Shown: piece by piece, positions 1 to 64,000 of the stretch
Numbering within the stretch: position 1 is the stretch's first letter
Layout: every line of letters starts with the position of its first letter
Virus record (IMG/VR): IMGVR_UViG_3300035520_000763
Span: 71,032-135,031 of that record
DNA: 64,000 nucleotides
Strand: one strand, 5' to 3'
DNA from: a virus
Lineage: Duplodnaviria > Heunggongvirae > Uroviricota > Caudoviricetes
The notes under the pieces: generated by a model
Told to the model about the DNA's origin: nothing
The model's database searches: none
What the model saw: the letters and a program-made list of their open reading frames with translations, nothing else
Position numbers and translations under genes: made by a program

Positions 1-136
1 TAACGGAAAGCGAAGCAATTAATATTTGTGAACATTATCATAATGGACAGTCAGGAACGGAATTACATATAAATGAAATTACAGATGATACACCTTGCGG
101 TAACTATTGGTTTTAATTAAAGGGTTGGGTGATTTT

Positions 137-370
137 ATGGCAGATTTTAAATATTTATCAGCACATGAAGATTTTGAAAGTTTAAAAACGAATTTTAAGT
201 ATGAAACTTTGAAAGCTTTTGAAGAGATTGTTGCTGAGTATGAAGCAAGTGGTCGCAGCGAGAAAAAGTTTAATGAACTGTTTAATTATGGATATGCGGA
301 GTTGCTGAATTGGTATGATAATCAGATGAATATAGAAGAGTGGTTGGAAATGGAGGTATCGTATGAATAA
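137..370 (+). CDS. hypothetical phage protein (ATG start preferred over the TTG at 107)
   Basis: ORF track; RBS-like GGTTGGGTGA upstream of the ATG at 137. Confidence 0.5.
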   Translation: MADFKYLSAHEDFESLKTNFKYETLKAFEEIVAEYEASGRSEKKFNELFNYGYAELLNWYDNQMNIEEWLEMEVSYE

Positions 371-527
371 AATAAGTGCTGAAGATTTTGGTATGTACAT
401 AGCTAATGGAAATGGTCAATTTGTAAGAATAGTTGAAATTAACGATATGATTCAATATGGTGCTATTAAAATCGACAGAAAACGGTTAGAAGAATATAAA
501 TTAGAGAAAAGGCAGGTTAGTAAGTGA
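363..527 (+). CDS. small hypothetical protein (54 aa)
   Basis: ATG overlaps the upstream stop (ATGA-type junction); not in ORF track; self-translated. Confidence 0.35.
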   Translation: MNKISAEDFGMYIANGNGQFVRIVEINDMIQYGAIKIDRKRLEEYKLEKRQVSK

Positions 528-691
528 TGAGAACATTAAGAGATTTTTGGAATGAATTTGATGGAGTCGTTGATTTCTTTAACAAACACGGAGAAGAAAT
601 TAACGACATGGATTATCCGTTGGAAACAGAAATATTGGAAGAAAGAGAAACAAGTATAGGGTATTGGCAAATTATATTAAATGTAGAATAG
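527..691 (+). CDS. small hypothetical protein (54 aa)
   Basis: ATGA-type coupling to the previous ORF; self-translated. Confidence 0.3.
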   Translation: MRTLRDFWNEFDGVVDFFNKHGEEINDMDYPLETEILEERETSIGYWQIILNVE

Positions 692-708
692 AAAGGACGG
701 TTGATTTA

Positions 709-1206
709 ATGGACGAATATTTAATACCAACCATAGAACACATAAAGGCATTATATGATGAGATTATTCCGCTATTAACAAAACTTAAAACAAAAGAAGA
801 TGTGATTAATTTTGGAAAAATGCATCATGTAACGATGGAAATCAATTATGATTTAGCAGAAAATTACAATGAGGATGAGCCGATAGAGTGTATCAGATGC
901 GAAAATTGGGGCGATTTAGATTATATCTATGTATATCTTGATGATTCACAACCAATGTTTGATGTATGGTGCGATTTTGCAGGATATGATTTTATAGATG
1001 GAATAACAATTGAAAAGCTTGAACAGCACTATACAGAAGCAATTAAAATGTTGTGGTTTAGAAATGAAACGAGAAAAGAAGATTTAAAAGAAATAATTAA
1101 TATTTTAGGGCGACAGGGTGTTGAATATATTGACATGATTAATATATACGGATTTGATTCAGAACTTGTTGAGGAATGTAAATTAAGTAACCAAATAGAA
1201 GAATGA
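709..1206 (+). CDS. hypothetical phage protein
   Basis: ORF track (664..1206); ATG at 709 preceded by GAAAGGA RBS. Confidence 0.55.
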   Translation: MDEYLIPTIEHIKALYDEIIPLLTKLKTKEDVINFGKMHHVTMEINYDLAENYNEDEPIECIRCENWGDLDYIYVYLDDSQPMFDVWCDFAGYDFIDGITIEKLEQHYTEAIKMLWFRNETRKEDLKEIINILGRQGVEYIDMINIYGFDSELVEECKLSNQIEE

Positions 1207-1285
1207 TTTTATGTGCAAATCCACTTTCAAAAACCCTTGAAAATAGGCACTTTTTGGAAGTGGATTTTAGGAAGGAGATAATGAT

Positions 1286-1660
1286 ATGAGAATATCAAAA
1301 AAAGAACGTAAAGAGAACGCAAAGAAATGGTATCAGATATTTATGAATAGCAATTGTAATAAATCAGCTATAGTTGTCAAGAGATACGAAAGTACAACTA
1401 ATCCTAATGTACATAGAGTACAGTTTTTAGCAGTTGCATCTACGTTAGCATTTACGGAAGAGCCAATTATAATTGCAGAATCAAATGTCTTAGGAATTGA
1501 AGGTTGCTTTATGGAGTTGGTTGAATTTATAAAAGGTGGAATTATACAGAAAACGTATTTTGAATACGGTTTTAATGAGTGGTTAATGGAAACAATGAAT
1601 TTTGAAATCACTTATAAAGACGGTCTTGTATTTATGTTTGAAAAGGAAATGGAGAAGTGA
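1286..1660 (+). CDS. hypothetical phage protein
   Basis: ORF track; RBS GGAAGGAGA. Confidence 0.55.
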   Translation: MRISKKERKENAKKWYQIFMNSNCNKSAIVVKRYESTTNPNVHRVQFLAVASTLAFTEEPIIIAESNVLGIEGCFMELVEFIKGGIIQKTYFEYGFNEWLMETMNFEITYKDGLVFMFEKEMEK

Positions 1661-1664
1661 TGAT

Positions 1665-1973
1665 ATGAAGATAATGACAAAACAATATGTACTGGAAACA
1701 TTACGAAAAGAACACTTATGGAAATCAGGAGACATAGATACTTTTCAAGCCGAGTTGCATCAATTATGGGAATTTACAATAAGAAAAGAGCAACCTATGT
1801 ATTTTCCATATACATATTCTCTTGTTGGAAGGAAAATAGGTACTCATGAAACATGGAGTAGACGATATCGAGATATGGATAGTGCGTTCCTGCATATTGT
1901 CAACAATCTTAATGAAAATGCGGCGGTAAAAGACAAGTACGAAAATATAAATCAGTGGCTATTAAAGAGATAG
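1665..1973 (+). CDS. hypothetical phage protein
   Basis: ORF track (1602..1973); internal ATG at 1665 follows RBS GGAGAAG and avoids overlap. Confidence 0.5.
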   Translation: MKIMTKQYVLETLRKEHLWKSGDIDTFQAELHQLWEFTIRKEQPMYFPYTYSLVGRKIGTHETWSRRYRDMDSAFLHIVNNLNENAAVKDKYENINQWLLKR

Positions 1974-1998
1974 AATAAAAAATAAGGAGGAAATCACT

Positions 1999-2472
1999 AT
2001 GGCTAAATACAAAATGGTAATAAACACTGATACTTATAAATGTGGTAGATGTAGTAAGAAGAATTGGGAGTCTGGAACACGAAATGATTATATGATTGCA
2101 ATAAATGGAATCACAAGGACACTTTATAATATGCGAGAGGTTATGTGGCAGATTGAATTGTTTCGCGGAAATTCATTTGTACTTTCAGAATATTCTGATG
2201 ACAACCCAGAAGAAAATTATGGATTGTCAGATAGATATGTAAAGTTTTTAAAGAAAAATACCATAAAATATTATGACAGATTATGCGAATTTGAAAGAAC
2301 TCAATATCTATCTGGTTATGGATGGATGCAAGGCTATTTCAGTGTCGGTGAAATAATGGAAAAATTAAAAGCAGAAGGAACTGTGAGAATACCTTTTGAA
2401 TGGCTTTATGATATTAGACAGTATGATAAAGCAATGAATGGCTGCTATATGGAAATAACGAAAGTTTCATAG
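1999..2472 (+). CDS. hypothetical phage protein
   Basis: ORF track; strong RBS AAGGAGGAAA. Confidence 0.6.
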   Translation: MAKYKMVINTDTYKCGRCSKKNWESGTRNDYMIAINGITRTLYNMREVMWQIELFRGNSFVLSEYSDDNPEENYGLSDRYVKFLKKNTIKYYDRLCEFERTQYLSGYGWMQGYFSVGEIMEKLKAEGTVRIPFEWLYDIRQYDKAMNGCYMEITKVS

Positions 2473-2492
2473 GCAAATAGAAGTAAGAATTT

Positions 2493-2735
2493 ATGAAAGA
2501 AAGCGAGGATAAACTTATGAATAAGAAATTAGTAATAGTTACAACAGATATGGAAATCGAATTAGCAATGTTTGTAGATGCAAGTAAACTCACGAATACA
2601 AGAGAGGCAATTGCGGAAACAAGAGAAAAATATTATGAAGAAGATTGTCATTCCGAATTATTTGATGATGTGTTGTCTGATATTATGCAAGAACGTGGTA
2701 TTGAATTTGAATTTGTAGATTATGAAGAAATGTAA
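2493..2735 (+). CDS. hypothetical phage protein
   Basis: ORF track. Confidence 0.5.
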   Translation: MKESEDKLMNKKLVIVTTDMEIELAMFVDASKLTNTREAIAETREKYYEEDCHSELFDDVLSDIMQERGIEFEFVDYEEM

Positions 2736-2795
2736 GTAGTAGTAAAAATATCAAAATTTGTAGATAGAACAAGAATCTAATGGAGATGATAACTT

Positions 2796-3101
2796 ATGAT
2801 TCAATACAATATTTACCAAACAGATGGAAATTACAGATTCATGTGGTGGGATGCGGTGAAAGACGAATTTTCACTTGACGATTATAAAAGGGTTTACAGT
2901 GGGAAATTGCCGGATGATACTATGGACGATCAGGAGATATTGGAAGAAATGTATACAAAATTCAACGTAAATCGTCCAGATGATTATAGAGCCAGATCTG
3001 TGTCTGTAAGTGATGTTATAGAGCTAATCAGGGATGGCACATCGAAATATTATTATTGCGATAATATGGGATGGAAATTGATTAAGGAGGTTGATAAATA
3101 A
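2796..3101 (+). CDS. hypothetical phage protein
   Basis: ORF track; RBS GGAGATGA. Confidence 0.55.
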   Translation: MIQYNIYQTDGNYRFMWWDAVKDEFSLDDYKRVYSGKLPDDTMDDQEILEEMYTKFNVNRPDDYRARSVSVSDVIELIRDGTSKYYYCDNMGWKLIKEVDK

Positions 3102-3442
3102 TGGAAAACATCAGAAGATGGTTTGAAAATGATTCTGAAAATTATGAAATTGATGAATATGAAGGACATTTAGAAGCAAAAACAGAAACAGTTATTTATA
3201 TGATTGTAGCTCCTCATAATGGAAATGACTACCGATGGATGCTGCGAGTTAGTACAAGAAGTGCTTTTGACGGATGGGCAAATTCGATAGCAGTAGAGGA
3301 ATTCTTTAAAACAGAAATTGAGGTATGTAATTATCTGGATGAACATCAGTTGGATATTTATAAGGAATTACTAGCTTATTTATCGGAGGAATATAATGAG
3401 TTATACAAAGAATGTATTGGTGACCAATATTATCGATATTAG
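3101..3442 (+). CDS. hypothetical phage protein
   Basis: ORF track; ATGA-type coupling; RBS AAGGAGG. Confidence 0.55.
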   Translation: MENIRRWFENDSENYEIDEYEGHLEAKTETVIYMIVAPHNGNDYRWMLRVSTRSAFDGWANSIAVEEFFKTEIEVCNYLDEHQLDIYKELLAYLSEEYNELYKECIGDQYYRY

Positions 3443-3460
3443 TACGGAAACAAAAAAGAG

Positions 3461-3874
3461 GTGATTAAAGTGATAACATTGAAGCAACTGGTAAACGAGC
3501 AAAAATGGAATGAAATGAGTGATATTGATGTTATTAAAACTTTCTTTGATATGAATGATATAGAAGAGGAAGGAATTGATCTGATTTCAGAATTGACTAA
3601 GACAAAGATACAAAAAACGAAGCGAAAACATTACATGGTAGAAGAATGGGCTTGTATGCTGCCATCTAAATACCTGTATGAAAACTACGATTTAGATACG
3701 GCAGATAGATTACATCTTATGGAACTCAATTATCTGGTCAACGGTGGTGAGTTGTCAAATAGATTTCTTAAATGGGCAACGGAAAATGTTCCTAATATTA
3801 TTAGACCAGAAGCATATTTCAATCCATTACTGGATTATTTAGAGGAACGTGGTATTAAATTTAAAGAGAAATAA
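3461..3874 (+). CDS. hypothetical phage protein (GTG start)
   Basis: ORF track; RBS AAGAGGTGA. Confidence 0.5.
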   Translation: MIKVITLKQLVNEQKWNEMSDIDVIKTFFDMNDIEEEGIDLISELTKTKIQKTKRKHYMVEEWACMLPSKYLYENYDLDTADRLHLMELNYLVNGGELSNRFLKWATENVPNIIRPEAYFNPLLDYLEERGIKFKEK

Positions 3875-3899
3875 GAACAATTTTGAGGAGGTGCTAAAA

Positions 3900-4235
3900 A
3901 TGTGGTGTGAAGGTTTATCTTTAAACGAGTGGGAACAAAAGTATGATGACACAAAAGAATTATCATATCTTCATGGAAGGTGTGATGAGTGGCTTGTTAA
4001 AAATTATAGGAAACATGATAAGTGTGTTACGATTACAGAATATAGAGATAAGTTAGATAGATTATGTTTGATGCATTGCTGCTTGTTACGAGATGATGAA
4101 TATATTGATGTACGAGGAAATACAAAGAATTTTCAGGAAATTATAGATGCTTTTGATTACGGTGAATATAACGTGGAAATATATAATACATTGAATGATT
4201 TCAAAGAGAAAATGAAACAGCTTGGTATTTTATAG
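3900..4235 (+). CDS. hypothetical phage protein
   Basis: ORF track (3849..4235); ATG at 3900 after GGAGGTG RBS. Confidence 0.5.
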   Translation: MWCEGLSLNEWEQKYDDTKELSYLHGRCDEWLVKNYRKHDKCVTITEYRDKLDRLCLMHCCLLRDDEYIDVRGNTKNFQEIIDAFDYGEYNVEIYNTLNDFKEKMKQLGIL

Positions 4236-4353
4236 ATGAATGCAGAATTTAATCACAAAAGATGATGAGCCGTAAGCTATCATAGAATTAACAAAAATTG
4301 ATATTAAACACAGTCTGGCATTGTTGAAAAAAGAAAAGATATGGAGGCAAAAA

Positions 4354-4557
4354 ATGAGTATGATTAGAATAAAAACAGACGATTTTCTATGTATTTACAA
4401 AGATAAAATGATAGAAATTTCTGCAAAAACGAAAGAAGAAGCAAATAAAAAAGCACAGAATTATTTTAAGATTGATGAAGAAAATGGTGCGGATTTTTGT
4501 ATATGCAAAATACCTAGTAGTATTGGCGTACTTATAGATTTAGATTTTGAATTTTAA
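4354..4557 (+). CDS. hypothetical phage protein
   Basis: ORF track (4321..); ATG at 4354 after GGAGG. Confidence 0.5.
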   Translation: MSMIRIKTDDFLCIYKDKMIEISAKTKEEANKKAQNYFKIDEENGADFCICKIPSSIGVLIDLDFEF

Positions 4558-4579
4558 ATGGGAACGGAGGGAAATAAAA

Positions 4580-4927
4580 ATGTATGAAATAAATGAAATT
4601 AATAAGAATCATTATGAGGGTATATGTTTAGAAGATAATTTTGAGTGCATTGGAATGTCCTGTGAAGATGTGATTGATATCATGGAACAGCATGAAGAAA
4701 AAATTAAAAAAATAAAATCTAAAGAACAGAAATGGCTTTTAGAGGGGGACATACGGAATAAACTTGTTCAGTTAAATGAAAATATAAAATCTCTTATTGA
4801 TGTAGCACATGATATATATGTGTCTATATCTGAAGCAGATAAAGAGAATAAGGCAAGAATGGATGGACAGATTAGGGCATATTGGGAAGTAAAAGGTATG
4901 CTTGAAGATGTATTAAAGCTAGAGTAA
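4580..4927 (+). CDS. hypothetical phage protein
   Basis: ORF track (4547..); ATG at 4580 after GGAGGGAAA. Confidence 0.5.
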   Translation: MYEINEINKNHYEGICLEDNFECIGMSCEDVIDIMEQHEEKIKKIKSKEQKWLLEGDIRNKLVQLNENIKSLIDVAHDIYVSISEADKENKARMDGQIRAYWEVKGMLEDVLKLE

Positions 4928-4971
4928 AAAATTGAATTGGAATTTTGTAAGGAAATGGAGGTTGATTAAAA

Positions 4972-5181
4972 ATGAAAGATTTTAGCATTGCACATAATAT
5001 AAAAAATGGAAATTATTATATTTATCACAAAAATGATGTCGATAAGTGGGGAATAGAAAGACAACATGTGATATATCAGTCATCACTTGGTTATTATTAC
5101 AAGAAAGGAAAGCGAGTGATATATTTAACGGAAGAAGAAACAGAGGCGTTAGGTAGTTTCAGAAGAAAAGTAATGGAATAA
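4972..5181 (+). CDS. hypothetical phage protein
   Basis: ORF track; RBS GGAGGTTGA. Confidence 0.5.
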   Translation: MKDFSIAHNIKNGNYYIYHKNDVDKWGIERQHVIYQSSLGYYYKKGKRVIYLTEEETEALGSFRRKVME

Positions 5182-5214
5182 ATTCGGAATTCTATGTATG
5201 AAAGGAGAAAAATT

Positions 5215-5790
5215 ATGGAGACAAGCGTTATAGTAAGAGAAAAGAGGTTTCAAGTAAAACCATTTAAGAGAGTTGAAATGTATGATCCTTGTTATGGAAC
5301 ACAGAATGAAATGAGCGATGTTGTAATGAGCATCTGCACTTTCTGTAAACTTCCTATATCAAACCGTGAAGCAGAGGTTTTACTGAGAGAAGTGCATGGA
5401 ACTTTTGACTTTAATGGGGAAGAAATACCATATACAAACTTTGATGTTAAATTTTTCTCATACCGTAAGGATACAGAAATAGCTAAGAAAGAAATCGAGG
5501 CAGAGTGTGAGAATATGTGTTATCCAACACTCATTAAGGAGAAAAAAGATCTTGGCTGTGATACCGCAAGATTTATTATCTGTGTGGATGACAATGAACT
5601 TGAAATTCTAACAGGAGCAGACGGATATTATGGAAGAATGGTAAAATATAAGAATAATTATGCTTATTATTTTGACTTTTCCCTTGATGACGATGTAACA
5701 GACTGGGATGATCTTGAACGGAAAATAAAATATCTATTTCAGGTAAAGAAGGAAAGCGAAGACAGAGATATTTGTAAAGCTTGTCAGTAA
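5215..5790 (+). CDS. hypothetical phage protein (Cys-rich)
   Basis: ORF track (5194..); ATG at 5215 after GAAAGGAGAAA. Confidence 0.55.
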   Translation: METSVIVREKRFQVKPFKRVEMYDPCYGTQNEMSDVVMSICTFCKLPISNREAEVLLREVHGTFDFNGEEIPYTNFDVKFFSYRKDTEIAKKEIEAECENMCYPTLIKEKKDLGCDTARFIICVDDNELEILTGADGYYGRMVKYKNNYAYYFDFSLDDDVTDWDDLERKIKYLFQVKKESEDRDICKACQ

Positions 5791-5827
5791 ATTGATTTTT
5801 GAAAATTAGTTGAATGAAGGTGTAGAT

Positions 5828-6139
5828 ATGAAACTTACTAAAAAGCAGCAAGAAGTTGTAGACAAATTTATGGAACTTGAAGAAAAGCACGGAAAGGGAA
5901 ATATATTTATCCGTTATATCAATGACTCCTGGAAAGCAATGTTTGTAGTTCATAAAACAGATAGCGATAAAATTGATATAACCTTTAAAGATGAATACAA
6001 AGTAAATGGTAAAGTGTTAAATTCACTACAATCTGCCGGAATGATTGAATGTAGAGATATTCACCATAAAAAAGTAGAAGATCCAAATGTAGCTTTCCGC
6101 AATGGAGTCGTAATTGTTGGAAGTATAATTCTTATATAG
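5828..6139 (+). CDS. hypothetical phage protein
   Basis: ORF track (5810..). Confidence 0.5.
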   Translation: MKLTKKQQEVVDKFMELEEKHGKGNIFIRYINDSWKAMFVVHKTDSDKIDITFKDEYKVNGKVLNSLQSAGMIECRDIHHKKVEDPNVAFRNGVVIVGSIILI

Positions 6140-6159
6140 AAAGAGGTAGGTTGATTATT

Positions 6160-6384
6160 ATGATAACACAAGAAGAATTAAGAGTAAAGGTTAATGGCGG
6201 TACATTGGTTGCAGCTAAAAACGAGGATCCTGATTATCCTGGTATTTATATTTATTACGAAACAGAAAATGGAAATATACTTGCTGTAGTTACTACAGAA
6301 GTAAAGTCAGACCATGATAATAAAGATGTTGAAGTTTATACTTATAAAGATATTAGAAGAGTTCAAGTGAAGAATGGAGGTTGA
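6160..6384 (+). CDS. hypothetical phage protein
   Basis: ORF track (6151..); ATG at 6160. Confidence 0.5.
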   Translation: MITQEELRVKVNGGTLVAAKNEDPDYPGIYIYYETENGNILAVVTTEVKSDHDNKDVEVYTYKDIRRVQVKNGG

Positions 6385-6389
6385 TTTAT

Positions 6390-7490
6390 ATGTTAAATAT
6401 TCAAAGATTTTTGGGATTTACAGATAATATTAAGGAACCACGCAAAACAAAAGTAGAAAATGAATTAAGTCGTTATTATTCATATAAAGGAGACGTTTAT
6501 AACACAGTCTCCTTTTTGTGTGTAAAGTTGTTGGAAGGCAGTACATTAAAGAAAGAAGAAAATTATCAATACTACAAGCGAAATGGTGAGTTAAGCAAGC
6601 CAAAGACATTATATAAATATGTTAGTCCAAATAGTGAAACATATTTTGAATTGAATAAAACACAGTATGATTTTGTAGAATATCTAATCAATAATGGATT
6701 AGATACAGAAGAAAAAATGATTGCTTTTGATAATGTTGATGTTGAAAAAATAGAAGCTGCTAAAAAGGCAGAGCAAGAAACAGAAAAAAGACGTATTGAA
6801 GAAGAACGGAGAAGAGAAGAAGAAAAAGAAAATTTTAAGAGATGGTTAGTTGAAGAATCAGAAAAAATTCCACAGTTGCAGAAAGATATCATCAACGATG
6901 TCTTTCTTGCTATTTATGGAGAAGAAAATTGCTGGAACTATTCTCTTGCAGTATGTATCAATTGGTATGATAAACCATTATGTAAAGAAGAAGTGAAAGC
7001 AAGACTTCATAATGACAATAAAGCAAGTATAAAAATATTTGAGTGCTTGACTGGTTTGAAACTGCCAAGGGGATATAAAGAGAGAATGGAATATCTTGAT
7101 AGTATTACAAGTGCAGATTTTAATGAGCCGAAGGATTATAAATCACGCAAAAAGTCACATAAAAGTGAAGTTGAATTGAGTGAATTTTATATTATTGAAA
7201 CTGGTATGGAAAATGGTAAGCGTAATTACAGATGGGTTAAAGCTGTTGGAGAGCCGGTTGAAGAATATGGTGTTCCAATGTTTGTTCAGAATCATAACGG
7301 GAATTATATATTGACAGTTGTAGAAAATGGCATAAAGGTTGCCAGCGGAAAGTCAAAAACGGATTGTATGAATAATCTTAAATGTTTCGTTGACAAGATA
7401 GGTAAAGAACAGCTTATAAGTAAGATTGCTGAAGCTACAGAAATGGTTACTAAAAATGCTGGTCGTAATCCTTTATATAATGTAATTTGA
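6390..7490 (+). CDS. hypothetical phage protein with central E/R/K-rich coiled-coil segment
   Basis: ORF track (6381..); RBS GGAGGTTGA; charged repeat EKRRIEEERRREEEKE. Confidence 0.55.
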   Translation: MLNIQRFLGFTDNIKEPRKTKVENELSRYYSYKGDVYNTVSFLCVKLLEGSTLKKEENYQYYKRNGELSKPKTLYKYVSPNSETYFELNKTQYDFVEYLINNGLDTEEKMIAFDNVDVEKIEAAKKAEQETEKRRIEEERRREEEKENFKRWLVEESEKIPQLQKDIINDVFLAIYGEENCWNYSLAVCINWYDKPLCKEEVKARLHNDNKASIKIFECLTGLKLPRGYKERMEYLDSITSADFNEPKDYKSRKKSHKSEVELSEFYIIETGMENGKRNYRWVKAVGEPVEEYGVPMFVQNHNGNYILTVVENGIKVASGKSKTDCMNNLKCFVDKIGKEQLISKIAEATEMVTKNAGRNPLYNVI

Positions 7491-7501
7491 GAGGTGATTA
7501 T

Positions 7502-7696
7502 ATGAATGAAAAACAATTGATAGAAACTTTAAAAAGTCATCTTCGCATTGCTGAATCATGGAATTGGAAATTTGAGAAAGTAGTTTTTTGTGATGGATTT
7601 TTACAAGCTATGAATATTGCAACTGGAAAAAATTATAAATTTTCAGGAACAAATGTTTATGTGGTTGACGATAATGGAAATAAAATTATTGTATAA
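7502..7696 (+). CDS. hypothetical phage protein
   Basis: ORF track (7487..). Confidence 0.5.
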   Translation: MNEKQLIETLKSHLRIAESWNWKFEKVVFCDGFLQAMNIATGKNYKFSGTNVYVVDDNGNKIIV

Positions 7697-7709
7697 GGAG
7701 GCGAAACAT

Positions 7710-7961
7710 ATGAGAATTGATGAATGGATCAATGGATGTAAGGTAGAAGGATTCCCATGGGTTGATGGGAAATATTATTATTTGAATGTAAGATATTTTA
7801 AACCTGGTTCGTCAATCCACAATCCCGCATGGGATAAGTCAGTGTATATCACGAGAAATGAGAAATGTGATAAGATGCTGCGTGAATATCTTGATTCAAT
7901 TGTAAATTATATATGCATTACGAATATACCAAAAGATAAAAAAGCTGTGTGGACATTTTGA
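7710..7961 (+). CDS. hypothetical phage protein
   Basis: ORF track (7617..); ATG at 7710 after AAGGAGG. Confidence 0.5.
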   Translation: MRIDEWINGCKVEGFPWVDGKYYYLNVRYFKPGSSIHNPAWDKSVYITRNEKCDKMLREYLDSIVNYICITNIPKDKKAVWTF

Positions 7962-7976
7962 AGGAGGTTGATTAGT

Positions 7977-8315
7977 ATGAATGAAGAGAAATATAAAATT
8001 ATTACAGTATCAGAACTGGCAAATATGTTAATGTCACGTAAATTTAATGGAACAGTTGATTTTACTTTTGATAGTGTGTTAGAAAATCATGAGCCGACTG
8101 GCTGGTTTGGTGCAAAGATTATTGAATTATTTAATGCACCAGAAGGAATCATCGTAATGGGATATTATGGTGGTGGCGTTGCAATTGCAAGATGTATCAA
8201 TCCATGCGAAGAAACTGTTGAAGAATTACTAAAAGAAATGTTGTGGGAACTTTCAGAATTTGATGAGCCGGTAGAAAAAATATGCGTAGATTTAACAACA
8301 GATAATGGAAATTGA
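7977..8315 (+). CDS. hypothetical phage protein
   Basis: ORF track (7968..); RBS GAAGGAGG. Confidence 0.55.
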   Translation: MNEEKYKIITVSELANMLMSRKFNGTVDFTFDSVLENHEPTGWFGAKIIELFNAPEGIIVMGYYGGGVAIARCINPCEETVEELLKEMLWELSEFDEPVEKICVDLTTDNGN

Positions 8316-8349
8316 ACTCGTATTCTATGGTTGAATTGGAGGTGTATAT

Positions 8350-8682
8350 ATGGAAGATAGAATATTTGAAATGGAATTGCCGGTAGATAAAAATTCAAAG
8401 GAATTTGATTTAAAGCTGCTACAACAAATAAAGGAACTTAAAAATATCCCAGTAGATAAATTTGATTTACTTATGAAGAAACTAATGAAGCGAAAAAGTA
8501 GTTGTCAATTATGGTGGGATAATAAAGAAGTATCTGAATGGGATTATGAATCAAAATCTTATAAAAAATGTAATTACAGATGTTGTCCTTCTTCTCATAA
8601 GGCAAGAAACTATTTTTGCCTTATTCTTGACAGAGAAGGCAGCGAAATAACAGTAGTAGATGGATTTTTGACATCAATATAA
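8350..8682 (+). CDS. hypothetical phage protein
   Basis: ORF track; RBS GGAGGTG. Confidence 0.5.
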   Translation: MEDRIFEMELPVDKNSKEFDLKLLQQIKELKNIPVDKFDLLMKKLMKRKSSCQLWWDNKEVSEWDYESKSYKKCNYRCCPSSHKARNYFCLILDREGSEITVVDGFLTSI

Positions 8683-8726
8683 TTGCAAATGAAATTCGCA
8701 TTTTAAATTAGAAAGGAGATTAATAA

Positions 8727-8881
8727 TATGAAGTGTACAAATTGTGGAAAAGAATGTTATAATGAACAATATCCAGAGATTGTATTTAAAGATAAAAATA
8801 ATATCATATGTGAGGAATGCAGCATTGACTATGAGCAAGATAATAATGGAAATATCAGAAAGAGGAGTGATTTGTAATGTC
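8727..8881 (+). CDS. small zinc-ribbon protein (51 aa, CxxC...CxxC); coordinates approximate
   Basis: Self-translated ORF after RBS AAAGGAGA; two CxxC pairs. Confidence 0.35.
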
Positions 8882-9074
8882 AAGGAAAATTAGATATTCT
8901 TGGTGTAAAGATTTGGAGAGACGAGTTAATGAAAAAACAAATCACACTGCCAGTATAGAAGAGTATCCTGAAAGACCTTCAGATTTAACTATTGATGGGA
9001 AAGTATATAAAAGGCTGAGTAATACAAAAATTTATGAAATGCTTGATCAAATACTAAATAATGAATGTAAGTAA
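8877..9074 (+). CDS. hypothetical phage protein
   Basis: ORF track. Confidence 0.5.
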   Translation: MSRKIRYSWCKDLERRVNEKTNHTASIEEYPERPSDLTIDGKVYKRLSNTKIYEMLDQILNNECK

Positions 9075-9116
9075 ATTCTAAAATTATTTTATTATTAAGA
9101 AACGGAGGTTGATATT

Positions 9117-9332
9117 ATGCATATACCAACAATAGAAAAAGATTATGAGTACAGAATGAGACGTATAGTAGATAAATTTCTAAGTGACTATTCGCAGGAT
9201 TTTGAAGATTTAAGTCCGGAAGAAGTCCAAGAGAAATTATGGTCTGATTATGCAAAGGAATTTGGAAGAGCAGTTTTAGAAGATATGGTTGATTTTGCAA
9301 ATGATGAATTGTTTGCAGGTGTTGTTGATTAA
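9117..9332 (+). CDS. hypothetical phage protein
   Basis: ORF track; RBS ACGGAGGTTGA. Confidence 0.5.
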   Translation: MHIPTIEKDYEYRMRRIVDKFLSDYSQDFEDLSPEEVQEKLWSDYAKEFGRAVLEDMVDFANDELFAGVVD

Positions 9333-9382
9333 AGGAAAATGAATCGTACATTTTATTTATAATAGATTGGAGGATAATTGAT

Positions 9383-9583
9383 ATGATTAAAGATAAGAAA
9401 TTCTTTTATAAAGCACAAAGAGTAGACACTGGAGAATGGGTAGAAGGCAGAGTTGGGACATCTCAAAGCACAGAAGATGGTATTGAAAAAACAACATATT
9501 TTAATGAATATATTGGAGATAAATGTACCAACGCTGATTGGTTATCCTGCGTGGTTAAAACAGATACAATTATACCAGTGTAA
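9383..9583 (+). CDS. hypothetical phage protein
   Basis: ORF track; RBS TGGAGGA. Confidence 0.5.
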   Translation: MIKDKKFFYKAQRVDTGEWVEGRVGTSQSTEDGIEKTTYFNEYIGDKCTNADWLSCVVKTDTIIPV

Positions 9584-9734
9584 TTTTATCAATAGAATAT
9601 AACATCTATTAGTGAATGCAAATTGAAATTATCAAGCAAATATGATACGCTTAAAAGAATTTCTACTGTAGTAGATTAAAAAATCCTTCAAGTGTATTTT
9701 TTGTTGCAAAAATCAGATAAAAGGAGGGTTCATT

Positions 9735-10421
9735 ATGTTAGTAAAATTCGAAAAGGAGTCAGATGTTTATATTGTTGATAGTAACAATAAACAGGCAATC
9801 TTAAAAATTGCGGAAATATATTATGGAGGAGGTGCTCGTTACAAGTTAATTGACACAAAACATGGTGGATATGCAGACCCAAAGTTAGAAAGGGAATTAA
9901 TATTAAATACTAATTTATTTCGCAATGGTTTTTTCTCTACAGCAATGTCCACTATCCAAACACCATATGGAAGATATGTATGTAACGCGCTGACGGTATA
10001 TAACTTTGCATTTTATATTTATTCGGAGTTAAAAAGAATTGAAGATGAGTGTAAAGCATGTGATGCGTTGCAGGATTCGGGCGAGACAATATCACAGTTG
10101 CCAAATGTTTGTGACATTGATGAATTAGATAAAATGGTTGATAATCCACCTAAACATCAGCTAATCAATCCGGGCGAAGCATTAAGGCAACTCGGAATTA
10201 CAGAAGAAATGAGCGAAGATGAATTGAATTTCATTTACGCTGAATGTTTACATGAATTGTGCAAATATTTTGACTTCGATGTTAAATCAGCAAGGTTTGC
10301 ATTAATTGATAAAGGTAAGTTATCTAAAACAAGAGAGAAATATGCTTATTTAAGAGATAATTACTATAAAATTAAAGAAAAGGAAATAAAAAGAGCGAAA
10401 GAAAAATATTTCGCAGAGTAA
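9735..10421 (+). CDS. hypothetical phage protein
   Basis: ORF track; RBS AAGGAGGG. Confidence 0.55.
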   Translation: MLVKFEKESDVYIVDSNNKQAILKIAEIYYGGGARYKLIDTKHGGYADPKLERELILNTNLFRNGFFSTAMSTIQTPYGRYVCNALTVYNFAFYIYSELKRIEDECKACDALQDSGETISQLPNVCDIDELDKMVDNPPKHQLINPGEALRQLGITEEMSEDELNFIYAECLHELCKYFDFDVKSARFALIDKGKLSKTREKYAYLRDNYYKIKEKEIKRAKEKYFAE

Positions 10422-10427
10422 GATATA

Positions 10428-10466
10428 AAAGCCACTAGATTAGAAATAGTCTGGTGGCTTTGTTAT
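10428..10466 (+). terminator. rho-independent-type hairpin (AAAGCCACTAGAT...ATAGTCTGGTGGCTTT)
   Basis: Stem of about 12 bp with one mismatch, short loop, followed by T-rich TTGTTATT; directly after the stop of 9735..10421. Confidence 0.5.
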
Positions 10467-10506
10467 TAGAAAAAGTAGACAGAATATTTGAAAGGTGGTA
10501 TAATAA

Positions 10507-11517
10507 ATGTCAGATAACAGGTATGCAACCAAGAGAAAAGGGAAAACAGAAAAAGATCCATTTTGGAATTTACAGGATATTAAAAATCTGGTTGAATGGT
10601 TTGAAAATAATAATAAGTGGGATGGATATTTAATCACTATGTTCGAACTCCTTCTTGGTAGACGAATTGGTGATACAGTTTCAATGGTGTGGTCAGATTT
10701 TTATTATGAGAATGGAAGACGCAGAGACGAAATTGTAACCGTTGTTGAACAAAAAACGGGAAAGACAAATGAAGTTCCTTTGACAAATTTAGCATTTGAA
10801 GCAATAGAAAAATATTGCCAGAATACTAAAATCAATCCAATGGAACATTATAATGAATATATTTTCAATTTTCCTTGTAAAACGAAATGGATTAAGCGAA
10901 AGGATAATCCGATTTATAAGCATAAAGAATGTGATGTAGAATTGTTCTGCAAAGTACTTGAAAAGACATATGAGAATGATAGAAAAGCTAAAATTGTTGA
11001 AAAATTTTATAATCAAAAGGAATACTCAAGCTTTGGTGACTATTTTTATTATGAGGTGGAGTATACGGACATTATTAAATGGACAACAGATACGTATCGT
11101 ATAATGTTTAACAAAGCAAAAAAAGCGTGTGGCATATCCTATGATGTCTCAACACATAGTTTCAGAAAATCTTTTGGTTATTGGATTCATCATACGCATC
11201 CATATGATCCAGACTGTTTGTTGTCTCTCCAAAAGATGTTTGGTCACGCAACATTGCAACAGACAATGGATTATATAGGATTAACAAAAGAAAAGAACAG
11301 GATGTACATTAATGACCATAGTGAAATGATTAGGAAAACATTAGATGGCAACGCAGATGAAATCATAAAGAATAGTCCTGTTATTTCTCTTAAAACAGAA
11401 GATTATGGGAAAATAATTAAGACAATAATAGATATGTGCAGAGAAAATGAAAATTCTGATATGGAAATATATCAGATGGCAATTAATATGGGAAACGAAT
11501 TAAGAGTTGTGAAATAA
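10507..11517 (+). CDS. int: tyrosine site-specific recombinase / phage integrase
   Basis: R in LLLGRRIGD (box I), HSFRKSFGYWIHH (H-x-x-R box II) and catalytic Y in TMDYIGL; size 336 aa. Confidence 0.8.
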   Translation: MSDNRYATKRKGKTEKDPFWNLQDIKNLVEWFENNNKWDGYLITMFELLLGRRIGDTVSMVWSDFYYENGRRRDEIVTVVEQKTGKTNEVPLTNLAFEAIEKYCQNTKINPMEHYNEYIFNFPCKTKWIKRKDNPIYKHKECDVELFCKVLEKTYENDRKAKIVEKFYNQKEYSSFGDYFYYEVEYTDIIKWTTDTYRIMFNKAKKACGISYDVSTHSFRKSFGYWIHHTHPYDPDCLLSLQKMFGHATLQQTMDYIGLTKEKNRMYINDHSEMIRKTLDGNADEIIKNSPVISLKTEDYGKIIKTIIDMCRENENSDMEIYQMAINMGNELRVVK

Positions 11518-11539
11518 ATAAGAAAGAGAGGTAATTATT

Positions 11540-12154
11540 ATGTCTGCAATTTTAGGATTAATCGGATTAGGTGGTTTAGCAGTAAGTGCAATTAAGTGCG
11601 GTATTCAGAACACACAAATGATGTCAAAACCAAACAGATACTTAAAGGATGGAACACCGGTATATCTTGACCGTGAATGTCATGAACATATTAACGGTGA
11701 GAGGGTAACTTATCGTTACGATTATTCGGGGGCTGCTAGAACAACAAAATTGGTTGGAACAAAAAGTGGCAAAGTTTATAGTGATAGTCATCAGAATTAT
11801 TTGGATAAAGTTGCAATAGAAAATGAAGAGAATAGGCAGAAGGCACTTAGTGAAGGAAAACTTGCATATATAAAGTTATATCCTACGCATTCAATTCCAA
11901 ATAATACAAGCAATTCAATTACGGATTCACGGTTGACTTGTGAGTGCTCTACGGGGAAAATAATAGGTGGTTTAGAATGTAAAGAAGACGGCACATGTTA
12001 CAAATACTATTTAACAGACATATCACATTATAATAGAAGTGAGTTTGAATATCTTGATGAAGGTCATCAAATAACAAAAGATGAATTGGAGAAGTTAAAT
12101 ATTTTTAACGGTTCTCATATATTGTATGGAAAAAAATATTTGTATAGAAGATAA
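11540..12154 (+). CDS. membrane-anchored or secreted protein of unknown function (N-terminal TM/signal MSAILGLIGLGGLAVSAI)
   Basis: ORF track; hydrophobic N-terminus then Cys-containing polar domain; follows integrase with RBS AGAGAGG. Confidence 0.55.
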   Translation: MSAILGLIGLGGLAVSAIKCGIQNTQMMSKPNRYLKDGTPVYLDRECHEHINGERVTYRYDYSGAARTTKLVGTKSGKVYSDSHQNYLDKVAIENEENRQKALSEGKLAYIKLYPTHSIPNNTSNSITDSRLTCECSTGKIIGGLECKEDGTCYKYYLTDISHYNRSEFEYLDEGHQITKDELEKLNIFNGSHILYGKKYLYRR

Positions 12155-12163
12155 TTAGAATAT

Positions 12164-12195
12164 AAAGCCATCAGATGTAATCTGGTGGCTTTAAT
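12164..12195 (+). terminator. rho-independent-type hairpin (AAAGCCATCAGA-tgtaa-TCTGGTGGCTTT)
   Basis: 12-bp stem (one G:U), 5-nt loop, then TTTAATAATTT; near-identical stem sequence to the hairpin at 10428. Confidence 0.55.
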
Positions 12196-12233
12196 AATTT
12201 GATGTATAATAAGGAAAGGTTGTGATATAATTA

Positions 12234-12497
12234 ATGAGTCGATATAAAAATGGAAATCCAAAGAAATCATCAAGATTTATATGTCTAAAATGTCTTCAGG
12301 AAAACATGATTGGCAGCGGCATTCAAAGAAATCATAGACAAAGAGAAGAAGATCATAAAAAGAATCTATATTGTATAATAGACAAAGAAGAAACGGTAAA
12401 CCTAGAAGTTAGATACTGTGATGATTTTCACGAAAAAATGGAAAGAGCAAGAGAATTACATAAGAAATATTATGGAGAAGACAGAAAGGTGGGATGA
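12234..12497 (+). CDS. hypothetical phage protein (CxxC)
   Basis: ORF track. Confidence 0.5.
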   Translation: MSRYKNGNPKKSSRFICLKCLQENMIGSGIQRNHRQREEDHKKNLYCIIDKEETVNLEVRYCDDFHEKMERARELHKKYYGEDRKVG

Positions 12498-12502
12498 TAT
12501 TA

Positions 12503-12730
12503 ATGGAAATAGCAACGTATCAAGCAACTCCAGAAGCACATGGTAGAGGAACATATTTCTTTACAGATTGTGGACATAAAATGTATTCAATAGAAAATAA
12601 TTATAATAAATATCATGGTTATTTATGTCCTGGATGTTTTTCTAAAGGAAAACAGGTTACTTTGTATGTTCGTGGCTCGAAAGAAGCAAATGAATATTGG
12701 AATAAGAAATTGAAAGGAGAGATTGGTTGA
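12503..12730 (+). CDS. hypothetical zinc-ribbon-like protein
   Basis: ORF track (12494..); CGH...CPGC. Confidence 0.5.
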   Translation: MEIATYQATPEAHGRGTYFFTDCGHKMYSIENNYNKYHGYLCPGCFSKGKQVTLYVRGSKEANEYWNKKLKGEIG

Positions 12731-12734
12731 GAAT

Positions 12735-13004
12735 ATGAAAGTATCAGAAATTGCAGGGAAAGATAAAGATTTTGTTACCAAAAAAGAAATGGAATATGTA
12801 TTTAGTCAAGAGATAGTGGAAGCATATAGTTGCTCTAATGGAAAGGAATATTATACATTTTGTAAATTTGAAGATGGTAGCTGGACAAAACATGATGCCG
12901 CTACTGATTTAGAAATTGGAAGTAGTGAGGAAGAAATGGAAAAATTAAAATTGCAAGGATTTAAGTGTGAAGATGTTTCTAGTGATTATGTATTTAAAAA
13001 ATAA
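12735..13004 (+). CDS. hypothetical phage protein
   Basis: ORF track (12723..). Confidence 0.5.
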   Translation: MKVSEIAGKDKDFVTKKEMEYVFSQEIVEAYSCSNGKEYYTFCKFEDGSWTKHDAATDLEIGSSEEEMEKLKLQGFKCEDVSSDYVFKK

Positions 13005-13021
13005 AGAGAGGAAATAACATT

Positions 13022-13216
13022 ATGAAGAGAACACAGAAAGAAATAAAAAGACAAGCAGAAGAATGGCTGGATGAGAGATATATGATTTCTCAGATGGCTA
13101 TTGCAAGTCCACAAGATACAAGCTATTATAATGGCGCGATTAAAGCTTGCGAATTTCTGGGTTATGAATGGAAACGTGATGAAGGCGGAAATCATACATT
13201 ATTTAGAGATGAATAA
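13022..13216 (+). CDS. hypothetical phage protein
   Basis: ORF track; RBS AGAGAGGAAA. Confidence 0.5.
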   Translation: MKRTQKEIKRQAEEWLDERYMISQMAIASPQDTSYYNGAIKACEFLGYEWKRDEGGNHTLFRDE

Positions 13217-13321
13217 AAGAATTAATTTGTGAGTCAAGTAAAAGTTATAGTAACTTATAGGATATTTATTACGTAAAAGTGCGTGGACAAACAAAAATGA
13301 GTGCAAATGTGCGTAAATAGA

Positions 13322-13350
13322 TTGACTAAAGCGGAAATAAGTGTGATAAT
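13322..13350 (+). promoter_or_regulatory. sigma-A-type promoter (TTGACT-17-GATAAT with TGtG extended -10)
   Basis: Read directly from sequence in the 170-bp non-coding gap upstream of 13371. Confidence 0.45.
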
Positions 13351-13370
13351 ATGTTTGGAGGTGAATAAAG

Positions 13371-14558
13371 ATGTTTAGAGTTAATCCATATAGACCAGGA
13401 GCTGGTTTAATGCCAACATACTTAGCAGGAAGAGATGAAGATATAAATGATATTGAGCAAATTTTTGAAGCATTAACGATGAATATTCCTACACAGTCAA
13501 TCATATTTAGTGGGTTAAGAGGTGTAGGGAAAACAGTACTTATAAACAAACTTGAAAAAATTGCGGAAGATAAAGGGGTATTCTGCAAGCACATAGAGGT
13601 AGAAGAAAGAAATGATTTTATCTCTCAGATTGCCACATGTTCACAAGCATTTTTAAGAAAAGTTAGTACAAAAGAAAAATTCAAACATTTGATACAAAAG
13701 CCATTAGATGCAATAAAGTCATTAGTCGTGTCTTTTGATCCGAATGATAGTACTTTTTCATTGTCGATTCAAGAAAAGGAACTATATAAATCAAATAATT
13801 TAACACAAAGTTTAACTGAAGTTTTTACAACAATTGGAGAAACTGCGTATAAAACGGAAACTCCTATTTGTTTTTTTATTGATGAAATACAATATATGAA
13901 ATCTTCTGAACTTGGAGCTTTGATTGCAGCGTTGCATAGGGCAAATCAATTAGGATACCCTGTAATGATAGTAGGAGCAGGACTTCCTAAGATATATAAA
14001 ATGTTATCTGAAGAGAAATCCTATTCTGAAAGATTGTTTATATATAAAGAAATTGATTCACTAACAGAAGATCAAGCACGAAAAGCCATTGAAATTCCGG
14101 CTGAGAAATTCGGAGTGTCATATACAAAAAAAGCAGTTGAATGTATTATGAGTATAACAAAGTGCTATCCATTTTTTATTCAACAATTGTGTCAGATTGT
14201 ATTTCAACATACCAATAATAAAATTATAGATATCCAAGATATAGAAGAAAGTAAATTTGATTTCTTTAAACAATTAGATGCTGGATTCTTTAAAGTGAGA
14301 TATGAAAGATGTTCTGATGGAGATAAGAAATTTATTTTTGCAATGGTAAAATGTGGAGAATTACCATGCACAATATTGAACATAGCTCAAAATTTAAAGA
14401 AAAATGTTTCTTCTATCTCTACAATAAGAGCGCAGCTTATAAATAAGGGATTAATATATCCTGTAAGATATAAGGAATTGGATTTTACTGTTCCAGAATT
14501 TACCGGTTTTATTCAAAGAACAGAAGAATATCAAAAATGGAACAATGAAAATAATTAA
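13371..14558 (+). CDS. P-loop AAA-type ATPase (Arch_ATPase/AAA_16-like: N-terminal F-x-G-R-E/D-E-I motif, Walker A GLRGVGKT, Walker B FFIDEIQ)
   Basis: Motifs read from the translation; 395 aa; probable winged-helix-like C-terminus. Confidence 0.65.
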   Translation: MFRVNPYRPGAGLMPTYLAGRDEDINDIEQIFEALTMNIPTQSIIFSGLRGVGKTVLINKLEKIAEDKGVFCKHIEVEERNDFISQIATCSQAFLRKVSTKEKFKHLIQKPLDAIKSLVVSFDPNDSTFSLSIQEKELYKSNNLTQSLTEVFTTIGETAYKTETPICFFIDEIQYMKSSELGALIAALHRANQLGYPVMIVGAGLPKIYKMLSEEKSYSERLFIYKEIDSLTEDQARKAIEIPAEKFGVSYTKKAVECIMSITKCYPFFIQQLCQIVFQHTNNKIIDIQDIEESKFDFFKQLDAGFFKVRYERCSDGDKKFIFAMVKCGELPCTILNIAQNLKKNVSSISTIRAQLINKGLIYPVRYKELDFTVPEFTGFIQRTEEYQKWNNENN

Positions 14559-14612
14559 GCAAATGGGTTGGATTTTCTAACCCATTTCTAACGTAGATTG
14601 GAGGAATGTATT

Positions 14613-15284
14613 ATGTTAGAAAATAAAGAGAAACATCCTAGCTACGGAATGTTACAGTTTAGTAGAACGTCCGGTGGGGCTACAGCATTATTTGGCAGTT
14701 CTATTCAACATAAAGATACAATCAGAATGTATCTTAGAGAGGGAGAAGTTAGTAGAGAATTAAATAGAGATTTTTATTTTGGTAACAATGAAATAGTTGA
14801 AGTAGAAATGAGCTATTCACAATTTGCAGAAGTAATCACATCTATGAATCAAGGTACTGGCGTTCCCGTTACAATTAAATACATACAAGGAAAAGGAAGA
14901 ATTGAAGATTGTCCATTTGTTGATAAAAAGAAACAGTTTGAAGATGAATTTAGTGATAATCTCGATAGAGCAAATGAAAAAGTAAATGATTTGCTTGAGT
15001 CGGTGAGCAAACTATTTGAAGAAAAGAAATCATTTACGAAAAAAGACAAGGAAGAAATTCTAAATAAAATTCGTATGCTCAGTATGGAAACGAATGGGAA
15101 TAGAGAGTTTATATACCAGCAGTTTAATGAACAGATGGACAAAACAACGGTTGAAGCAAAAGGTGAAATTGAAGCATTTTGTCAAAACAAAATTAACAGT
15201 ATTGCAAATGCCGCATTAGTAGAGCATAAAGATGATTTATTGAAATTGAAAAATCCGGTTGATATAGGAGGTAAAATATCATGA
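14613..15284 (+). CDS. hypothetical protein, downstream partner of the ATPase
   Basis: ORF track (14598..); RBS TGGAGGAATG; same transcription unit. Confidence 0.5.
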   Translation: MLENKEKHPSYGMLQFSRTSGGATALFGSSIQHKDTIRMYLREGEVSRELNRDFYFGNNEIVEVEMSYSQFAEVITSMNQGTGVPVTIKYIQGKGRIEDCPFVDKKKQFEDEFSDNLDRANEKVNDLLESVSKLFEEKKSFTKKDKEEILNKIRMLSMETNGNREFIYQQFNEQMDKTTVEAKGEIEAFCQNKINSIANAALVEHKDDLLKLKNPVDIGGKIS

Positions 15285-15523
15285 AGAAAGTACAAATTAT
15301 TATTGAAGCTGAGTTAGACGAAAAAGAATTGCAATCAATGACAAGTTCACAGAATGGTTTCGAGCCATTGACAGAAAAGGAGTATTTTAATGGAATAAAG
15401 TTTTCTTATAGTGAAGGAAGAATGGAAATATGCAATGATATTGAAGAATATTATAATATCAATGAGGGAGATTCGCAATGTTTAAAGAATCCTAAATTGG
15501 TTAGTATAAATGTGGTAGATTGA
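15281..15523 (+). CDS. hypothetical phage protein
   Basis: ORF track; ATGA-type coupling. Confidence 0.5.
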   Translation: MKKVQIIIEAELDEKELQSMTSSQNGFEPLTEKEYFNGIKFSYSEGRMEICNDIEEYYNINEGDSQCLKNPKLVSINVVD

Positions 15524-15549
15524 CTATTATTAATATTGGAGGAATGAAT

Positions 15550-15777
15550 ATGCCAGTAATAAAAAGTTGCGAAAACTGTAGATGGGCAGGATGCAAAAAT
15601 TACGGAAAAGAATTAAATGTTTGTGGGAATTATATTATGTTATCAGAAGAAGAGAAAAGAATTCCAAGATTTGTATATACGGAAAATGGAGAGATGAAAT
15701 CATCTCTTGATGAACATGAAAGAAGAGTGGAAATATTAGAGCATAATCAACGATTGCAAAGAGAATATCCAGTATAA
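15550..15777 (+). CDS. small zinc-finger-like protein (CENCRWAGC...CGNY)
   Basis: ORF track (15520..); ATG at 15550 after TGGAGGAATG. Confidence 0.5.
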   Translation: MPVIKSCENCRWAGCKNYGKELNVCGNYIMLSEEEKRIPRFVYTENGEMKSSLDEHERRVEILEHNQRLQREYPV

Positions 15778-15813
15778 ATGAAATGATTGTTTTGTTTAGA
15801 AGGGAGAAATATT

Positions 15814-16245
15814 ATGAGTTTGTCATATAAACCTTTATGGGATATGCTTAATGAACTGAAAGTTTCTAAAATGGATTTTGCCAAGAGTGTCGGTATTTCA
15901 AATGGAACTTTAGCAAAACTTGGGAAAGATGAGCCGGTTGCATTAACTGTACTTATGAGAATATGTGAACACTATAATTGCAAGATAGAAGACGTAATAA
16001 TGTATAATAAAAACAGTGATTTCCAATTTGATGAAAAGTTTTCTTTGAATGATAAGCAAGAAATTAATGAAGACAATGTAGATTATATGCGTGGCGTTCA
16101 AGATGGAATCCAGATGATGATGGATAAGATTCAACGTCAACATAAGAATGGAAAACCGGTTACTGCTAATGGTGAATTATACTGGTTGACAGATTCACGG
16201 CAGCACTTACAAGATGTTATGGATAGCATTGGAAAAGATGAATAA
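15814..16245 (+). CDS. XRE-family HTH DNA-binding protein with C-terminal extension
   Basis: HTH signature ...MDFAKSVGISNGTLAKLGKDEP...; ATG at 15814 after GAAGGGAGAAA. Confidence 0.65.
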   Translation: MSLSYKPLWDMLNELKVSKMDFAKSVGISNGTLAKLGKDEPVALTVLMRICEHYNCKIEDVIMYNKNSDFQFDEKFSLNDKQEINEDNVDYMRGVQDGIQMMMDKIQRQHKNGKPVTANGELYWLTDSRQHLQDVMDSIGKDE

Positions 16246-16260
16246 GAAAGAGTGACGACT

Positions 16261-16599
16261 ATGAATAAAACAATTACTTATTTCTCAACAGGTGTTTCTA
16301 TTGAAGAAATAGAATATAGTGATGAAGACCTTATAACATTGATTAAAAAATTGTCAAAAAGAATTGATGGATTCAATTCGATTTCAATGTGGTTTATGCA
16401 GAAAGATGAGTTGAATGGTTGTATTGCGATTGATATTGGGACAGAAGAAATTAAACTTGGAAATCATATGACATTAAATGTATATGATTTTAATTTATTA
16501 GAAGAGAATTTTAGTAATTATGTAACGGAAGCACAGAGAATCAAGGGAATGTTGAAACGGAATTTTCCAGAGATAAAAGTAACCAGTAATTTTCATTAG
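16261..16599 (+). CDS. hypothetical phage protein
   Basis: ORF track (16252..). Confidence 0.5.
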   Translation: MNKTITYFSTGVSIEEIEYSDEDLITLIKKLSKRIDGFNSISMWFMQKDELNGCIAIDIGTEEIKLGNHMTLNVYDFNLLEENFSNYVTEAQRIKGMLKRNFPEIKVTSNFH

Positions 16600-16615
16600 A
16601 TTGGAGCGTGAGTAT

Positions 16616-16894
16616 ATGCAATGGAGTGATTTGAGTAATGAAGCAAAAAGCATTATAGAATGGGTTGAGAATCCATATACACACGAAAAGGAAACGGTTG
16701 AAATTAAAATCGGAGAAACTTTCCATAGAGATTGTCCTAAACTTTGTAATGATTTTACTGATGATGAACCTAAATGTGATATTCTTGTGACAAAGGAATT
16801 GTTTCAAGAAGTGTTAATGTATGTTACTGAAGATGATAAGATTCAGTGTGAACAATTTATAGATAATAGTTTATTATTTAGATTAAAGAGGTGA
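16616..16894 (+). CDS. hypothetical phage protein
   Basis: ORF track (16601..). Confidence 0.5.
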   Translation: MQWSDLSNEAKSIIEWVENPYTHEKETVEIKIGETFHRDCPKLCNDFTDDEPKCDILVTKELFQEVLMYVTEDDKIQCEQFIDNSLLFRLKR

Positions 16895-17109
16895 TATACT
16901 TTGTTAAAAAGATGCAATAAAAATTGTAAAAAATGTAATCACTTAAATGTCAGAACAGATGATAAAGGATATCCATTTGGGTATGATTGTTTGAAATACG
17001 AAGATTCTGTCTTTGCAGAGCATTTTGAAGATACAAAGGAATTTGAAGTAATGGGAGATGTCTAAATTAAAGTGTAATTGGGGTGATGGTTTCATATGGA
17101 GGGAAGATC

Positions 17110-17292
17110 ATGACAATTAAAGAATTTAAAAATAGTAAACTATGTAAGGAAGCGGCAAAAGTAACCTATTATGATATAAACGGTGTAAATATATTCAACA
17201 AGCCTTCAATTATTTTTAATTTATTACAAATCATTGGGACATCACACAATGCAGATGGCTCTATTGATGTTGATGTGAATTATATTGAGTAG
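17110..17292 (+). CDS. hypothetical phage protein
   Basis: ORF track (17083..); ATG after GGAGGGAAG. Confidence 0.45.
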   Translation: MTIKEFKNSKLCKEAAKVTYYDINGVNIFNKPSIIFNLLQIIGTSHNADGSIDVDVNYIE

Positions 17293-17300
17293 GTGATATT

Positions 17301-17435
17301 ATGAATTTTACATACGAAGAACTGGAATTATTAGAACGGTGTTTATCAAAATATTTTTATGAGATAGAAGGAACACCAGAAGTTGTGGTTAGCTGCTACA
17401 ATAAAATCCAAAAGCAAAAGAAAGAAGTTGAGTGA
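17301..17435 (+). CDS. small hypothetical protein (44 aa)
   Basis: Self-translated; RBS GAGTAGGTGA. Confidence 0.3.
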   Translation: MNFTYEELELLERCLSKYFYEIEGTPEVVVSCYNKIQKQKKEVE

Positions 17436-17444
17436 GGTGGTAGT

Positions 17445-17990
17445 ATGTCAAAGAAAATAACAAAATTTGCTGATATTCCACAGTTTACATCTGATGGAAC
17501 TTATCAAGTAGATTATCCGTTGACAAGTTTGGTAAGTTATATAGAGGAAGAAGTAAGTGAAATGGGATTGCAACTTAATCCTGAGTTCCAAAGAGGACAT
17601 GTTTGGACAGAAGAACAGCAGATTGCTTGGCTAGAATATCATCTTCGTGGGGGAAAGTCTGGTTCCATTATATATCTAAATAATCCATTTTGGCATAGTT
17701 CACGGAACCCAAAAGAAAACGAGTATTCTGATTATGTATGTGTTGATGGACTACAAAGAATTACGGCTGCGCAAAGATTTATTCATAATGAAATCAAAGT
17801 GTTTGATTCATATTTCAATGAGTTTGAAGATAGAATTCGAATGGCAAGTGCAATGATTCATTTAAATGTAAATGATTTAAAGTCTAAAAGAGAGGTATTG
17901 CAATGGTATATTGATATGAATGCTGGTGGAACTCCTCATACAAAAGAAGAAATTGAAAGAGTTAGCAAAATGTTAGAAGAATTGGAGTGA
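17445..17990 (+). CDS. DUF262 (ParB/Srx-fold, GmrSD-N-like) domain protein, stand-alone
   Basis: Motifs PEFQRGHVW...VDGLQRITA match the DUF262 Q-R...W...DGQQR signature; RBS GAGGTGG. Confidence 0.6.
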   Translation: MSKKITKFADIPQFTSDGTYQVDYPLTSLVSYIEEEVSEMGLQLNPEFQRGHVWTEEQQIAWLEYHLRGGKSGSIIYLNNPFWHSSRNPKENEYSDYVCVDGLQRITAAQRFIHNEIKVFDSYFNEFEDRIRMASAMIHLNVNDLKSKREVLQWYIDMNAGGTPHTKEEIERVSKMLEELE

Positions 17991-18197
17991 TTGTCTATGT
18001 CAAGAGTAAATAGAACTACAAATAATTTGCAAAAGGTATGGAATAAACTTGATACAGCCTATGAAAATCTTGAATCCGCTTTTGAAATGTTGGAAAATAT
18101 GAGTGAACTTCCAGATGAGTTGAAAAGCGAAATGGATAGATTTGACTTATCGGCTGTGTCAAGTTTAAAACAACAGGTGGAAATGATAATGGAATGA
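17991..18197 (+). CDS. hypothetical phage protein
   Basis: ORF track. Confidence 0.5.
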   Translation: MSMSRVNRTTNNLQKVWNKLDTAYENLESAFEMLENMSELPDELKSEMDRFDLSAVSSLKQQVEMIME

Positions 18198-18206
18198 GGT
18201 GGTCAA

Positions 18207-18596
18207 ATGAAATGGATATGTCCAGTTTGCAGAAAGGAATTTGATAATTTTTCTATTAGAGATTTTTGCAATGCCCCCAAAACAACTTTATATGGTGATT
18301 TTAAAATTAGAGGTATGAACGGAGACATTGAACATGTGAGTAGAAAATTAAATAGATCAGTATGTTCAGAAAAATGTAAGCAGAAGAACGAAAACCGGTA
18401 TTTTGTAGAAGAATACAAAGAAAATAAAATTTATTGTGTAGATGGAAAATATATGCCATATCTTGACTGTGAGTATTGGTATGATTCTATTGAAGGTGTA
18501 AAAAATCGAATTGATAATCCTCATCTAGTTCCTGCTACGCCTACTCTTTTACGTGGTTTAGGAGCTGCAATGAGTGGAGAAACTGGTAATATTTAA
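18207..18596 (+). CDS. hypothetical Cys-rich protein (CPVC...C...C)
   Basis: ORF track; RBS TGAGGTGG. Confidence 0.5.
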   Translation: MKWICPVCRKEFDNFSIRDFCNAPKTTLYGDFKIRGMNGDIEHVSRKLNRSVCSEKCKQKNENRYFVEEYKENKIYCVDGKYMPYLDCEYWYDSIEGVKNRIDNPHLVPATPTLLRGLGAAMSGETGNI

Positions 18597-18614
18597 AATA
18601 ATGAGGTGACTTAG

Positions 18615-18812
18615 ATGGTAAAAGTAGAATATAGAAAAGATTATGAAGATGAATATTTACAATGTAGTTCTTGTTTGTGTGATAATACAGATACAACTAT
18701 TTATAGGATTATAGTAGGAAAAAATGATAGGCAGACAACTACATTAAAATTATGTGCTAATTGCTTAAAAGAGTTACAGACAAAAATAACGAATATTGGA
18801 AACATAGTCTAA
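18615..18812 (+). CDS. small zinc-ribbon protein (CSSC...CANC)
   Basis: ORF track; RBS TGAGGTGA. Confidence 0.5.
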   Translation: MVKVEYRKDYEDEYLQCSSCLCDNTDTTIYRIIVGKNDRQTTTLKLCANCLKELQTKITNIGNIV

Positions 18813-18860
18813 CAGATAAAAGGTGAATTTTATTTTAAAAAATTGAAAGGATGTGTTACT

Positions 18861-19175
18861 ATGGAAAAATCAAAAAATCCAGAATTTAATATTGACTATA
18901 AAGAAGAAGCAAAAAGAATGTTGAATAAACATGACGGTAAAATACCAACACTTGATAAAATGTTAGAGATTAAGGAACAATCACAGCTTTGTGGCGAGTT
19001 TTTAGAGTGGCTGCAAGGTAAATATGCAATGTTTGAATTAAAAACTCCAAGAGATGATCCGTTTTATCGTGGAACAGGCGATTATATCAATTCCGAAAAA
19101 TTGTTAGCTGAATTTTTTGGAATCGACTTAGAAGAAGCGGAAGAAGAAAAAGATGCTTTGCTAAAATCGTTATGA
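18861..19175 (+). CDS. hypothetical phage protein
   Basis: ORF track (18843..). Confidence 0.5.
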   Translation: MEKSKNPEFNIDYKEEAKRMLNKHDGKIPTLDKMLEIKEQSQLCGEFLEWLQGKYAMFELKTPRDDPFYRGTGDYINSEKLLAEFFGIDLEEAEEEKDALLKSL

Positions 19176-19423
19176 ATCAGGAGATAAAAGAGAATATGAT
19201 TTGTTTAGATTGTGGAAATATGGATATCAGATATGATGAAACGGAAAAATCCTATCATTGTAATAATTGTGGCTCGCATAACTTAGGAAAAAGGAAAGAC
19301 GGATGTAAACATATGATTAAAAATGGATTGTGCGGCAAATCTGCTACTTCTTCAGGAGAATGTGAGGCACCATGCAGCTATTATGAAAAAAGAGGTGAAT
19401 ATTATGGACAAACTGAAATGTAA
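19172..19423 (+). CDS. zinc-ribbon protein (CLDCG...CNNCG)
   Basis: ORF track; ATGA-type coupling. Confidence 0.5.
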   Translation: MNQEIKENMICLDCGNMDIRYDETEKSYHCNNCGSHNLGKRKDGCKHMIKNGLCGKSATSSGECEAPCSYYEKRGEYYGQTEM

Positions 19424-19598
19424 AATAGGATTTAAGACGGACGGATTTACTAAAAACGATAAGAACGTAAACTATGATGTTGAGGTCAAACAGGATGACA
19501 TTGTAGATATAGACCAGCAAGGTTATTTATGGAAGAACGGAATTTGTTTTGCTTATAAGGATAGTAAGATAGGAAGAGAGAATTTCGTGTCTGTATAA
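19404..19598 (+). CDS. hypothetical phage protein
   Basis: ORF track (19323..); ATG at 19404 after AAGAGGTGA. Confidence 0.45.
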   Translation: MDKLKCKIGFKTDGFTKNDKNVNYDVEVKQDDIVDIDQQGYLWKNGICFAYKDSKIGRENFVSV

Positions 19599-19626
19599 TT
19601 AGATGAAAATTTTAGAGGTGATTATT

Positions 19627-19944
19627 ATGAGAATAAAAGACAAGCCAAATAAAGTGAAAGCAAACTTAATTGTTGAGTTTGAGGATGAGTTTTATAATAA
19701 CGAATCTGAAACATTGAAATATAGTGCAAATCAATATTTGAAGGATAATGGGTTCAATGTGATTGGTATTTCGTGGACATTTATGGACGAAAAAGATAAA
19801 CTAAATAAAGTGAAAGCAAAGTTAATTTTAGAAATCGAGGGTGAATTTTACGATGATGAATCCGATGAAGAAACATTGAGATATTGTGTGGAACAGGATT
19901 TAGAAGATGCTGGTTTTAACGTGATTGATGTTTCCGTGATGTAA
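19627..19944 (+). CDS. hypothetical protein made of two tandem copies of a roughly 45-aa module
   Basis: Internal repeat KVKANLIVEFEDEFYNNESETLKY...GFNVIGIS versus KVKAKLILEIEGEFYDDESDEETLRY...GFNVIDVS. Confidence 0.5.
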   Translation: MRIKDKPNKVKANLIVEFEDEFYNNESETLKYSANQYLKDNGFNVIGISWTFMDEKDKLNKVKAKLILEIEGEFYDDESDEETLRYCVEQDLEDAGFNVIDVSVM

Positions 19945-19984
19945 ATATTGAATCTAAGTTCTATTTGGAAAGGAGCGTATATCT

Positions 19985-20425
19985 ATGAGTGAAAAATATT
20001 TTACAAAACCAGAAAGACCATTCTTATTATTGACTGAAGATGTAGATGGTAACATTTCATATCATTGGTTAGAAACGGAAACAGAATTAATGGAAGTAAT
20101 CAACGAGTGTCAGGAATATGGAAATAAAATTATTGATGCGTTGGAAATTGGCAGTAGTAGAGATATTGAAATTCCTCCTATCTATCTTGTAGATGATTTT
20201 ATTAAAGAAATTAATGACGCTTATGAAACCGCTAAAGGAAAAGGGTTTGACAGTATTGTATTGGTAATAGACACTAACATGGACAAGACTTATTATATTA
20301 ATGATACAGAAAATGGTTTTCAATGTGATGAATTTGATTTCTATTTTGATGATTTAGATTCTATGGCGGCTGCATTGTTTGAAGAGGAAATGATTGGTAA
20401 ACCTGTAGAAATTAGGATAGAGTAA
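19985..20425 (+). CDS. hypothetical phage protein
   Basis: ORF track; RBS AAAGGAGCG. Confidence 0.55.
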   Translation: MSEKYFTKPERPFLLLTEDVDGNISYHWLETETELMEVINECQEYGNKIIDALEIGSSRDIEIPPIYLVDDFIKEINDAYETAKGKGFDSIVLVIDTNMDKTYYINDTENGFQCDEFDFYFDDLDSMAAALFEEEMIGKPVEIRIE

Positions 20426-20517
20426 ATTATGATAGAAATTAATTTTAGAAATGAGTGACACACATATGTATAAATCTTGTCACCTGCACCTACAATAAAA
20501 TATTGAACACAAACACA

Positions 20518-20555
20518 AAGCATTTGGAGAAATATATACCAAATGCTTTTTCTTA
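20518..20555. terminator. strong hairpin terminator (AAAGCATTTGG-loop-CCAAATGCTTTTTCTT)
   Basis: 11-bp perfect stem followed by a T-run; ends the long + strand gene array; could act bidirectionally. Confidence 0.55.
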
Positions 20556-20838
20556 TGCAAAAATAAATAATCGAAGTCTTGAAGAAGGGAGATCTATATT
20601 ATGGAAAAGAGATTTAATATTTCAACCGTTGTTGAAGATGGGTATGTGCATTATGAGGTGGTTGATTGTCAAACCGGAAATGAAGTACATTGTGATACAA
20701 ATGAACTCAATTTAATTTTGTATGAATTAATCGGAATGTAACGCTATGACTAGAAATAACATACCGATGTATATCCAGAATTTATGAAAGGTAGGTGAAA
20801 ATATATGATGCTGAGTACAAAATATTATGAGATATAAG

Positions 20839-21063
20839 TCACTTAATATCATCTTTTGGAAGAAAATTTAAATCAAATTGTAAATTAAGTGCATCGAAAA
20901 TCCTAATTATTGTTTTACATTCAGTATTTTTACCATTTAATATTTGTTGGACATTTTGTGAAGTTGTATGCATATTAATTGCTAGTTCTTTTTGGGTAAT
21001 ATCATTTTTTTTCATATATTTTTGAATTTCCCAAAGCAAATCTTCTGTTGAATGAAAAACCAT
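20839..21063 (-). CDS. XRE-family HTH transcriptional regulator (Cro/CI-like, 74 aa)
   Basis: HTH signature ...ITQKELAINMHTTSQNVQQILNGKN...; only minus-strand gene; divergent from mazF-like gene. Confidence 0.7.
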   Translation of the reverse strand: MVFHSTEDLLWEIQKYMKKNDITQKELAINMHTTSQNVQQILNGKNTECKTIIRIFDALNLQFDLNFLPKDDIK

Positions 21064-21168
21064 ATGTATACCTCCAATTCAGTTTAAACATATTCAATTA
21101 TAATATTTTTGGTTAAAATTAACAATATATTAATAAATATTTTGTATAAAAATAAAACAAGTCATATA

Positions 21169-21197
21169 TTGCTAAACCAAGCCAGCGGTTGTATTAT
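21169..21197 (+). promoter_or_regulatory. candidate promoter TTGCTA-17-TATTAT in AT-rich divergent intergenic region
   Basis: Read from sequence; 140 bp upstream of the mazF-like ATG. Confidence 0.35.
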
Positions 21198-21335
21198 ATA
21201 TATGTATTAAAAAAATATAAAGAACATGAAAATTAAATAATTCATTCTTGAGTTAGGTGGTTTTTTGGATTTAGAGTGATACTGTTGTGGTGTCACCTTT
21301 TTGTAGTTTTAGTCTTCATGAAAGGAAGTATTATT

Positions 21336-21695
21336 ATGAATGACAAAAAAGAAATTAAAAGAGGAGAAATATATTATGCAGATTTAAGCCCAGTTGTGGG
21401 TTCGGAACAGGGTGGAGTAAGACCGGTCATTATTATCCAGAATGACAAGGGAAATATGTTTAGTCCGACTACAATTGTAGTAACTATGTCAACAAAAACA
21501 AAAAAGAAAGCTAATTTACCAACACATGCGTTGGTTTACAGCGTAAACCAGACGGGCTTAAAAGCAGACAGCGTAGCCTTATGCGAACAAATTCACACCA
21601 TTGATAAAAGTCGATTAAGGGAAAAGATTGGCAGCTTAAACGAAATTGCCTTAAACAAGGTAATGAAAGCAGTTAGTGTGAGTTTGAGCATGTAA
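21336..21695 (+). CDS. mazF: MazF/PemK/EndoA-family endoribonuclease toxin
   Basis: Very close match to the EndoA/MazF core (RGEIYYADLSPVVGSEQGGVRPVIIIQND...LPTH...DSV...EQIHTIDKSRL); ATG at 21336 after GAAAGGAAG; no mazE-like ORF upstream. Confidence 0.85.
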   Translation: MNDKKEIKRGEIYYADLSPVVGSEQGGVRPVIIIQNDKGNMFSPTTIVVTMSTKTKKKANLPTHALVYSVNQTGLKADSVALCEQIHTIDKSRLREKIGSLNEIALNKVMKAVSVSLSM

Positions 21696-21724
21696 TATGA
21701 TTTTTTATAAGGAGAAAATTAAAA

Positions 21725-22009
21725 ATGGATGAAATTTACAAAATCATAGATGCAAACCATGCAGTTCAGGAATTGCAGCGAATATCAAAAGTACATAAGA
21801 AAACAAAAATACATAAGATAAATTTAGAAAGGGGAACAAGTGAAAAAAATGATAAGGAAAACATAGAAGAAATAATTCGAGAAGCAAAGACAATTATCTT
21901 AAACAAAGACATATTCTTTGCACATATACAATGTTATACATGTGAGCAAAATATAGAAGATATAAAAAGGGAAGGTGTTATGTATGATGTGATATATAGT
22001 ATAGGATAA
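21725..22009 (+). CDS. hypothetical protein immediately downstream of the mazF-like gene
   Basis: ORF track; 30-bp gap after mazF; RBS AAGGAGAAAA. Confidence 0.5.
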   Translation: MDEIYKIIDANHAVQELQRISKVHKKTKIHKINLERGTSEKNDKENIEEIIREAKTIILNKDIFFAHIQCYTCEQNIEDIKREGVMYDVIYSIG

Positions 22010-22229
22010 AAATATATCCTTAAAAAATAGCATATTGGACAATATGTTCTATTGACAAAATCGAACAAAAGTTCTATGCTAAATATGTTGGGAAAATAAA
22101 AAAGAGAAAGCCTATCCAGTTCAAACGGTAATTGGGAGTTACCTACTAATGATAGAACTTTCTCTAACACAAATTCACCTTCCAGAACGGAAGGAATTTA
22201 GATACGGTAGATAAGCTAACCACTGAGCT

Positions 22230-22280
22230 AACCGCAGAATTAACTGCACCAACCGCAGAATTAACTGCACCAACCGCAAG
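22230..22280. repeat. tandem 21-bp direct repeat AACCGCAGAATTAACTGCACC x2.4 (iteron-like)
   Basis: Two perfect 21-bp copies plus a 9-bp partial copy; the last partial copy AACCGCAAG is inverted-repeat partner of CTTGCGGTT at 22321..22329, enclosing hairpin ACCTTGA-TTAG-TCAAGGT (22298..22315). Confidence 0.7.
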
Positions 22281-22456
22281 TCTATTTTACAGATTTCACC
22301 TTGATTAGTCAAGGTATTTTCTTGCGGTTCAGTTAAATTTTTCCATTATTACAATTACATATTAATTTTTTGTAACATATTCAATAATTCTTTGCGAATT
22401 GGTGTATATATGTTTGCATTTTTATCAAAAATTTAATACGAAAGGGGAATGATTAT

Positions 22457-23065
22457 GTGGATTATGTAATTAAGAATCATAATAACTTGTTTATTAAGCT
22501 AAACGAAAAGGGACAACCTGTTAGCTGCTCAGAAAAGGAGAAACAACTTTTTGAGTTCAGTAAGGCAAAGAATATTTGTGATTGTCTTCCTAAAACTTTG
22601 CGAAAAATCGGTTTTAAGGTAGAAGCAGTTCCGGATATTCCTACAACAAACCCAAATAAAATTGTACACAAAGAAGAATATATTGTTTCGGAGAATATTA
22701 CTAGGTGGATAGAAAAGTTTGGCACATGTTCAGATATTCTTGAAGAAGCAAAAATACGTGAAAGTCAGTTATGCAAAGAGTTGAAAAAATCAGACAATGA
22801 ATTACTTGATATTTTACATATTATTGAGATAGAGCCACCAAAGGACTTATATCACGGCTGGCTATTATACAAAAGAATAAAGAAAAACAGAAAAGAAAGA
22901 AGAGAAATAAAAGACGAGTTAATTATCGTCAAAGATGTTATTCAAGAAATTAATCCTTCTTGTTTACATCGAAAAAGAATACAAAAAGCGATAAATGGAT
23001 TATTTAACAGAGAATATACATTCAGAATCGTTGAAGGTGGTGATGATGAGAATGATTGTGTGTAA
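22457..23065 (+). CDS. hypothetical phage protein (GTG start)
   Basis: ORF track; RBS AAAGGGGAATGA. Confidence 0.5.
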   Translation: MDYVIKNHNNLFIKLNEKGQPVSCSEKEKQLFEFSKAKNICDCLPKTLRKIGFKVEAVPDIPTTNPNKIVHKEEYIVSENITRWIEKFGTCSDILEEAKIRESQLCKELKKSDNELLDILHIIEIEPPKDLYHGWLLYKRIKKNRKERREIKDELIIVKDVIQEINPSCLHRKRIQKAINGLFNREYTFRIVEGGDDENDCV

Positions 23066-23228
23066 AAATTGCTATATTCCTATGGTAGGAACAATGTCCT
23101 TTTCAAAAGACAAACATGAAAAATATTGTCGTTATCCTAAATGTAAAAAAGAAACAAAACATACTACATTACGGGATGATGAATTGGAATTTGAAGAAAT
23201 ACTGCATAAAGAAATAAAAAAAAGATAA
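23043..23228 (+). CDS. small zinc-ribbon protein (CKNC...C...CKKE)
   Basis: ORF track (22995..); ATG at 23043 after GAAGGTGGTG. Confidence 0.45.
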   Translation: MMRMIVCKNCYIPMVGTMSFSKDKHEKYCRYPKCKKETKHTTLRDDELEFEEILHKEIKKR

Positions 23229-23262
23229 TAATACATAGTTTAAAATAAGGCGGTGTGTCAAG

Positions 23263-25383
23263 ATGATAATGGATGCGAATTTAAATCAAATCGTAAATAC
23301 ATATTTCGAAAATAATGCTTATAAACTACATAAAATAGTGGACAAAATCTTATGGAAGCTAAACTTTCATGATGTTGACCACGAAGATTTTTATTCGTTA
23401 TCACATGAACTTTTTTATAAAAGTCTTGAAGATTACGATAGGTCAAAATCTTTTGATGCTTTTTTGTATTCTTGTCTCTATAAAAAATTTTGTACGGAAA
23501 TGACAGGAACAAATAGAGATAAGCGAAGTAATAATATTAAAGTTGAAAAAAAAGATGAAGACGGAAATATTATTAAAGACGAAACAGGAAATGTAGTAAC
23601 AGAAAAAATTAAAATTCCAGACATTTCTTTTGATACACCGGTAGGAGACGATGATAATACTCAACTTAAAGATATGATTAGTTCTAAATTTAACGTTGAA
23701 TCAAGTTTATTTTCTTCTTGCAGCGAGAATATGGAAAATTATATCAATAATTTGGATGAAATACAAAAGAATATCGCAGAAATGATAGGAGAAGGATTTA
23801 ATTCTTCTGAAATAAAAGGAAAGCTTAATTTAAGTGATAAAGAATATTCTCAACAAATATCTGTCATGAAATCTTATGAAAAAAGAAAAGTTTTTTATGA
23901 AGAAGAGAGCAATGATATGGAGGAAGAAAGCATGAATACAGGAGATTTAGTAGCAAATACGACAGAAACTTACAGAAATACAAGCTATAGTATTGAATCA
24001 ATAAGTAAACAATTGTCAAAAAAACAACTTAGAGATGACCATATTCTTCAAAGGCATAGCGGGCAATGGAAAAATTTTGCAAAAAGTGAATTGATTTCTG
24101 ATATTCTTCGTGGGAAATCTCTTACGCAAATTATTGTATCGGAAGAAATAAAAAATAATCTGCGTATGAAGTGGTTAATTGATGGTAAGCAGCGTTGCAC
24201 AACATTGCATGATTATCTGCTTGACGGATTTGCGATTCAGAAAAATGTTAAGAATTATAACATAAGATATCAGGCGGCAAAACTTGATGAGAATGGAAAT
24301 GAAATATTAAATGAAGAAGGTTTTGCTGTAATGGAAACCAAAGAATTTGATATTCGTGGCAAAAAGTTCTCGCAATTACCTGAAGAATTACAGGATATAT
24401 TCAAGGATAGACAGATACCTGTTTTATATAATGAAAATTGTACAAAAAAAGATATAGCAGATGATATAGCCAGATTTAATAGAAGTAGGTCGATGAATAC
24501 TGCACAGCTTGGTTGGTTAGGCTTAGATGAAGAATTTGCAGAATTGGTTGAAAAGATGACAAAAATGAAATTCTTCCAACCGAATTTCAAGGGAAGTTCT
24601 TATACCGATAATAACCACACATCAAGTGCAATAAGAAGAATAATTGTTGAAAGCATTTTTGTTTCAGATTTCATTAATGAATATAGTAAAGATTTTGAAA
24701 AGAAATGCACTTATTTATCAGAAGAAGCCAGCGATTCAAATTTCACAGAATTTTACAGCTATGTTGAACGGCTCACTTCCGTATCCAATGAAGATGTTGC
24801 AGATATGTTTAACGCTAAAAATTCATTTTTGTGGTTTGGATTATTTTCAAGATTTGATAATTATGGGCTTGATGATACAAAATTTATTGATTTTATGAAA
24901 GCCTTTAAAGAGTCTTTACATAAAAAGAAAATTAACGGTATATCTTACGAAGAACTTGAAGGTAAGGGGACAAAAGATAAAAACATAGTCACAAAAAAAA
25001 TGCAGCATTTGGAACAACTTATGAATGAATATTTACATAGTGACATAGAAAAAGCAAACAAAGAAGTTGATGAAGAAGATTCATTAAATATCGTTAAATA
25101 CATAAATCCTGATGTAACGGAAAAAGATATTCAGGATTATAAAGAAGATTTAGAAATATTAACTCTTGAAGTTAATAATAAAAGTAAATTGTTAGATGAA
25201 CGTAATATACCATCATTAATTGCCATGATTGCATATGGCTATACAAAAGATGAAGCAATTGATGAGTGGTTTGTAGATTACTTTAGGAGAAATAATATGT
25301 ATACACTAAATCAAAAACGCAATTTGCAACTAATGATTGAAGACTTTAATGAATTCAAAAAACAGAAGGGGGCGGTTGCGTAA
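23263..25383 (+). CDS. 706-aa fusion protein: N-terminal sigma-70-family-like region 2 + region 4 (aa ~30-215) fused to a DUF262 (ParB/Srx-fold) domain and a C-terminal helical domain
   Basis: Region-2-like motif ED-F-YSLSHELFYKSLEDYDRSKSFDAFLYSCLYKKF...R.KR; region-4-like HTH LDEIQKNIAEMIGEGFNSSEIKGKLNLSDKEYSQQISVMK; DUF262 signature HILQRHSGQW...LIDGKQRCTTL; single uninterrupted ORF with RBS AAGGCGG. Confidence 0.55.
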   Translation: MIMDANLNQIVNTYFENNAYKLHKIVDKILWKLNFHDVDHEDFYSLSHELFYKSLEDYDRSKSFDAFLYSCLYKKFCTEMTGTNRDKRSNNIKVEKKDEDGNIIKDETGNVVTEKIKIPDISFDTPVGDDDNTQLKDMISSKFNVESSLFSSCSENMENYINNLDEIQKNIAEMIGEGFNSSEIKGKLNLSDKEYSQQISVMKSYEKRKVFYEEESNDMEEESMNTGDLVANTTETYRNTSYSIESISKQLSKKQLRDDHILQRHSGQWKNFAKSELISDILRGKSLTQIIVSEEIKNNLRMKWLIDGKQRCTTLHDYLLDGFAIQKNVKNYNIRYQAAKLDENGNEILNEEGFAVMETKEFDIRGKKFSQLPEELQDIFKDRQIPVLYNENCTKKDIADDIARFNRSRSMNTAQLGWLGLDEEFAELVEKMTKMKFFQPNFKGSSYTDNNHTSSAIRRIIVESIFVSDFINEYSKDFEKKCTYLSEEASDSNFTEFYSYVERLTSVSNEDVADMFNAKNSFLWFGLFSRFDNYGLDDTKFIDFMKAFKESLHKKKINGISYEELEGKGTKDKNIVTKKMQHLEQLMNEYLHSDIEKANKEVDEEDSLNIVKYINPDVTEKDIQDYKEDLEILTLEVNNKSKLLDERNIPSLIAMIAYGYTKDEAIDEWFVDYFRRNNMYTLNQKRNLQLMIEDFNEFKKQKGAVA

Positions 25384-25384
25384 T

Positions 25385-25681
25385 ATGGCAATTATGGTTT
25401 CGGAAGACAAAAAAGAACTTATTGTAACCTGTGAATGTGGCTGTGAAGATATCGTACATATAAAAGTTAATGATGAGGATAAATCTAATGATTGTTATGG
25501 ATTTATCACTTATGCAAACGGAAACTTCTATTGTGAACAGGAAAATAGTTTTCTTTGTGTGTTAAAGAGAAAGATTAAAAAGATATGGGCGATTATCTGC
25601 AATAAGGACTATTGTTATTCAGAAATTCTTATGAGTTATGAAGATTTTCAAAGGCTAAAAGAATATATAAATCAATTTTAA
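25385..25681 (+). CDS. hypothetical Cys-rich protein
   Basis: ORF track (25337..); ATG directly after the upstream stop. Confidence 0.5.
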   Translation: MAIMVSEDKKELIVTCECGCEDIVHIKVNDEDKSNDCYGFITYANGNFYCEQENSFLCVLKRKIKKIWAIICNKDYCYSEILMSYEDFQRLKEYINQF

Positions 25682-25702
25682 AAGGAAGGAAGAAAATTTT
25701 GT

Positions 25703-26197
25703 ATGATAATGAAATTGTCTGAAATTAAAATTAGTAATGCATTTGCTGAAACTTCGCCAAAGAAGGAGAAAATATCCAAATGCTATGAACACTGGAAGAA
25801 TACTGGAACGCAAGATAGATTTATTATTGTAGATTATAATAATGTACTTGTAGATGGATATATCATGTATCTTGTATTAAAAGAATTGGGTGTTGAAATT
25901 GCGTTTGTTAAAATTCAGGATAATTATAAAAATAATCCGACAGTATACATATATGGGACTCATCAAAATCCATATGGTAAATTAAGAAAAACATATATAT
26001 GGAGAGTCCCGGAAAGCTGGACTTCATTCGCCAATACAGTAGATGTTGGTGATGTAGTACTTTGTCAAACGAGATTTGGTGTTTCGTTAATTGTTGTAAA
26101 CAAAGTTGAGGCGTTCAGTAAATGTCCTGTTAATATTCCGGTTAAAAAAATAGTGAGTAGAAATATTATCAGAAACGGAATGCTTGTGAAAGGATAG
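25703..26197 (+). CDS. ParB-like nuclease (ParB N-terminal/Srx fold) domain protein
   Basis: LSEIKISNAF...DRFIIVDYNNVLVDGYIMYLVLKELGVEIAFVKI resembles ParBc motif (I.V.....l.dG.hR..A.k.lG...i...V). Confidence 0.5.
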   Translation: MIMKLSEIKISNAFAETSPKKEKISKCYEHWKNTGTQDRFIIVDYNNVLVDGYIMYLVLKELGVEIAFVKIQDNYKNNPTVYIYGTHQNPYGKLRKTYIWRVPESWTSFANTVDVGDVVLCQTRFGVSLIVVNKVEAFSKCPVNIPVKKIVSRNIIRNGMLVKG

Positions 26198-26283
26198 GTG
26201 ATATCTATGAGTTTTTGGACTTATGTCAGCGAAATAATTATTGTGTTACATAAATTATTATAGAATATAGAAAGGATTAAAAA

Positions 26284-26562
26284 ATGTACATAGAAAATGT
26301 AGTTATAGGCAATCCCATAATAGAACCTTCAGACATGTTCTCGTCAGATGAAGAAGACTGGAACAATATAGAAAGAGAAAAAACATATTATACAGAAGAA
26401 AGGTTTCTGCCGCGAATACTGGTTAAGTTAGGTATCTACCCTTCCGTCAGTGAGATAAGGAGAAATAAGCCTGAACTGGTGATTAATTTGGACAAACCGG
26501 ATTTTATCAACAATCTGAAGGTAAGTAAAAAGCGTAGACTATGGATTTTGGTAGGAGAATGA
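26284..26562 (+). CDS. hypothetical phage protein
   Basis: ORF track. Confidence 0.5.
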   Translation: MYIENVVIGNPIIEPSDMFSSDEEDWNNIEREKTYYTEERFLPRILVKLGIYPSVSEIRRNKPELVINLDKPDFINNLKVSKKRRLWILVGE

Positions 26563-26564
26563 AT

Positions 26565-26792
26565 ATGGACAGTGTTGTAAAGCGTGATTTAGACGGTGTT
26601 TATTTCAGAGTTAAGAGAAAAAATAAATATGAGAACTTCTGTTTTTCTGATCTTACGGAAGAGGAAATGAATACAGTAATGGAAGGTAGGTCAGAAGAAT
26701 GGCTCAAATCTATGTGTGTGCTGCTTGGACAGAAGATAAGAGAAATTGGTGATACATTAGATCTGGTATGTTCTTATACGAGTGAAGAATAA
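26565..26792 (+). CDS. hypothetical phage protein
   Basis: ORF track (26541..); ATG after GGAGAATGA. Confidence 0.45.
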   Translation: MDSVVKRDLDGVYFRVKRKNKYENFCFSDLTEEEMNTVMEGRSEEWLKSMCVLLGQKIREIGDTLDLVCSYTSEE

Positions 26793-26828
26793 TAAAAGAT
26801 GAAAATTTAATAATTATAGGAGGAAAAT

Positions 26829-27362
26829 ATGATTGCAATTAGTAATTCGGATTATCAAAAATATGGTTGCCCTAAATGTGGGTGTGACAGCTCTATATTG
26901 GATGGATGTTATACTGGTAATACCCATCCAGTAACGTGTAGGGAATGTAAAGAAAATTTTGTAATTTTAGCAGATGGATTAAAAAAATCTTCTTTAGGTT
27001 TTGGTTCTAATGCTGAATATCCAGAACTACAGGAACATCCACGTAAGGGTACTCCTTGGCATCCTTGGGTTGATCCTGATCCGAGACCTGAATATGGTGA
27101 ATATTGGAACCCAAGAGGAATCGGATATGATTTAAGCGGTTTCGTACAATCCAAACAAGCCGGTGAACGGTTATTGGATATGGTTAAGGATGTACTTGAA
27201 AAAGAAAACCCAGAATCATGGCTTGATTGGAGAGAATATGAACCGGAATGGATTCAATTTAAATTCCAAGATAGCGAATTTGATTTAGAGAAGTTGAAGA
27301 AGAAAGTCATTGATAATGAAAAGATTATTACAAAAGAAATCTTGATGGAATGTAAACTGTAA
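26829..27362 (+). CDS. hypothetical protein with N-terminal zinc ribbon (CPKCGC...CRECKENF)
   Basis: ORF track; RBS TAGGAGGAAAA. Confidence 0.55.
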   Translation: MIAISNSDYQKYGCPKCGCDSSILDGCYTGNTHPVTCRECKENFVILADGLKKSSLGFGSNAEYPELQEHPRKGTPWHPWVDPDPRPEYGEYWNPRGIGYDLSGFVQSKQAGERLLDMVKDVLEKENPESWLDWREYEPEWIQFKFQDSEFDLEKLKKKVIDNEKIITKEILMECKL

Positions 27363-27550
27363 AAGCGGAAATAGAAGTCGCATTTTCTTGGGAAAATTTT
27401 AAAATCGAAGTTCTCTAAGCATATATTTTCAAAAGTGCTTAGAGAAATAATTAGTGAAAACTAAGGTGGATTTGACCGCCTAAAGTTGAGGGTATAGCCA
27501 CTCAACAAATACTATGTAAAGTGCTATGTAAAATAGAATACATGTTTGAG

Positions 27551-27575
27551 GTTTGAGAACCTTATAAGTTTACAT
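27551..27575. repeat. 25-bp direct repeat copy 1 GTTTGAGAACCTTATAAGTTTACAT (contains palindrome CTTATAAG)
   Basis: Read from sequence; partial GTTTGAG copy immediately 5'. Confidence 0.7.
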
Positions 27576-27616
27576 GGTAATCAAACGTGCGTAGTTTGGG
27601 AGTAAAGGGATTACTT

Positions 27617-27641
27617 GTTTGAGAATCTTATAAGTTTACAT
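27617..27641. repeat. 25-bp direct repeat copy 2 GTTTGAGAATCTTATAAGTTTACAT (1 mismatch)
   Basis: Separated from copy 1 by a 41-bp unique spacer; about 90 bp upstream of the TnpB/Cas12-like ORF. Confidence 0.7.
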
Positions 27642-27729
27642 AACAATTAAATGCTTAAAGGTACTCTTTATTTAATAATTAGCATGAGACAATTATGATT
27701 TTATATAATAATTAAATGAAAGGATAAAA

Positions 27730-29361
27730 ATGGATAACGAAAATAAGAATATTAGTACAAGAAAAATAGTTTTAATACCAGAATATAGTGATACAAAAAA
27801 ATGGATAAAAAAGGTTAATGATTTTGCCATTTCTGATTATAAACATAAAATAGAAGTCAAAGAAGAACAGATTAAGAATATAAAAAAGAAAAAGCTAAAT
27901 AAAGAGGATGAGACAAGACTTTTAGAGAAATATCAAAAACAACTAGATACTTTAAATGATAAATTAAATACATATATTGAAACGAAAGAAATTACAAAAG
28001 AAATCGTTAATAATTACACATACAATCTGGTAAGAGAATCAATGGAATCAGAGGTAAGAAGAAAGAATTATATATTATCATGGGCTTTTAGCAAAATGAT
28101 TGAAAACGGTGTTCAGTATATGGATATTAAAGATAGGACAAAATTTATTAAAGATATGATGAATACTGCATATAGAGTAAAAGGCTCTAAAAAGGGAAGT
28201 GCTTTTGATGATGTTGAAATTAGTAATATTTTAAATGGATATGGTATAGCTTTTTCTAAGGATTTTACAAAAAAGTTAATTAAAGATGTGAATGATGGAT
28301 TATTAGACGGAAAAATTAGTCAAAGAACATATAAGATGGATTCGCCGTTTACGATAGCAAAGTCAACAATGGGATTCTCACATGATTATGATTCTTATGA
28401 AGAGTTATGCGAACACATCAATGATAAAGATTGTAATATGTATTTTGATTTTGGTGGAAATCAAAAACCGACAATTGCAAGATTTAAAATACATACCGGA
28501 TATAAAAAGAATAAGCAAGAACTAAACGCAACATTGTTAAAGATATATTCAGGAGAATACAAATATTGTGGCAGTAAAATAGAGTTAGATAAAACGGGTA
28601 AAAAAATAATACTCGATTTGTCATTTGAAATTCCTACAAAAGAAGTATTTTTAGATGAAAACCGAACTTGCGGAATTGATAGAGGTATTAAAATTCCGGC
28701 TGTATGTGCCTTAAATGATGATAAATATACTAGAGGATATTACGGTTATTGTGATGATTTGTTTGCTAAAAGAACGAAAATTCAAAATCAAAGAAAAAGA
28801 TTGCAGAAATCATTAACTTATACGAGTGGAGGGCATGGAAGAGATAAAAAATTAAAGGCACTTAAAAGATTGGAAGAATATGAGAAGAATTTTGTGGAAA
28901 ATTATCTTCACCATATCTCAAAACAATGTGTTGACTTTGCAGTAAAAAATCATTGCAAATACATAAATATTGAAAATTTAAAAGGCTATGATGCAGATGA
29001 TAAAATACTCCGAAATTGGTCTTATTATAAATTAGAGCAGTACATTACATATAAAGCTGAAAGATACGGAATTATTGTTAGAAAAATTAATCCTTGTTTT
29101 ACATCACAAGTATGTAGTTTTTGTGGAAGTTATGAAAAAGGGCAAAGAAAAACACAGTCAGATTTTTTGTGCGCTAATGAAAATTGTACAAGCCATTCTG
29201 AAAAACACAAATATATAAATGCGGATTTTAATGCAGCAAGGAATATTGCAATGTCCACATTATATTACGATGGAGAAATTACAAATAAACAGATAGAAGA
29301 AGCCGCAAATTATTATGGAATTGTATTAGATGAAAATAAGGATAAAGAACTGGTGGCATAG
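27730..29361 (+). CDS. TnpB/Cas12f-like RuvC-domain nuclease (543 aa), no adjacent TnpA
   Basis: RuvC-I CGIDRGIK, RuvC-II YINIENLKGY (E), TnpB-type C-terminal motifs NPCFTSQVCSFCG (zinc finger) ... CANENC ... INADFNAARNIA (RuvC-III D); about 170-aa N-terminal extension with coiled-coil relative to the 367-aa TnpB at 33625. Confidence 0.8.
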   Translation: MDNENKNISTRKIVLIPEYSDTKKWIKKVNDFAISDYKHKIEVKEEQIKNIKKKKLNKEDETRLLEKYQKQLDTLNDKLNTYIETKEITKEIVNNYTYNLVRESMESEVRRKNYILSWAFSKMIENGVQYMDIKDRTKFIKDMMNTAYRVKGSKKGSAFDDVEISNILNGYGIAFSKDFTKKLIKDVNDGLLDGKISQRTYKMDSPFTIAKSTMGFSHDYDSYEELCEHINDKDCNMYFDFGGNQKPTIARFKIHTGYKKNKQELNATLLKIYSGEYKYCGSKIELDKTGKKIILDLSFEIPTKEVFLDENRTCGIDRGIKIPAVCALNDDKYTRGYYGYCDDLFAKRTKIQNQRKRLQKSLTYTSGGHGRDKKLKALKRLEEYEKNFVENYLHHISKQCVDFAVKNHCKYINIENLKGYDADDKILRNWSYYKLEQYITYKAERYGIIVRKINPCFTSQVCSFCGSYEKGQRKTQSDFLCANENCTSHSEKHKYINADFNAARNIAMSTLYYDGEITNKQIEEAANYYGIVLDENKDKELVA

Positions 29362-29568
29362 CCATCAATATTGAAAGTAGTTACATAAAAATATGTCTAT
29401 TGTAATGATAAACATAGTAATTACAAGTAATGGTAGATTTTGATGCCAAAGGGTGAGAGAAATTACTACTCATCAAAACCTGCGTATTTTTAATTTTGAG
29501 CCTTTGGATATATATAAAAGTACAAGGGTACAAAACGTGGCGTATAACATAATAAAAGGAGATAAAGA
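29362..29568 (+). ncRNA. candidate structured non-coding RNA (omega-RNA/guide-scaffold-like) downstream of the TnpB/Cas12-like gene
   Basis: 207-bp non-coding gap with 8-bp inverted repeat TTTTGATG...CATCAAAA (29438..29478) and CCAAAGG/CCTTTGG pair; no ORF; purely structural inference. Confidence 0.25.
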
Positions 29569-29958
29569 ATGACAAAATTAGAAGGTTTTTCAAAGGTGGC
29601 AGTTGTTAAGTACGGTTGTTTTGCATATTATTTTGCTATTTATGATGATGGCAATGATTATAAGGTGGGAGATATGGCTGTATTTTCGGGAAATACTAAT
29701 CCTGCAAAGATTACTGAAATCATTAGCGAAAAAGAATGGAAAAAACGTATGTTTCCAAAGAATATAACGGCAGAAGTTATTGGTAAGATTGACATTTCGG
29801 CATACGAAAAGCGTCTTGAACAGCGTGAATTAAAAAAAATTATAAAGGAAACAATGGAAAATCGAAAAAAGAAAATTCAGGAAGAATTGGACGATGAGTA
29901 TTATGCCAGTAAGGATGAAGATTATGCTGAATTATTAAGAAAGTATGAAAGTTTATAG
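29569..29958 (+). CDS. hypothetical phage protein
   Basis: ORF track; RBS AAAGGAGA. Confidence 0.5.
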   Translation: MTKLEGFSKVAVVKYGCFAYYFAIYDDGNDYKVGDMAVFSGNTNPAKITEIISEKEWKKRMFPKNITAEVIGKIDISAYEKRLEQRELKKIIKETMENRKKKIQEELDDEYYASKDEDYAELLRKYESL

Positions 29959-29989
29959 TATATAAAAAGATTATATAGGATAGGTGACT

Positions 29990-30628
29990 ATGAGTAAAAC
30001 TAAAAAGGAACGTAGAAAAGAGAAACAAATCAAATTAAGAAATAAAAAACTTTGTAAGAAGTACCCATTCATAATTCCTAGATCTGTATGCACAGGTGAA
30101 ATAATTAAAGATTATGATTATTCATGGACTGAATATGATTATATGGCAAGAGGATGGAGAATTGGTTTCGGAAAGTTTTGGCTTGAAGATTTGAGACGAG
30201 CTTGTATTGAAACGAATTATTTGGGCAAGCTTTATTTTTTACAAGTTAAGGAGAAATATGCTTCGCTTAGAGCATACCCTAATGCTGCACCCAAAAAAGT
30301 ATATGATATATTGGATAAATACGAGTACATTAGTCAGTGTATTTGCTATCAATGCGGAAGTCCTGAAACTTCTGTTGTAAACGATTATGGTTGGTATTTG
30401 CCAATATGTAAGAAGTGTTGGGATAAGTTTAATCGTAAGAGAGAGAAAAAGGGATATAAAGTTATTTCTTATAATGAAGCTGGTGGTGAGGATAATCCTA
30501 AATTACCGGACAGTTATTCTTACAGTATTTATTCTAATGGCGAAGATAAGACAGTAGTAGTAGATATTGGTGATATTACAAGTCGCATAAATCAGGCTTA
30601 TAAAAACAGAGTTGTGGAGGAAAAATGA
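29990..30628 (+). CDS. hypothetical zinc-finger protein (CICYQCG...CKKCWDKF), basic N-terminus
   Basis: ORF track (29984..); translationally coupled (ATGA) to the downstream ATPase. Confidence 0.5.
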   Translation: MSKTKKERRKEKQIKLRNKKLCKKYPFIIPRSVCTGEIIKDYDYSWTEYDYMARGWRIGFGKFWLEDLRRACIETNYLGKLYFLQVKEKYASLRAYPNAAPKKVYDILDKYEYISQCICYQCGSPETSVVNDYGWYLPICKKCWDKFNRKREKKGYKVISYNEAGGEDNPKLPDSYSYSIYSNGEDKTVVVDIGDITSRINQAYKNRVVEEK

Positions 30629-31329
30629 GTAGAAAATTTCAGTTAGAAAAAGATTATTATGATGAAGGATATGACTTATACAAAAAGAAGACAATTACAA
30701 TTAAGCCCAAAATTACTGTCTTAGTTGGTTGCAACGGAATTGGCAAAACAACATTACTTCATCAGCTCAAAAGTCATTTAAAAAAGAAAAATATTCCTTG
30801 TATATCATTTAATAATTTAGACGATGGTGGAAGAAACGCCATGTCAGAAGCTAGTTTTTACGGAGATCTTAGTTTTTTGTCAACTTCAATGCAATCCTCC
30901 GAAGGTGAAAATATAGTTATGAATATGGAAAGTTTTGCAAGAAGATTAGGTGATTTTGTTAAAACTGGCGAAGATCCAAAAGAATCAAAGTATAAAAATC
31001 TTGCAATAGCAATGAAAAAAGCAAGTGGAGAAACAATAGAAGAAACAGAAATACCAAAAGAACGATGGATTCTACTCGATGCAATTGATAGTGGACTGAG
31101 CATAGATAATATTGTAGATATTAAGGAAGATTTATTCAAAACTATCCTTGAATATAATTGTGGAAATGAAATCTATATTATTGTGGTAGCAAATGAATAT
31201 GAAATGGCAAGGAATGAACAGTGCTTTGATGTCTATAATGGCAAATATATAACTTTTAAGGATTATGAAGATTATCGGCAATTTGTGTTAGATAGTAAGG
31301 AATTAAAAGAAAAAAGGTATAAAGAGTGA
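30625..31329 (+). CDS. ABC/AAA_21-like P-loop ATPase (Walker A GCNGIGKTTL, Walker B/D-loop ILLDAIDSGLS)
   Basis: Motifs from the translation; 234 aa; no TM segments. Confidence 0.6.
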   Translation: MSRKFQLEKDYYDEGYDLYKKKTITIKPKITVLVGCNGIGKTTLLHQLKSHLKKKNIPCISFNNLDDGGRNAMSEASFYGDLSFLSTSMQSSEGENIVMNMESFARRLGDFVKTGEDPKESKYKNLAIAMKKASGETIEETEIPKERWILLDAIDSGLSIDNIVDIKEDLFKTILEYNCGNEIYIIVVANEYEMARNEQCFDVYNGKYITFKDYEDYRQFVLDSKELKEKRYKE

Positions 31330-31414
31330 TTATTTGATTTGCTTTACAAATAATAATGAGAACATATAAGTTCCATTTTATTTTTAGATTAGGAAAAAGA
31401 AGGGAGGAAGATAA

Positions 31415-31567
31415 GTGCCCGCATTAGCAATTATAGTAATACTGATATGTATTGCGGTTTGGTTTCTGGCATCTGCTTTATACAAGCCCATTGGAAGATG
31501 GATAGGTAAAATTGGAAGAGATGCAATCGAAGCCATGAAAGAAGAAGATAAAGATAAAAACGAATAA
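31415..31567 (+). CDS. small membrane protein (50 aa; GTG start; one TM helix)
   Basis: Self-translated ORF VPALAIIVILICIAVWFLASALY...; immediately upstream of SPFH gene; RBS GGGAGGAAG. Confidence 0.4.
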   Translation: MPALAIIVILICIAVWFLASALYKPIGRWIGKIGRDAIEAMKEEDKDKNE

Positions 31568-31580
31568 GGAGAAAAGTTAT

Positions 31581-32465
31581 ATGAAGGAAAAGAAGAGAAG
31601 TGGATTAGTAGGTGGTATTACATTAGCAGTTGTAATTGTAATTGTTTTAATTTTAGTGGCGATATGTACAAAAAAAGTACCTGCGGGCTATGTGGCGGTA
31701 CAGTATTCGGTTAATGGGGGAATCAAAGATGAAGTCCTTACTCAGGGTTGGCACTTTGTATCACCGGCAACGAAGACAAAGCTGTATACGGTAGGTATTG
31801 AACAGAGTTATTTAACATCGGGCAAAGATGGCGATTCTAAGGATGATGAGAGTTTTACAGCCAGCTCATCTGAGGGTAAAGCTATGACAATTGACCTTAC
31901 ATTTACATATCAGTATCAGCAAGAAGATGTAGTTGGTGTATTTACAAGATTTAAGGGGCAATCTGGTAAGGAAGTAAGAGATAATTTTATTAAGCCTAAT
32001 ATTATATCGTGGACTAAGGAAGTTGTAGCAAGATATAAGGTGTCAGATATTCTCGGTTCAGAAAGAGCAGCAGTTAATTTAGCTTTAACAGACTACTTAT
32101 CAGAAAAATTTGAGAGTTACGGCATTACAATTAGTAACGTATCCTTAATCAATATTGAGGTTGATGAGGAAACTCAGGAAGCTATCAATGCCAAAATTAC
32201 TGCGCAGCAAAACGCGGAAACGCAGAGCATTAATAACCAGACAGCAATTGACAAGGCTGCCGCCGAAGCACAGGTTAAACTTACGGAAGCACAGGCTGAA
32301 GCTGATGCACAGAAGATTAAGGCTGATGCAGAGGCAGAGGCTAACAAGAAAATTGCTGAATCACTTACATCTGAACTCATCGAAAAGATTAAGTATGAGC
32401 AGTGGGATGGAGCATTGCCACAGGTTCAGGGGACAAGTACACCAATTATTAACATGGCAGACTAA
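31581..32465 (+). CDS. SPFH/band-7 (stomatin/prohibitin-like) membrane protein with C-terminal A/E/K/Q-rich coiled coil
   Basis: N-terminal TM (GGITLAVVIVIVLILVAI) followed by SPFH-like core (...GYVAVQYS..., ...ISNVSLINIEVDEETQEAINAKITAQQ...). Confidence 0.7.
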   Translation: MKEKKRSGLVGGITLAVVIVIVLILVAICTKKVPAGYVAVQYSVNGGIKDEVLTQGWHFVSPATKTKLYTVGIEQSYLTSGKDGDSKDDESFTASSSEGKAMTIDLTFTYQYQQEDVVGVFTRFKGQSGKEVRDNFIKPNIISWTKEVVARYKVSDILGSERAAVNLALTDYLSEKFESYGITISNVSLINIEVDEETQEAINAKITAQQNAETQSINNQTAIDKAAAEAQVKLTEAQAEADAQKIKADAEAEANKKIAESLTSELIEKIKYEQWDGALPQVQGTSTPIINMAD

Positions 32466-32725
32466 TAGTAATTATTATGTAGATAGAGGATTTTCTTCTA
32501 TCTGCATAATGTATAAGAAATAGATTACAAGAGGAAAAGAAAGATAAAAATGAGAGGTTTTTTAGTATTTCTTTATATTATCGCAAGTGCTTTCTTATTT
32601 GGATTGTGTTTAGATGTATCACCCAAAATATGTCTCATTCTTCCTACATTAGTAAATTTCATAATTTCTTGGATAGTAGGTGTAAAATTTTGTGTGGAAA
32701 AACTCATGAAAGAAGATGATAATTA

Positions 32726-33013
32726 ATGAAAAAATTAGTGACAACACCACTAACTAATACTATTTGGTGGGCGACTGTTAATGAAGACAAGGGTATGATT
32801 ACTGGCAATAGAGTTGATGTTACAGATGATGCAATTAATGCTGTGTTTCAGCATTTAATCAACATGGATAACTTTAAAGAAAAGGGATTTGCTGGTTATG
32901 AAATCCCAAGAAAAGAAGATGATAGCTTTATTACCATATGTGTATTTGATAGTAGAAGGCATATTTGTATTTCAAAAAAATTGTTTGAAGAATTAAAAAA
33001 TTATGAAAAGTAA
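32726..33013 (+). CDS. hypothetical phage protein
   Basis: ORF track. Confidence 0.5.
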   Translation: MKKLVTTPLTNTIWWATVNEDKGMITGNRVDVTDDAINAVFQHLINMDNFKEKGFAGYEIPRKEDDSFITICVFDSRRHICISKKLFEELKNYEK

Positions 33014-33190
33014 AGAGTAAATAACGGGATTATAAGGAGATAAGATTATGAGTAAAAGTAAGAAAAATCGTTATAAAGGATTGAAATTTAATTATAAAAT
33101 TGGAAATCAGGTTTTAAATAATACAAGCAGAAATCCGCTAGGTCTTTAGCCTAGTGAATGAATGCGTAATCAAATGAAGAATATATAAAT

Positions 33191-33607
33191 ATGAGAAAGA
33201 ATAGAACAAATCCAAATTATAAAAGTAAAAATCATAGTAAATTCATACTTACATATCACATCATATTTGTTTGTAAATATCGTAAAAAACTTCTTACTAA
33301 ATATGGTGAAGACATAAAGCAGATAATGTTTGATATAAGCAAGAAGTATGATTTTGAAATTAAAGAAATGGAAGTTGATAAAGATCATATTCATATGATG
33401 ATAGAATCTGTTCCAAGGTTATCACCATTACAGATTGTAAGAACATTAAAACAGCAATCTACTATTCAAATATGGAGAATGTATAATAAAGAGTTAAAAC
33501 ACCATTATTGGAATGAAAACACCTTTTGGACTGATGGATATTTCTGTTCAACAATTGGAGAAGTAAGTGGTAAGATATTAAAGCGTTATATACAGAACCA
33601 AGGATAG
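33191..33607 (+). CDS. tnpA: IS200/IS605-family Y1 (HuH) transposase TnpA
   Basis: HuH motif DHIHMMIE and catalytic-Tyr region TDGYFCSTIG; 138 aa. Confidence 0.85.
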   Translation: MRKNRTNPNYKSKNHSKFILTYHIIFVCKYRKKLLTKYGEDIKQIMFDISKKYDFEIKEMEVDKDHIHMMIESVPRLSPLQIVRTLKQQSTIQIWRMYNKELKHHYWNENTFWTDGYFCSTIGEVSGKILKRYIQNQG

Positions 33608-33624
33608 AAAGGAGACGGTTATAG

Positions 33625-34728
33625 ATGTTAAAAGCTTATAAATATAGATTATATCCAAATAAAGAACAGCAAGAATATTTTGCAAAATGTTTCGGTTGTG
33701 TACGATTCATCTATAATCGTATGCTTTCAGACAAGATTGAATATTATAAAGAAACAAAACAGAAACTTAATAATACACCTGCTCAGTATAAAAAAGAATT
33801 TGAATGGCTAAAAGAGGTTGATTCACTTGCATTAGCAAATGCTCAAATAAATTTACAGGCTGCTTATAACAACTTTTTCAAGCGTCCAGAAGTAGGATTC
33901 CCAAAATTCAAAAGTAAGAAAAACCACTATTACTCTTACACTACTAATAATCAGGGTGGAAATATTCATGTATCTGATAGATATATCAAACTTCCTAAGA
34001 TTGGTTTAGTAAGAGTAAAGAAACATAGAGTGTTTGCTGGTAAAATAAAATCTGTAACTGTTTCTAAAAATCCAAGTGGTAAGTATTTTGTGTCTGTATT
34101 GGTAGAATGTGAAGAACAAGAAAAACTTCAACAATCTAATACAAATGTAGGGATCGACTTAGGAATAAAAGAATTTGCTATTACTTCTGATGGAGAAAAA
34201 ATAGAAAATCCAAAGTTTCTTAAAAAATCAGAAAATAGACTTAGGAAATTACAAAAGGATTTGTCTCGCTGTCAAAAGGGCAGTAAGAATAGAGAAAAAT
34301 GCAGAATAAAAGTTGCAAAACAACATGAAAAAATAACTAACCAAAGAAAAGATTTTTTACATAAACTTTCAAAACGAATTATTGACGAAAACCAAGTCAT
34401 TTGTTTAGAGAATCTTAAAATAAAGAATATGTTAGGAAATCATAAATTGGCAAAATCAATATCCGATGTGTCATGGAGCGAATTTATAAGACAGTTGGAA
34501 TATAAAGCTGAATGGTATGAAAGAGAAATTATAAAAGTAGATACTTTCTATTCGTCAAGTCAGATATGTTCTAATTGTGGTCATAAAGATGGAAAGAAAG
34601 AACTTTCTGTAAGAGAATGGATTTGTCCTGTATGTGGAACATACCATGACAGAGATATTAATGCAGCTATAAATATCCTGAATGAAGGATTGAGAATAAG
34701 AAGCGTAGGGACTACGCCGATAGCCTAG
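33625..34728 (+). CDS. tnpB: IS605 OrfB / TnpB RuvC-like RNA-guided nuclease
   Basis: N-terminal [11 protein letters not shown], RuvC-I GIDLGIK, Ruv[15 protein letters not shown]-terminal zinc finger and RuvC-III motifs SSQICSNCG ... CPVCG ... [10 protein letters not shown]; 367 aa. Confidence 0.85.
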
Positions 34729-34817
34729 GTAAACTTGTGCGGTTACGCATATTGACTAGGAAGCCACGAAGTCTTTAGCTTCGTGGTAGTTCACATTACA
34801 AACCAACTGGTAAAGAG

Positions 34818-35135
34818 TTGATTCGCCAAAAAGAAATTGAGAAACTTGCTGCTAAAGAAGAGGAAGAATACAACAAAAATAGATTTGATTTTTATAATGA
34901 TCCTTCACATTGGGACAATAATAAACGAAGAAGACATCATTTGCCAGTATTAAGAGGAAACAAAAATAAACATAGAAGTAAAACATTTCCTTGTTTTTAT
35001 CCAACTGCGCGTTTCTTTTGTGTGATCGAAGATATAATAGACGATGTATTGGGTGATGTTATAACACAGGATAAATTTTTTAACCAATTTGTAGATATAA
35101 AGAATTTAGAGGTTGGAGAAACATGTTCTGATTGA
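34818..35135 (+). CDS. hypothetical protein (TTG start; reading frame stays open back into the IS right end)
   Basis: ORF track. Confidence 0.4.
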   Translation: MIRQKEIEKLAAKEEEEYNKNRFDFYNDPSHWDNNKRRRHHLPVLRGNKNKHRSKTFPCFYPTARFFCVIEDIIDDVLGDVITQDKFFNQFVDIKNLEVGETCSD

Positions 35136-35149
35136 ATAGGAGTTGAACT

Positions 35150-35476
35150 ATGCAGGAGTTTGTTAATGAATTAAATGAGTTGTTACTTAAATATAAAATT
35201 CCAATAGATGAAGCCGTGAGAATATATCAAAGTAGTAATAATATAAAACATAAAAATCGTTTAACGCAGTGTTATGAAGATAATGGTAATATATGGTGTT
35301 ATTATTCGGAAGAAAATAACCCATGCGGTTGTGGAAGTAATTGTTATCATTACGAATATGACAAAATGAACAATAAAATTTATGGTGTTTGTAATGCTTG
35401 TGGTACTGATATTTATGAAATGAAAGAAGAATATATGAATGAAGAATTAAATATTGGTCAGTGGTTAGGCAGATAA
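35150..35476 (+). CDS. hypothetical Cys-rich protein (CGCGSNC...CNACG)
   Basis: ORF track; RBS TAGGAGTTGA. Confidence 0.5.
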   Translation: MQEFVNELNELLLKYKIPIDEAVRIYQSSNNIKHKNRLTQCYEDNGNIWCYYSEENNPCGCGSNCYHYEYDKMNNKIYGVCNACGTDIYEMKEEYMNEELNIGQWLGR

Positions 35477-35509
35477 ATTCTCGGTTCTATGGGGAGGTGA
35501 AAGATATAG

Positions 35510-35935
35510 GTGGATGATATTATAAGTGTTACTGAGTTATTTAAGCAAATTGAAAAAATCTGTTATCCAGTTGTTCAAAGTGTGAATGATGATAAAGAAT
35601 ATTTATGGTACAAACTTTTATGTTACTATCATGCAAAAACAGAATTATATGATAGGAGATTGACTGATAAAAGAGACCCATATGATAAAACGTCAGCATT
35701 TATTGGTAGTAGTGGTAGAAATCGTAGTGCTTCAGAAAGCTATGCTGAAATAATATATGCAAGAATAGTAATGATTGCCTCTAAGCTAAAAATCCCTAAC
35801 GAAGTTGTTCTAAAAAATAAATATGGAAATACATATAGATTTTCTGCACAGGGTTGGATAAATGAATATAATAGGTTGGTTAAAGCCGGTGAAATGAATT
35901 TTATAAATAAGACGATGAACGGATGGGTTTTATAA
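35510..35935 (+). CDS. hypothetical phage protein (GTG start)
   Basis: ORF track; RBS GGGGAGGTGA. Confidence 0.5.
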   Translation: MDDIISVTELFKQIEKICYPVVQSVNDDKEYLWYKLLCYYHAKTELYDRRLTDKRDPYDKTSAFIGSSGRNRSASESYAEIIYARIVMIASKLKIPNEVVLKNKYGNTYRFSAQGWINEYNRLVKAGEMNFINKTMNGWVL

Positions 35936-35949
35936 GGAGATAACAAATT

Positions 35950-36309
35950 ATGAGTATGGAAAAAAGTTATTACGTTATAGCTGGTTTTGATTTAACTGGT
36001 TATGATACAGATAAATTTGACGATTGGAAATGGACGGAAGAAGGAGAGAAATATCTTAATAATCAAGTAGGAGACGAAATTCAGTTATTTGATGATCCGA
36101 TGAATGGAGAACATTTATATTTTGGATATATTTTAGCTTCTGGTGATGAATATGATTTTGAAACAAAGTCTATCTATGTTAATCGTATAGAAAGACTGCA
36201 ACAAAATGTAGAAACAGAATTAGAGAAGTTGAAAGAACTTGGTGTTATTTCAATAGATTCTCATTTGAAACCGAATTATAGAATTATTGTGTTTGAGGAA
36301 TGTAGATAA
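35950..36309 (+). CDS. hypothetical phage protein
   Basis: ORF track; RBS AAGGAGATAA. Confidence 0.55.
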   Translation: MSMEKSYYVIAGFDLTGYDTDKFDDWKWTEEGEKYLNNQVGDEIQLFDDPMNGEHLYFGYILASGDEYDFETKSIYVNRIERLQQNVETELEKLKELGVISIDSHLKPNYRIIVFEECR

Positions 36310-36323
36310 AATAGAAAGGATAG

Positions 36324-37220
36324 GTGATAAATATAGAAGTAATTTGTAAACCAAGAGGAGTCGGAAAAACATATGATTTAATTATGAAGTCAGCTAAAAC
36401 AGGGACACCGATTTTAACAGCTTTTGATCCAAGACTTATAGTTGATGAAGCTAATAGGTTAGGAGTGAAGATTCCTGAACCTATGAGTATAAGTAGATAC
36501 GAATGGCTTAAAGATAATAATGGTTTCCGTGGAACAGGATGGAATGGGAAATTATTAATTGATAATTTGGACTGTGTATTATGGCTGTTATTAGAAGCTA
36601 CAGTTGATACGGCTACATTAACATCTGATAATGATAAAAATATGACTACAACAGAAGAGTTTTATGATGAATCCCCCAATAAATTTGTAGTACGTATGGA
36701 CAACCGATTAAACAAGATATTAGAGGAGGTAGAAAAAATGTCAATTATGTTTGATAGTAATGATAAAAAATTTATGCAAAATTTATATAAAAAAGATAGA
36801 AAACTTTTTGATATATATTTTAGTAACGAAATCACGGACGTGAATATCATTGTACCAAACAAAGTGGTAGAAGTAACGTTTGCTGACGGTACAAAACAGA
36901 AATCAGTATGTCGAGAACCGGATACTTTCAGCTTGGAGACGGCTATTTCAATCTGTCTTTCAAAGAAAATTATGGGCGGTTCGTCTGCTTATAATAATGC
37001 AGTCAAGGGTGGCGTAAAAGTTTATGAAGACAAGCTAAAGAAAATCGAAGCAGACAAAGCTGAACAGGAACGAATTGCGAAGAAGAAAGCTAAGAAGGAA
37101 GCATATAAGGCTCGTAGAGCTGCCAAGAGGGAAGCTGCCGAAAAAGAAAAGGCTATTGCAATTCAGACAGAAGCTTACATTCGTGCTATGGAAGAGATGG
37201 AGAATAGAAAGAATGGTTGA
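36324..37220 (+). CDS. hypothetical protein with N-terminal P-loop-like motif (KPRGVGKT) and C-terminal K/A/E-rich coiled coil
   Basis: ORF track; GTG start; motif read from translation. Confidence 0.5.
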   Translation: MINIEVICKPRGVGKTYDLIMKSAKTGTPILTAFDPRLIVDEANRLGVKIPEPMSISRYEWLKDNNGFRGTGWNGKLLIDNLDCVLWLLLEATVDTATLTSDNDKNMTTTEEFYDESPNKFVVRMDNRLNKILEEVEKMSIMFDSNDKKFMQNLYKKDRKLFDIYFSNEITDVNIIVPNKVVEVTFADGTKQKSVCREPDTFSLETAISICLSKKIMGGSSAYNNAVKGGVKVYEDKLKKIEADKAEQERIAKKKAKKEAYKARRAAKREAAEKEKAIAIQTEAYIRAMEEMENRKNG

Positions 37221-37428
37221 TATGTCAGGATTCGACAGATTAGTAGATAACATTGAAGAGTATATCAATAGACAAGGATATACTCTCGGTGTCAATGCAG
37301 AGCCGTTACAAGATTTATTGCATTCTATTATATCTTGCTATTTTAATAATATTATAACGGATAATCAGTATGAACAGATGTATAAAAGGTTTATGCATCA
37401 AGTATACGAATTGGTGTATGAATTGTAA
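37213..37428 (+). CDS. hypothetical phage protein
   Basis: ORF track (37075..37428, N-terminally trimmed to avoid overlap). Confidence 0.45.
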   Translation: MVDMSGFDRLVDNIEEYINRQGYTLGVNAEPLQDLLHSIISCYFNNIITDNQYEQMYKRFMHQVYELVYEL

Positions 37429-37441
37429 AGCAGAAGGTAAA

Positions 37442-37735
37442 ATGGGAAGTCCAAATGTTTATTATAAAAGAGCGTTACAGTGTTTTTCACATGCATTAGC
37501 TTACGATTCTGATTTTAAATTAGCAAGAAAGCTAGAAAAAGAAACTTCTGAAGAAATACTCGAAGAGTTCATACTTAATAAGAAAAAAGAAATTCCAGAA
37601 AAAGAGTTTTATTTCTTAGCCGGAAGAGCAGAAGAGTTTGTTTTTAATGAAGCAGATCAAGATGGTTGTGAAGGTATGAATGCTTCATGTGGTGGTCTAA
37701 GTATATTTGAAGATTTTATTGGAATTGAAACATAG
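37442..37735 (+). CDS. hypothetical phage protein
   Basis: ORF track (37370..); ATG at 37442. Confidence 0.45.
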   Translation: MGSPNVYYKRALQCFSHALAYDSDFKLARKLEKETSEEILEEFILNKKKEIPEKEFYFLAGRAEEFVFNEADQDGCEGMNASCGGLSIFEDFIGIET

Positions 37736-37760
37736 AAGAGATATTCCATATGGAGGGTAT

Positions 37761-37985
37761 ATGATAAATACACATTGTAACTATCGTCTTTTTAACGAAG
37801 ATACTTATGATTCATTAGAAGAAGGAAACTATATATCCGAATTTTCTTATTGGGATGATGGACACAAAATTACATTAGAAAAAATATATATAAAAAATAT
37901 ACGAAAAGATAAAGTTACACTACTTACAACTGATGATTGGTGTGGAATAACAATTAGTATTAATGATATCGAAGGCTGGAATTAA
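37761..37985 (+). CDS. hypothetical phage protein
   Basis: ORF track (37707..); ATG after GGAGGG. Confidence 0.45.
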   Translation: MINTHCNYRLFNEDTYDSLEEGNYISEFSYWDDGHKITLEKIYIKNIRKDKVTLLTTDDWCGITISINDIEGWN

Positions 37986-37987
37986 AT

Positions 37988-38170
37988 ATGAAATATGAAA
38001 CGAGTAAAAAGATAGATAAATGGGTAGAAAATCACAGAAAAAATGGCTGTGTATCTCACACAACAGCAGGTGAGCAATTTAAATATTCATTTCTGCCAAG
38101 TAGTATTGTTGAGTGCCAAAGAGTAACGTGTCTGTGCTGCAAAGAAGAATTTATGGATTATGTAGATTGA
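37988..38170 (+). CDS. hypothetical Cys-containing protein
   Basis: ORF track. Confidence 0.45.
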   Translation: MKYETSKKIDKWVENHRKNGCVSHTTAGEQFKYSFLPSSIVECQRVTCLCCKEEFMDYVD

Positions 38171-38179
38171 GAGTATAAG

Positions 38180-38443
38180 ATGAAACTAATATTTCAGAAC
38201 AGTAGGAACGAAGAAAGAGTTATAGCTGAATGTTCTACGATAGAAGAAGTACATAAAGAAATTAATAAGTTCTTAGATACGCATAATTTTAAGAGCTATT
38301 ACACCAGAGTTATGCCGGATGGCGACAATCCGAATAGAGTTATTCTGGATGTGGGGAGTTGGTCGGAATTTTTTAAAATTGATGGTGTGACTTTTGAAGA
38401 TTATACAAATTATAATAAAACATTACAAAACAAAGGAGATTAA
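38180..38443 (+). CDS. hypothetical phage protein
   Basis: ORF track. Confidence 0.5.
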   Translation: MKLIFQNSRNEERVIAECSTIEEVHKEINKFLDTHNFKSYYTRVMPDGDNPNRVILDVGSWSEFFKIDGVTFEDYTNYNKTLQNKGD

Positions 38444-38447
38444 ACAA

Positions 38448-38576
38448 ATGGGTATTACATGCAAACCGATTGGTAAGTTTCAGAGCACAATGAGAAAGAT
38501 AGAAAATGATCTGGAACAACACAAGAAAAAGACGAAAGAGAAGAAAGAAAATAAAAAGAAAGGCGACGATAAATAA
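38448..38576 (+). CDS. small basic protein (K-rich C-terminus)
   Basis: ORF track (38394..); ATG after AAAGGAGA. Confidence 0.4.
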   Translation: MGITCKPIGKFQSTMRKIENDLEQHKKKTKEKKENKKKGDDK

Positions 38577-38577
38577 T

Positions 38578-38838
38578 ATGATTTTAGCAGATACAATTGA
38601 AAAGATGGTAAGTGATGATTACAAGGAAAGATTTAAAGCTGAATATGAGCAGTTGGTTATCAGATATTATGGTCTTTGTAATATGTTAGAAAAATGGGAT
38701 AATGACACGTTAAATTTTAATCCTACTTGTCCAAGAAGTACATATGATTTACAAATTAAAGCAATGGAAGATTATATTGCGGTATTGGAAGCAAGGGCAG
38801 TTATGGAGGGCGTTGATTTAGAAGAGGTAGTAATGTAA
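38578..38838 (+). CDS. hypothetical phage protein
   Basis: ORF track (38506..); ATG at 38578. Confidence 0.5.
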   Translation: MILADTIEKMVSDDYKERFKAEYEQLVIRYYGLCNMLEKWDNDTLNFNPTCPRSTYDLQIKAMEDYIAVLEARAVMEGVDLEEVVM

Positions 38839-39050
38839 TGCGCGATGCTGATAGACTAGATATTTTTTACGATGAATTAAAAAATATACATATGAAGAAG
38901 TTTCCAGATTTGAGATTTTGGCAGTTTATTTGTAATTTCAATCATTGGCTTACATATAAAAAACAGATTGATGGTTTTTATGTTGAAGAAGATGAAATGA
39001 TTAATCTGATTCGAGAGTTTAGCAATACGATTATGGTTTATCAAATATAA
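38838..39050 (+). CDS. hypothetical phage protein
   Basis: ORF track; ATGA-type coupling. Confidence 0.5.
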   Translation: MRDADRLDIFYDELKNIHMKKFPDLRFWQFICNFNHWLTYKKQIDGFYVEEDEMINLIREFSNTIMVYQI

Positions 39051-39160
39051 TATCACGATTATTATACTATTTTCGTGATTAATTTTTCGGCAATAATTTT
39101 AAATTACTGCCGAATTTCTACTAAGCAGATTTGGGAGTCTGCTTAGTAGGGAACTAATAC
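39040..39160. promoter_or_regulatory. cluster of three consecutive palindromes/hairpins in a 160-bp intergenic gap
   Basis: ATCACGA-n16-TCGTGAT; 30-bp near-perfect palindrome TTCGGCAATAATTT.TAAATTACTGCCGAA; 12-bp stem CTACTAAGCAGA-TTTGGGAG-TCTGCTTAGTAG. Confidence 0.5.
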
Positions 39161-39210
39161 TAACACAAATTCAAAAATCCAATATTTTTTAAATTAAATA
39201 AGGAGAAAAA

Positions 39211-39582
39211 ATGTACAAAAAATATTGTAAAAAATGTAATTCTTTTGATCTTTTTACAGAAGTTAAAGGGAATAATACTGGTCTGTATTGCAGTAAATGT
39301 GGTGCTTGGCAACAATGGATGTCTAAAGATGATATACGTTCATTTGGACATAACAAGAGCGATATGACTATAATATCTGATAATGAAAAGGATATTTTAA
39401 TTGAAAGACTTAATGCATTTGTGGAGTTCTTGGATAAAACTATTGATACAGAAATGACCAAACCTTCGTTATCTGATGAAGATGTAATTCGAAAATGTTC
39501 TTACTGTCTTGCATTACAAAGAAATAAGAATGCAATTATAAATATCTTGAATGGTAATGATTTCAATTATATAGAAAAATAA
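39211..39582 (+). CDS. hypothetical protein with N-terminal zinc ribbon (CKKC...CSKCG)
   Basis: ORF track; RBS AAGGAGAAAAA. Confidence 0.55.
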   Translation: MYKKYCKKCNSFDLFTEVKGNNTGLYCSKCGAWQQWMSKDDIRSFGHNKSDMTIISDNEKDILIERLNAFVEFLDKTIDTEMTKPSLSDEDVIRKCSYCLALQRNKNAIINILNGNDFNYIEK

Positions 39583-39655
39583 GAAAAATAAACTAAATCA
39601 GAAAGGATAAAAAGATAGGTAGCTACTAAGGACATGTCACTTTCTGGTAAATAAA

Positions 39656-40327
39656 TTGAGTAGTACAAATAGAAGCAAAGCAAGAGATACACATATTGCA
39701 GATTATTATGTCACTCCAATTGAGGACGTGGAATTATTTTTAAGAGAATTCGATAAAACAGTTAAATTGAATTGGAACAGTATTAAAATTTTAGACCCTG
39801 CTGCTGGTGGAAATTACGAAATAAGAGATGATAACGGTATTAAAGAAGTATATCATCCTATGAGTTACCCAACAGCAATACATAATATTTTTGGTAATTG
39901 TAATGTAAATAATATTGATATTAGAAATGACTCACTGGCTGAAACTAAGGGTGATTATTTATCAATGGATGACATTAAAAAATTTAAACCAGAAGTTATT
40001 ATTACGAATCCACCATTTAATCAAGCAATTCCAATTATTGAGAAAGCATTAGATGACGTTGCAGATGACGGATATGTAATCATGTTACTTAGGCTAAATT
40101 TCTTTGGCAGCAAGGATAGAAAACCATTTTTTGAGAAGTACATGCCAGAATATTGTTTTATTCACCATATTAGAATTGGATTTGTTGATAAGAAAGATGA
40201 AAATGGTTATGTATTATTTGATAAAGATGATAAACCTAAACGTGGAAGTACGGACTCAATTGAATATGCACATTATGTATGGCATAAAGGTCATTATCCT
40301 GAATTTGCGAAGATCAAGGTCATATAA
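39656..40327 (+). CDS. N6-adenine DNA methyltransferase (gamma/alpha-type; motif I LDPAAGG, motif IV NPPF)
   Basis: Motifs DYYVTP (motif X-like), ILDPAAGGN, IITNPPFN; TTG start per ORF track. Confidence 0.65.
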   Translation: MSSTNRSKARDTHIADYYVTPIEDVELFLREFDKTVKLNWNSIKILDPAAGGNYEIRDDNGIKEVYHPMSYPTAIHNIFGNCNVNNIDIRNDSLAETKGDYLSMDDIKKFKPEVIITNPPFNQAIPIIEKALDDVADDGYVIMLLRLNFFGSKDRKPFFEKYMPEYCFIHHIRIGFVDKKDENGYVLFDKDDKPKRGSTDSIEYAHYVWHKGHYPEFAKIKVI

Positions 40328-40357
40328 ATTCATCATTCAATGGGAGTAGGAGGAAAA

Positions 40358-40498
40358 ATGACAAAAGAAGTATATAGCAAAGCAGAAGAAATTAATAAAG
40401 AATTAAAGAGACTGAAACATGAATTAATGTATATTCCAGGAAATGATTCTTTCCCTAAAATTCTTAGAAGGTTTTCCATAAAGAAAAATGTTGGATGA
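40358..40498 (+). CDS. small hypothetical protein (46 aa)
   Basis: Self-translated; strong RBS GGGAGTAGGAGGAAAA. Confidence 0.4.
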   Translation: MTKEVYSKAEEINKELKRLKHELMYIPGNDSFPKILRRFSIKKNVG

Positions 40499-40666
40499 CA
40501 ACAGAAATGTGTGATAAAGATTTTCAATTAACAGAAGATGATTTTCAAGCTCTTACTAAAGTCAGATTAGATAAAATTGCTGAACTTGAAAAAGAATTAA
40601 AAGAGCTATGATGAATATAGAAGTGTCTTCTATCTAGTAATTTTCAGAAACAAGAGGTAAGAAAGT

Positions 40667-41050
40667 ATGAATATTTCATGTGATATTTGTAAATTTGGTG
40701 AGCTGCATGATTATGCCGAAGGAAATTATTATTGTAATAAAAGATGTTTCTTTAATGACAGACCCATGATACATAATTGTTCAGATGGGGAATTAGATGA
40801 ATGGTTGTATAATTTCAAATATAAACCATTAAAATCTGATAAAAATGTGTCAAAAAAATTTATGTATGAAGAATTAAAGAAAATACTTTGGGGAATCAAA
40901 TTAAAAGATACTGATACTATTACGAAAGAAATAAATGCGTTAAAAGACAAAATTACATCATATAGGGAACCGTATAAGTGTGAAACTTGCGCTGTAAAAA
41001 ATTGTGTTTCGTATGCTACTGGATGTAGAGATTGCGATGCATGGAAGTAG
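40667..41050 (+). CDS. hypothetical Cys-rich protein (multiple CxxC)
   Basis: ORF track; RBS AGAGGTAAGAAAG. Confidence 0.5.
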   Translation: MNISCDICKFGELHDYAEGNYYCNKRCFFNDRPMIHNCSDGELDEWLYNFKYKPLKSDKNVSKKFMYEELKKILWGIKLKDTDTITKEINALKDKITSYREPYKCETCAVKNCVSYATGCRDCDAWK

Positions 41051-41088
41051 TAAATTAAGTTTATTGAGAAATATATGGAGATAAAGAT

Positions 41089-41247
41089 ATGAGTATTGAA
41101 GGTGGATGGTGGACTTATACACAAGAACTAGAATATGAAACATGTCCTGATTGTGGCGGCTCTGGTAAAGATAATGCTACTTTAGATTGGAAGTGCTATA
41201 GATGTAATGGCACAGGAAGAATAAAAGTCAATAATAAAGATGATTAA
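41089..41247 (+). CDS. small DnaJ-type zinc-finger-like protein (CPDCGGSG...CYRCNGTG)
   Basis: Self-translated 52-aa ORF after RBS GGAGATAAAG; two CxxCxGxG repeats. Confidence 0.4.
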   Translation: MSIEGGWWTYTQELEYETCPDCGGSGKDNATLDWKCYRCNGTGRIKVNNKDD

Positions 41248-41269
41248 GAAAATATGAGGAAATTAGATT

Positions 41270-41575
41270 ATGAAATATAAAATTAGTGATGCTTATATAA
41301 CAATCAACGGTGAAAGTATAGCAGTCGGTACTGTTTTAGGGCAAGAAGATAAGCCAACAAGTCCATTTAGAACAGAGACAATTACAAACTCTGAATATAA
41401 AAAAGGGCTAAAAGAATTTGTTTATGGAGCAGCACGAATAGATGATATGGTATATCATCGCGTTGCAGAATTTAAGAACTTTGTTGCTTCAAGTCCTATT
41501 GAACAGAAGTGGATTGATGAATTAAAACTGATGGGATATGATACATCAAAATTAACATATACGGTAAAAAAATAA
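41270..41575 (+). CDS. hypothetical phage protein
   Basis: ORF track; RBS TGAGGAAA. Confidence 0.5.
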   Translation: MKYKISDAYITINGESIAVGTVLGQEDKPTSPFRTETITNSEYKKGLKEFVYGAARIDDMVYHRVAEFKNFVASSPIEQKWIDELKLMGYDTSKLTYTVKK

Positions 41576-41616
41576 GATAAAACAAGTTTTATGTAAATGA
41601 TAAGGAGAAAAAGATA

Positions 41617-42216
41617 TTGAGAACAGTTGTATTGGGTAAGAAAATCGAAAATAAATATGAAGTATTTTATAATCAGAATGAAATTAAGGATGATAATGGA
41701 AATTTAAAAACTGTATATACAGGTAAGCCATTTATTGAAAAGACGTCTAAAGTAAAAGAATGGGTTGAATTATGTAGCTATAATGGCGAACCAAGATATA
41801 ATTCTTTTTGGTCGTGGAATCCTATAACATCAAAAACATTAAACATTTCAGAGACAGAAAGGGTGTATATTAGTGAAGAAATTTTTAGAGCAGATCTTAA
41901 TGAAGTACACCTATATTCAAATGAGGTAGTAGAAGAAATAGATGTAAACAAAGAAGAAGCGATAGTAATTTGTGATGAACAAATTCGAGCGTTTAATAAA
42001 ATGATGATTGAGTCCAACCATAAGCTAAAAAGTTATTGTGATTTACATAAGTTGAATTATGAGGACACAGATTGCATTGAGTTGTTCAATTTAGTGTTTC
42101 ATGGCGAAGAGTATGTAATTGAAGATGGTGTTATGAAAGTAAAAGAAAAAGCACAGTCACAATTAATTTGCAGTAGCTCAGGTATTAATTTGTTATCAGG
42201 TGTTGTTCCATTTTGA
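41617..42216 (+). CDS. hypothetical phage protein (TTG start)
   Basis: ORF track; RBS AAGGAGAAAAAG. Confidence 0.5.
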   Translation: MRTVVLGKKIENKYEVFYNQNEIKDDNGNLKTVYTGKPFIEKTSKVKEWVELCSYNGEPRYNSFWSWNPITSKTLNISETERVYISEEIFRADLNEVHLYSNEVVEEIDVNKEEAIVICDEQIRAFNKMMIESNHKLKSYCDLHKLNYEDTDCIELFNLVFHGEEYVIEDGVMKVKEKAQSQLICSSSGINLLSGVVPF

Positions 42217-42267
42217 TAAAAGCAACATTTTATCACTATCAGTTTTAGTAGAAAGAGATGGTAAAAA

Positions 42268-42432
42268 ATGGAAGATAAGAAAACAGAGATGATTCAGAGA
42301 ATTAAAGATCTCGGTCAATATATTATTGACAATGCAGAAAATATTTTAGGTAATGAAAAATATATTAAGGAATTGTATTTAACGGTAAACTTCGGGGATA
42401 CAAGTGAAGCAATCTTGTATTTCGATGAATAA
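42268..42432 (+). CDS. small hypothetical protein (54 aa)
   Basis: Self-translated; RBS GAAAGAGATGG. Confidence 0.35.
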   Translation: MEDKKTEMIQRIKDLGQYIIDNAENILGNEKYIKELYLTVNFGDTSEAILYFDE

Positions 42433-42486
42433 GGATATTACACTTAATGGTTTTGTAGAAAGAATGTGATATGAGGTGATATAAAT

Positions 42487-42804
42487 ATGGAGCATATTGT
42501 ACAATTTGGCATAAATATTGATGATACAGCAATTAAAAAAGCTATTGAAAATAATGTTATGAATCAAGTTGCTGCTCAGATTAAGCAAGATACAATGAAA
42601 AGTTTAACCGGTAAGAAAGACTGTGGTAAATATGAATATACTGAAAAAGTCAAACAGCTTATTACAGAAACAACTGAAGATTTTCTTCAAGCAAATAGAG
42701 AAGTGATTATTGAGGAAACAGCTAAAAAACTTGTTGAACGACTTTCCAAAACAAAGGCTGTTAAAGATATGGTTAGTGATACATTAGAATCGTTGTTAAA
42801 TTAA
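42487..42804 (+). CDS. hypothetical phage protein
   Basis: ORF track; RBS TGAGGTGATA. Confidence 0.5.
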   Translation: MEHIVQFGINIDDTAIKKAIENNVMNQVAAQIKQDTMKSLTGKKDCGKYEYTEKVKQLITETTEDFLQANREVIIEETAKKLVERLSKTKAVKDMVSDTLESLLN

Positions 42805-42817
42805 TGGGAGGAATAAA

Positions 42818-43171
42818 ATGAGAACAGAATTACCATGTTTGCCTTTAATTCAGGAAAGATTTTTAAATGCGATTAACGCAGAATTAAATGAAAAAGAGAA
42901 GAAATATTATCCAGATTTCGAGTTTACAATGTTTTCTCAAACATGGGGAGACACGTCGTTAGGATTCGGTGGTATAGGTGGACAGGCAATTACTAAAGCT
43001 TATACAACTGTCGTAGAAGAAAAGCGTAGTGGTTGGTGTGGTGTGTTCTATGATGAAACATTAGCATACAAAATTAAGAATCCAAATGAGAAATTTAGAG
43101 AAGATATTTACAATCATGATATGAAAGCAGTCTATAAAAAAGGTGTTTATATCAGGAGAGGAGATGAGTAA
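42818..43171 (+). CDS. hypothetical phage protein
   Basis: ORF track; RBS TGGGAGGAATAAA. Confidence 0.55.
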   Translation: MRTELPCLPLIQERFLNAINAELNEKEKKYYPDFEFTMFSQTWGDTSLGFGGIGGQAITKAYTTVVEEKRSGWCGVFYDETLAYKIKNPNEKFREDIYNHDMKAVYKKGVYIRRGDE

Positions 43172-43342
43172 ATGAGAACATTGATAAATTATATCCGTTC
43201 TTGTTTTTGTAAACATGAATGGGAATGTTTGATGGAAAATGCACCAATGTATAAACAAGACTATAAATATCCTATAAAACGTGCGTGGTTGTATAGATGT
43301 AAGAAATGTGGATGTAAAAATAAAGTAACACTTGAGGGATAA
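43172..43342 (+). CDS. small zinc-ribbon protein (56 aa; CxxC...CxxC)
   Basis: Self-translated; ATG right after upstream stop; RBS AGGAGAGGAG. Confidence 0.4.
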   Translation: MRTLINYIRSCFCKHEWECLMENAPMYKQDYKYPIKRAWLYRCKKCGCKNKVTLEG

Positions 43343-43439
43343 TGGAACGATAGTTCTAACAGGAAAATAAAAATAGAATAATTATGAAAGGAGTAAGAGG
43401 TTTTGGTATACCGAAAACGCAGCGTTTACTTCTGTACAT

Positions 43440-43943
43440 ATGATTATAAATAGAGTATGGCAAATGCCAAATAGTAAAACATTCTTAATTAAGCCAATTG
43501 AAGAATTAATACATAAATATGCTTATGGCAAGATTATAGATCCATTTGCAAATAGTAATAAGTTAGCTACTATCACGAATGATTTAGATACACAATATGA
43601 TACCAATTATCATATGGATGCTTTAGATTTTCTAAAAATGTTTGACAATAATTCAGTTGATACAGTGTTATATGATCCTCCGTACAGTCCACGTCAGGTC
43701 AGTGAATGTTATAAGAATTTAGGACAAACTGTAAATATGCAAACAACACAAGCATCTTATTGGTCAAAACAGAAAGAGCAAATAGGAAGAATAGTAAAAC
43801 CAGATGGAGTTGTAATTACTTGTAGTTGGAACAGTGGTGGCATTGGGAAGAAATATGGATTTGAGATTGAAGAAATTCTATTAGTCCCTCATGGTGGTTG
43901 GCACAATGACACAATCGTTGTGGTTGAAAGAAAGAATAAATAA
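43440..43943 (+). CDS. putative small DNA methyltransferase-like protein (IIDPFANSN motif-I-like; DPPY motif IV)
   Basis: Motifs IIDPFANSNK and VLYDPPYSPRQ; only 167 aa, so activity uncertain. Confidence 0.45.
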   Translation: MIINRVWQMPNSKTFLIKPIEELIHKYAYGKIIDPFANSNKLATITNDLDTQYDTNYHMDALDFLKMFDNNSVDTVLYDPPYSPRQVSECYKNLGQTVNMQTTQASYWSKQKEQIGRIVKPDGVVITCSWNSGGIGKKYGFEIEEILLVPHGGWHNDTIVVVERKNK

Positions 43944-43981
43944 ATCTTCAATTCTATTTGGGTGATAAGTGAGGTGATATT

Positions 43982-44140
43982 ATGAAATTTATTTTAAATG
44001 GCTGCGATATATCTTTCACAGCAGAAGCACCTGAAGATATTACATTAAAACAGCTATTGGAACAATGCGATAAAATTAAACCAGATTGGTGTGCCTGTGG
44101 AATCTGCTCTTATGAAAAGAAGGATATAGGGAAGATGTAG
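43982..44140 (+). CDS. small hypothetical Cys-containing protein; coordinates approximate
   Basis: Self-translated; RBS GTGAGGTGATA. Confidence 0.3.
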   Translation: MKFILNGCDISFTAEAPEDITLKQLLEQCDKIKPDWCACGICSYEKKDIGKM

Positions 44141-44313
44141 AACCAGAAATTATTATTGGATATGACAGTATTAGAAAAGCTAGTGACGATGTGAGTTGTA
44201 GCATTATTGAAGAATAAGGAGGGATAACTATAGAAAATTTTAACATAATTGATTGTGAAAATTATATTTACATATCAAGAAATACATCAAGAAGTAATGG
44301 TTGGATATCAAGC

Positions 44314-45150
44314 ATGGAGAAGTTCTTGTTTGATGGAGAAAAAGCTGAAGAGACGAATAATAAGAATTGGTATAAACTCAGTAAAATCCCAATAGAAATT
44401 ACAGAAAAACAATCCGATAAGCATATTAATAAAAGATATGAGTTAAAAGCTGGTTATGTACCCACAGAGTTAATGCCAAATATTATTACAATGGAAATGT
44501 ATGATAGTGAAGAATATAAAGATGTTATTGGATTATATTCACTAAAATATGATACAGAAGATGGCGGTTATGAACCTATTGAATTTAATATAGAAAAAAT
44601 ATATTCAAGGAAAGATTATGAATTTGTCCCAAACAAATATAATGCAGAGGTAGATTTACTTACACAAATTGAATATCCAGAGGTTGCTTATCAAGACAAA
44701 CCATGTAAAGTAACACATAGTCAAATGTTTTCTATTATTAAAAATTATGTGAAACAAAACATAGATACAAGTTGTGCAAAAATCGAATCCGATTATGATT
44801 TTCATTTTGAAGTATCAAGAAATATTACTTTAGCAGATCCATATACAGTAAGAGTTGATGTAAATAATTCTGTATTACATAGCAGAAGGAAACCTAAATG
44901 GGTTAATAAAATGATAGCTGATAAGAAAGTAACTGTCTTAAATATTAAAAGAGACTTAGGTGATAAATCTTATGGAGATGATTGCTGTGTAGCACCTGAA
45001 ATTATTGGAGAGAATTATACGGATCTTTCTCAAAAGGTGGACAAATACTTAGAGGAATTAATGAAAACAATCAATATAAAATATTGTGAATGTCCTAATT
45101 GTAAAGGTTGGGGAATAGTGGAGGTAGAAGATGAAAACAAAATTCAGTAA
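44314..45150 (+). CDS. hypothetical phage protein (C-terminal CECPNCKG)
   Basis: ORF track. Confidence 0.5.
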   Translation: MEKFLFDGEKAEETNNKNWYKLSKIPIEITEKQSDKHINKRYELKAGYVPTELMPNIITMEMYDSEEYKDVIGLYSLKYDTEDGGYEPIEFNIEKIYSRKDYEFVPNKYNAEVDLLTQIEYPEVAYQDKPCKVTHSQMFSIIKNYVKQNIDTSCAKIESDYDFHFEVSRNITLADPYTVRVDVNNSVLHSRRKPKWVNKMIADKKVTVLNIKRDLGDKSYGDDCCVAPEIIGENYTDLSQKVDKYLEELMKTINIKYCECPNCKGWGIVEVEDENKIQ

Positions 45151-45400
45151 AGATTATTTAAAGAATGAATTAGATTTGCCATATGAAAATACTATTGTAG
45201 ATAACATTGTTGATACTACAAGATGGTCTGTTGTCCATGAAATCGTTTTTGCAGATAAGGGTAAATTTTATAGAACGACTTATTCAGAAGGTGCGACTGA
45301 AATTCAGGATGAAAGACCTTGGGAGTATGAAGATGAAATTGAATGTGAAGAAGTTGAGTTAAGAGAAGTAAAAGTTAAGAAATGGGTGCCGGTTGAGTAA
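45131..45400 (+). CDS. hypothetical phage protein
   Basis: ORF track; overlaps upstream gene by 20 nt. Confidence 0.45.
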   Translation: MKTKFSKDYLKNELDLPYENTIVDNIVDTTRWSVVHEIVFADKGKFYRTTYSEGATEIQDERPWEYEDEIECEEVELREVKVKKWVPVE

Positions 45401-45532
45401 ATAATATTAGATGTGGTTGTAGAAGAAAAAACATATACTATATATAGTGTTACTGGAAACTACAACCACAATATATAGATTAAAAATCCAGATAGAATTT
45501 TTGTTTTATCTGTACAAAAAGGAGAAATACAT

Positions 45533-45895
45533 ATGGAAGATGATTTCATTGGTATCAATAAATATTTATATTTTGATAAAAACTCTGGTCGCTTTTGTTT
45601 AACATCAGAAGCTTCAGAAATTATATACAGACAGAAAAATATTATATGTAGTTATTCCGGTGCAGATGAATGGATAAATAATTTTGTATTAGAAATGATG
45701 AATTTTTATACTGGTTCAAGTCCATATAATTATTCATTAGGAACTTGCGATCATCACGAAGCGTTTCCAAGAATTTTCAAAGAAAATAAAGAAAGATTGT
45801 GCGAATGGGTAGAAAAATCTTTGAATAAAGAATGGGGAATACATATGTATAAAATGATTGAGAATATTATTGATGATGTTCCTGTCTGTGAATGA
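45533..45895 (+). CDS. hypothetical phage protein
   Basis: ORF track; RBS AAAGGAGAAATA. Confidence 0.55.
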   Translation: MEDDFIGINKYLYFDKNSGRFCLTSEASEIIYRQKNIICSYSGADEWINNFVLEMMNFYTGSSPYNYSLGTCDHHEAFPRIFKENKERLCEWVEKSLNKEWGIHMYKMIENIIDDVPVCE

Positions 45896-45907
45896 GGTAT
45901 AAAAAGT

Positions 45908-46126
45908 ATGTTCAAAAAATATGAAGTAGAACAGATAATTAAGGACAGCCTTCTCGATGTAGATGGAAGGTTGGATGATAAACCAAATGAAGATGGCTTA
46001 CATGATATATATTTTGTTAATGTAGAAGATAGTAGCGATGGAATTATTGCAGAATTCATTACTTTCCATGATAAGGAAAATCACGAACATGATAAATATA
46101 AAATTACAGTTGAGTTTTTAGGATAA
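45908..46126 (+). CDS. hypothetical phage protein
   Basis: ORF track. Confidence 0.5.
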   Translation: MFKKYEVEQIIKDSLLDVDGRLDDKPNEDGLHDIYFVNVEDSSDGIIAEFITFHDKENHEHDKYKITVEFLG

Positions 46127-46413
46127 TTTTTCTTTGTTCTATCAGAGATAAAAATATTAAATAAAAAGAAGAAAATACATATGCAGTGGAGGAATAAACA
46201 ATCTTACAAAGAATTGGTAAAAAGAAATCAATTGGTTTCTTAATAGTAGACTCTAATGACAGATAGGTTGCCCTACCGGTTCAATTCCGGCGGTATTTAT
46301 AACAGTGAAATAGCTGACAATACTGGGTCTGATTTGGTAGAAGGGAGTGGGTAGCTATGTGTGGTGTAAATCCGCACCTGCATATTAAAAGAATCGAAAA
46401 AAGGAGGCATATA

Positions 46414-47142
46414 ATGTACGATTATCCAGATTATGAAGATTTTTATGAACCTTCCGAATTTGAAATGCAGATTGAAGAGTTCAAGAATACATTAAAGCAA
46501 TCTGTGTCTAAGGAATGGATTGACAAAATGAACACATTAGAAAAAGAAAATGCAGAATTACAAGAAGTAAAGAAAAATTTTGAGTCAATCAAAAGAGATT
46601 ACGAGTATAAAAAGAATGAATGTGAAAGAAAAGCAGAAACAGCTATTAAAAATGCAGAATATGATGCCAGACATTTACGATTAAAAGAATTAATGCAGGA
46701 TGTTCAGTATACATATTTTAGGGCTCAGAGTGCTTATAAGTATGGGCTAAAGTGTAACAAGTGTGACGAAAAAAGAAGAATACATTATAAAACACCTTCT
46801 GGAAAAAATGCTAATGAACAATGTGAATGCGCAGCAAGAATTAAGATTTTAGTTCCTGAAGAAATGGTGATACATGAATTATCTTTAAGAGATAAAGACA
46901 GTAAACGTATTAATGTATGGTTCACTCAACATAAGTCGTCGTATGATGTAGATTGCTATTATACACCAATTGATTATCTCGCTGATAAAACTGTTGTTGA
47001 GAATGATGAAGATGTAACGAAACTTAACGTAGAAAAAGAAAGAGATTTATATTTTAGAACAAAAGAAAAATGTCAGGAATATTGTAATTGGTATAACGAA
47101 AATATACTAGGTGTAAAAGCACAAGAGTTGTTTGATGAATAA
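46414..47142 (+). CDS. hypothetical protein with coiled-coil N-terminus and Cys cluster
   Basis: ORF track (46357..); ATG at 46414 after AAAAAGGAGG. Confidence 0.5.
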   Translation: MYDYPDYEDFYEPSEFEMQIEEFKNTLKQSVSKEWIDKMNTLEKENAELQEVKKNFESIKRDYEYKKNECERKAETAIKNAEYDARHLRLKELMQDVQYTYFRAQSAYKYGLKCNKCDEKRRIHYKTPSGKNANEQCECAARIKILVPEEMVIHELSLRDKDSKRINVWFTQHKSSYDVDCYYTPIDYLADKTVVENDEDVTKLNVEKERDLYFRTKEKCQEYCNWYNENILGVKAQELFDE

Positions 47143-47176
47143 ATCCTTTCTTTTATAAGGAGAAATGAGGTGAGAA

Positions 47177-47638
47177 ATGGAACGATTGACAGAGCATGAG
47201 CGGACTTCGACTGGAGCCGGAATCGCAAAGGAAAATCTCATTGATGAATATGAGGGTAAAGGAAGTATTAGCTCTTTTGGTATTAAGGCATTAACAAAAC
47301 TTGCAGATTATGAGGATTTAGAAGAACAGGGATTACTTATCAATTTAATACGTAATATTGGTGATACAGTTTTTGTAATCGCTCCAAAATATTGTGAATG
47401 TGAAAATCGGTACGATTGCGATGATTATGATTCAGAAGAATATCTTATAACATGGTGCGAAAAATATTGCCAAAATGGATATAAAGGACTTGGTATTATT
47501 CAAAATGTTGTAACTAAGATTGAGTTTAGGAACAATGGCATTTATTATGATACGTCAAAATGTGGTTATAGAAATTCTGAAAATATATTCTTAACAAAAT
47601 CCGAAGCAGAACAAAAACTGAAAGAATTAACGACATAA
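47177..47638 (+). CDS. hypothetical Cys-rich phage protein
   Basis: ORF track; RBS AAGGAGAAATGAGGTGA. Confidence 0.55.
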   Translation: MERLTEHERTSTGAGIAKENLIDEYEGKGSISSFGIKALTKLADYEDLEEQGLLINLIRNIGDTVFVIAPKYCECENRYDCDDYDSEEYLITWCEKYCQNGYKGLGIIQNVVTKIEFRNNGIYYDTSKCGYRNSENIFLTKSEAEQKLKELTT

Positions 47639-47675
47639 GCGTTTTTTCTATCATGAAATTAAACAGGAGGAACTA

Positions 47676-48029
47676 ATGACAATTAGAGAGAATATATTAG
47701 CAAGAATACCATTTCAAACAAGATTTTCTGGTATGTACGTTTTGGATAAGTCAAAAGATTGGATACTTAATACCATAAAAATATGTGGTATAGAAGATAA
47801 TTGTATAGATGGAAAGTCTATAAATTTTGATATATCTTCAATAAACAACAGAATTATTATTAGTCCACTAGAAAAATATGATGATTATTTTTTGGTTGCA
47901 GAGTATCTTTGTTTTGCTTCTGTTGTTGAAATTAAATCAGATGATTATATAGATGTTATTAAACAAAGTAATGGTAATTATCTATTTACTATGAAAAAAG
48001 GTGACTTAAATGATAACCAACAATCGTGA
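47676..48029 (+). CDS. hypothetical phage protein
   Basis: ORF track; RBS AGGAGGAA. Confidence 0.55.
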   Translation: MTIRENILARIPFQTRFSGMYVLDKSKDWILNTIKICGIEDNCIDGKSINFDISSINNRIIISPLEKYDDYFLVAEYLCFASVVEIKSDDYIDVIKQSNGNYLFTMKKGDLNDNQQS

Positions 48030-48186
48030 ACAAAAAATTTGTGATAAATATTCGGCTTATGATGAAACAGGTTATGTACACTGTAATGAATGTCCATTAA
48101 GAAAAAGCGAAGGAAATTATGATTTTCGGTGCAAGGCGAATAGTCATTATGATAGGCAAACAAAAGAATGGGAGTATGATAAATGA
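48010..48186 (+). CDS. small zinc-ribbon protein (58 aa)
   Basis: Self-translated; RBS AAGGTGA; CDKY...CNEC...C. Confidence 0.35.
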   Translation: MITNNREQKICDKYSAYDETGYVHCNECPLRKSEGNYDFRCKANSHYDRQTKEWEYDK

Positions 48187-48353
48187 GTAATAAACAAGAT
48201 ATGTCAAAAGAATGTGATTTTAAATATAACGAATACTGGTTGGCAGCCAATAAATTGTATACTATGTCACAAGATGACTGGTCTAAATGGTACAGCGAAC
48301 ATTGTGGCAAATGTCAATATATGTGTGAGATTTGTATGTATGGGGAAGAATAA
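48183..48353 (+). CDS. small Cys-rich protein (56 aa)
   Basis: Self-translated; ATGA-type coupling. Confidence 0.35.
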   Translation: MSNKQDMSKECDFKYNEYWLAANKLYTMSQDDWSKWYSEHCGKCQYMCEICMYGEE

Positions 48354-48371
48354 GTAAGGAGGAGATTATAA

Positions 48372-48689
48372 ATGTATATACCGCAAATTGGTGATGTTAT
48401 AAAAGATAATGGCTATTCAGTTGTTGTAGTGGATATGAAGAACTATGAAACATTTGGTAGTTGTTGTTATGATAGGCAATATCTGTTTTGTGATTTAGAT
48501 TATCTTGAAAAGAATCAAAGAATTGTCACAATGTCTGATTTAGAATCGCATGGCAGATGGGTTACTATTTATGGAACAAAATTTCCTGAAATTGAAAAAG
48601 TTGATAGTGTTGCACCATTTTCTATTGAGAATGTTGAATGTTGCATGATTAGACAAAAGGTGGCGAAGACAGTAACGGTTTACGAATAA
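48372..48689 (+). CDS. hypothetical phage protein
   Basis: ORF track; RBS TAAGGAGGAGA. Confidence 0.55.
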   Translation: MYIPQIGDVIKDNGYSVVVVDMKNYETFGSCCYDRQYLFCDLDYLEKNQRIVTMSDLESHGRWVTIYGTKFPEIEKVDSVAPFSIENVECCMIRQKVAKTVTVYE

Positions 48690-48797
48690 AAATCTTTCAT
48701 CTGCAAAAAAAATAAGAGGAGATGATACATAATACCAAGAATACAAAATGATAAATATTATACTCCAATTCCAATAGCAAATCATTGTTGGAATAAG

Positions 48798-49535
48798 GTG
48801 CTTGAAATTATAGGTGAAGAAAATATATCAGAGATAATCGAACCTAGTTGTGGCAATGGTTCATTCTATCACTATAACTCATATATCCCGCATTTCGGAT
48901 ATGACATAGAACCACAATGCGATTATCAAGGTGTGATTAAAGCTGATTTCTTAACACAGGACATACATTATTTATGGGGAAGATTAGTTATTGGCAATCC
49001 TCCATATGGTAGGTGTATGAATTTAGCACAGAAATTTTACAAGAAGTCGGTTGAGATTGCAGATTACATAGCATTTATCCTTCCTATAAGCCAGTTAAAC
49101 AATACAAGGTCAATGTATGAGTTTGACTTAATATATAGTGAAGATTTAGGAATAGCCACTTATACCGATAGGGAGTTACATTGCTGTTTTAATATTTATA
49201 AGCGTCCTGAAAATGGAGTATTAAATAAGAAGCCAACGGCAAAATTAAAGGATATTACAATCTATCGGCAAGATTGTAAGGATTATGAGAATAAAGATTT
49301 TGATATCCGTATGTGCTATTGGGGAGATGGTACAGCAGGTAAGATTTTAAAAGATGATGAGCATTATTCTGCCGAGTATAAAATCAAGGTTAATGACGAT
49401 TCAAAAAGAGAAGATATTATTAGAGTGTTATCTACATTTGACTGGAAAGAATATTTGAACTGTATAGCGATGAGAAAAATTCAACAGTTTCATATTGTAG
49501 ATGTACTAAAAGATAATATAAGTGGAATTAAATAA
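48798..49535 (+). CDS. N6-adenine DNA methyltransferase (motif I EPSCGNGSF, motif IV NPPY); true N-terminus probably upstream (frame open from 48726 and encodes YYTP motif without a canonical start)
   Basis: Motifs from translation; GTG start per ORF track. Confidence 0.65.
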   Translation: MLEIIGEENISEIIEPSCGNGSFYHYNSYIPHFGYDIEPQCDYQGVIKADFLTQDIHYLWGRLVIGNPPYGRCMNLAQKFYKKSVEIADYIAFILPISQLNNTRSMYEFDLIYSEDLGIATYTDRELHCCFNIYKRPENGVLNKKPTAKLKDITIYRQDCKDYENKDFDIRMCYWGDGTAGKILKDDEHYSAEYKIKVNDDSKREDIIRVLSTFDWKEYLNCIAMRKIQQFHIVDVLKDNISGIK

Positions 49536-49607
49536 TTACAAGAAAGGATATAAGGCGTTGCAACCGTAAGAGATATCTGTCCTTTTTGGTAAAAGAAAAT
49601 AAAATAC

Positions 49608-50330
49608 ATGGGTTCAAAGAGCAGAATAGTTAATAACATTCTGCCAATAATTCAACAAAGATTAAAAGATTATAATATTAAAACATATATTGAGCCATTT
49701 TGCGGCGGGCTTAATGTAATAGACAAAGTGGTTTGTAATAAGAAAATTGCATCAGATAATCATAAATATCTTATTGCCATGTTCCAAAATTTAGACAAAA
49801 TTCAAGAACTTCCCGATTTTGTAACAAAAGAACATTATTCAGAAGTAAGAGATTGCTTTAATGAAGGAGAAGTATATTTTCCAGATTGGTACATAGGAGC
49901 AATCGGTTTTCTTGCAAGCTATAACGGAAGATTTTTTGATGGTGGATATTCAGGATTAGTCAACACGAAAGCTGGTACTGTAAGAAACTATTATGACGAA
50001 GCAAAAAGAAATTTAATAGAACAGATACAAAACTTGCAAGATATAGAGTTTCGATGCTGCGATTACAGAGAATATACAGATTATGAAGATTGTTTGTTCT
50101 ATTTAGATCCACCATATAAGGGTAAGAAACAATATGGTTCAAGTAAGGAATTTAATCATGATGAGTTTTGGAACTGGTGTAGACATATGAGTGAGAAAAA
50201 TATTGTACTTATTAGTGAGCATGAGGCTCCTTCGGATTTTGAATGTATCTGGGAGCAACCGGTTAAAAGAACAATTGACAATAATAAGCGTGTAAATGTA
50301 GTTGAAAGATTATTCGAGATTAGAGAGTGA
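49608..50330 (+). CDS. dam: Dam-family (D12-class) DNA adenine methyltransferase
   Basis: Motif I IEPFCGGLNV and motif IV YLDPPYKG characteristic of Dam-like MTases. Confidence 0.75.
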   Translation: MGSKSRIVNNILPIIQQRLKDYNIKTYIEPFCGGLNVIDKVVCNKKIASDNHKYLIAMFQNLDKIQELPDFVTKEHYSEVRDCFNEGEVYFPDWYIGAIGFLASYNGRFFDGGYSGLVNTKAGTVRNYYDEAKRNLIEQIQNLQDIEFRCCDYREYTDYEDCLFYLDPPYKGKKQYGSSKEFNHDEFWNWCRHMSEKNIVLISEHEAPSDFECIWEQPVKRTIDNNKRVNVVERLFEIRE

Positions 50331-50350
50331 ATAATAGAAAAGGATAGTAT

Positions 50351-50770
50351 ATGGATGTATTGTTTAAAGCTAAAAGTATAGAAGAAGATACATATGGACA
50401 ATGGGTTTATGGATATTTGGTTAAAGGTAAGTGGTATCTGAATAACGTCTATGATATGTATGTAATTATGCCAACAGGAGTGAGTTTTTATCCTTATGAT
50501 ACAGTTGACGAATATATTGAAGTTGATCCAGAAACAATTTGTAGATTTACCGGATTATCAGATGGAGAATATAAGATATGGGAGCATGATATCTTTCGAT
50601 ATGATAATGAAATGTATGAAGTTATGTGGTGCGACGAATCATTGAGTTGGGATGCAGTTTCGGTTTGCTCGTCAGAATCAATCAGTCTTGGAGAATTTTC
50701 TATCAGAGAAATAAATGTTATAGGAAATTCAATTGAGAATCTAAGAGGAGAGGATCAAAAGCATGAATAA
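50351..50770 (+). CDS. hypothetical phage protein
   Basis: ORF track; RBS AAAGGATAG. Confidence 0.5.
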   Translation: MDVLFKAKSIEEDTYGQWVYGYLVKGKWYLNNVYDMYVIMPTGVSFYPYDTVDEYIEVDPETICRFTGLSDGEYKIWEHDIFRYDNEMYEVMWCDESLSWDAVSVCSSESISLGEFSIREINVIGNSIENLRGEDQKHE

Positions 50771-51104
50771 AGAAATATTATTGAAAGAAAAAGAAAATCT
50801 TGAATATAAATTATCGCTTATAAATAAAGCTTTGAATAATTCAGAGCAAGGCAGGATACAGCCAGAAGAATTTCAAATTAGGTTCGATCCTTGGAGAGAT
50901 GACATTATATGGCAAATTGCTAATATTATTAGAACTTCACCTATTGTTAATAAAAATTATCCTTGGGGATATGACTGTGATATATGTAGAGAATGTGGAA
51001 ATAATTGTTCTTGTGATGGAGACGGCATTGATTGCAATTTTGCTTTTATGGAATATTTTGAGAGAGAATTAAGAGATAGAGGATATTATGAAGGAAAGGG
51101 ATAA
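50763..51104 (+). CDS. hypothetical Cys-rich protein (CDICRECGNNCSCDGDGIDC)
   Basis: ORF track. Confidence 0.5.
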   Translation: MNKEILLKEKENLEYKLSLINKALNNSEQGRIQPEEFQIRFDPWRDDIIWQIANIIRTSPIVNKNYPWGYDCDICRECGNNCSCDGDGIDCNFAFMEYFERELRDRGYYEGKG

Positions 51105-51170
51105 TTGTTAAAAATTTAAAATGACATCAGTAATAGAATCTGTGATTTATTTGGATTTTTGGAGGTAATG

Positions 51171-51713
51171 ATGAGCAGTGAATATAAAGTAGAAAGTGAT
51201 TTTGAATATAAAGGACATAGATGTGTCGTACTATTCCAAGATTTAGGACATAGATGCGGATATGTTTCTATTGATAAGACCAGTAGATTATATGGAAAAG
51301 ATCAAAGTGACTATCTTGATGTAAATAAAGAAGAATTGTATGGAGAAGAAGTTGGTAAAAGAAGTCCTATTTCTATATTGTTAGCAGCACTTGACGATGA
51401 TAACGACAGTGTAACCATTGGTCTTTATTTTAATGTTCATGGTGGAATTACATATTGCGGTGGTGGAGAAAATTCTAAATATCCGGTTAAAAGTAATTAT
51501 TGGTGGTTTGGTTTTGATTGTGCTCACTATATGGACAATATAGATACTGAAAAACTTATGGAATATTTCCCAGATAGTAAATTTACTAAGAGCAGAATTG
51601 AGAACGCAATAATGTTTGATAGTGGTTATGTTAGATATTTGGATTATGTAGAACAGGAATGTAGGAACTTGGTAGATCAGATTGAGGGGCTGGAAGAAAA
51701 ATGGAAGATTTGA
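51171..51713 (+). CDS. hypothetical phage protein
   Basis: ORF track (51159..); ATG after GGAGG. Confidence 0.5.
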   Translation: MSSEYKVESDFEYKGHRCVVLFQDLGHRCGYVSIDKTSRLYGKDQSDYLDVNKEELYGEEVGKRSPISILLAALDDDNDSVTIGLYFNVHGGITYCGGGENSKYPVKSNYWWFGFDCAHYMDNIDTEKLMEYFPDSKFTKSRIENAIMFDSGYVRYLDYVEQECRNLVDQIEGLEEKWKI

Positions 51714-51940
51714 TTATAGTACAATATTTCCCATTAGAGTGTAGGATAGGAAGATTTGCTAGAACAAGGGCAGATTGTGAAAATTTTAATGAACTATTTA
51801 GAGAAGAAGTTAATGCTTCTGATTGGGAACACCATAGCATTGTAATGTTTTTGATTGATCCTGAATATAAACTTCGAACACCAGTAAGTATAGAACATGA
51901 ATGTTATTCTACATTTAAATATTTTTATAAAAATCATTAA
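51701..51940 (+). CDS. hypothetical phage protein
   Basis: ORF track; overlaps upstream gene. Confidence 0.45.
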   Translation: MEDLIIVQYFPLECRIGRFARTRADCENFNELFREEVNASDWEHHSIVMFLIDPEYKLRTPVSIEHECYSTFKYFYKNH

Positions 51941-51956
51941 GTAAAGGAGTTAATAA

Positions 51957-52418
51957 ATGGGAAATATTGGTGATTCAAATACAGACAAAGTAACATTTAT
52001 ATTAGAAGTAGATGAAGATGATAATGAAATTAAAAACGATGAAAATACGTTTGATAAAAAGGTTAGAAAACCAAGATTCGAAAAGAGTAATATGTGCGGA
52101 ACAGTTGAGTCTTGTAAGAAATTATATGAAGAAGTAAAGCAGTGGAATCGTATTGATAAATCAGATATATCTCCTTTAAAAGGTATTACTTATGGTATGG
52201 GCTATACGGAAAGTGATTTAGTATATCATGGTTGGGAAGGTGAAGGGCTAAGACGAGAATGTGCAGCAATAAATGCTGTTGTAGATGCTGCATATTATCT
52301 TCAAAATGTTCTCGAAGATGTCCTTGGTATTGAGTCAGAAGAATATATTAGTGATCTAAGAAATGATGAATACGGAAGATATAAGTTGATTGATACGAAG
52401 AAGCTGAACAAAAGTTAA
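51957..52418 (+). CDS. hypothetical phage protein
   Basis: ORF track; RBS AAAGGAGTTAA. Confidence 0.55.
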   Translation: MGNIGDSNTDKVTFILEVDEDDNEIKNDENTFDKKVRKPRFEKSNMCGTVESCKKLYEEVKQWNRIDKSDISPLKGITYGMGYTESDLVYHGWEGEGLRRECAAINAVVDAAYYLQNVLEDVLGIESEEYISDLRNDEYGRYKLIDTKKLNKS

Positions 52419-52457
52419 TTGATGTAAAAATGAATCCAGAATTTAGGAGAAATATTT

Positions 52458-52664
52458 ATGGCATTAGGTGATGGAATTGCAAGGAATAAGGGTAGAAAAT
52501 CATTTGCTTTTCAAAAAGGCTATAAGTGTGCAATTGATGAAATGACAGGCAATCTTATCCGCAATAGCAGAACAGAGGTTGTTGATGGGAAAATATGTCT
52601 GATTGTTACAGACGAACGCATTAAAGTAATTGCCGATGAAATGAAGAAAGCTTTAGACATTTAA
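52458..52664 (+). CDS. hypothetical phage protein
   Basis: ORF track; RBS TAGGAGAAATA. Confidence 0.5.
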   Translation: MALGDGIARNKGRKSFAFQKGYKCAIDEMTGNLIRNSRTEVVDGKICLIVTDERIKVIADEMKKALDI

Positions 52665-52709
52665 ATCCGGCATTTTATAGAGAGATTTTTTAATTAAGGA
52701 GGAGACAAA

Positions 52710-53066
52710 ATGAGTGTTGATTTTTGGTCATGTCATAATTGTGGAGAAACATTTCCTGATTGTGGTGAATATGTAAGTTGTGAATCATGTGGAACGGTTT
52801 GGTGTTGCGATGAATGTGCGGAAGAAGAGGGTTACATAGAAGAACATTGTAAAAAGTGGGATGTTTGTGGATATGATGATTTAAATGAAGAAAGAAAGAT
52901 AAGAAAGTGTGATTATGAATGGTGCGATACATGTCCAGAATATGTTGCTGATAGTTGTAAATATTGTAGAGGGGAAGATTACGAAGATTCAGAACTTCTT
53001 GATAAGGCTTTAGAACTTTTGAAAATGAAAAGAGAAGATTTAGTGGATATTATGAATAAGAAATAG
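52710..53066 (+). CDS. Cys-rich (multi-CxxC) zinc-binding protein
   Basis: ORF track; RBS AAGGAGGAGA; at least 8 CxxC pairs. Confidence 0.55.
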   Translation: MSVDFWSCHNCGETFPDCGEYVSCESCGTVWCCDECAEEEGYIEEHCKKWDVCGYDDLNEERKIRKCDYEWCDTCPEYVADSCKYCRGEDYEDSELLDKALELLKMKREDLVDIMNKK

Positions 53067-53109
53067 TCTTTATATGATAATTATAAGAAGTTAATCAGGA
53101 GGAAAAATA

Positions 53110-54150
53110 ATGACTATTGAACAGATCAAAACAAAATTAAAGTCAGAAGAATATGATTTTCTTAAAAATAATGAACATTTGGGAAGTAATATTATTTTAT
53201 TAACTCTAGGTGGTAGCTATGCTTACGGTACTAACATTAATACATCTGATTATATGAGCGATTTAGACTTCAGAGGAGTTGCATTAAATAAAAAAGAAGA
53301 AATTTTAATAGGGCACCCTTTCGAACAAGTTGATAATCGTGAGACAGATACCGTGATTTATAGTTTCAATAAGATTATAAAACTTCTTACAAATTGTAAT
53401 CCTAATGTTATTGAGCTTTTAGGCGGAAAGAAGGAATATTATTTATATAAATCAAAAATTGGAGATGAGTTGATTGAGAATAGAAAGTTATTCTTATCTA
53501 AAAAAGCTGCTTTTACATTTGGGGCTTATGCAAGTAGTCAATTATATCGTTTAAATCAGAAATCGGCACATCAATTATCACAAGCTGGATTAGAACAGCA
53601 TATCCTAAAGACGCTTGAATTTATGAAGACTGATTTCAATAAGAAATATTCAGATTTTGCTGAAGATCAGATTAGTCTTTATATTGATAAGGCAATACAG
53701 GAAGGATATGATACAGAAATTTTTATGGATATAAAGCTGACTCATTATCCTTTACGTGATTATTGTTCAATGTGGAGTGAATTGCAAAATACGGTTAAAG
53801 CATATGGAAAGATTGGAAAACGTAATGAGAAAGCGATTGAACATGGGAAAATCGCAAAGCATATGATGCATTTGATTCGCCTCTATATGATGTGTCTGGA
53901 TATTCTTGAAAAAGAGAAGATTATCACATACAGAGAAAAAGAGCATAATCTGTTAATGGATATTCGTAATGGTAAATTCCTTGATGATAATGACCAACCA
54001 ATTCCAGAGTTCTTTGAAATGGTTAATGATTATGAGAAGAAACTGGATTATGCGAAAGAGAATACTAATCTGCCGGATAATCCAGATTATAATGCAATCA
54101 ATGAGTTTGTTGCTAGTGTCAACGAAAGGGTGGTAAAAGGTGAAATTTAA
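53110..54150 (+). CDS. predicted nucleotidyltransferase (Pol-beta-fold, PF10127-like; GS...DLDFRG and NPNVIELL motifs)
   Basis: Motifs TLGGSYAYGT...SDLDFRGVA...NCNPNVIELLGG read from translation. Confidence 0.55.
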   Translation: MTIEQIKTKLKSEEYDFLKNNEHLGSNIILLTLGGSYAYGTNINTSDYMSDLDFRGVALNKKEEILIGHPFEQVDNRETDTVIYSFNKIIKLLTNCNPNVIELLGGKKEYYLYKSKIGDELIENRKLFLSKKAAFTFGAYASSQLYRLNQKSAHQLSQAGLEQHILKTLEFMKTDFNKKYSDFAEDQISLYIDKAIQEGYDTEIFMDIKLTHYPLRDYCSMWSELQNTVKAYGKIGKRNEKAIEHGKIAKHMMHLIRLYMMCLDILEKEKIITYREKEHNLLMDIRNGKFLDDNDQPIPEFFEMVNDYEKKLDYAKENTNLPDNPDYNAINEFVASVNERVVKGEI

Positions 54151-55495
54151 TGTAAATATACCGACAGATGCGAATGAGCTAATCCATACATTACAGAAAA
54201 ATGGACACTCAGCATATGTGGTTGGTGGTTGTGTCAGGGACAGCGTATTAGGTAGAATCCCGCATGATTGGGATATATGTACATCAGCTACACCATCTGA
54301 AATGTTAGAAATTTTCAAAGATAGAAGAATAATTGAAACTGGTTTGCAGCATGGAACGGTAACTGTTGTAGTGAACAATGAGCCTTATGAAATTACTACC
54401 TTTCGGATTGACGGTAATTATTCAGATAATCGTAGACCAGATAATGTAACATTCACAGATAGTTTAAGAGAAGATTTAAAACGAAGAGATTTTACTATCA
54501 ACGCAATGGCTTATAACGATGAAGAAGGTTTGATTGATCCGTTTCATGGTATGGAAGATATTAATCATAGAAAAATAGATTGTGTTGGTTCAGCAAAAGA
54601 TAGATTTAGTGAAGATACTCTAAGAATACTTCGTGCAATAAGATTTGCAGCACAGTTGGATTTTGTAATATCTCCTGATACTGATTGGGAAATTCATCGA
54701 CAGTACAAGAGTTTAGAGAATATATCTATTGAAAGAATTAATAGTGAATTTTGTAAAATCGCTTCTTCAGATACTTTTTGTATTCAGCTTCTTTTATATA
54801 ATGATGTATTTTCTTTATTTATCCCAGAATTAAAGAATATGATTGACTTCCCTCAAAACAATCCGTACCACGAATATGATGTGTTTGACCACACCATTCA
54901 TGCATTAGAACGATGTGATAGTAAGGATTTAACTGTGAGATTAGCTGTGTTATTTCATGATTTTGGGAAAACACATTGTTATCAGGATGGAGAAGATGGT
55001 ATTAGGCATTTCAAAGGACATGGAAAAGTAAGTGCCGAAATGACTGATTGGATTATGAAATGTCTTAAATTTGATAATAAGATGAGAAATAATGTTGTAG
55101 AACTTGTTTATTATCACGATGCTACATTTGAAGTTGGAAAGAAGTATATAAAGAGATGGCTTAATAAAATTGGGGTAAAACAGTTTAAACGATTATTAGA
55201 AGTAAGAAAAGCTGATATAAAAGGTCAAAAAGCAGAATACGAAAAAGAACGAATAGAGAAAATAAATAATATAGAGAAGATTCTGGAAGAAGTATTACAG
55301 GAGCAAGAATGTTTCTCTTTGAAAAATTTGGCGGTCAACGGCAATGACTTAATTGAAATGGGTTATAAATCCGGAAAAGAATTAGGTAAAACATTGAATC
55401 TGCTCTTACAGATGGTTATTGATGGTGATTGCCCAAATGATAAAGAGAAATTATTACAAGAAGCAGAAAATTTGTGGATGGAAAGGAGAATGTAA
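54140..55495 (+). CDS. cca: CCA-adding tRNA nucleotidyltransferase with HD phosphohydrolase domain
   Basis: Head motifs VVGGCVRD...WDI (DxD), RRDFTINAMAY, LRAIRFAAQL; HD motif VLFHDFGK; 451 aa. Confidence 0.8.
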   Translation: MKFNVNIPTDANELIHTLQKNGHSAYVVGGCVRDSVLGRIPHDWDICTSATPSEMLEIFKDRRIIETGLQHGTVTVVVNNEPYEITTFRIDGNYSDNRRPDNVTFTDSLREDLKRRDFTINAMAYNDEEGLIDPFHGMEDINHRKIDCVGSAKDRFSEDTLRILRAIRFAAQLDFVISPDTDWEIHRQYKSLENISIERINSEFCKIASSDTFCIQLLLYNDVFSLFIPELKNMIDFPQNNPYHEYDVFDHTIHALERCDSKDLTVRLAVLFHDFGKTHCYQDGEDGIRHFKGHGKVSAEMTDWIMKCLKFDNKMRNNVVELVYYHDATFEVGKKYIKRWLNKIGVKQFKRLLEVRKADIKGQKAEYEKERIEKINNIEKILEEVLQEQECFSLKNLAVNGNDLIEMGYKSGKELGKTLNLLLQMVIDGDCPNDKEKLLQEAENLWMERRM

Positions 55496-55498
55496 GTA

Positions 55499-56386
55499 TT
55501 GAAATGTTTTTACCATACGGATGAGGATGGCAAGTGTAGTGCATTTTGGGTAAAAGAACTTGCAAAACACTATGATAATTATGATATAGAATTTATACCT
55601 ATTAACTACGGTATGGATTTTCCGTTTGACTCTATTAGAGAAAATGAACAGGTATACATTGTTGATTATTCAATCTTTCCTAATGAAATGGAGAAGTTAT
55701 TAGAGATAACAAAAGATGTTACGTGGATAGATCATCATATTTCTGCAATTAACAGATACAATACTCCTGAGTTTTCGCATTTACATATTAAGGGATTGAG
55801 ATATGACGGAATTGCCGGTTGTATGCTTACATATTGCTACTTGAAACATATGGTTAAAGTGGAGCAGAAAAATGGAAGTATAGTTTGTACTCCGTTCGAT
55901 ATTTCAATGACAGAAGATGCCCCTATGTTTACAACGTATATAGCAGATTTTGATGTGTGGAAATTTGAATATGAACCCACAAAAGCATTTGAAATGGGTT
56001 TACAGTTATATGATTTAGATCCAAATAGTAGAGTGTGGAAGTCATTTTATTATGAAAGTGAGATTCAAAATATTATCAAAGACGGTTATCTTTTATTAGA
56101 TTATCGTGATAAATGGTCTAAAGAATATTGCGAATGTACTGGCTTTGATGTGGAATTTGAAGGATATAAATGTTTTGCTGTAAATTTAGCGATGATTAGT
56201 AGCGACAATTTTAAATCAATAAATGAAGAAGATTATGATATGTTTATTGGCTTTTCATATAATGGCAGATCATGGAATTATTCACTCCGTTCTACAAAGG
56301 TTGATTGTTCCAAGATTGCTATGAAATATGGTGGCGGTGGACATAAAGGTGCATCAGGTTTCAGTTCAGATAGGTTGTTGTTTTAA
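55499..56386 (+). CDS. DHH/DHHA1-family phosphoesterase (NrnA/RecJ-like)
   Basis: Motif I HTDEDGKCSA, motif III WIDHH, DHHA1 GGGGH; TTG start per ORF track. Confidence 0.65.
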   Translation: MKCFYHTDEDGKCSAFWVKELAKHYDNYDIEFIPINYGMDFPFDSIRENEQVYIVDYSIFPNEMEKLLEITKDVTWIDHHISAINRYNTPEFSHLHIKGLRYDGIAGCMLTYCYLKHMVKVEQKNGSIVCTPFDISMTEDAPMFTTYIADFDVWKFEYEPTKAFEMGLQLYDLDPNSRVWKSFYYESEIQNIIKDGYLLLDYRDKWSKEYCECTGFDVEFEGYKCFAVNLAMISSDNFKSINEEDYDMFIGFSYNGRSWNYSLRSTKVDCSKIAMKYGGGGHKGASGFSSDRLLF

Positions 56387-56445
56387 AGGTTAGAAATATG
56401 AGATGAGTAAATAGAGAAGAATTAAGTAGACAACCAAATGGCACA

Positions 56446-56802
56446 GTGTTCAGTGAAATTACGGATGAGAATTTTTATCATGGTACTATTGGAGATTTAG
56501 AGATTGGTCAATTGACAGTTATTTGTGGATATAGCGAAGAATATGGTTTCTTTAATGGAACAGTTAGTTTACCGGAATATATTTCAATTAGTCGAGAAAA
56601 TGGTATTCGTGATTTAGATTATACATTTGATGAATATGTTTCCACCGACAATTCACTTTACGATTATGACGAAAACAGTATGTTTATTGTGTATGATGAG
56701 GCAGATATTGTAGAAATAATTAATGTATTACAGTGGGCTTTGTGTGGTTGTAAATCAAAATTATTTACAAGAGGAAATATTGAGTATGAACAAAAGTATT
56801 AA
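56446..56802 (+). CDS. hypothetical phage protein (GTG start, weak RBS)
   Basis: ORF track. Confidence 0.4.
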   Translation: MFSEITDENFYHGTIGDLEIGQLTVICGYSEEYGFFNGTVSLPEYISISRENGIRDLDYTFDEYVSTDNSLYDYDENSMFIVYDEADIVEIINVLQWALCGCKSKLFTRGNIEYEQKY

Positions 56803-56836
56803 AAATATTAAGAAATGGTAAATAGGGGGTACATAA

Positions 56837-57457
56837 ATGCCAACAGGTTATACAGCTTACATAGAAAATGGCGACATCACAACTGGCAAAGATTTTCTCA
56901 AATTATGTACAAGAGCAATGGGAATTGCTATGGATTTGAGAGATGAAAACTTATCAGTTCCAACACCAACTCATTTCGAACCTGATAATTATTATAAAGA
57001 ACAATATGAAAAAGCATTATACGAATTTATTAAAAATCAGAATATGACTTTTGAAGAAGCTGCATTACAAATGAAGAAAAGTCATATTGAAAGAGTTACT
57101 GATTATAGAAAACTTGTTGATAAGATGATTGAAAGAAATAAGAAATATCAAAAAGTTAGAGACGAAGTTGAAAATTGGATTCCACCGACTGACAAACATA
57201 AGGGATTAAAGAAATTCGCTTTAGAGCAAATTGATATGTGTATGGACAAGCCAAAAACTATTGAAGGTTACATAGAAGCATCTAAACAGGAATTTGAAAT
57301 AAGTGATGAAACTGTTCATGAATATATGAAGAAACAATTAGATTTATACAAATGGAATGTTGATCATGCATATGAACGGTATCAAGTGGAGTTAGAAAGA
57401 ACCAGAGAAAAGAATAAATGGATGGAGCAACTGATTCAAAGTTTAGAGAATATATAA
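56837..57457 (+). CDS. hypothetical phage protein
   Basis: ORF track; RBS ATAGGGGGTACA. Confidence 0.5.
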   Translation: MPTGYTAYIENGDITTGKDFLKLCTRAMGIAMDLRDENLSVPTPTHFEPDNYYKEQYEKALYEFIKNQNMTFEEAALQMKKSHIERVTDYRKLVDKMIERNKKYQKVRDEVENWIPPTDKHKGLKKFALEQIDMCMDKPKTIEGYIEASKQEFEISDETVHEYMKKQLDLYKWNVDHAYERYQVELERTREKNKWMEQLIQSLENI

Positions 57458-57548
57458 ATATAAGTTGGAAGATAAATAAGAAAGTAGGTGATATTACATA
57501 TTTGAAAATAATACATATGAGCTATTTCAAGGTAAATGTCTTAAATTG

Positions 57549-58241
57549 ATGAAAGATATTCCAGATAAATCTATTGATATGATCTTATGCGATTTGCCAT
57601 ATAACCGTACTCAAAACAAATGGGATATAGTAATCCCATTCGACAAAATGTGGGAGGAATATACTAGGATAATAAAGAACAATGGTGCGATTTGTTTATT
57701 TGCAGATGGCATGTTTATGGCGGATCTAATGGAGAGTAATAAAAAATTATGGAGATATAATTTGGTATGGAATAAAGTTTTAACTTCTGGATTTTTAAAT
57801 GCTAATAGGCAGCCATTAAGACAGCATGAGGAAATTTGTGTTTTTTATAAGAAACAACCCACATATAATCCGCAAAAGGTAAAAGGGAGTAAGAATCATA
57901 GCAAGGGCAAAGAAAAGAAGAATAAAAATAATAATTACAACGATTTTGAATTTGTAGATAATTCGGATGAATTAGGCGATATGAAACATCCAACAAGTAT
58001 TTTGACTTTTCAAAAACCACATCCGTCAACTATGGTGCATCCAACACAGAAGTCAGTTGAACTTTGTGAATGGTTAATTAAGACATATACAAACGCAGGA
58101 GATACAGTATTGGATAATTGTATGGGTTCCGGTACAACAGGCGTTGCTGCTCTGAATCTTGACAGGAAGTTTATAGGAATGGAACTAGATGAGAATTATT
58201 TTAATATAGCGGAGAAGAGAATAAAAGAATTGGAGAAATAA
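57549..58241 (+). CDS. beta-class DNA methyltransferase (motif IV DLPY before motif I GSGTTGVAA); ParB-MTase-like
   Basis: Motifs ...SIDMILCDLPYN... and VLDNCMGSGTTGVAA; conserved N-terminal LFQGKCLKL segment encoded in frame upstream without a canonical start. Confidence 0.65.
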   Translation: MKDIPDKSIDMILCDLPYNRTQNKWDIVIPFDKMWEEYTRIIKNNGAICLFADGMFMADLMESNKKLWRYNLVWNKVLTSGFLNANRQPLRQHEEICVFYKKQPTYNPQKVKGSKNHSKGKEKKNKNNNYNDFEFVDNSDELGDMKHPTSILTFQKPHPSTMVHPTQKSVELCEWLIKTYTNAGDTVLDNCMGSGTTGVAALNLDRKFIGMELDENYFNIAEKRIKELEK

Positions 58242-58490
58242 ATGTTACAAACGTTGGAAGAATTGTGTGAAAGTGAAGAATTGTGTAAATATTGTAATGC
58301 TACTGAATATGGAGAACATAAATTTGTTACTACTCCAAATGGATATTATTCTTGCGAAGGTTCTTATTGCGAAGATGCTTATGATTCATATTTAGATGAT
58401 AAAAATATAACGGAAAATATTGTGAAACATGCATGTAATGTGACATTAGTAAACAAGGAGGAACTGGATGAGTACACCGTTAAAGTTTGA
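58242..58490 (+). CDS. hypothetical Cys-rich protein
   Basis: ORF track; ATG abuts upstream stop. Confidence 0.5.
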   Translation: MLQTLEELCESEELCKYCNATEYGEHKFVTTPNGYYSCEGSYCEDAYDSYLDDKNITENIVKHACNVTLVNKEELDEYTVKV

Positions 58491-59070
58491 ATTTGATTTT
58501 GATGAAGTTTTTGAAGGAATTAAGCAAGGTGTTATTAGAGAATTATCTGAAGCAAATTTTGAAGATGCAAAAACGGTCGCTATTAATCAGATTAAGACTG
58601 AAATTAGGCAAAAAATTAGTTTAACATATGGTGATTACAATGGTTTAAAAAATGAAGTTAAAAATGAAATTAAGGAAAAAGTCTTTGATTCAGTTATTGA
58701 AGAAGTAAATAATAAATATTTTAATCATTTCAAGGATTACATAGAATCACAATTATCAAAAAATCCTGAACGATTAAAAGAAGTAACTGGAGAAATAAAA
58801 GCAGAAGTTGAAGACAAGATGTATTCTGAACTCTATTCAGATATAAAACAGGATTTATTAAATGAATTAAGAAGTTCTTTTTCTACAACATTTGATGTAT
58901 TTAGCGGTAATTCTATTAAAATTAATGGCTCTGATAAAACAATATCCAAAGAAGAATATGAAGAATTGTTAGATAGAGATAGAAAATTGAGTGCATTGGA
59001 AGCAGGTGGCGTTGATAATTGGCAATGGTATGGAGAGTCATTAGAGCAATACTATAATGAGAAAGAATAA
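58468..59070 (+). CDS. hypothetical phage protein
   Basis: ORF track; RBS AAGGAGGAA. Confidence 0.55.
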   Translation: MSTPLKFEFDFDEVFEGIKQGVIRELSEANFEDAKTVAINQIKTEIRQKISLTYGDYNGLKNEVKNEIKEKVFDSVIEEVNNKYFNHFKDYIESQLSKNPERLKEVTGEIKAEVEDKMYSELYSDIKQDLLNELRSSFSTTFDVFSGNSIKINGSDKTISKEEYEELLDRDRKLSALEAGGVDNWQWYGESLEQYYNEKE

Positions 59071-59139
59071 TTTATATGCGATGATTGCAACATAGAACTA
59101 ACCTTTTATTGGGAAAATTGACACTTAAAAGGAGAAATA

Positions 59140-59325
59140 ATGAGGGTTAAAGAAATTAAAGTGTGTCCATTCAGAACAGGAACAGAGACAAGATTATCGG
59201 CAACAATTGAAGGTGAGTCATTTACTACTGAGTACTTTATGCCATGTCTAAAAGAAGATTGTCCTGCATTTTATGTAAATCATGGTGGTTATGAAAAAGA
59301 ATATGAGAAATGTAAGCGGTTATAA
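59140..59325 (+). CDS. hypothetical phage protein
   Basis: ORF track; RBS AAGGAGAAATA. Confidence 0.5.
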   Translation: MRVKEIKVCPFRTGTETRLSATIEGESFTTEYFMPCLKEDCPAFYVNHGGYEKEYEKCKRL

Positions 59326-59371
59326 ATTGTGAGAGAACAATTTGTAACCTTAAATTAGAGGGGCGATATAA

Positions 59372-59704
59372 ATGGACGAAGATTATTATTTAAATATATG
59401 GCTAGAACAAGTTGAAGATAAAGATAAAGTATTAGAGATATTACAAAAACTTTCCGATGAGTTTAATATGCCAATTCAAGAAATTGTTAGATATATTGAT
59501 ATAGTTGCTGGATATCCAGAAGCTTCATATGATTTATTAGAAAAAGCAGCAAATTTATATAATTCAGAAATTATTCTTCCCAAAGAAAGAATTTCTTCTG
59601 TTAAGAAACAAATCAAATATTGTAAAAATCCAATGGAGAAAAAGAGATTAGAAGAAAAATTGAATGGATTATATAAAGAAAAGAAAAATAAACGAGAATG
59701 GTAA
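59372..59704 (+). CDS. hypothetical phage protein
   Basis: ORF track; RBS AGAGGGGCG. Confidence 0.5.
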   Translation: MDEDYYLNIWLEQVEDKDKVLEILQKLSDEFNMPIQEIVRYIDIVAGYPEASYDLLEKAANLYNSEIILPKERISSVKKQIKYCKNPMEKKRLEEKLNGLYKEKKNKREW

Positions 59705-59709
59705 TTAAT

Positions 59710-60048
59710 ATGGAAATAGAATTATATGACAATCATTTAATTGTTTCATCAGGAATTTATTTTGATGATGAGTGGGCGTTTTGCGGAAGACCATATGTTT
59801 CTTTGTTTGCACATAAAGAAAAATATGCACATTGGGACAAGAATACTATCGCAATTTGTATTAATGATCATGATGATTTTGATGTTGGATTGATTTATAC
59901 AACTGACGATGATCATTTTACTGATGTGTTACATGAACTAATTAACTGGATGGTTGACCATGAAAAAGGAATTAGTTCTTATTGGAAAATGGTAGATAAT
60001 CCGTATGAGTTCTTTCCCGATTGTGGTTGTGAGAGAAAATGGTGGTAA
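59710..60048 (+). CDS. hypothetical phage protein
   Basis: ORF track (59698..); ATG at 59710. Confidence 0.5.
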   Translation: MEIELYDNHLIVSSGIYFDDEWAFCGRPYVSLFAHKEKYAHWDKNTIAICINDHDDFDVGLIYTTDDDHFTDVLHELINWMVDHEKGISSYWKMVDNPYEFFPDCGCERKWW

Positions 60049-60060
60049 AGGAGAAAACAG

Positions 60061-60714
60061 ATGACAGAAAAATTAAAGAATATGATTGATGAATTGGCAA
60101 AGTTTGATTTAGATAGTGGTGATGATCCACGTTGGGCAAAACGTAGAATTGAAGAATTAAAGCGTGAATCCGATAGAGAAAACAGTCCATACAGAACAAT
60201 CAATATGTATAACCTGATTGAAAAAATTTATAAAGAAAATAAGGAAATTTCTGATAGTTTGCGTGAATTTGGTAAGAGTGCATTTGCTGATATATTATAT
60301 GATTATACTCTGGTGATTATCAATCTAATTAAAGACGAAGCGAGTGAAGTAAAAGAAGATAATTCAAAAAATGACGAAACCATTTTAGAAGGAATTAATT
60401 GGATAAAAGATGCAATCAAGTTAATGAATACTGGATATTATAGTAAAATGGAAGAATGTATCAATACATATAAAAATTATGATGAGAAAAATTATAAAGT
60501 ATTGGAAACAACTAAGCGATTGGCTGATATTATTGAATCACTTACTAATGATAAATTTACAACAAAAGATTTTGAGGCAGTAATGATTAAACCATATAGA
60601 GAAAAGCCTGTCCTGATTAAAGATGGAAAGAGAATTGATAGTGAGACTATGACAAGTTTTGATATTGATTGGGGTTGGGACAGAAGAATTGAAATGAATG
60701 TAAGGAATGAGTAG
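60061..60714 (+). CDS. hypothetical phage protein
   Basis: ORF track; RBS AAGGAGAAAACAG. Confidence 0.55.
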   Translation: MTEKLKNMIDELAKFDLDSGDDPRWAKRRIEELKRESDRENSPYRTINMYNLIEKIYKENKEISDSLREFGKSAFADILYDYTLVIINLIKDEASEVKEDNSKNDETILEGINWIKDAIKLMNTGYYSKMEECINTYKNYDEKNYKVLETTKRLADIIESLTNDKFTTKDFEAVMIKPYREKPVLIKDGKRIDSETMTSFDIDWGWDRRIEMNVRNE

Positions 60715-60722
60715 GTGATTAA

Positions 60723-61277
60723 ATGATTAATCTCAAGACAATTATGGAAGAAATAAAAGAAAGAATCCGCTTTGATGGATTAAACGATGATATTGATATT
60801 GTCCCTAAATGGTACAAAGATAAAGATGATCAATTTGCAGGTCGCATCAACTGGGAGACATGCTTTCGTAATGGGGTGAATTGTAAAGAATATACCGACC
60901 AAACTATTGTAAATGAGGTATTTGAAAAATACATAAATGCTTCAAAAAATTATAATGGATGGATTTCTGTCAAAGATTCTCTGCCGATGGTTGAACAGAA
61001 AGTTCTTATCACAGCAAGAAAAAAATATGTTGGTGGAGATGTCCGCTATATTATGACAACTGCAATGTATGAAGACGGAACGGTTAGAGAAAATGATAGT
61101 AGATGGCGTTGGCAAGACATAGAAGGCGAATGGGACGAAGAAGAAGATTGTTGGATCATTCCTGAAGGTTGGTGGGAAGATAGAGTATATAATCCAGATG
61201 ATGTCTACAATAATTTGGTTGATGACGAAGTGATTGCGTGGCAACCATTACCAAAGGAATATATAGAGGATATATAA
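60723..61277 (+). CDS. DUF551-like phage protein
   Basis: WISVKDSLP...VL... and C-terminal IAWQPLPKEY resemble the DUF551 W-x-LP / W-x-PLP signature. Confidence 0.5.
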   Translation: MINLKTIMEEIKERIRFDGLNDDIDIVPKWYKDKDDQFAGRINWETCFRNGVNCKEYTDQTIVNEVFEKYINASKNYNGWISVKDSLPMVEQKVLITARKKYVGGDVRYIMTTAMYEDGTVRENDSRWRWQDIEGEWDEEEDCWIIPEGWWEDRVYNPDDVYNNLVDDEVIAWQPLPKEYIEDI

Positions 61278-61352
61278 ATGGAAAAATCAAATATATTTTT
61301 GTGTGTATTTATGAGTTTTTTTGTTGTTGGAATATGTTTATTTTCATTTTGA
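61278..61352 (+). CDS. small hydrophobic peptide (24 aa, single TM)
   Basis: Self-translated MEKSNIFLCVFMSFFVVGICLFSF; ATG abuts the upstream stop. Confidence 0.3.
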   Translation: MEKSNIFLCVFMSFFVVGICLFSF

Positions 61353-61551
61353 TTTGAAAAAGAAAATGATGATTATTTTTACTTTCTTCCAAATCGAATT
61401 TATAAGAATACAGATTTAAATATTTTTGGCAGTATATTGCTGAGTATTTGGTTTTTCATAACAAATTATTTGTACTGCATTATTGTGAGTGTAATTGGAT
61501 TTGTTTGTTGGATTTGCCATGTTGGAAGAAAAAATGAGTAGAGGTGATTGA

Positions 61552-62301
61552 TTGAAATCAGGATACGAGAAAAGATTTAAAAACGGTGACATCGTGTATT
61601 GGTGTCATCATGCAGGTAATGCAGATTATTCAGTCAAGTTCGGAATGGTAGATGAACAATTTTCGGATGCAGTTGTTATTGATTATCTTGTACGAAAAGA
61701 GAATAGATTAGTAGATGGCGTTCCATTTGAGCAGTTTGAATCTGAAACAAGATACAGGAAACTTCCTAAAGGTTGGAGCTATGACACAAAGTTATTTGAC
61801 TTGTCATTTGATAATAGTGATGATGAAAAATTGTCGAAAGTTTATATAAAAGATCCAGAGTCAATAAAGAAAGCGTATGAAGATGGATTATTAGTCAAAG
61901 ATCGTACTATCTATCATGGGAATGTTGAAGCTGAAATTACTAAAGACGGATTCAGAGTAGTTAGGAAATATCCTATGTATTTAAATCATATTGATCATGT
62001 GAGTGTTCGTCCTGATAAAGTTTATTTTACATATAATGAAGCACTGAAAGAAGTAGAAGATAATATTGCAGAGTTTCATAGGCAAGCTTCTTTATCGGAG
62101 TATGACTGGTCGGTGGAACAAATTGATAAAACGTTGAATCGTTGGCAGAAATTCCATGATGAATCTGATGAGAAAAGATTGTCATATAGAAACTGGTTGC
62201 TTGAAATGAAGAATGTAGAAGATATTGAAACGAGGATTTTTAATGGTGAAATTCAGTGGAAATATTGGAAGAACAAGAAGTGGAATTATATTGAATTGTA
62301 A
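61552..62301 (+). CDS. hypothetical phage protein (TTG start)
   Basis: ORF track; RBS AGAGGTGATTGA. Confidence 0.5.
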   Translation: MKSGYEKRFKNGDIVYWCHHAGNADYSVKFGMVDEQFSDAVVIDYLVRKENRLVDGVPFEQFESETRYRKLPKGWSYDTKLFDLSFDNSDDEKLSKVYIKDPESIKKAYEDGLLVKDRTIYHGNVEAEITKDGFRVVRKYPMYLNHIDHVSVRPDKVYFTYNEALKEVEDNIAEFHRQASLSEYDWSVEQIDKTLNRWQKFHDESDEKRLSYRNWLLEMKNVEDIETRIFNGEIQWKYWKNKKWNYIEL

Positions 62302-62536
62302 GAGAGGTGATTAAAAAATTATACTTATATTAGCACATATTGCATTGGCTCTTATGAGTATGTCAATGGCAATTAATCAAGATAGAAAAAGTTATAAAAT
62401 CTGTTGGACAACAACTTCAATTATTTGGACTTTATGCGTGATTATTGAAGTATTAAAAGTTATAGGGATTATGTAAGAGTTACTTTCACTACCCTATAAA
62501 ACCAAACTTCTATTGGGAATATGAATGGAGAAGAAT

Positions 62537-62923
62537 ATGAATAAACGGTATGTAGACATAGATGATTTATTAGATTATTTACTCAATAAGTCAAATTTAG
62601 ATATTGGAGACGATTATTATAGGGAATTTTTTGAAGAATCATTAAAAAAGTGTTGCGAGGAATATATCGCACTTACAATTCCTGATGTACAGGTTGGTCA
62701 AAAAGTTTGGGCAGTCACAAAAGATTATAACTACGAACTTCAAAAAGTTCAATTTTTTATTAAGGAATGCCACGTTATTAGGATACAAATAAAAAAGAGA
62801 ATGTCGTTTAGCGTTAAAGGGGATTCTTACTATTTTGCTACTTTTACAAAGAATAGTATTGGGAAGACAATCTTCTTCACTGAGGAAGATGCGAAACAAA
62901 GAGTAGAAGAATTATATAAATAA
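62537..62923 (+). CDS. hypothetical phage protein
   Basis: ORF track (62525..); ATG after GGAGAAG. Confidence 0.5.
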   Translation: MNKRYVDIDDLLDYLLNKSNLDIGDDYYREFFEESLKKCCEEYIALTIPDVQVGQKVWAVTKDYNYELQKVQFFIKECHVIRIQIKKRMSFSVKGDSYYFATFTKNSIGKTIFFTEEDAKQRVEELYK

Positions 62924-62937
62924 AAAGGAGAAAGTAA

Positions 62938-63237
62938 TTGAAAATCTTAAATAAATCACAAATGAAAACTTTAATGGAAGATTTTCCTGATGGAGGAATT
63001 GTATTTGCAGAATATGAACCTGATGTTCTTAAATCAGAACTAATGGTAACTGATGGAAGTTTCGGTGCAACAGAAGTTATTCCTGATGATGGCGAAGTTT
63101 TTGATTTTGATTGGAATATTGAAGAATATAAAGATAAAGATTTATTTGCGGTATTTGATAATAATGATGTGCTGCAAATGATTCAAACATTAACCAGAGG
63201 ATTAAAGATCAAACTCAATAATTGGTATGATGAATAA
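62938..63237 (+). CDS. hypothetical phage protein (TTG start)
   Basis: ORF track; RBS AAAGGAGAAAG. Confidence 0.5.
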   Translation: MKILNKSQMKTLMEDFPDGGIVFAEYEPDVLKSELMVTDGSFGATEVIPDDGEVFDFDWNIEEYKDKDLFAVFDNNDVLQMIQTLTRGLKIKLNNWYDE

Positions 63238-63262
63238 AGTTTTATACTCATAAGAAAAGAAG

Positions 63263-63898
63263 GTGGTAACAATAGATTTAGTTGAAGCATTACAGAAGCA
63301 GATGGAATTCTGTCGTGAAAAAGAAAGATATAGATGTGGAGTGTACGTTAAATCCAAAGAGCATATGGAAATTGTTGCGGATGTTATCAGTAATCTGATT
63401 CCAAGACTAAATAGAGAAGTAAGTTTACGTTGCAATTATACTGAAGCAATTTGGACAAATGGTAGTGTTTTAAAAATAATTCGTGCAAATGATAGTGTAA
63501 GAGCACAACGGTTCAACGGAATCATAATTGATAATGATATTGAAAGAGAAGTTATAAATACGATTATTTACCCAGTACTAAGACCAATTATAACAGAAAT
63601 ATCAAAAGGATATGATACGAATGATAACCCAAACGAAAGAATTTATTATGTTGAAATTAGTGATGATGACGTAAGAAAATCTGAACAACATAAACAGATT
63701 TTTTATGTTTCATCAGGCACAAGATCAAGTTCAATTTTTTGTGATGACTTGATAAAGCCATTTACAAACACAGGATTATTTGAAAAGGAGTATAAATGTA
63801 TGTTTTACGAAAATGATTACACTAGACCAATAATGGAGAAAGAATTAAATGGAGATAAAGTCATATTATATCAAGCATGTGGAATCCAAAGAATCTGA
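63263..63898 (+). CDS. hypothetical phage protein (GTG start)
   Basis: ORF track; RBS AGAAGGTGG. Confidence 0.5.
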   Translation: MVTIDLVEALQKQMEFCREKERYRCGVYVKSKEHMEIVADVISNLIPRLNREVSLRCNYTEAIWTNGSVLKIIRANDSVRAQRFNGIIIDNDIEREVINTIIYPVLRPIITEISKGYDTNDNPNERIYYVEISDDDVRKSEQHKQIFYVSSGTRSSSIFCDDLIKPFTNTGLFEKEYKCMFYENDYTRPIMEKELNGDKVILYQACGIQRI

Positions 63899-64000
63899 TT
63901 ACATATTCAACGGAATTTATCAATAAAACAAAGAAAACATATTTAAACGTTTCCGGTAAGTATGAAATCCCAGACCTTGATTACGAGAATCATTTGAATG

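Follow-up and report, generated by a model that had tools for sequence, protein, structure and literature searches.

A MazE-less MazF toxin and its co-inherited downstream partner, a probable antitoxin, on phage-like elements of gut Clostridia

Introduction

What restrains a MazF toxin when no MazE gene lies beside it? To our knowledge, the antidotes described so far for MazF either resemble MazE or are peptides that imitate its helix. The question is posed by a stretch of viral DNA of 64,000 nucleotides (the window; positions 71,032 to 135,031 of IMG/VR record IMGVR_UViG_3300035520_000763), in which a mazF gene is flanked by a divergently transcribed gene for a small HTH protein and, downstream, by a 94-aa ORF, here called X (Table 1). 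In the initial annotation the toxin was labelled an orphan, with X or the HTH protein as conceivable non-canonical antitoxins. A compact protein that is unrelated to MazE and inherited along with MazF would found a new antitoxin family and probably reveal a new mode of MazF inhibition, useful for understanding MazF control and also as a tool. Moreover, the arrangement, in which the toxin gene comes first, the putative divergent repressor can be swapped and a predicted SOS promoter lies alongside, occurs on phage-like elements abundant in the human gut; it would be a concrete example of a MazF circuit that belongs to a mobile element, and bears on how MazF steers phage lysis-lysogeny decisions.

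Table 1. Features of the mazF locus, in window coordinates.
Feature	Position	Strand	Basis or comment
Intrinsic-terminator-like hairpin	20517..20556	+	11-bp stem at 20517..20549, 11-nt loop, UUUUCUU tail
XRE-type HTH protein, 74 aa, probable repressor	20839..21063	-	HTH_26, HTH_3 and phrog_1468 matches
Divergent control region, 272 bp, AT-rich	21064..21335	.	23% GC vs 31% in the window
Minus-strand promoter-like sites	21125..21097 and 21221..21193	-	Promoter scan; not enriched over shuffles
Plus-strand promoter-like site TTGCTA-17-TATTAT	21169..21197	+	Promoter scan; AT-rich stretch, no enrichment over shuffles
Hairpin and U-run in mazF 5' leader (hairpin 21276..21296)	21276..21305	+	dG -9.6 kcal/mol, z = -2.4
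mazF, 119-aa EndoA-type PemK/MazF endoribonuclease	21336..21695	+	PemK_toxin match
X, 94-aa conserved MazF partner, putative antitoxin	21725..22009	+	Compact alpha/beta fold, no known family
Sigma-70-type promoter TTGACA-17-TATGCT with LexA/Cheo box	22052..22080	+	Promoter scan; relatives
Structured leader of LexA-box promoter, ~370 nt	22087..22456	+	Fold z = -3.15
Three 21-nt direct repeats ('iteron block')	22222..22284	+	Within the transcribed leader of the LexA-box promoter
Terminator-like hairpin in leader	22298..22315	+	Terminator scan, RNA fold
202-aa ORF, first gene after LexA-box promoter	22457..23065	+	Context only; homologues past X in 60/139 loci
706-aa marker protein of the element family	23263..25383	+	Context only; downstream of X in 135/139 loci

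MazF and the absence of MazE

The toxin matches the Pfam family PemK_toxin (PF02452) as a full-length member, over profile positions 1-108 of 109 (E = 1.4e-32; 112.6 bits against a cut-off of 23.1), as well as the PHROG family 'MazF-like growth inhibitor' (E = 1.3e-33). EndoA and MazF structures in the PDB matched at E = 1e-33 to 1e-29 overall, with 7BXY, 4HKE, 4MDX and 4ME7 at E ~1e-33, and residues 7-118 are colinear with the Bacillus subtilis EndoA structures 4MDX/4ME7 (E ~1e-33). The near-colinearity of the 119-aa protein with Bacillus EndoA that had been noticed at first reading is borne out. The window MazF is, judged by its sequence, an intact EndoA-type MazF and predicted to be a sequence-specific endoribonuclease.

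No MazE ORF was found in the spacer upstream of mazF, the sole plus-strand ORF there being a 33-aa TTG ORF. The initial description of this spacer as non-coding, AT-rich and about 270 bp long holds (272 bp, 23% GC). In canonical mazEF operons the antitoxin gene lies directly upstream and is co-transcribed; here the upstream gene is on the opposite strand, and the canonical antitoxin architecture of an N-terminal RHH/AbrB DNA-binding domain and a C-terminal toxin-binding tail is likewise missing. An upstream MazE ORF is likewise absent from 61 of the 80 viral-contig MazF loci and in front of one chromosomal Clostridia MazF, which makes its absence less exceptional than had been supposed. On gut mobile elements, EndoA-type MazFs commonly lack MazE, and at least one Clostridia chromosome encodes such a toxin as well. 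One contig considered as an example of canonical alr-mazE-mazF order (L012) was dropped, being internally duplicated and having no clear MazE.

X, the co-inherited partner of MazF

The X gene begins 29 nt after the mazF stop codon (30 bp in the initial annotation) and is preceded by an AAGGAG Shine-Dalgarno sequence at 21709..21714. Its relatives on viral contigs were found with alignments headed by a central family member, searches with the single MazF or X sequence of the window having returned no matches; a scan of genome contigs, confirmed with the divergent window X, returned only 2 loci. By tblastn, X had no match in 50,697 GenBank phage records or in PLSDB plasmids, and neither GenBank phages nor PLSDB plasmids held close DNA relatives.

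In all 156 loci with room upstream, X lies directly after MazF on the same strand, at a gap of -29 to +29 nt, although this adjacency is weaker evidence than the raw count because all X-bearing loci belong to one broad element family with conserved synteny, the 706-aa marker protein lying downstream in 135 of 139. The four distant members of the X superfamily that were looked up all follow a PemK_toxin gene directly, one of them amid other flanks (HTH(-)/MazF/X/integrase). Co-inheritance was followed in 80 sister elements sampled through the unrelated 706-aa marker. MazF and X occur together in 30 of these, while in 28 the MazF is more distant from that of the window (E = 1e-10 to 1e-19) and is followed by an ORF of 83-98 aa that begins -21, -3 or 0 nt from it, and 16 have neither MazF nor partner. 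No true singleton, MazF or X alone, was seen among the 80, the single X-only case being truncated at the edge of its locus. Remote relatedness to X was found for some of the replacement partners (hhalign E = 4.6e-4, 81 columns), and the L276 partner resembles P0307, itself a profile match of the X family. In one sister (L279) the integrase is followed directly by the LexA-box promoter, and the whole cassette is missing, regulator included. X is conserved with, coupled to and co-inherited with MazF as the small partner of a two-gene operon, as in type II toxin-antitoxin (TA) modules in the broad sense. The label 'orphan' is misleading for a toxin with an obligate co-inherited downstream partner. 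The correlation between MazF and X divergence (r = 0.91) was not counted as evidence of co-evolution, being expected for linked genes.

The protein itself is under strong purifying selection (dN/dS = 0.05), and its fold is predicted with confidence to be compact, with no hint of lability. Classical antitoxins are partly disordered, labile and fast-evolving; X, well-folded and at least as constrained as MazF, differs from them, which speaks against an antitoxin. X is mildly acidic (median pI 5.7) and MazF basic (median pI 8.9), which speaks for a partner. No likeness of X to known antitoxins was found by sequence or by fold, and none to MazE by sequence or predicted fold; the check for a cryptic antitoxin fold that the initial annotation had proposed produced no known antitoxin. 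Invariant Asn, Asp, His, Gln and Asp residues mark the core family of X. Four of its invariant residues, His67, Asn60, Asp62 and Asp88, are lost in distant members, which speaks against an enzyme active site, and an enzymatic role was rejected as the leading idea. The notion that MazF spares its own mRNA while targeting that of X was also rejected: UACAU occurs 0 times in mazF and 3 times in X of the window, with no such bias across 93 unique pairs.

X as a probable neutraliser of MazF

Taken together, the comparative evidence favours the option, raised at the outset, that the downstream ORF is a non-canonical antitoxin. We hold it to be probable, although well short of assured, that MazF and X form a toxin-first pair in which X neutralises the toxin. 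The HTH, MazF and X genes would then make up a three-gene cassette on a family of phage-like elements of roughly 85-215 kb from gut Clostridia. A related element (L242) is carried by Lactonifactor sp. BIOML-A3/A5. X would be the dedicated protein partner of MazF, made from the same operon, and most likely a globular inhibitor that holds MazF inactive by binding it, which would make it an antitoxin of a new family, with toxin-first gene order and without a DNA-binding domain. The DNA binding normally carried by MazE would be provided in trans by the divergent 74-aa XRE HTH protein, which would repress the shared divergent promoter region. Temperate phages usually keep prophage-expressed genes between the integrase and the early promoter. 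The cassette, lying between integrase-type genes (in many relatives) and a conserved LexA-box promoter, is for that position most likely expressed from the resident element, where it may stabilise the element by post-segregational killing or abort superinfection. A toxin-first order requires an extra mechanism for antitoxin excess, and none was identified, which counts against X as an antitoxin. So does the frequency of MazE-less EndoA-type MazFs without X, which may need no linked protein antitoxin.

In a different reading, MazF is effectively a solitary nuclease, serving host shut-off, transcript processing or lysis-lysogeny, controlled at transcription only by the divergent HTH or RHH protein. 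X would then be an accessory from the same operon rather than a neutraliser, and might serve as a subunit for specificity or activation, a factor handling RNA ends or an inhibitor of host MazF. Many MazFs of viral contigs indeed have neither MazE nor any recognisable partner, and such a MazF is also present in a Clostridia chromosome; solo toxins are generally common, and Myxococcus xanthus uses a solo MazF (PMC2701414). Moreover, X looks globular and stable and is very strongly constrained, other genes of the element code for a tRNA nucleotidyltransferase, a second nucleotidyltransferase and a DHH phosphoesterase, and in phage phi3T host MazF activity promotes lysogeny, with AimX and YosL binding MazF (PMC10769878). 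Nevertheless, the strict joint presence and absence of the two genes, and the pairing of divergent MazFs with divergent partners, their stop and start codons overlapping, form the pattern predicted by a specific protein-protein pair. The X superfamily shares no residue that looks catalytic, and an unrestrained EndoA-type MazF behind consensus promoters would cost a resident element. A solitary MazF is judged unlikely, if far from negligible.

The LexA-box promoter and the genes behind it

The Cheo/DinR box has the consensus CGAAC-N4-GTTCG, with the core GAAC-N4-GTTC. Past X, a Gram-positive LexA/Cheo box, GAACAAAAGTTC at 22063..22074, lies inside the spacer of the TTGACA-17-TATGCT promoter, and the window has two exact copies of the core (0.35 expected). 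A promoter of the same type stands 25-148 nt past X in all 97 unique relatives. The core is present there with no mismatch in 53 and with one mismatch in 27 (1.9% and 4.1% of background 29-mers), so that no more than one mismatch is seen in 80 of the 97, compared with 4% of the background. With a Cheo box overlapping a promoter, as in Gram-positive LexA promoters, the site is predicted to be an SOS-inducible promoter of the downstream genes.

The three 21-nt repeats that the initial annotation had called an iteron block are real, yet their identity as iterons does not hold. They are absent from 96 other related downstream regions, being found only in the window element and an identical copy, and no replication initiator was identified with Pfam or PHROG profiles; an origin of replication was rejected for these lineage-specific repeats in a promoter leader. 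The view of the region as a regulatory hub keeps its ground in the conserved LexA-box promoter and loses it in the repeats, which are not conserved and lie in the leader of that promoter. Behind the leader, the 202-aa ORF has no Pfam match. The 706-aa marker has a weak sigma-70 region-2-like N-terminus (sigma70-ECF E = 2e-4, below cut-off) and a GmrSD_N/DUF262 domain (GmrSD_N E = 1.4e-5, below cut-off), and it is matched by NsnA of PADLOC (E = 1.3e-11).

A bolder reading, which we consider rather unlikely, is that the HTH/MazF/X cassette is more than an addiction module and serves as the element's own governor of lysis and lysogeny, with X as a structurally new class of MazF-binding inhibitor. 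While the element is resident, MazF that is free or partly so would hold lytic transcripts down, as host MazF does in phi3T. SOS induction would bring read-through or an altered MazF:X stoichiometry beside the LexA-controlled early promoter, and the lytic programme would be released. In effect, a host MazF circuit would have been taken over by the phage along with an antidote other than MazE.

The divergent HTH gene, a probable regulator, and the control region

The 74-aa protein encoded upstream of mazF matches HTH_26 (E = 1.7e-5; 25.4 bits, cut-off 22), HTH_3 (E = 2.4e-4) and phrog_1468 'transcriptional repressor' (E = 1.9e-8). Plus-strand ORFs of at least 60 aa cover 86.5% of the window, and in the gaps between plus-strand ORFs the HTH gene is the only protein-like minus-strand ORF of at least 50 aa; it had been described as the only minus-strand gene, and among credible genes the census agrees. 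Among 202 related loci, at least 165 have a small minus-strand gene for a DNA-binding protein, of two HTH families or RHH, ahead of MazF, and none was detected in 22 of the 202. L004-type elements have an unrelated 57-aa RHH protein in its place and others a second HTH family, MazF staying similar, so the regulator gene next to MazF is exchangeable. A linked small HTH/RHH gene is a feature of three-component TA systems, but here it is divergent and undetected in those 22 loci. The divergent HTH or RHH protein is predicted to control the MazF/X pair as a separate repressor acting on the mazF promoter.

That the HTH protein is itself the antitoxin had been suggested from the start; such an antitoxin, of HipB, HigA or MqsA type and with X unrelated, appears improbable. 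Two antitoxin-type families match it weakly, TIGR03070 'couple_hipB' at E = 8.6e-5, a score that falls far short of the family cut-off, and phrog_1381 'plasmid antitoxin with HTH domain' at E = 5.5e-3. Its gene accompanies the cassette in most loci and is absent in 9 of 16 cassette-less sisters, and Xre-type proteins are a recognised antitoxin class (PMC2701414). However, the gene is transcribed divergently and not together with mazF, its product of 67-88 aa is a bare DNA-binding domain with no space for a toxin-binding extension, and its replacement by RHH or other HTH proteins beside a similar MazF, as well as the loci in which it was not detected, disfavour this option.

Between the two genes, the promoter-like sites of the window are those of Table 1. 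Of 86 unique relatives, 57 have a near-consensus TTGACA-17-TATAAT 51-91 nt upstream of the MazF start, with a lineage-specific spacer that is palindromic in several lineages. The hairpin in the mazF leader could, as modelled, be an attenuator or a stability element. Farther upstream, the strong hairpin terminator first placed at 20518..20555 withstood comparison with shuffled sequences (dG -12.3 kcal/mol, z = -4.24; none of 200 shuffles folded as stably), and on this folding model it would close the upstream plus-strand transcription unit. A simple terminator scan overlooked the hairpin at 20517..20549 because of its 11-nt loop.

Catalytic residues of MazF and candidate RNA antitoxins

A catalytically impaired MazF in a non-toxic role would need no antidote. 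The catalytic residues are Arg25 and Thr48 in B. subtilis numbering, Arg29 and Thr52 in E. coli numbering. Of the conserved residues whose loss the initial annotation had named as a concern, Arg29 is kept by alignment, and the Thr has given way to Ser in the window copy (Ser52, at the position equivalent to Thr48 of B. subtilis and Thr52 of E. coli MazF). This Ser is found in the window copy only, with Thr in 77 of 78 relatives, and four related sequences have His for Arg29. Against impairment, the GSEQGG loop and the remaining invariant residues of the EndoA group are unbroken, Arg29 is kept in 73 of 77 relatives, and the family is constrained (dN/dS = 0.09), which makes this reading very improbable. 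The change from Thr to Ser is conservative and retains the hydroxyl group.

Least probable of all is an RNA antitoxin of type I or a type III-like kind, formed by the mazF leader hairpin with its U-run or by a repeat RNA from the 22052 promoter with its structured leader, three repeats and terminator-like hairpin, given that neither Rfam nor tRNA matches were found, that the upstream spacer has no detectable conservation outside identical copies (blastn), that the repeats are missing from the other related downstream regions and the conserved part of the downstream spacer is a LexA-box promoter heading protein-coding genes, and that type III repeats precede the toxin whereas these follow mazF, no tandem repeats of the ToxIN-like kind being present upstream.

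Comparison with known systems

In its toxin, the cassette is close to B. subtilis MazEF (EndoAI/EndoA, ydcDE; 4ME7, 4MDX) and to mazEF/pemIK/kis-kid, being colinear over 112 residues and sharing the catalytic Arg. A small partner gene stands in the toxin operon, as in canonical mazEF; however, MazE is encoded upstream, whereas the partner here is downstream and has neither an RHH/AbrB domain nor MazE similarity, and DNA binding, a task of the canonical antitoxin, is apparently delegated to a separate divergent gene. In M. xanthus the solitary MazF is controlled by MrpC, a transcription factor encoded elsewhere. That toxin is, like ours, without a linked MazE, but unlike ours it has no linked co-inherited partner.

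Phage proteins other than MazE that bind and inactivate an EndoA-type MazF have been described in AimX and YosL of phi3T/SPbeta, where MazF is tied to lysis-lysogeny (PMC10769878). The present cassette adjoins a predicted SOS-controlled early promoter. AimX and YosL are mimics of the MazE C-terminal helix directed at host MazF, whereas the element described here carries its own MazF, and X has no MazE similarity.

Toxin-first type II modules include higBA, hicAB and mqsRA, the antitoxins of which carry HTH/RHH domains and autoregulate. Statistics on TA gene order have been compiled (PMC10440598). As in these three modules, the toxin gene here precedes its partner in one operon with a short spacer or overlap; their antitoxins have DNA-binding domains and X has none, and their toxins are of RelE, HicA and MqsR type, not MazF. 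In omega-epsilon-zeta of pSM19035 and in paaR2-paaA2-parE2, the antitoxin lacks a DNA-binding domain and a separate linked repressor is present. The cassette is similar in having a separate small RHH/HTH gene, for a probable repressor, linked to the gene of an antitoxin-like protein that lacks a DNA-binding domain. In those systems, however, the toxins are zeta or ParE, the regulator is co-oriented or in the same operon and the antitoxin comes first, whereas here the regulator is divergent and exchangeable, the toxin comes first, and that toxin is MazF.

A MazF toxin and its downstream partner

By sequence, the toxin of the cassette belongs to the PemK/MazF family. Besides its Pfam match, the protein hits the 'MazF-like growth inhibitor' family of PHROGs (E = 1.3e-33) and is colinear with experimental structures of Bacillus EndoA/MazF (7BXY, 4HKE, 4MDX and 4ME7; E ~1e-33), which bears out the MazF call of the initial annotation. 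In alignment, the catalytic Arg29 and its loop GSEQGGVRPV are both intact, and the second catalytic position, Thr48 in B. subtilis and Thr52 in E. coli MazF, is Ser52, a conservative substitution seen only in the window copy (Thr in 77 of 78 relatives). The closest relatives of the window MazF, three in number, are identical to it and come from short metagenomic contigs; the next are proteins of at most 64% identity.

The spacer upstream of mazF holds no MazE-sized ORF, as had been stated, and the 94-aa ORF described downstream, here termed X, starts 29 nt past the MazF stop and has a Shine-Dalgarno sequence. The label 'orphan' has to be given up, as MazF has in X a partner with which it was gained, lost and diversified. 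An HMM check of X, suggested in the same annotation, drew a blank in Pfam, PHROGs, NCBIfam and PADLOC, and PDB sequences gave no meaningful match. Profile searching delineated an X family of 156 protein clusters, all of ~95–105 aa and all lacking Pfam domains, and HMMER, run exhaustively over 1.84 billion representative proteins, returned just 70 X clusters; family and fold are not described in any of the libraries searched. Both proteins are under strong purifying selection (dN/dS of 0.05 for X and 0.09 for MazF, 476 pairs), MazF being basic (median pI 8.9) and X mildly acidic (median pI 5.7).

Features of the cassette and of the surrounding window
Feature	Position	Strand	Description
Terminator-candidate hairpin	20517..20549		dG -12.3 kcal/mol, z = -4.2
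Small ORF	20601..20741		46 aa
XRE-type HTH gene	20839..21063	-	74 aa; HTH_26, E = 1.7e-5, above cut-off
Upstream spacer	21064..21335		272 bp; 23% GC vs 31% in window; blastn matches in identical copies only
Best mazF promoter candidate	21169..21197		TTGCTA-17-TATTAT
Leader hairpin and U-run	21276..21296		mazF leader, after candidate promoter; seen in window
mazF	21336..21695	+	119 aa; PemK_toxin over whole profile, E = 1.4e-32
X	21725..22009	+	94 aa; starts 29 nt past MazF stop; AAGGAG Shine-Dalgarno
Strong promoter after X	22052..22080		TTGACA-17-TATGCT
Predicted LexA box	22063..22074		GAACAAAAGTTC, in spacer of promoter
Three 21-nt direct repeats	22222..22284		ACTGAGCTAACCGCAGAATTA and variants, in leader of LexA-box promoter
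706-aa marker protein	23263..25383	+	Weak sigma-like N-terminus; DUF262/GmrSD_N domain
TnpB-type transposase genes	27730..29361, 33625..34728		IS200/IS605 family; phrog_506, E = 3.6e-35, 4.8e-146
DNA methyltransferase genes (at least four)	39656..40327, 48798..49535, 49608..50330, 57546..58241	+	
RNA/nucleotide-handling run	53110..56386		Nucleotidyltransferase (phrog_388), tRNA nucleotidyltransferase/CCA-adding enzyme (phrog_2244, E = 2.9e-76), DHH phosphoesterase

Coupling of MazF and X among relatives

On two contigs of 148 and 132 kb carrying MazF relatives of at most 64% identity, the local gene order is that of the window, namely a small minus-strand gene, MazF, a 98–101-aa ORF, a long spacer, a ~200-aa ORF and a large GmrSD_N protein, and the 98–101-aa ORFs are X homologues (32–37% identity). 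X itself served to fetch 149 loci from collections of viral, metagenomic and genome sequence. Earlier-found loci included, MazF stands directly before X on the same strand, -29 to +29 nt away, in 156/156 loci with room upstream of X. The 706-aa marker lies downstream of X in 135 of 139 loci, and because nearly all X loci belong to one broad element family, adjacency alone could be conserved synteny.

Independent sampling of this family via the marker yielded 80 viral loci, of which 30 have both MazF and X, 16 have neither, and 28 carry a far more diverged MazF (E = 1e-10 to 1e-19 with the window MazF), after which, at -21, -3 or 0 nt, comes an 83–98-aa ORF of another kind; the sole case of X without MazF is truncated by the locus edge. 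Some replacement partners are remote X relatives, one type aligning by hhalign at E = 4.6e-4 over 81 columns, and the partner at locus L276 resembles a protein (P0307) that is itself a profile match of the X family. A PemK_toxin gene stands immediately before X in all four distant superfamily members checked (profile E = 1e-3 to 3e-10); one distant member has different flanks (HTH_26 on the minus strand, MazF, X, integrase). At locus L279, the integrase is directly followed by the downstream promoter, HTH, MazF and X being absent together. In sum, MazF and X are gained, lost and diversified as one unit, as expected of a specific toxin/neutraliser pair, and such behavior is a criterion of comparative TA genomics (PMC2701414).

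In the sister elements L249–L308, stop and start codons of the divergent MazFs and the following 83–98-aa ORFs overlap, and these ORFs represent two or more additional types ('VDEAIKLLTEYKKNG...' and '...YQDNDFFG...'), at best remote X relatives, which looks like diversification of the partner along with the toxin.

Transcriptional control of the cassette and of the downstream genes

The divergent HTH gene is, as previously noted, the only credible minus-strand gene of the window, where plus-strand ORFs cover 86.5% in an ORF census. Before MazF, at least 165 of 202 loci carry a small DNA-binding gene on the minus strand, which comes from more than one family (one HTH type in 129, the window's type in 27, a 57-aa ribbon-helix-helix in 6); none was detected in 22 of the 202, nor nearby in 9 of the 16 cassette-less sister elements. 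Of 86 unique relatives, 57 have a near-consensus TTGACA-17-TATAAT promoter 51–91 nt ahead of the MazF start, the window's candidate being weaker; the spacers of these promoters vary by lineage and are palindromic in several, as expected of operators of different repressors. Because the regulator family varies and the promoter spacers are lineage-specific, the HTH is taken to be a distinct, exchangeable regulator of cassette transcription rather than an antitoxin. The hairpin reported earlier as a strong terminator is a good intrinsic-terminator candidate; between it and the HTH 3' end lies the 46-aa ORF, which has a good Shine-Dalgarno sequence (GGGAG), is called as a gene in identical contigs and has no family match.

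The strong promoter after X, from which no terminator was found to separate it, carries in its spacer the core motif of the LexA (Cheo/DinR) box of Gram-positive bacteria, which occurs in exact form twice in the window (0.35 expected). Promoters of this type lie 25–148 nt past X in 97/97 unique relatives, GAAC-N4-GTTC being perfect in 53 and carrying one mismatch in 27, compared with 1.9% and 4.1% among background 29-mers. On this motif conservation, the family's early genes past the promoter appear to be under direct host SOS control. The window promoter heads a structured ~370-nt leader (z = -3.15), behind which lie ORF202, an ORF of 77 aa and the gene of the 706-aa protein. This protein joins a weak sigma-70 region-2/ECF-like N-terminus to a DUF262/GmrSD_N (PADLOC NsnA-like) domain; such fusion of a sigma-like to a ParB/DUF262-type domain is unusual. 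The 'iteron block' of the initial annotation consists of repeats within this leader, confined to this element and its identical copy, and an origin of replication is unsupported. The annotation's 'regulatory hub' is upheld in part, by the conserved LexA-box promoter and not by the repeats.

The host element

Relatives of the element are found on IMG/VR contigs of 85–215 kb from human-gut samples, and in the isolate Lactonifactor sp. BIOML-A3/A5. The window encodes integrases, IS200/IS605-type transposases, DNA methyltransferases, a tRNA nucleotidyltransferase and a DHH phosphoesterase, and because no structural genes were seen in its 64 kb, we regard the element as mobile, large and phage-like but not as proven to be a phage. 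Many relatives have the cassette flanked by an integrase-type gene on one side and the LexA-box promoter on the other; between integrase and early promoter is the usual place of prophage-expressed accessory genes in temperate phages.

The RNA/nucleotide-handling run, and the KptA/Tpt1 (PTS_2-RNA) and NYN RNase genes close to the cassette in two relatives (L004, L007), may reflect an RNA repair/processing theme on an element encoding an RNase toxin. Y1_Tnp/OrfB_IS605 pairs are close to the cassette in another relative (L242). No restriction-enzyme partner was identified for the window's methyltransferases, which may represent the anti-restriction load that large mobile elements typically carry.

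Proposed mechanism and comparison with known systems

In the mechanism that we propose, X would be translated from MazF's own mRNA and would bind and block MazF, the divergent HTH would repress the cassette promoter, and the resident element would so carry an addiction or abortive-infection module. With modest confidence, we judge this reading the probable one.

The main rival, that MazF is under transcriptional control only and X has another role, we consider unlikely, set beside the joint gain and loss of the two genes. It draws on X lacking the hallmarks of a labile antitoxin and on the frequency of EndoA-type MazFs without MazE or X: 61 of 80 viral-contig MazF loci fetched via MazF (L173–L241) have neither an upstream MazE-like ORF nor X, and a widespread chromosomal Clostridia gene (P0018, L330 2226..3234; 60% identical to the window MazF), adjoining ctsR-clpC, with no same-strand ORF of at least 20 aa in 275 nt upstream and nothing X-like downstream, looks like a true MazE-less MazF. 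Recurrent downstream neighbors in L173–L241, either 317–336-aa proteins (integrase-like by eye only) or a 50–53-aa family (e.g. MSKEQTANEVKYKITLKYLG..., helical by eye), may be further non-canonical partners. A 180-aa 'MazF' of an NCBI MAG (P0003, L012 4992..5543), in which an internal ~65-aa MazF stretch is repeated in frame, is an assembly artefact or duplication.

A more novel and less likely idea is that the cassette is the element's own lysis-lysogeny governor beside its SOS switch, given that in phi3T phage proteins can bind MazF, whose activity steers lysogeny (PMC10769878). X as an enzyme is disfavored, because distant members have lost the polar residues that never vary within the core family.

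The module does not qualify as a canonical mazEF operon, since the upstream antitoxin that defines such operons is absent from the window and X has no DNA-binding domain of the kind carried by their antitoxin. New antitoxin families turn up regularly, yet X, as a non-MazE partner of an EndoA-type MazF, offers a lead both clean and testable; it is conserved on abundant gut elements and lies beside a predicted SOS promoter. The arrangement resembles the toxin-first order of some type II pairs and the split-regulator logic of omega-epsilon-zeta, and differs from both in a partner whose family and fold are absent from the libraries searched.

Follow-up and report, generated by a model that had tools for sequence, protein, structure and literature searches.

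In the 64-kb window, the whole stretch of DNA that was analysed, an ORF with an ATG start at 23263..25383 encodes a protein of 706 aa, exactly as the first-pass annotation had delimited it; it lies on the + strand, as do all other features given here with a coordinate range. The gene follows an integrase and a divergent HTH gene. The first ORF of the putative operon (22457..23065, 202 aa) has no Pfam or PADLOC match, and relatives carry ORFs of about 207-222 aa at this position whose similarity is weak; with 14-22% identity we rejected the approximately 200-aa upstream ORF as a robust homologue across lineages. Alignment with relatives identified a small 4-Cys zinc-ribbon protein directly 5' of the sigma gene (23046..23228), the pattern M.C..C...KY..CP.C.H being shared with 44-49-aa ORFs at the same position in three related loci (L001, L005, L006). 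An ORF at 25703 had been described as a ParB-like nuclease-domain protein, which we could not confirm as no ParB-type match was found in Pfam, PHROGs, PADLOC or PDB.

Profile searches and the structure model indicate that the N-terminal 212 residues of the 706-aa protein are a complete minimal sigma-70-family factor, consisting of sigma2, a region-3.2-like linker and sigma4, without sigma3. The sigma2 domain (23263..23526, residues 1-88) is predicted to form a four-helix bundle equivalent to regions 2.1-2.4 and has the signature D.DDFYS...YD.SK.F..FLY...NRDKR. The W-dyad of region 2.3 of housekeeping sigma factors is absent from the module, and ECF sigmas likewise lack it. Next comes a variable beta-hairpin insertion (23527..23622, residues 89-120), recognised from the structure model, the insert lengths and gaps in the hhalign alignments, which comprises 6-32 aa across the family and is missing from the sigma proteins of the split forms described below. 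The extended region-3.2-like linker (23623..23724, residues 121-154) contains SFDTPVGDDDNTQLKDMISSKF, and in a PDB profile search its SLDAPIGDDE..TIGD.I.SD aligned with SLEtPIGeeeDshLGDfI of SigA/RpoD. The module ends with the sigma4 helix-turn-helix domain (23725..23898, residues 155-212), defined by the match to NCBIfam TIGR02937 and by the model helices at 155-212. Thus sigma2, the sigma4 HTH and the region-3.2-type linker, which together characterise the sigma-70 family, are all present.

Searched as a single sequence, the window protein gave a weak match to Pfam Sigma70_r2 (E=0.15, residues 26-73), a match to the PHROG 'RNA polymerase sigma factor' (E=0.0016) and 25.7 bits against TIGR02937 (cut-off 42.9), spanning model positions 9-154 of 165. 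Because the window protein itself misses the curated cut-offs of Sigma70_r2 and of GmrSD_N, the sigma and the DUF262 assignment rest on family-level evidence. Sigma70_r2 matches 11 of 38 close members (best 3.7e-7) and 8 of 10 divergent ones, three of them above the gathering score, and one relative (P0172) passes TIGR02937 with 50.0 bits (cut-off 42.9). The sigma4 part of relatives matches Sigma70_r4, r4_2, ECF and GerE models, and the ECF-specific Pfam PF07638 was matched, with scores below or near threshold, by one of the 38 close and one of the 10 divergent members. Searched against the PDB, a profile built from the N-terminal 228 aa retrieved almost only sigma factors (SigA, 1.1e-6; RpoD, SigH, FliA, SigB, RpoS), the exceptions being a few HTH proteins of the LuxR/GerE type, which match in the sigma4 part. 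Family profiles, PDB profile search and structure model therefore agree with the earlier suggestion of a sigma-70 region 2 plus region 4 module.

An acidic linker with a pLDDT <50, predicted to be disordered (23899..23967, residues 213-235), leads to the second module, its net charge by charge count being -9 in the window protein and -4 to -9 in relatives. The DUF262/GmrSD_N domain, a ParB/Srx-fold NTPase-like domain (23968..24522, residues 236-420), contains motif I, Q263-R264..W269 (24049-24069), and motif II, D307-G-K-Q-R311 (24181-24195), with QR..W and DGKQR conserved in 38 of 38 members. The DUF262 motifs have been defined as QRxxxW, DGxQR, which forms the nucleotide pocket, and FxxxN (PMC4619093, PMC12065111). 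Where motif III (FxxxN) is expected we found an invariant RFNRS at 404-408, in which the F-to-N spacing differs (R404-F405-N406-x-S408). GmrSD_N matches the window protein with E=1.4e-5 and 25.7 bits (gathering score 33.2) and 35 of the 38 members, and relatives exceed the gathering score (43 bits for P0172); the DUF262 part also shows fold similarity to BrxU, so that both curated profile score and fold place the module in the DUF262 family, as had been claimed. From the invariant motifs the domain is predicted to bind and hydrolyse NTP.

Among profiles, NsnA matches the C-terminal module most closely: positions 18-383 of the 385 of the PADLOC NsnA model match residues 213-591 with E=1.3e-11, which assigns the module to the NsnA type, and a standalone relative (P0160) matches the same model with E=1.2e-8. 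The helical domain that follows DUF262 (24523..25035, residues 421-591) is the counterpart of the C-terminal half of NsnA as modelled in PADLOC, the DNA-binding domain that the Menshen authors named ParBDB (PMC12065111). A variable helical tail with the stop codon (25036..25383, residues 592-706) completes the gene; no known domain and no nuclease motif was found in residues 592-706, and many relatives align only to about residue 591-610. The sigma module is thus linked covalently to an NsnA-like module that lacks a nuclease and consists of a DUF262 NTPase-like domain, a helical ParBDB-type domain and a variable tail. Mean pairwise identity across the family reaches 84% in DUF262 and 63% in the helical domain but only 34-48% in the sigma domains and 36% in the tail, as would suit a catalytic core under constraint that is attached to specificity modules evolving fast. 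Around the DUF262 motifs the AF2 model is of low confidence (pLDDT <50 at residues 255-269 and 299-307), and with a pTM of 0.39 for the full-length model inter-module contacts cannot be read from it reliably.

That the 706-aa ORF genuinely fuses, in one polypeptide, a sigma-70 region 2 plus region 4 module with a nuclease-free DUF262 ParB/Srx-fold domain is supported by profile and fold searches, by the predicted structure and most of all by an architecture kept in well over 100 independent sequences. The search for homologous fusions, proposed in the first-pass annotation, yielded >120 full-length homologues at 50-63% identity, and an exhaustive search with the C-terminal part matched 816 clusters; among the best 150 of these, 74 are fused (down to approximately 30% identity) and 60 are standalone, the standalone, non-fused form accounting for about 40% of the related clusters listed. 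In all three standalone clusters examined the gene directly 5' of the DUF262 gene encodes an autonomous protein of 189-224 aa that is homologous to the sigma module over its full length (hhalign E of 5.8e-43, 5.4e-45 and 3e-35). The two genes are separated by a 4-nt gap with an internal Shine-Dalgarno (SD) sequence, or their stop and start codons overlap, so that the place of the linker is taken in these natural split versions by a proper stop codon, an SD sequence and an ATG. Because such a coupled upstream sigma gene is present in three out of three standalone relatives tested, the sigma and DUF262 parts form one functional unit. These informative split forms were found solely among closer relatives; a distant 395-aa DUF262 homologue of Bacillus phage PJN02 has no adjoining sigma gene. 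As judged from the homologues, many related phages show the same pairing, either within one gene or across two translationally coupled ones, and the fusion is real and old. That two separate genes were joined in the window by a frameshift or an assembly error, as had been considered, is refuted and its probability negligible: two-gene versions do occur naturally, but the frame is unbroken in >120 homologues from independent assemblies, including isolate genomes, it is kept through 23850-24000 in all of them, the linker region can be aligned in frame throughout the family, and the well-formed stop/SD/ATG junction of the split forms is missing from the window gene.

The gene is present on IMG/VR viral contigs of 28-155 kb and in Lachnospiraceae genomes, among them the isolates E. 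plexicaudatum ASF492 and Lactonifactor sp. (BIOML-A5), and it is best explained as belonging to a large temperate phage, or an integrated phage-like element, of Lachnospiraceae. The fusion gene is embedded in, and co-oriented with, the long rightward early gene block of this element. Three DNA methyltransferase genes are present in the window and C5 and N4/N6 methyltransferases in relatives, and the element's own DNA is probably methylated. A link to the sensing of methylated DNA is circumstantial, however, because methyltransferases are common in large phages.

The operon appears to be read from a host sigma-A-type promoter that bears one or two LexA boxes, one of them within the -35/-10 spacer. 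This probable operon promoter, TTGACA-N17-TATGCT (22052..22081), was read directly, and the LexA (Cheo/SOS) box CGAACAAAAGTTC (22062-22074, + strand) lies inside its spacer. The box is the sole exact CGAAC-N4-GTTC in the window (expected 0.09), and the promoter/LexA-box block is conserved in the alignment with three related loci (L005, L040 and L007). In 45 related loci (425 kb), 35 of the 36 exact GAAC-N4-GTTC boxes are located <=1.5 kb upstream of the sigma gene (expected 0.54). These upstream boxes occur in 26 of the 45 loci and in 29 distinct sequence contexts, at merely 60-130 nt from the sigma ATG in eight loci; exact boxes are absent upstream of the gene in 19 of 45, including MT835469.1. 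The predicted site thus has the features of the Gram-positive LexA regulon, an operator GAAC-N4-GTT(C/T) (PMC4234289, PMC4551915) that overlaps the promoter. Given a host promoter with predicted LexA boxes, the gene should be silent in the lysogen and switched on after DNA damage; repression of a phage promoter by host LexA has a precedent in GIL01 (PMC4234289, PMC4551915).

Promoter and first ORF are separated by a long leader (22082..22456) with small hairpins and 2.3 perfect copies of the 21-nt unit AACCGCAGAATTAACTGCACC (22230-22278, + strand; TRF score 98). The gene had been placed directly downstream of an iteron-like region, but this repeat lies 1 kb upstream with two ORFs in between. 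We rejected the iteron reading of 22230-22278 because of the copy number of only 2.3, the 1-3 tRNA genes (tRNA-Met/Gln/Leu) that occupy the leader slot in relatives, and the likeness of part of the repeat to a tRNA 5' half in reverse orientation; tRNA genes were not found in the window. A structured leader RNA was also rejected, as hairpins that apparently covary between the window and the related locus L001 are not kept beyond the closest lineage and the leader has no Rfam match.

We propose, with a probability of about 0.55, that the gene encodes an SOS-induced prophage sigma factor which is gated or targeted by a fused NTP-dependent DNA sensor. DNA damage would relieve LexA repression and activate the predicted sigma-A-type promoter so that the sigma fusion is made, and the sigma module would then bind the host RNA polymerase core and redirect it to element-specific promoters for the next lytic stage. 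The DUF262-ParBDB module would be an on-board NTP-dependent DNA-sensing switch, a sensor role documented for GmrSD, BrxU and SspE (PMC12065111, PMC10952713). It might keep sigma inactive until DNA and nucleotide are engaged, like an anti-sigma factor or a fused regulatory extension, or it might anchor the holoenzyme on the DNA of the element itself, which is probably methylated. Fused regulatory domains have a precedent in 19 ECF groups with C-terminal extensions (PMC7826278). As to element-specific promoters, k-mer enrichment was examined in the window (35 intergenic regions) and in a complete 176-kb relative (MT835469.1; 102 upstream regions), and the whole window was searched for dispersed repeats; neither sequence yielded a candidate sigma-specific promoter motif or a dispersed binding site, and the enriched words were RBS and generic -10-like words only.

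The strongest of the alternatives, although unlikely, is a device for defence or superinfection exclusion, in which the NsnA-like module would sense invading modified DNA, as Menshen, GmrSD and SspE do, but would release or activate the attached sigma module in place of a nuclease; sigma in turn would switch on effector or abortive-infection genes. The closest C-terminal profile match is indeed the Menshen sensor NsnA, and DUF262 domains are sensors in several defence systems. A PemK/MazF toxin gene adjoins the fusion gene and integrases are nearby, which is typical of an accessory or defence neighbourhood, and MzaA (NCBIfam, PADLOC), matched weakly by P0172, is a sigma-70-domain protein of an anti-phage system. 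Yet no NsnB, NsnC or other effector gene lies beside the fusion gene in the window or in any relative locus inspected, the downstream genes being small ORFs without NsnB (ABC ATPase plus DUF3696) or NsnC domains, and the gene's position and orientation within the rightward early gene block likewise argue against this function. Moreover, because its promoter is predicted to be LexA-repressed, the gene would be off in the resting lysogen, which is more in keeping with a regulator of induction than with a sensor for standing immunity.

We consider it rather improbable that DUF262-ParBDB is a nucleotide-gated reader or loader that would place sigma and RNAP on the element depending on whether its DNA is methylated, replicating or damaged, instead of, or on top of, promoter sequence. 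No greater credence is given to a sigma-like module that does not bind RNAP and would be a DNA-binding or sensor add-on to an NsnA-like regulator or partition-type protein. ParB-fold proteins such as KorB and VirB may themselves regulate transcription, and the sigma domains are only 34-48% conserved and sub-threshold in many members. NsnA-like proteins also often bear varied N-terminal DNA-binding modules (wHTH, PUA, region-1.1-like; PMC12065111). The module found here, however, is a full sigma2-linker-sigma4 unit rather than a lone HTH, and it includes a region-3.2-like segment, which in sigma factors is sensible only inside RNAP. The autonomous split-form protein has exactly the size and layout of a sigma factor, and relatives clear curated sigma-factor thresholds.

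A GmrSD-like type IV restriction enzyme that travels on RNA polymerase via the sigma module, one of the options raised in the first-pass annotation, is highly improbable. Some ParB/Srx domains cut DNA, and both the DUF262 homology and the BrxU-like fold are compatible with such an enzyme, but nuclease motifs are missing, as the first-pass annotation had noted. The DUF1524 motifs (E/D)H(I/L/V)xP and L(G/A)NLxLL occur in 0 of 38 members, a loosened third motif, NxxFxxKK, gave one partial match in one of the 38, which we regard as spurious, and no His in residues 321-706 is conserved across the 38 members. No fused or standalone relative scanned has a DUF1524 Pfam match, and the protein thus lacks the DUF1524 His-Me/HNH motifs of the type IV restriction enzymes GmrSD, BrxU and SspE. 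Among the three options considered at the outset (DNA-modification-sensing transcription factor, GmrSD-like enzyme, frameshift chimera) the DNA-(modification-)sensing transcription factor survives.

Sigma factors are usually under the control of separate anti-sigma proteins or of small sensor domains fused to them. In the present family a whole sigma factor has, through fusion or translational coupling, a permanent partner in a ParB/Srx-fold NTPase-like DNA sensor, a kind of sensor hitherto encountered in anti-phage nucleases and sensor proteins. Should the two function together as proposed, transcription initiation would be coupled to a nucleotide switch and to the recognition of a DNA state, and it would show how widespread prophages of approximately 100-280 kb in Lachnospiraceae, which are major gut commensals, switch on after DNA damage. 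If the loader reading were true, the protein would be a protein-only counterpart of T4 sliding-clamp/gp55 or RNA-guided dCas12f-sigmaE transcription and the first ParB/Srx-fold NTPase integral to a transcription initiation factor. The family comprises hundreds of clusters, with natural fused and split versions that help dissection, and since some carriers of the gene are in culture (E. plexicaudatum ASF492, Lactonifactor sp. BIOML-A5) the question is directly testable.

In the literature searched we found no description of a sigma factor paired with DUF262 or ParB, in agreement with the earlier statement that no such family has been described. The nearest arrangement is that of ECF-type (group 4) sigmas with fused C-terminal regulatory domains, for instance ECF41 (SnoaL-like), ECF42 (TPR) and ECF238 (Cys-rich), for which fused and operon-encoded regulators are two solutions to one problem (PMC7826278, PMC8999054). 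Both share a sigma2-sigma4 core without sigma3 and an extension of >50 aa that replaces a separate anti-sigma factor. Here, however, the extension comprises approximately 490 aa with a ParB/Srx-fold NTPase-like and a DNA-binding domain, which is none of the described types (SnoaL-like, TPR, Cys-rich, DUF1835, TM), a beta-hairpin insertion is present, ECF-profile scores are merely borderline and the protein falls into no defined group. The 19 ECF groups with extensions include no DUF262 or ParB extension, and phage sigma factors were explicitly left out of that classification (PMC7826278). Compared with Menshen NsnA and other DUF262-ParBDB sensors such as GmrSD, BrxU, SspE and DndB, motif II reads DGKQR instead of DGQQR and there is no DUF1524 nuclease; for NsnA only small sigma-70 region-1.1-like N-terminal domains have been reported, whereas here a whole sigma factor is attached. 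Menshen NsnA has NsnB/NsnC partners; with none adjoining, the gene is not a Menshen system by its neighbours, and it is carried by a prophage behind a predicted LexA-box promoter.

UviA, the UV-inducible sigma factor of C. perfringens pIP404, and Xpf, the sigma-like factor of B. subtilis PBSX, exemplify an alternative sigma factor as DNA-damage-induced switch for downstream element genes. Neither of these sigma factors is known to be fused or coupled to ParB/DUF262, as the one described here is. In GIL01 a sigma-A promoter of the mobile element is overlapped by an operator for host LexA (PMC4551915), and the same arrangement is predicted here from sequence only. In T4 gp55-gp33-gp45 and in dCas12f-sigmaE (PDB 9n9q) sigma is brought to DNA by an attached DNA-tracking or targeting partner, which is a sliding clamp or an RNA-guided protein there, whereas the partner here is a ParB/Srx-fold protein; clamp-like or targeting behaviour of the DUF262 module is pure hypothesis. 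KorB and VirB, ParB-family CTPase transcription regulators, have in common with the fusion protein a ParB/Srx-fold nucleotide switch that would control transcription. They work alone, bound to DNA, in repression or anti-silencing, and are members of the canonical ParB clade with its GERR motif, whereas the fusion protein is a member of the DUF262 clade with a sigma factor attached.

The 706-aa ORF at 23263-25383 (+) was confirmed with its ATG start in the ORF listing of the window, which has ~31% GC, carries almost every gene on the + strand and shows no close DNA match among deposited phages. Alone, the encoded protein yields only weak domain signals. As a single sequence it matches GmrSD_N/DUF262 in Pfam over residues 262-389 (E=1.4e-5; 25.7 bits, below the gathering score of 33.2), Sigma70_r2 over residues 26-73 (E=0.15), and the PHROG 'RNA polymerase sigma factor' (E=0.0016). 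The motif-level description of both parts in the first-pass annotation was accurate, and family-level evidence was required. A search of 5.8 billion proteins gave 745 matches, the best 120 of which share 50-63% identity with the query over 97-100% of its length, are almost all 680-735 aa in size and lie on contigs of up to 280 kb, several of them with precomputed PF04542 and PF03235 assignments. In addition, tblastn aligned residues 16-704 at 45% identity to a full-length homologue encoded in a 'Bacteriophage sp.' record of 176 kb that comes from human faeces. The homologue alignment stays in frame over the sigma/DUF262 junction, therefore excluding the frameshift or assembly chimera that had been considered initially. 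The fusion is genuine and widespread, and its overall architecture, a sigma factor joined to a DUF262 module, is almost certainly correct.

The N-terminal 212 residues are a sigma factor, as the initially proposed r2/r4 assignment had it; family-level Pfam searches, PDB profiles and structure prediction with Foldseek all lead to sigma factors. Sigma70_r2 is matched in 11 of 38 family members (best 3.7e-7), with single matches to Sigma70_ECF, Sigma70_r4_2 and GerE. Sigma70_r2 is also matched in eight of ten divergent fusions whose C-terminal parts are 30-41% identical, in three of the eight above the gathering score, and several fusions match region-4 models. The relative P0172 exceeds the cut-offs of Sigma70_r2 (31.8 vs 24 bits), GmrSD_N (43.0 vs 33.2 bits) and NCBIfam TIGR02937 'sigma-70 family sigma factor' (50.0 vs 42.9 bits). 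A profile of the N-terminal 228 aa retrieved essentially sigma factors alone from the PDB, with C. difficile SigA on top (1.1e-6), followed by RpoD, SigH, FliA, SigB and RpoS; the exceptions, a small number of LuxR/GerE-type HTH proteins, match the sigma4 stretch. This alignment spans regions 2.2-2.4, a region-3.2-like segment (SLDAPIGDDE..TIGD.I aligned to SLEtPIGeeeDshLGDfI) and the start of region 4. The AF2 model of the sigma part (pLDDT 81) consists of a four-helix bundle, a beta-hairpin insertion, an extended linker and an HTH domain of 4-5 helices, and Foldseek matched it almost exclusively to sigma factors over ~210 aligned columns. A sigma3 domain is absent, and in its layout the module corresponds to minimal group-3/4 sigma factors.

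The C-terminal part lacks a nuclease and consists of an NsnA-like module, DUF262 plus a helical domain. GmrSD_N is matched in 35 of the 38 family members, and the PADLOC model of NsnA, the Menshen sensor composed of DUF262 and the DNA-binding domain ParBDB, is covered almost end to end (positions 18-383 of 385) by residues 213-591 (E=1.3e-11). Using the motif definitions of Machnicka et al. 2015 and the 2025 Menshen study, we found motif I (QR..W) and motif II, here DGKQR, invariant in 38/38 sequences; RFNRS is invariant at the place of motif III with a spacing that differs from it. The nucleotide-pocket motifs are thus intact. All three DUF1524/HNH motifs are missing from the 38 sequences, a partial match to a loosened third motif in one of them being judged spurious, and no His is conserved beyond residue 320, bearing out the earlier impression of no evident DUF1524/HNH motif. 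Conservation within the family is very uneven, with mean pairwise identities of 34% for Sigma2, 48% for Sigma4, 84% for DUF262, 63% for the helical (ParBDB-like) domain and 36% for the C-terminal tail, i.e. the last ~115 residues, which are helical and variable. The inter-module linker is disordered and strongly acidic, and inter-module contacts are not reliably readable from the full-length model (pTM 0.39).

Searched exhaustively by HMMER with residues 229-706, 1.84 billion cluster representatives yielded 816 matching clusters, 230 of them at E<=1e-30. Within the top 150, 74 are extended at the N-terminus by ~200-250 aa and 60 begin directly at the DUF262 module. In all three standalone clusters examined (P0160, P0186 and P0162) the gene immediately upstream encodes a full-length sigma-module homologue of 189-224 aa that ends exactly at the module boundary (hhalign probability 99.9-100%; E=5.8e-43, 5.4e-45 and 3e-35). 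At one type of junction 4 nt separate the genes and GGAGGA lies within the end of the upstream gene; at the other, stop and start codons overlap. By the 'Rosetta-stone' gene-fusion argument, the sigma factor and the DUF262-ParBDB protein are predicted to act together as one functional unit.

The operon leader starts at a sigma-A-type promoter (TTGACA-N17-TATGCT, 22052-22081) whose spacer holds CGAACAAAAGTTC, the sole exact CGAAC-N4-GTTC in the 64-kb window. The Gram-positive LexA operator is GAACN4GTTC in B. subtilis and GAACnnnnGTT(C/T) in clostridia (PMC4234289), with the extended form CGAAC(n)4GTTCG (PMC4551915). In a census of 45 related loci (425 kb), 35 of 36 exact GAAC-N4-GTTC sites lie <=1.5 kb upstream of the sigma gene, where composition predicts 0.54; the boxes are spread over 26 loci and 29 different sequence contexts. 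Typically one box is located upstream of the -35 element and the other in the spacer, abutting the -10 element, and in eight loci just 60-130 nt separate the promoter from the sigma start codon. Host LexA therefore very probably represses the operon, and DNA damage induces it, as is the case for the lytic promoter of phage GIL01 (PMC4551915). In MT835469.1, a complete 176-kb relative, a single LexA-like box (TTGACTtacaGAACAAATGTTTGTATAAT) is embedded in a promoter; it lies at 94290, the boundary between a rightward small-gene and a leftward large-gene block, and not upstream of the sigma-DUF262 gene (30766-32997), indicating that the SOS wiring differs between lineages. Neither the window nor this complete relative yielded a cognate sigma promoter motif or a dispersed binding site.

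The sigma-DUF262 gene is borne by IMG/VR viral contigs of 28-155 kb and by Lachnospiraceae genomes, two of them from cultured strains (Eubacterium plexicaudatum ASF492 and Lactonifactor sp. BIOML-A5), which establishes its setting in prophages and in Lachnospiraceae. Local synteny is conserved: an integrase and/or divergent HTH or RHH gene, a PemK/MazF toxin gene, a non-coding leader, an ORF of ~200 aa, a small 4-Cys zinc-ribbon ORF (23046-23228 in the window), and the sigma gene together with its DUF262 module in fused or split form. The zinc-ribbon ORF adjoins the sigma gene on its upstream side, keeps this position and M.C..C...KY..CP.C.H in several lineages and may be an additional regulator acting on the sigma factor. 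A Cro/CI-type HTH gene (20839-21063, -) is divergent from the PemK/MazF-family gene (21276-21695, +; E=2e-32), which a 94-aa ORF follows; this layout, syntenic in relatives with HTH or RHH, is unusual for a toxin-antitoxin pair. Upstream, in the same strand block, lie a tyrosine integrase/recombinase and an AAA_16-type ATPase (STAND-like) at 10507-11517 and 13371-14558. The 164-aa ORF 25703-26197, kept downstream and 45% identical to a 169-aa ORF of the related locus L001, has an ILVDGY motif and only a weak DUF5839 match; no profile supports the ParB-like nuclease formerly placed there. In L009, a split-form locus, a DUF6551 protein follows the DUF262 gene and a PcfJ-like protein lies further on (6568-7401 and 9685-10827), a hint that certain carriers are not typical phages but conjugative or plasmid-like elements.

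In relatives the leader slot holds 1-3 intact tRNA genes (Met, Gln, Leu), and the window leader (22082-22456) contains none. What the first-pass annotation called iteron-like amounts to 2.3 perfect tandem copies of the 21-nt unit AACCGCAGAATTAACTGCACC (22230-22278) at this tRNA slot; the reverse complement of 22208-22232 resembles a tRNA 5' half (TGCGGTTAGCTCAGTGGTTAGC), and the repeat appears to be the remains of a tRNA region, not iterons. Leader hairpins apparently covary between 22100-22340 and L001 8680-8850 (e.g. caaattcaCCTTCCagaacGGAAGGaattt vs caaattcaTTGACCagaaaGGTCGAgaattt); the pattern is not conserved outside the closest lineage and has no Rfam match, and a lineage-specific structured leader RNA is possible. 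Elsewhere in the window, a 543-aa TnpB/Cas12f-like protein (OrfB_IS605 + TNB domain, long N-terminal extension; 27730-29361) has no adjacent TnpA and is preceded by two 35-nt direct repeats, 86% identical (27551-27585 and 27617-27651). A separate complete IS200/IS605 element lies 4 kb beyond (Y1 TnpA 33191-33607, TnpB 33625-34728), and a cluster of nucleotidyltransferase, tRNA (CCA-adding) nucleotidyltransferase and DHH phosphoesterase genes (53110-56386) may be a tRNA repair or anti-defence module.

We favour, at a probability of roughly 55%, an SOS-induced sigma factor gated or targeted by the attached DUF262-ParBDB module. LexA cleavage would allow synthesis of the protein, the sigma module would bind host RNAP core and direct it to element promoters, and the DUF262-ParBDB module might gate or target sigma as a DNA-sensing, NTP-dependent switch, by analogy with GmrSD, BrxU and SspE, where a DUF262-type module senses modified DNA and NTP hydrolysis activates the attached effector (PMC12065111, PMC10952713). 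Three orphan methyltransferase genes in the window (48798-49535, 49608-50330 and 57546-58241; PHROG families, best E=8e-71) and further ones in relatives suggest that element DNA is multiply methylated, making the element's own DNA a plausible, if circumstantial, ligand. A defence sensor with transcriptional output, to which the NsnA similarity and the toxin and integrase neighbourhood would point, is unlikely, as effector partners are lacking and the promoter is predicted to be LexA-repressed. Slightly less likely still is that the sigma-like module is a mere DNA-binding add-on, given that it is complete, includes the region-3.2-like linker and exists as an autonomous protein of sigma-factor size. 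The GmrSD-like nuclease riding on RNAP that was proposed initially is highly improbable, as no nuclease motifs were found. A sequence or assembly artefact can practically be dismissed.

Searches of the full-text literature on DUF262 with sigma factors, or phage sigma factors with ParB, turned up no account of the pairing, in agreement with the earlier statement that no such family is described. Of the 19 groups listed with C-terminal extensions in the ECF reclassification, none has DUF262 or ParB, and by its authors' own statement the classification did not capture phage sigma factors (PMC7826278); the Menshen study reports just small sigma-70 region-1.1-like domains on NsnA (PMC12065111). The nearest database precedent for a sigma-70 domain in a large accessory protein is MzaA, a weakly similar protein from the MZA anti-phage system. 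The mechanism has a modest chance of being categorically new; the protein itself belongs with sigma factors bearing an attached regulatory or targeting module, the split genes being arranged similarly to sigma/anti-sigma pairs and the fused gene resembling ECF sigma factors with a regulator fused at the C-terminus.

Follow-up and report, generated by a model that had tools for sequence, protein, structure and literature searches.

A phage-borne Cas12f gene flanked by two predicted tracr-plus-repeat guide modules

The 64-kb stretch of viral DNA analysed here (the window) contains an ORF of 543 residues that a first-pass annotation described as a solo TnpB/Cas12f-like nuclease with a repeat-spacer-repeat unit upstream and a structured tail downstream. 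Two answers were offered to the question of what this locus is: a minimal CRISPR-Cas12f-like system carried by a phage, or a domesticated TnpB with a guide RNA of its own. Cas12f profiles, the predicted fold and CRISPR repeats support the first, and the evidence disfavours the second. The locus is likely a self-contained type V-F1 CRISPR-Cas12f system lacking adaptation genes, which a large AT-rich phage carries in its accessory arm.

The ORF is assigned to the type V-F1 Cas12f effectors

The ORF was confirmed on the + strand at 27730..29361, with a length of 543 amino acids, and by sequence and structure prediction it is a type V-F1 (old V-U3) effector, cas12f. The RuvC triad is complete and in the order of Cas12 and TnpB (D317, E415, and D499), with the motifs GIDRG, INIENL, and NADFNAARNI, and a TNB-domain zinc finger (CxxC...CxxxxC) is located between RuvC-II and RuvC-III. 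Across 29 homologues, residues D317, E415, D499, C462, C465, and C481 do not vary, and C486 hardly does. The earlier statement that the triad is complete and the protein not TldR-like is thus upheld, and a nuclease-dead derivative (TldR or dCas12f-sigma) was ruled out.

A profile search and a structure prediction had been proposed as checks, and both point to Cas12f. The PADLOC models for Cas12f (PDLC01699) and Cas12u3 gave 300 bits (5.8e-90) and 298 bits, respectively. Pfam PF07282 matched at 1e-15, and the NCBIfam model guided_TnpB, which covers a broad superfamily, gave 151 bits against a cutoff of 100. In a sequence search against the PDB the top ranks were CnCas12f1 from Clostridium novyi (PDB 8HR5; 1.6e-58), Al3Cas12f (second, 2.9e-49), RhCas12f, and AsCas12f, whereas ISDra2 TnpB reached 2e-3. 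The AF2 structure, predicted as a monomer, has a pLDDT of 85.8. Its best Foldseek match was again CnCas12f1 (8hr5, 2.6e-27), in a full-length alignment of 548 columns, and ranks 1-22 were Cas12f or dCas12f chains throughout. By sequence and fold together, CnCas12f1, Al3Cas12f, and AsCas12f are the best solved relatives, with CnCas12f1 the closest.

The RuvC D-E-D triad and the TNB zinc finger are shared with the V-F1/V-U3 effectors CnCas12f1, AsCas12f, SpCas12f1, and Un1Cas12f1, and the size is comparable to that of CnCas12f1 (497 residues versus 543). The identity to CnCas12f1 is 29% over the Foldseek structural alignment, and no sequence similarity to that protein is detectable in the first ~185 residues. 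The first-pass annotation correctly placed the ORF in the Cas12f size range, but its reading of the N-terminal part as an extension of TnpB does not agree with the full-length structural alignment; in the predicted structure this region is a normal Cas12f recognition lobe.

Several other identities were tried and rejected. The IS200_TnpB model gave 50.9 bits against a cutoff of 425, compared with 516.9 for the true IS copy in the window (33625-34728), which separates the protein from ordinary IS-borne TnpBs. No Y1 transposase adjoins cas12f, and the flanking RNAs are CRISPR-type modules. The absence of a TnpA partner and of IS ends at cas12f, in contrast to the true IS, had been reported before and was confirmed. 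The Cas12f2 model (NCBIfam NF049972) yielded 100.9 bits against a curated cutoff of 450. For Cas12p, 9jfs was matched at 2e-3 by sequence and at 3.9e-10 by fold, compared with 2.6e-27 for Cas12f. Cas12l (CasLambda) appeared at Foldseek rank 31 or lower, and the protein did not group with Cas12j (CasPhi) by sequence or fold.

A short CRISPR array precedes the gene

The region upstream of cas12f (27551-27717, + strand) has the layout R1-S1-R2-S2, followed by a degenerate repeat R3. The repeat register of 66 and 65 nt corresponds to a unit of a 36-nt repeat and a 30-nt spacer. The two 25-nt copies of GTTTGAGAAyCTTATAAGTTTACAT that had been noted are indeed present at 27551-27575 and 27617-27641, but the 25/41 boundaries drawn from them were not retained. 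Repeat R1 (GTTTGAGAACCTTATAAGTTTACATGGTAATCAAAC, 36 nt) occupies 27551..27586 and is followed by the 30-nt spacer S1 (GTGCGTAGTTTGGGAGTAAAGGGATTACTT, 27587..27616), which the 66-nt register places between R1 and R2. Over 35 nt, R2 (27617..27652) shares 86% identity with R1. The 3' third of R2 (AACAATTAAAT) is divergent, a typical trait of the degenerate terminal repeats that are the norm in relatives. A putative, degenerate old spacer S2 (27653..27681) and the strongly degenerate R3 (27682..27717, 69% identity) complete the array. R3 ends 12 nt 5' of the cas12f start codon and adjoins the ribosome-binding site of the gene, and the upstream arrays of relatives likewise reach the start codon.

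The repeats are CRISPR repeats, because close relatives with identical repeats hold different spacers, which bears out the description of the unit as a mini-CRISPR array. The array is minimal, with one good spacer, and S1 is the one clear guide of the window's phage. S1 is present as a single copy in the 64-kb window, with no partial match elsewhere in it at up to 3 mismatches. The target search that had been suggested for the spacer found no protospacer in the viral and metagenome collections searched.

Both flanks of cas12f carry a predicted guide-RNA module

Covariance folding of the flanks, also suggested earlier, identified an RNA element on either side of the gene. Each guide module begins with a tracr-like leader, made up of two hairpins and an anti-repeat, which runs directly into a first repeat on the same strand. 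The leader of module 1 is located at 27461..27550 (+). Its first stem pairs 27465-69 with 27476-80 and is followed by AAAG, its second pairs 27485-90 with 27501-06 and is followed by AAA, and the anti-repeat (27510-27520, TACTATGTAAA) is followed by a linker ending in GTTTGAG. The anti-repeat pairs with positions 27569-27579 of R1, leaving a 7-nt single-stranded 3' end beside the spacer. The minimum-energy fold of module 1 contains the same three helices as the covariance model. Just 5' of the module, a fold of 27405-27616 with a z-score of -5.5 shows a 12-bp hairpin (27411..27446, +), which may represent the terminator of the upstream gene or, alternatively, extend the tracr-like scaffold at its 5' end.

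The covariance model (named R1, like the repeat) scored 98.6 bits at 27461-27586 and 97.7 bits at 29428-29536. The next-best match in the 64 kb scored 15 bits, and there are thus exactly two modules in the window. Covariation was measured on sets of 14 and 110 modules, in which 92.9-93.6% of cells were paired, compared with 77-78% after shuffling and 29-44% with slid partners. The anti-repeat:repeat helix was 94% paired, with changes on both sides in 10 of its 11 pairs. Across relatives the anti-repeat co-varies with its own repeat, the mean pairing being 10.1/11, as against 8.1/11 when different modules of one locus are combined. In the window, own pairing is 11/11 for module 1 and 9/11 for module 2, and cross pairing is 6/11 in either direction. 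Individual minimum-energy folds agree with the model in five of six modules. The model scores, the shuffle and slide controls, and the recurrence beside homologous genes exclude chance, and by these computational measures the leader with its anti-repeat qualifies as a predicted tracrRNA.

These results also bear on the suggestion that the repeats are operator or iteron sites, or arose by chance, beside an ordinary or dead TnpB remnant. Each repeat does contain a palindrome (CTTATAAG) and the repeats are positioned just upstream of a gene, as operators would be. However, the repeat co-varies with the anti-repeat in an RNA-like structure, the covariance matches are far above background, 36+30 arrays with changing spacers recur in relatives, and the protein scores as a Cas12f with an intact active site, which makes such an origin extremely improbable.

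The tail downstream of cas12f had been described as free of ORFs and omega-RNA-like. The first part holds, since 29362-29568 has no + strand ORF of at least 40 aa. Instead of an omega-RNA, the tail contains the second tracr-plus-repeat module (29428-29566, + strand), with a single repeat. Its leader (29428..29500), defined by the covariance model, has the architecture of module 1. The anti-repeat (ACCTGCGTA) is weaker, pairing at 9 of 11 positions with its own repeat and at 6 of 11 with that of module 1, and the minimum-energy fold of module 2 does not reproduce the anti-repeat helix. The solo 36-nt repeat (CCTTTGGATATATATAAAAGTACAAGGGTACAAAAC, 29501..29536, +), likewise placed by the covariance model, is not followed by a second repeat. 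The sequence in spacer position (GTGGCGTATAACATAATAAAAGGAGATAAA, 29537..29566, +) is a candidate guide and at the same time constitutes the 5' UTR and ribosome-binding site of the next gene, which starts at 29569. The first 23 nt of this sequence did not recur in viral_contigs.

A guide formed by fixed flanking DNA could suggest a selfish homing element that cuts related phages devoid of the cassette, whose repair would then copy the cassette in. The solo-repeat modules with such flanks, the downstream module of the window among them, and the one-strand order from scaffold to guide, which resembles an omega-RNA, are compatible with homing. Yet the flanking "guide" has no second copy in viral_contigs, TnpA and IS ends are absent nearby, unlike at the true IS (33191-34728), cas12f is syntenic among relatives, and the family displays CRISPR-style spacer turnover; homing is thus very unlikely.

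The CRISPR-Cas12f system is shared by a large clade

About 600 full-length homologues were found as protein clusters, mostly on contigs of 50-230 kb, and 259 relatives are present in a single viral-contig collection. The relatives carry 1-6 modules per gene, always co-oriented with it: all 190 covariance-model matches in 72 related loci are on the strand of the gene. The modules contain 1-5 repeats in the same 36+30 geometry as in the window, and 43 of 235 have a solo repeat. First spacers are unrelated even where the repeats of the modules are identical; one set of 8 such modules holds 7 different spacers. The exact protein of the window, together with its modules, was recovered from two independent samples. 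This is a widespread new phage clade of Cas12f, with an unusual layout of several guide modules per gene.

Degeneration in the window could nevertheless mean that the Cas12f hardware is decaying or has become regulatory, with crRNA-like RNAs from R3 or the solo repeat tuning cas12f or its neighbour through partly matching sites. R3 is degenerate and adjoins the cas12f ribosome-binding site, the 5' UTR of the next gene directly follows the solo repeat, and S1 has no target in the collections searched. Repeat-like RNA regulators of cas genes have also been described (bioRxiv 10.1101/2023.03.03.530964). Decay or such a role is unlikely, as the family preserves every catalytic residue unchanged, the exact protein occurs in two independent samples, R1 and S1 are canonical with full 11/11 anti-repeat pairing, the window contains no partly matching site for S1 within 3 mismatches, and terminal degenerate repeats are usual in relatives whose spacers match phages.

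Spacers of relatives match other phages

For about 200 spacers of relatives, searched against collections other than bacterial genomes and plasmids, only three classes of protospacers were found, all in phage or viral contigs. The spacer of locus L013 matches 29/29 nt in six phages of Lachnospiraceae, Agathobacter, Coprococcus, and Dorea, with the 5' flank TTTTT; the phage targets of relatives include Lachnospiraceae "Heliusvirales" phages. A spacer common to L044, L045, L054, L055, and L056 matches 30/30 in two viral contigs of 42-49 kb and, with 3 mismatches, in a third. The spacer of L076 finds its match in cas12f of the clade L034-L042 (1-3 mismatches, 5' flank TTTG); in L037 and L039, close relatives of L076, the site differs at 7 positions. 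The 5' flanks of the three classes differ (TTTG, TTTTT, and TTCA/TCCA).

Because these spacers match unrelated Lachnospiraceae phages and the cas12f of a sister clade, the system may serve to destroy co-infecting competitor phages, a role deduced from relatives only. The earlier proposal of inter-phage competition is in this respect supported by the relatives, but not by S1, which has no protospacer in the collections searched. Alternatively, the guides might be aimed in counter-defence at the host chromosome or resident elements such as defence islands, prophages, and plasmids, rather than at free competitors. The locus is situated among anti-defence genes, e.g. Gad1 and DNA methyltransferases, no match to S1 turned up in the viral and metagenome collections searched, and the spacers of Cas12r in Thermus phages, which target integrative elements, provide a precedent (bioRxiv 10.64898/2026.04.20.719267). 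All three protospacer classes are nevertheless in phage or viral contigs, in a search set without bacterial genomes and plasmids, and counter-defence is regarded as distinctly unlikely.

Proposed mechanism and comparison with known systems

In the proposed mechanism of the CRISPR-Cas12f system, the anti-repeat of the leader would pair with its own repeat. With the first repeat this could occur in cis and produce a natural RNA of single-guide type; otherwise the pairing would take place in trans, once the RNAs have been processed. As in solved Cas12f complexes, the scaffold would be bound by a Cas12f dimer, which would search DNA for a short 5' PAM and a spacer match before RuvC cleavage. The phage's own arrays may be spared by the repeat 3' end (AAAC) in the PAM position. 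As no cas1, cas2, or cas4 was seen at the locus, spacers would come from outside it, for example through host Cas1-Cas2 or recombination.

A bolder version is less likely than not: scaffold, linker, first repeat, and spacer could form a single self-folding RNA, each of the 1-6 modules an independent co-evolving cassette, solo-repeat modules (29428-29566) using fixed flanking DNA and the cassettes cutting the cas12f of sister phages. If so, the guide would be an intermediate between the omega-RNA of TnpB and the split tracrRNA/crRNA of Cas12f, and sister phages would be engaged in a CRISPR-against-CRISPR arms race.

The predicted RNAs resemble the tracrRNA and the crRNA with 36-37-nt repeat required by V-F1 effectors. 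CnCas12f1 is encoded on a bacterial chromosome with one tracrRNA and one array, as in V-F1, whereas cas12f of the window type is found on phage-like contigs and, in the window, with at least two tracr-plus-mini-array modules. The uCas loci of Al3Cas12f (Alistipes) have 36-bp repeats and 29-32-bp spacers, one tracrRNA beside one array in an operon without other cas genes, and were reported from Bacteroidota genome bins (PMC13186708; bioRxiv 10.1101/2023.02.03.527072). The window system is alike in repeat and spacer sizes, in the tracr-like RNA beside the array, and in that no adaptation genes were seen; unlike in uCas, each gene of its clade is accompanied by 1-6 modules, whose tiny arrays of 1-5 repeats lie on both sides of it.

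A single small Cas12 effector with an array on a phage is also known from Cas12p, Cas12r, CasPhi/Cas12j, and CasLambda/Cas12l. These compact type V systems share with the window system the proposed role in conflicts between mobile elements and the fact that no adaptation genes were seen in the window, but they are protein families other than this Cas12f (Cas12p has fold rank 26 and 2e-3 by sequence). CasPhi and CasLambda are not known to require a tracrRNA. The Cas12p "hacker" is one such phage-encoded compact system (bioRxiv 10.1101/2025.01.20.633832), and Cas12r is encoded by Thermus Lalka phages (bioRxiv 10.64898/2026.04.20.719267). Virus-borne CRISPR mini-arrays hold one or two spacers against related viruses, borrow the Cas proteins of the host, and copy its repeats (PMC11656645). 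One relative of the window system similarly targets a sister clade; unlike these viruses, the window phage supplies both the effector and the tracr-like RNAs itself. With the IS200/IS605 TnpB and its omega-RNA (33625-34728), Cas12f shares the ancestral fold and catalytic layout, and the order within one RNA (scaffold 5', guide 3') is similar. In contrast, cas12f has no TnpA or IS ends and does not contain its RNA within the 3' end, and it has CRISPR repeats with exchangeable spacers.

The phage-encoded CRISPR system of the window is hence real, and its kind is not unprecedented. Its clade of intact miniature Cas12f nucleases (~540 aa) is large and conserved, is found on contigs resembling big Lachnospiraceae gut phages, and adds a widespread case from the human and animal gut of phages with their own CRISPR against other phages, including a guide at a rival's cas12f. 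The ready-made guide-RNA architectures for an effector of ~540 aa are raw material for compact genome editors; the window itself has limited practical value, since no target of its single spacer is known from the collections searched. Modules with an anti-repeat tuned to their own repeat provide a natural data set on tracrRNA-repeat co-evolution and possibly on the path from the one-piece RNA of TnpB to a CRISPR guide in two pieces.

Genomic context

Some V-F loci have the adaptation genes cas1, cas2, and cas4, and many do not. None was found by a Pfam scan among the window ORFs of at least 200 aa, among those 25 that were listed out of 91 PADLOC families with a match (110 + strand ORFs), or within 4 kb of cas12f in the related loci L003, L006, and L007. 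The 64-kb window contains no structural phage genes, and the phage origin was assigned because the relatives are in IMG/VR. The element had been called a "64-kb-class" phage; relatives are mostly on contigs of 50-230 kb, and it is probably not of that class. The host is probably a gut Lachnospiraceae. The neighbours of cas12f include Gad1, DNA methyltransferases, and other accessory functions. The TnpB (33625-34728) of the true IS at 33191-34728 is 24% identical to Cas12f over 243 residues.

Protein sequence and predicted fold of the cas12f product

The plus-strand ORF 27730..29361 encodes a 543-aa protein in which the motifs GIDRG and INIENL, the finger CxxC...CxxxxC, and the motif NADFNAARNI appear in this order; both the ORF with its RuvC triad motifs and the zinc finger are present as described in the first-pass annotation. 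Across 29 aligned full-length homologues (50-61% identity), D317, E415, D499, C462, C465, and C481 do not vary, and C486 is almost invariant. The invariance of the catalytic triad in these 29 homologues rules out a nuclease-dead regulator.

Profile searches were applied to place the protein among the TnpB-related nucleases. The sole Pfam match is the C-terminal Cas12f1-like TNB domain (1e-15), accompanied by a sub-threshold OrfB_IS605 match. Among the NCBIfam models, the protein passes that of the broad guided_TnpB superfamily (151 bits against a cutoff of 100) and falls below the cutoffs of Cas12f2 (100.9 against 450 bits) and IS200_TnpB (50.9 against 425 bits). The PADLOC CRISPR-typing models matched residues 84-520, Cas12f (PDLC01699) with 5.8e-90 and Cas12u3 with 2.7e-89. 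An internal contrast is available, as the window also holds a complete IS200/IS605 element at 33191-34728 (+), composed of a TnpA Y1 transposase (PF01797, 3.5e-35) and a genuine IS TnpB (33625-34728). The latter scores 516.9 bits on IS200_TnpB but only about 75 bits on the two PADLOC models, and the two TnpB-type proteins of the window share 24% identity over 243 residues only.

The closest solved relative by sequence is CnCas12f1 (8HR5; 1.6e-58), followed by Al3Cas12f (2.9e-49), RhCas12f (2.4e-42), AsCas12f (about 1e-35), and Un1Cas12f1 (1e-22), with ISDra2 TnpB and Cas12p reaching only about 2e-3; the PDB entries in this ranking are named after PMC13186708. An AlphaFold2 model built from the family alignment has a mean pLDDT of 85.8. 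In a Foldseek search of this model against the PDB, ranks 1-22 are all Cas12f or dCas12f chains, with CnCas12f1 on top (2.6e-27, 548 aligned columns), and TnpB enters only at rank 23 and below. The model places N-terminal helices at residues 23-53, 58-85, and 90-125. Because Foldseek ranks Cas12f first, this helical region corresponds to the ordinary recognition lobe of Cas12f; what had been regarded as an unusual N-terminal extension of TnpB is therefore not novel. The profile and structure-prediction checks that had been proposed thus both lead to Cas12f, and judged by sequence and predicted fold, the protein is a Cas12f and not an IS-borne TnpB. An IS-borne TnpB with a degraded TnpA is ruled out by the low IS200_TnpB score, and membership in Cas12p, CasPhi, or CasLambda by the sequence and fold rankings.

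Repeat geometry and tracr-like leaders on both sides of the gene

The two 25-nt direct repeats reported earlier upstream of cas12f are present at 27551-27575 and 27617-27641, but the geometry of 25-nt repeats around a 41-nt spacer does not hold. A repeat finder recovered a three-copy family with start-to-start distances of 66 and 65 nt, from which it follows that the true unit is a 36-nt repeat with a 30-nt spacer. By this delineation, R1 (27551-27586) is followed by the 30-nt spacer S1 (27587-27616), R2 (27617-27652; 86% identity to R1 over 35 nt, with a diverged 3' third), S2 (27653-27681), and R3 (27682-27717; 69% identity), which stops 12 nt short of the start codon. A 12-bp hairpin at 27411-27446 (GUUCUCUAAGCA...UGCUUAGAGAAA), located in the interval that separates the upstream gene from the first module, could be a terminator or the 5' stem of the tracr-like RNA.

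In the related loci, a conserved leader stands in front of every array. It comprises, in this order, a hairpin whose loop is AUUUnn, the bases AAAG, a second hairpin (GGUGAG...CUCACC), AAA, an anti-repeat, and a linker. The anti-repeat is the complement of the 3' half of the repeat of the same array, and the linker ends in UUUGAGG with the first repeat directly 3' of it. Single-sequence folds reproduced this architecture in five of six modules, with the 3'-terminal 7 nt of the repeat remaining single-stranded beside the spacer; module 1 of the window (leader plus R1) folds with -32.9 kcal/mol (z -3.3), and module 2, downstream of the gene, gave a different minimum-energy fold.

Covariation was assessed twice. 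With a hand-specified structure and 14 modules, 92.9% of cells were paired, compared to 78% after shuffling and 29-42% with slid partners, and both-sided changes occurred in 13 of the 22 pairs. With 110 distinct modules aligned to, and hence fitted to, a covariance model, 93.6% of cells were paired and double changes were seen in 19 of 22 pairs, including 10 of the 11 pairs in the helix between anti-repeat and repeat. Searched with the covariance model, the 64-kb window yields exactly two copies, both on the plus strand, at 27461-27586 (98.6 bits) and 29428-29536 (97.7 bits), the third-best match having 15 bits. The proposed covariance folding of both flanks thus yielded two model copies with covarying anti-repeat and repeat. 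The second copy also accounts for the structured tail noted downstream of the gene. The tail is ORF-free as described, with no plus-strand ORF of at least 40 aa in 29362-29568, but instead of an omega-RNA-like scaffold it comprises a second tracr-like leader and a solo repeat (29501-29536), and the sequence 3' of the repeat (29537-29566) belongs to the following gene as its 5' UTR. Taken together, the window encodes an intact Cas12f, has two cognate modules of tracr-like leader plus repeat on the strand of that gene, and contains one canonical spacer.

Across 72 related loci the covariance model found 190 copies, every one on the strand of the gene. By an HMM-based count, a locus has one to six modules and a module one to five repeats (43, 103, 62, 20, and 7 modules with 1, 2, 3, 4, and 5 repeats, respectively), the final repeat usually being degenerate. 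Anti-repeats pair with their own repeat at a mean of 10.1 of 11 positions, compared to 8.1 of 11 with other modules of the same locus; in the window, the own pairings are 11 and 9 and the cross pairings 6 and 6. Assemblies from Roseburia, Butyrivibrio, and Erysipelotrichaceae carry the same RNA element as well, beside Cas12f genes that are more distantly related. Rfam contains no family for the flanks at gathering or E-value thresholds, and a tRNA search found none. A promoter and terminator scan did not differ from shuffles, and a comparison of the sequences ahead of 100 unique modules revealed no conserved promoter. The downstream modules of five related loci (L014, L015, L018, L021, and L066; about 4090-4300 or 3670-3870) have an insertion of roughly 120 nt in the loop of the second hairpin, and the guide scaffold seems to tolerate large insertions.

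Relatives of the Cas12f gene

About 600 proteins match at E ≤0.001; the best 120 of these are nearly all 507-579 aa long, and contigs of 100-230 kb carry many of them. Two independent samples contain the exact protein of the window, and its flanks are the same in both. A scan of IMG/VR with the single protein as query gave no match; with the alignment as query it returned 259 relatives, 80 of which were kept as loci, mostly on viral contigs of 50-213 kb. In species-representative genomes, the sole full-length relative lies on a 173-kb contig that was assigned to a Treponema MAG. Those next in rank align over the C-terminal ~330-380 residues only, with 40-46% identity, and derive from Roseburia, Lachnospiraceae, Butyrivibrio, Anaerotignum, Clostridioides, and Bacillus.

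In the relatives, non-coding gaps flank the gene on both sides, and the neighbouring genes are small phage-like ORFs and a conserved AAA ATPase downstream, which is likewise found in the window. Their arrays are plain; in one example, GTTTTAGAACTTTATGAATTTACAAAGGTACTGAAC recurs at a 66-nt register, with three to five copies ahead of the gene and reaching its start codon, and a second array of another repeat variant lies downstream of the gene. The cultured isolate Roseburia sp. 1XD42-69 likewise has a Cas12f of this kinship, 46% identical over 382 residues, on a 190-kb scaffold (locus L091), where guide modules of the same type flank it at 2195-2288 and 3681-3757; this may be an experimentally tractable host or element.

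Spacer turnover and targets

Identical first repeats are followed by unrelated first spacers across phages, for example seven distinct spacers in eight modules. To judge from the relatives, the arrays are thus live and directed against other phages. Such changing spacers behind identical repeats, together with the covariation, rule out that the repeats are operators.

S1 had no match elsewhere in the 64-kb window with up to 3 mismatches, in IMG/VR as an exact 30-mer or 20-mer, among GenBank phages by blastn, or in metagenome contigs as an exact 22-mer. An 18-mer of S1 matched metagenome contigs 10 times, each with 6-11 mismatches outside the core, and these matches are therefore attributed to chance. 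The first 23 nt of the flank at 29537-29566 have no second copy in IMG/VR.

About 200 unique spacers were extracted from the relatives; none matches the 64-kb window, and protospacers could be identified for three. In the blast search against GenBank phages a single spacer had matches, that at 2258-2286 of the related locus L013, which is identical over 29/29 nt to six phages of Lachnospiraceae, Agathobacter, Coprococcus, and Dorea and over 28/29 nt to two more. The six phages are Ca. Heliusvirales of 49-58 kb, and the 5' flank of the protospacer is TTTTT. A second spacer, common to loci L044, L045, L054, L055, and L056, matches two viral contigs of 42-49 kb over 30/30 nt and a third with 3 mismatches; its protospacer lies inside a 48-codon ORF with the 5' flank TTCA or TCCA. 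The region around the target in one targeted viral contig, L190, has no close relative among GenBank phages. The third spacer, at 4661-4690 of locus L076, has its match within cas12f of a sister clade (L034-L042; about 3675-3704), with 1-3 mismatches, at a site coding for VVDYAIKH with the 5' flank TTTG. Two close relatives of L076, L037 and L039, have 7 differing positions at this site. On the strength of this match, the L076 spacer is predicted to be a CRISPR aimed at the CRISPR effector of a rival, and the protospacers of the relatives suggest that the hosts are Lachnospiraceae and that phages are in conflict with one another. As the 5' flanks differ between effector clades, no PAM is stated.

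One common spacer of the relatives matched only its own arrays. The spacers at 5748-5777 of locus L003 and about 4355-4385 of locus L010 share the 15-mer ACATTCCAACAGAAA at offset positions, suggesting overlapping protospacers in one commonly targeted sequence; a 20-mer from these overlapping spacers had no match.

Comparison with known systems and proposed mechanism

All building blocks of the system are already known. The uCas/Al3Cas12f systems likewise combine a Cas12f with 36-nt repeats and a tracrRNA beside the array and have no other cas genes (PMC13186708; bioRxiv 10.1101/2023.02.03.527072). Cas12p (bioRxiv 10.1101/2025.01.20.633832) and Cas12r (bioRxiv 10.64898/2026.04.20.719267) are likewise phage-encoded compact type V systems thought to be active in mobile-element conflicts, and viral mini-arrays are likewise directed against related viruses (PMC11656645). 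In the literature searched, no description was found of a phage Cas12f clade of ~540 aa, of a single effector flanked on either side by tracr-plus-mini-array modules, several in all, whose anti-repeats co-vary, or of a phage spacer against the cas12f of a rival. Al-Shayeb et al. 2022, reportedly a large survey of virus-encoded CRISPR systems, was outside that search, so that a prior listing of the ~540-aa clade is possible. The Cas12f phage clade of the window is classified as new within a known kind of system, and its guide-RNA layout is possibly new.

By analogy with the Cas12f family, the anti-repeat would pair with the repeat, the resulting scaffold would be bound by a Cas12f dimer, and the 30-nt spacer would guide RuvC to cut matching DNA in a PAM-dependent manner. 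The arrays of the phage itself would be spared, the proposed reason being that the PAM position is taken up by the repeat end AAAC. To judge from the targets of the relatives, competing phages might be removed in this way during co-infection.

Genomic setting

The window is an all-plus-strand accessory region. All 28 ORFs of at least 200 aa are on the plus strand, the GC content is 0.31 (0.29-0.32 along the length), and the GC skew is strongly positive throughout (+0.2 to +0.38). As no structural phage genes were recognised in the 64 kb, the phage origin is taken from the relatives. ORF scans detected no cas1, cas2, or cas4, nor were these among the PADLOC matches listed.

A strong homologue of the Gabija anti-defence protein Gad1 (PF25705, 1.4e-62) is encoded at 44314-45150 (+), suggesting that the window is a counter-defence or accessory arm. 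An RlaP-like nucleotidyltransferase, an HD-domain CCA-adding tRNA nucleotidyltransferase, and a phosphoesterase of the DHH/DHHA1 type are encoded as a cluster at 53110-56386 (+). Together they may serve to repair RNA or tRNA and so counter host anticodon nucleases. DNA methyltransferases of the D12 class N6-adenine and N6_N4 types are encoded at 49608-50330 and 57546-58241 (+), respectively, and further methyltransferase ORFs may be present according to the PADLOC and PHROGs listings. An SPFH/Band 7 membrane protein (31581-32465 (+), 5.3e-27) and a tyrosine recombinase of the phage integrase family (10507-11517 (+), 1.2e-13) were also found, and the PHROGs listing includes a MazF-like growth inhibitor. 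The 706-aa ORF at 23263-25383 (+) has a weak, below-cutoff match of the GmrSD_N/DUF262 type at residues 262-389 (1.4e-5). By eye, its N-terminus resembles a 232-aa ORF of L190 (4121-4819), which adjoins the protospacer in that targeted viral contig.
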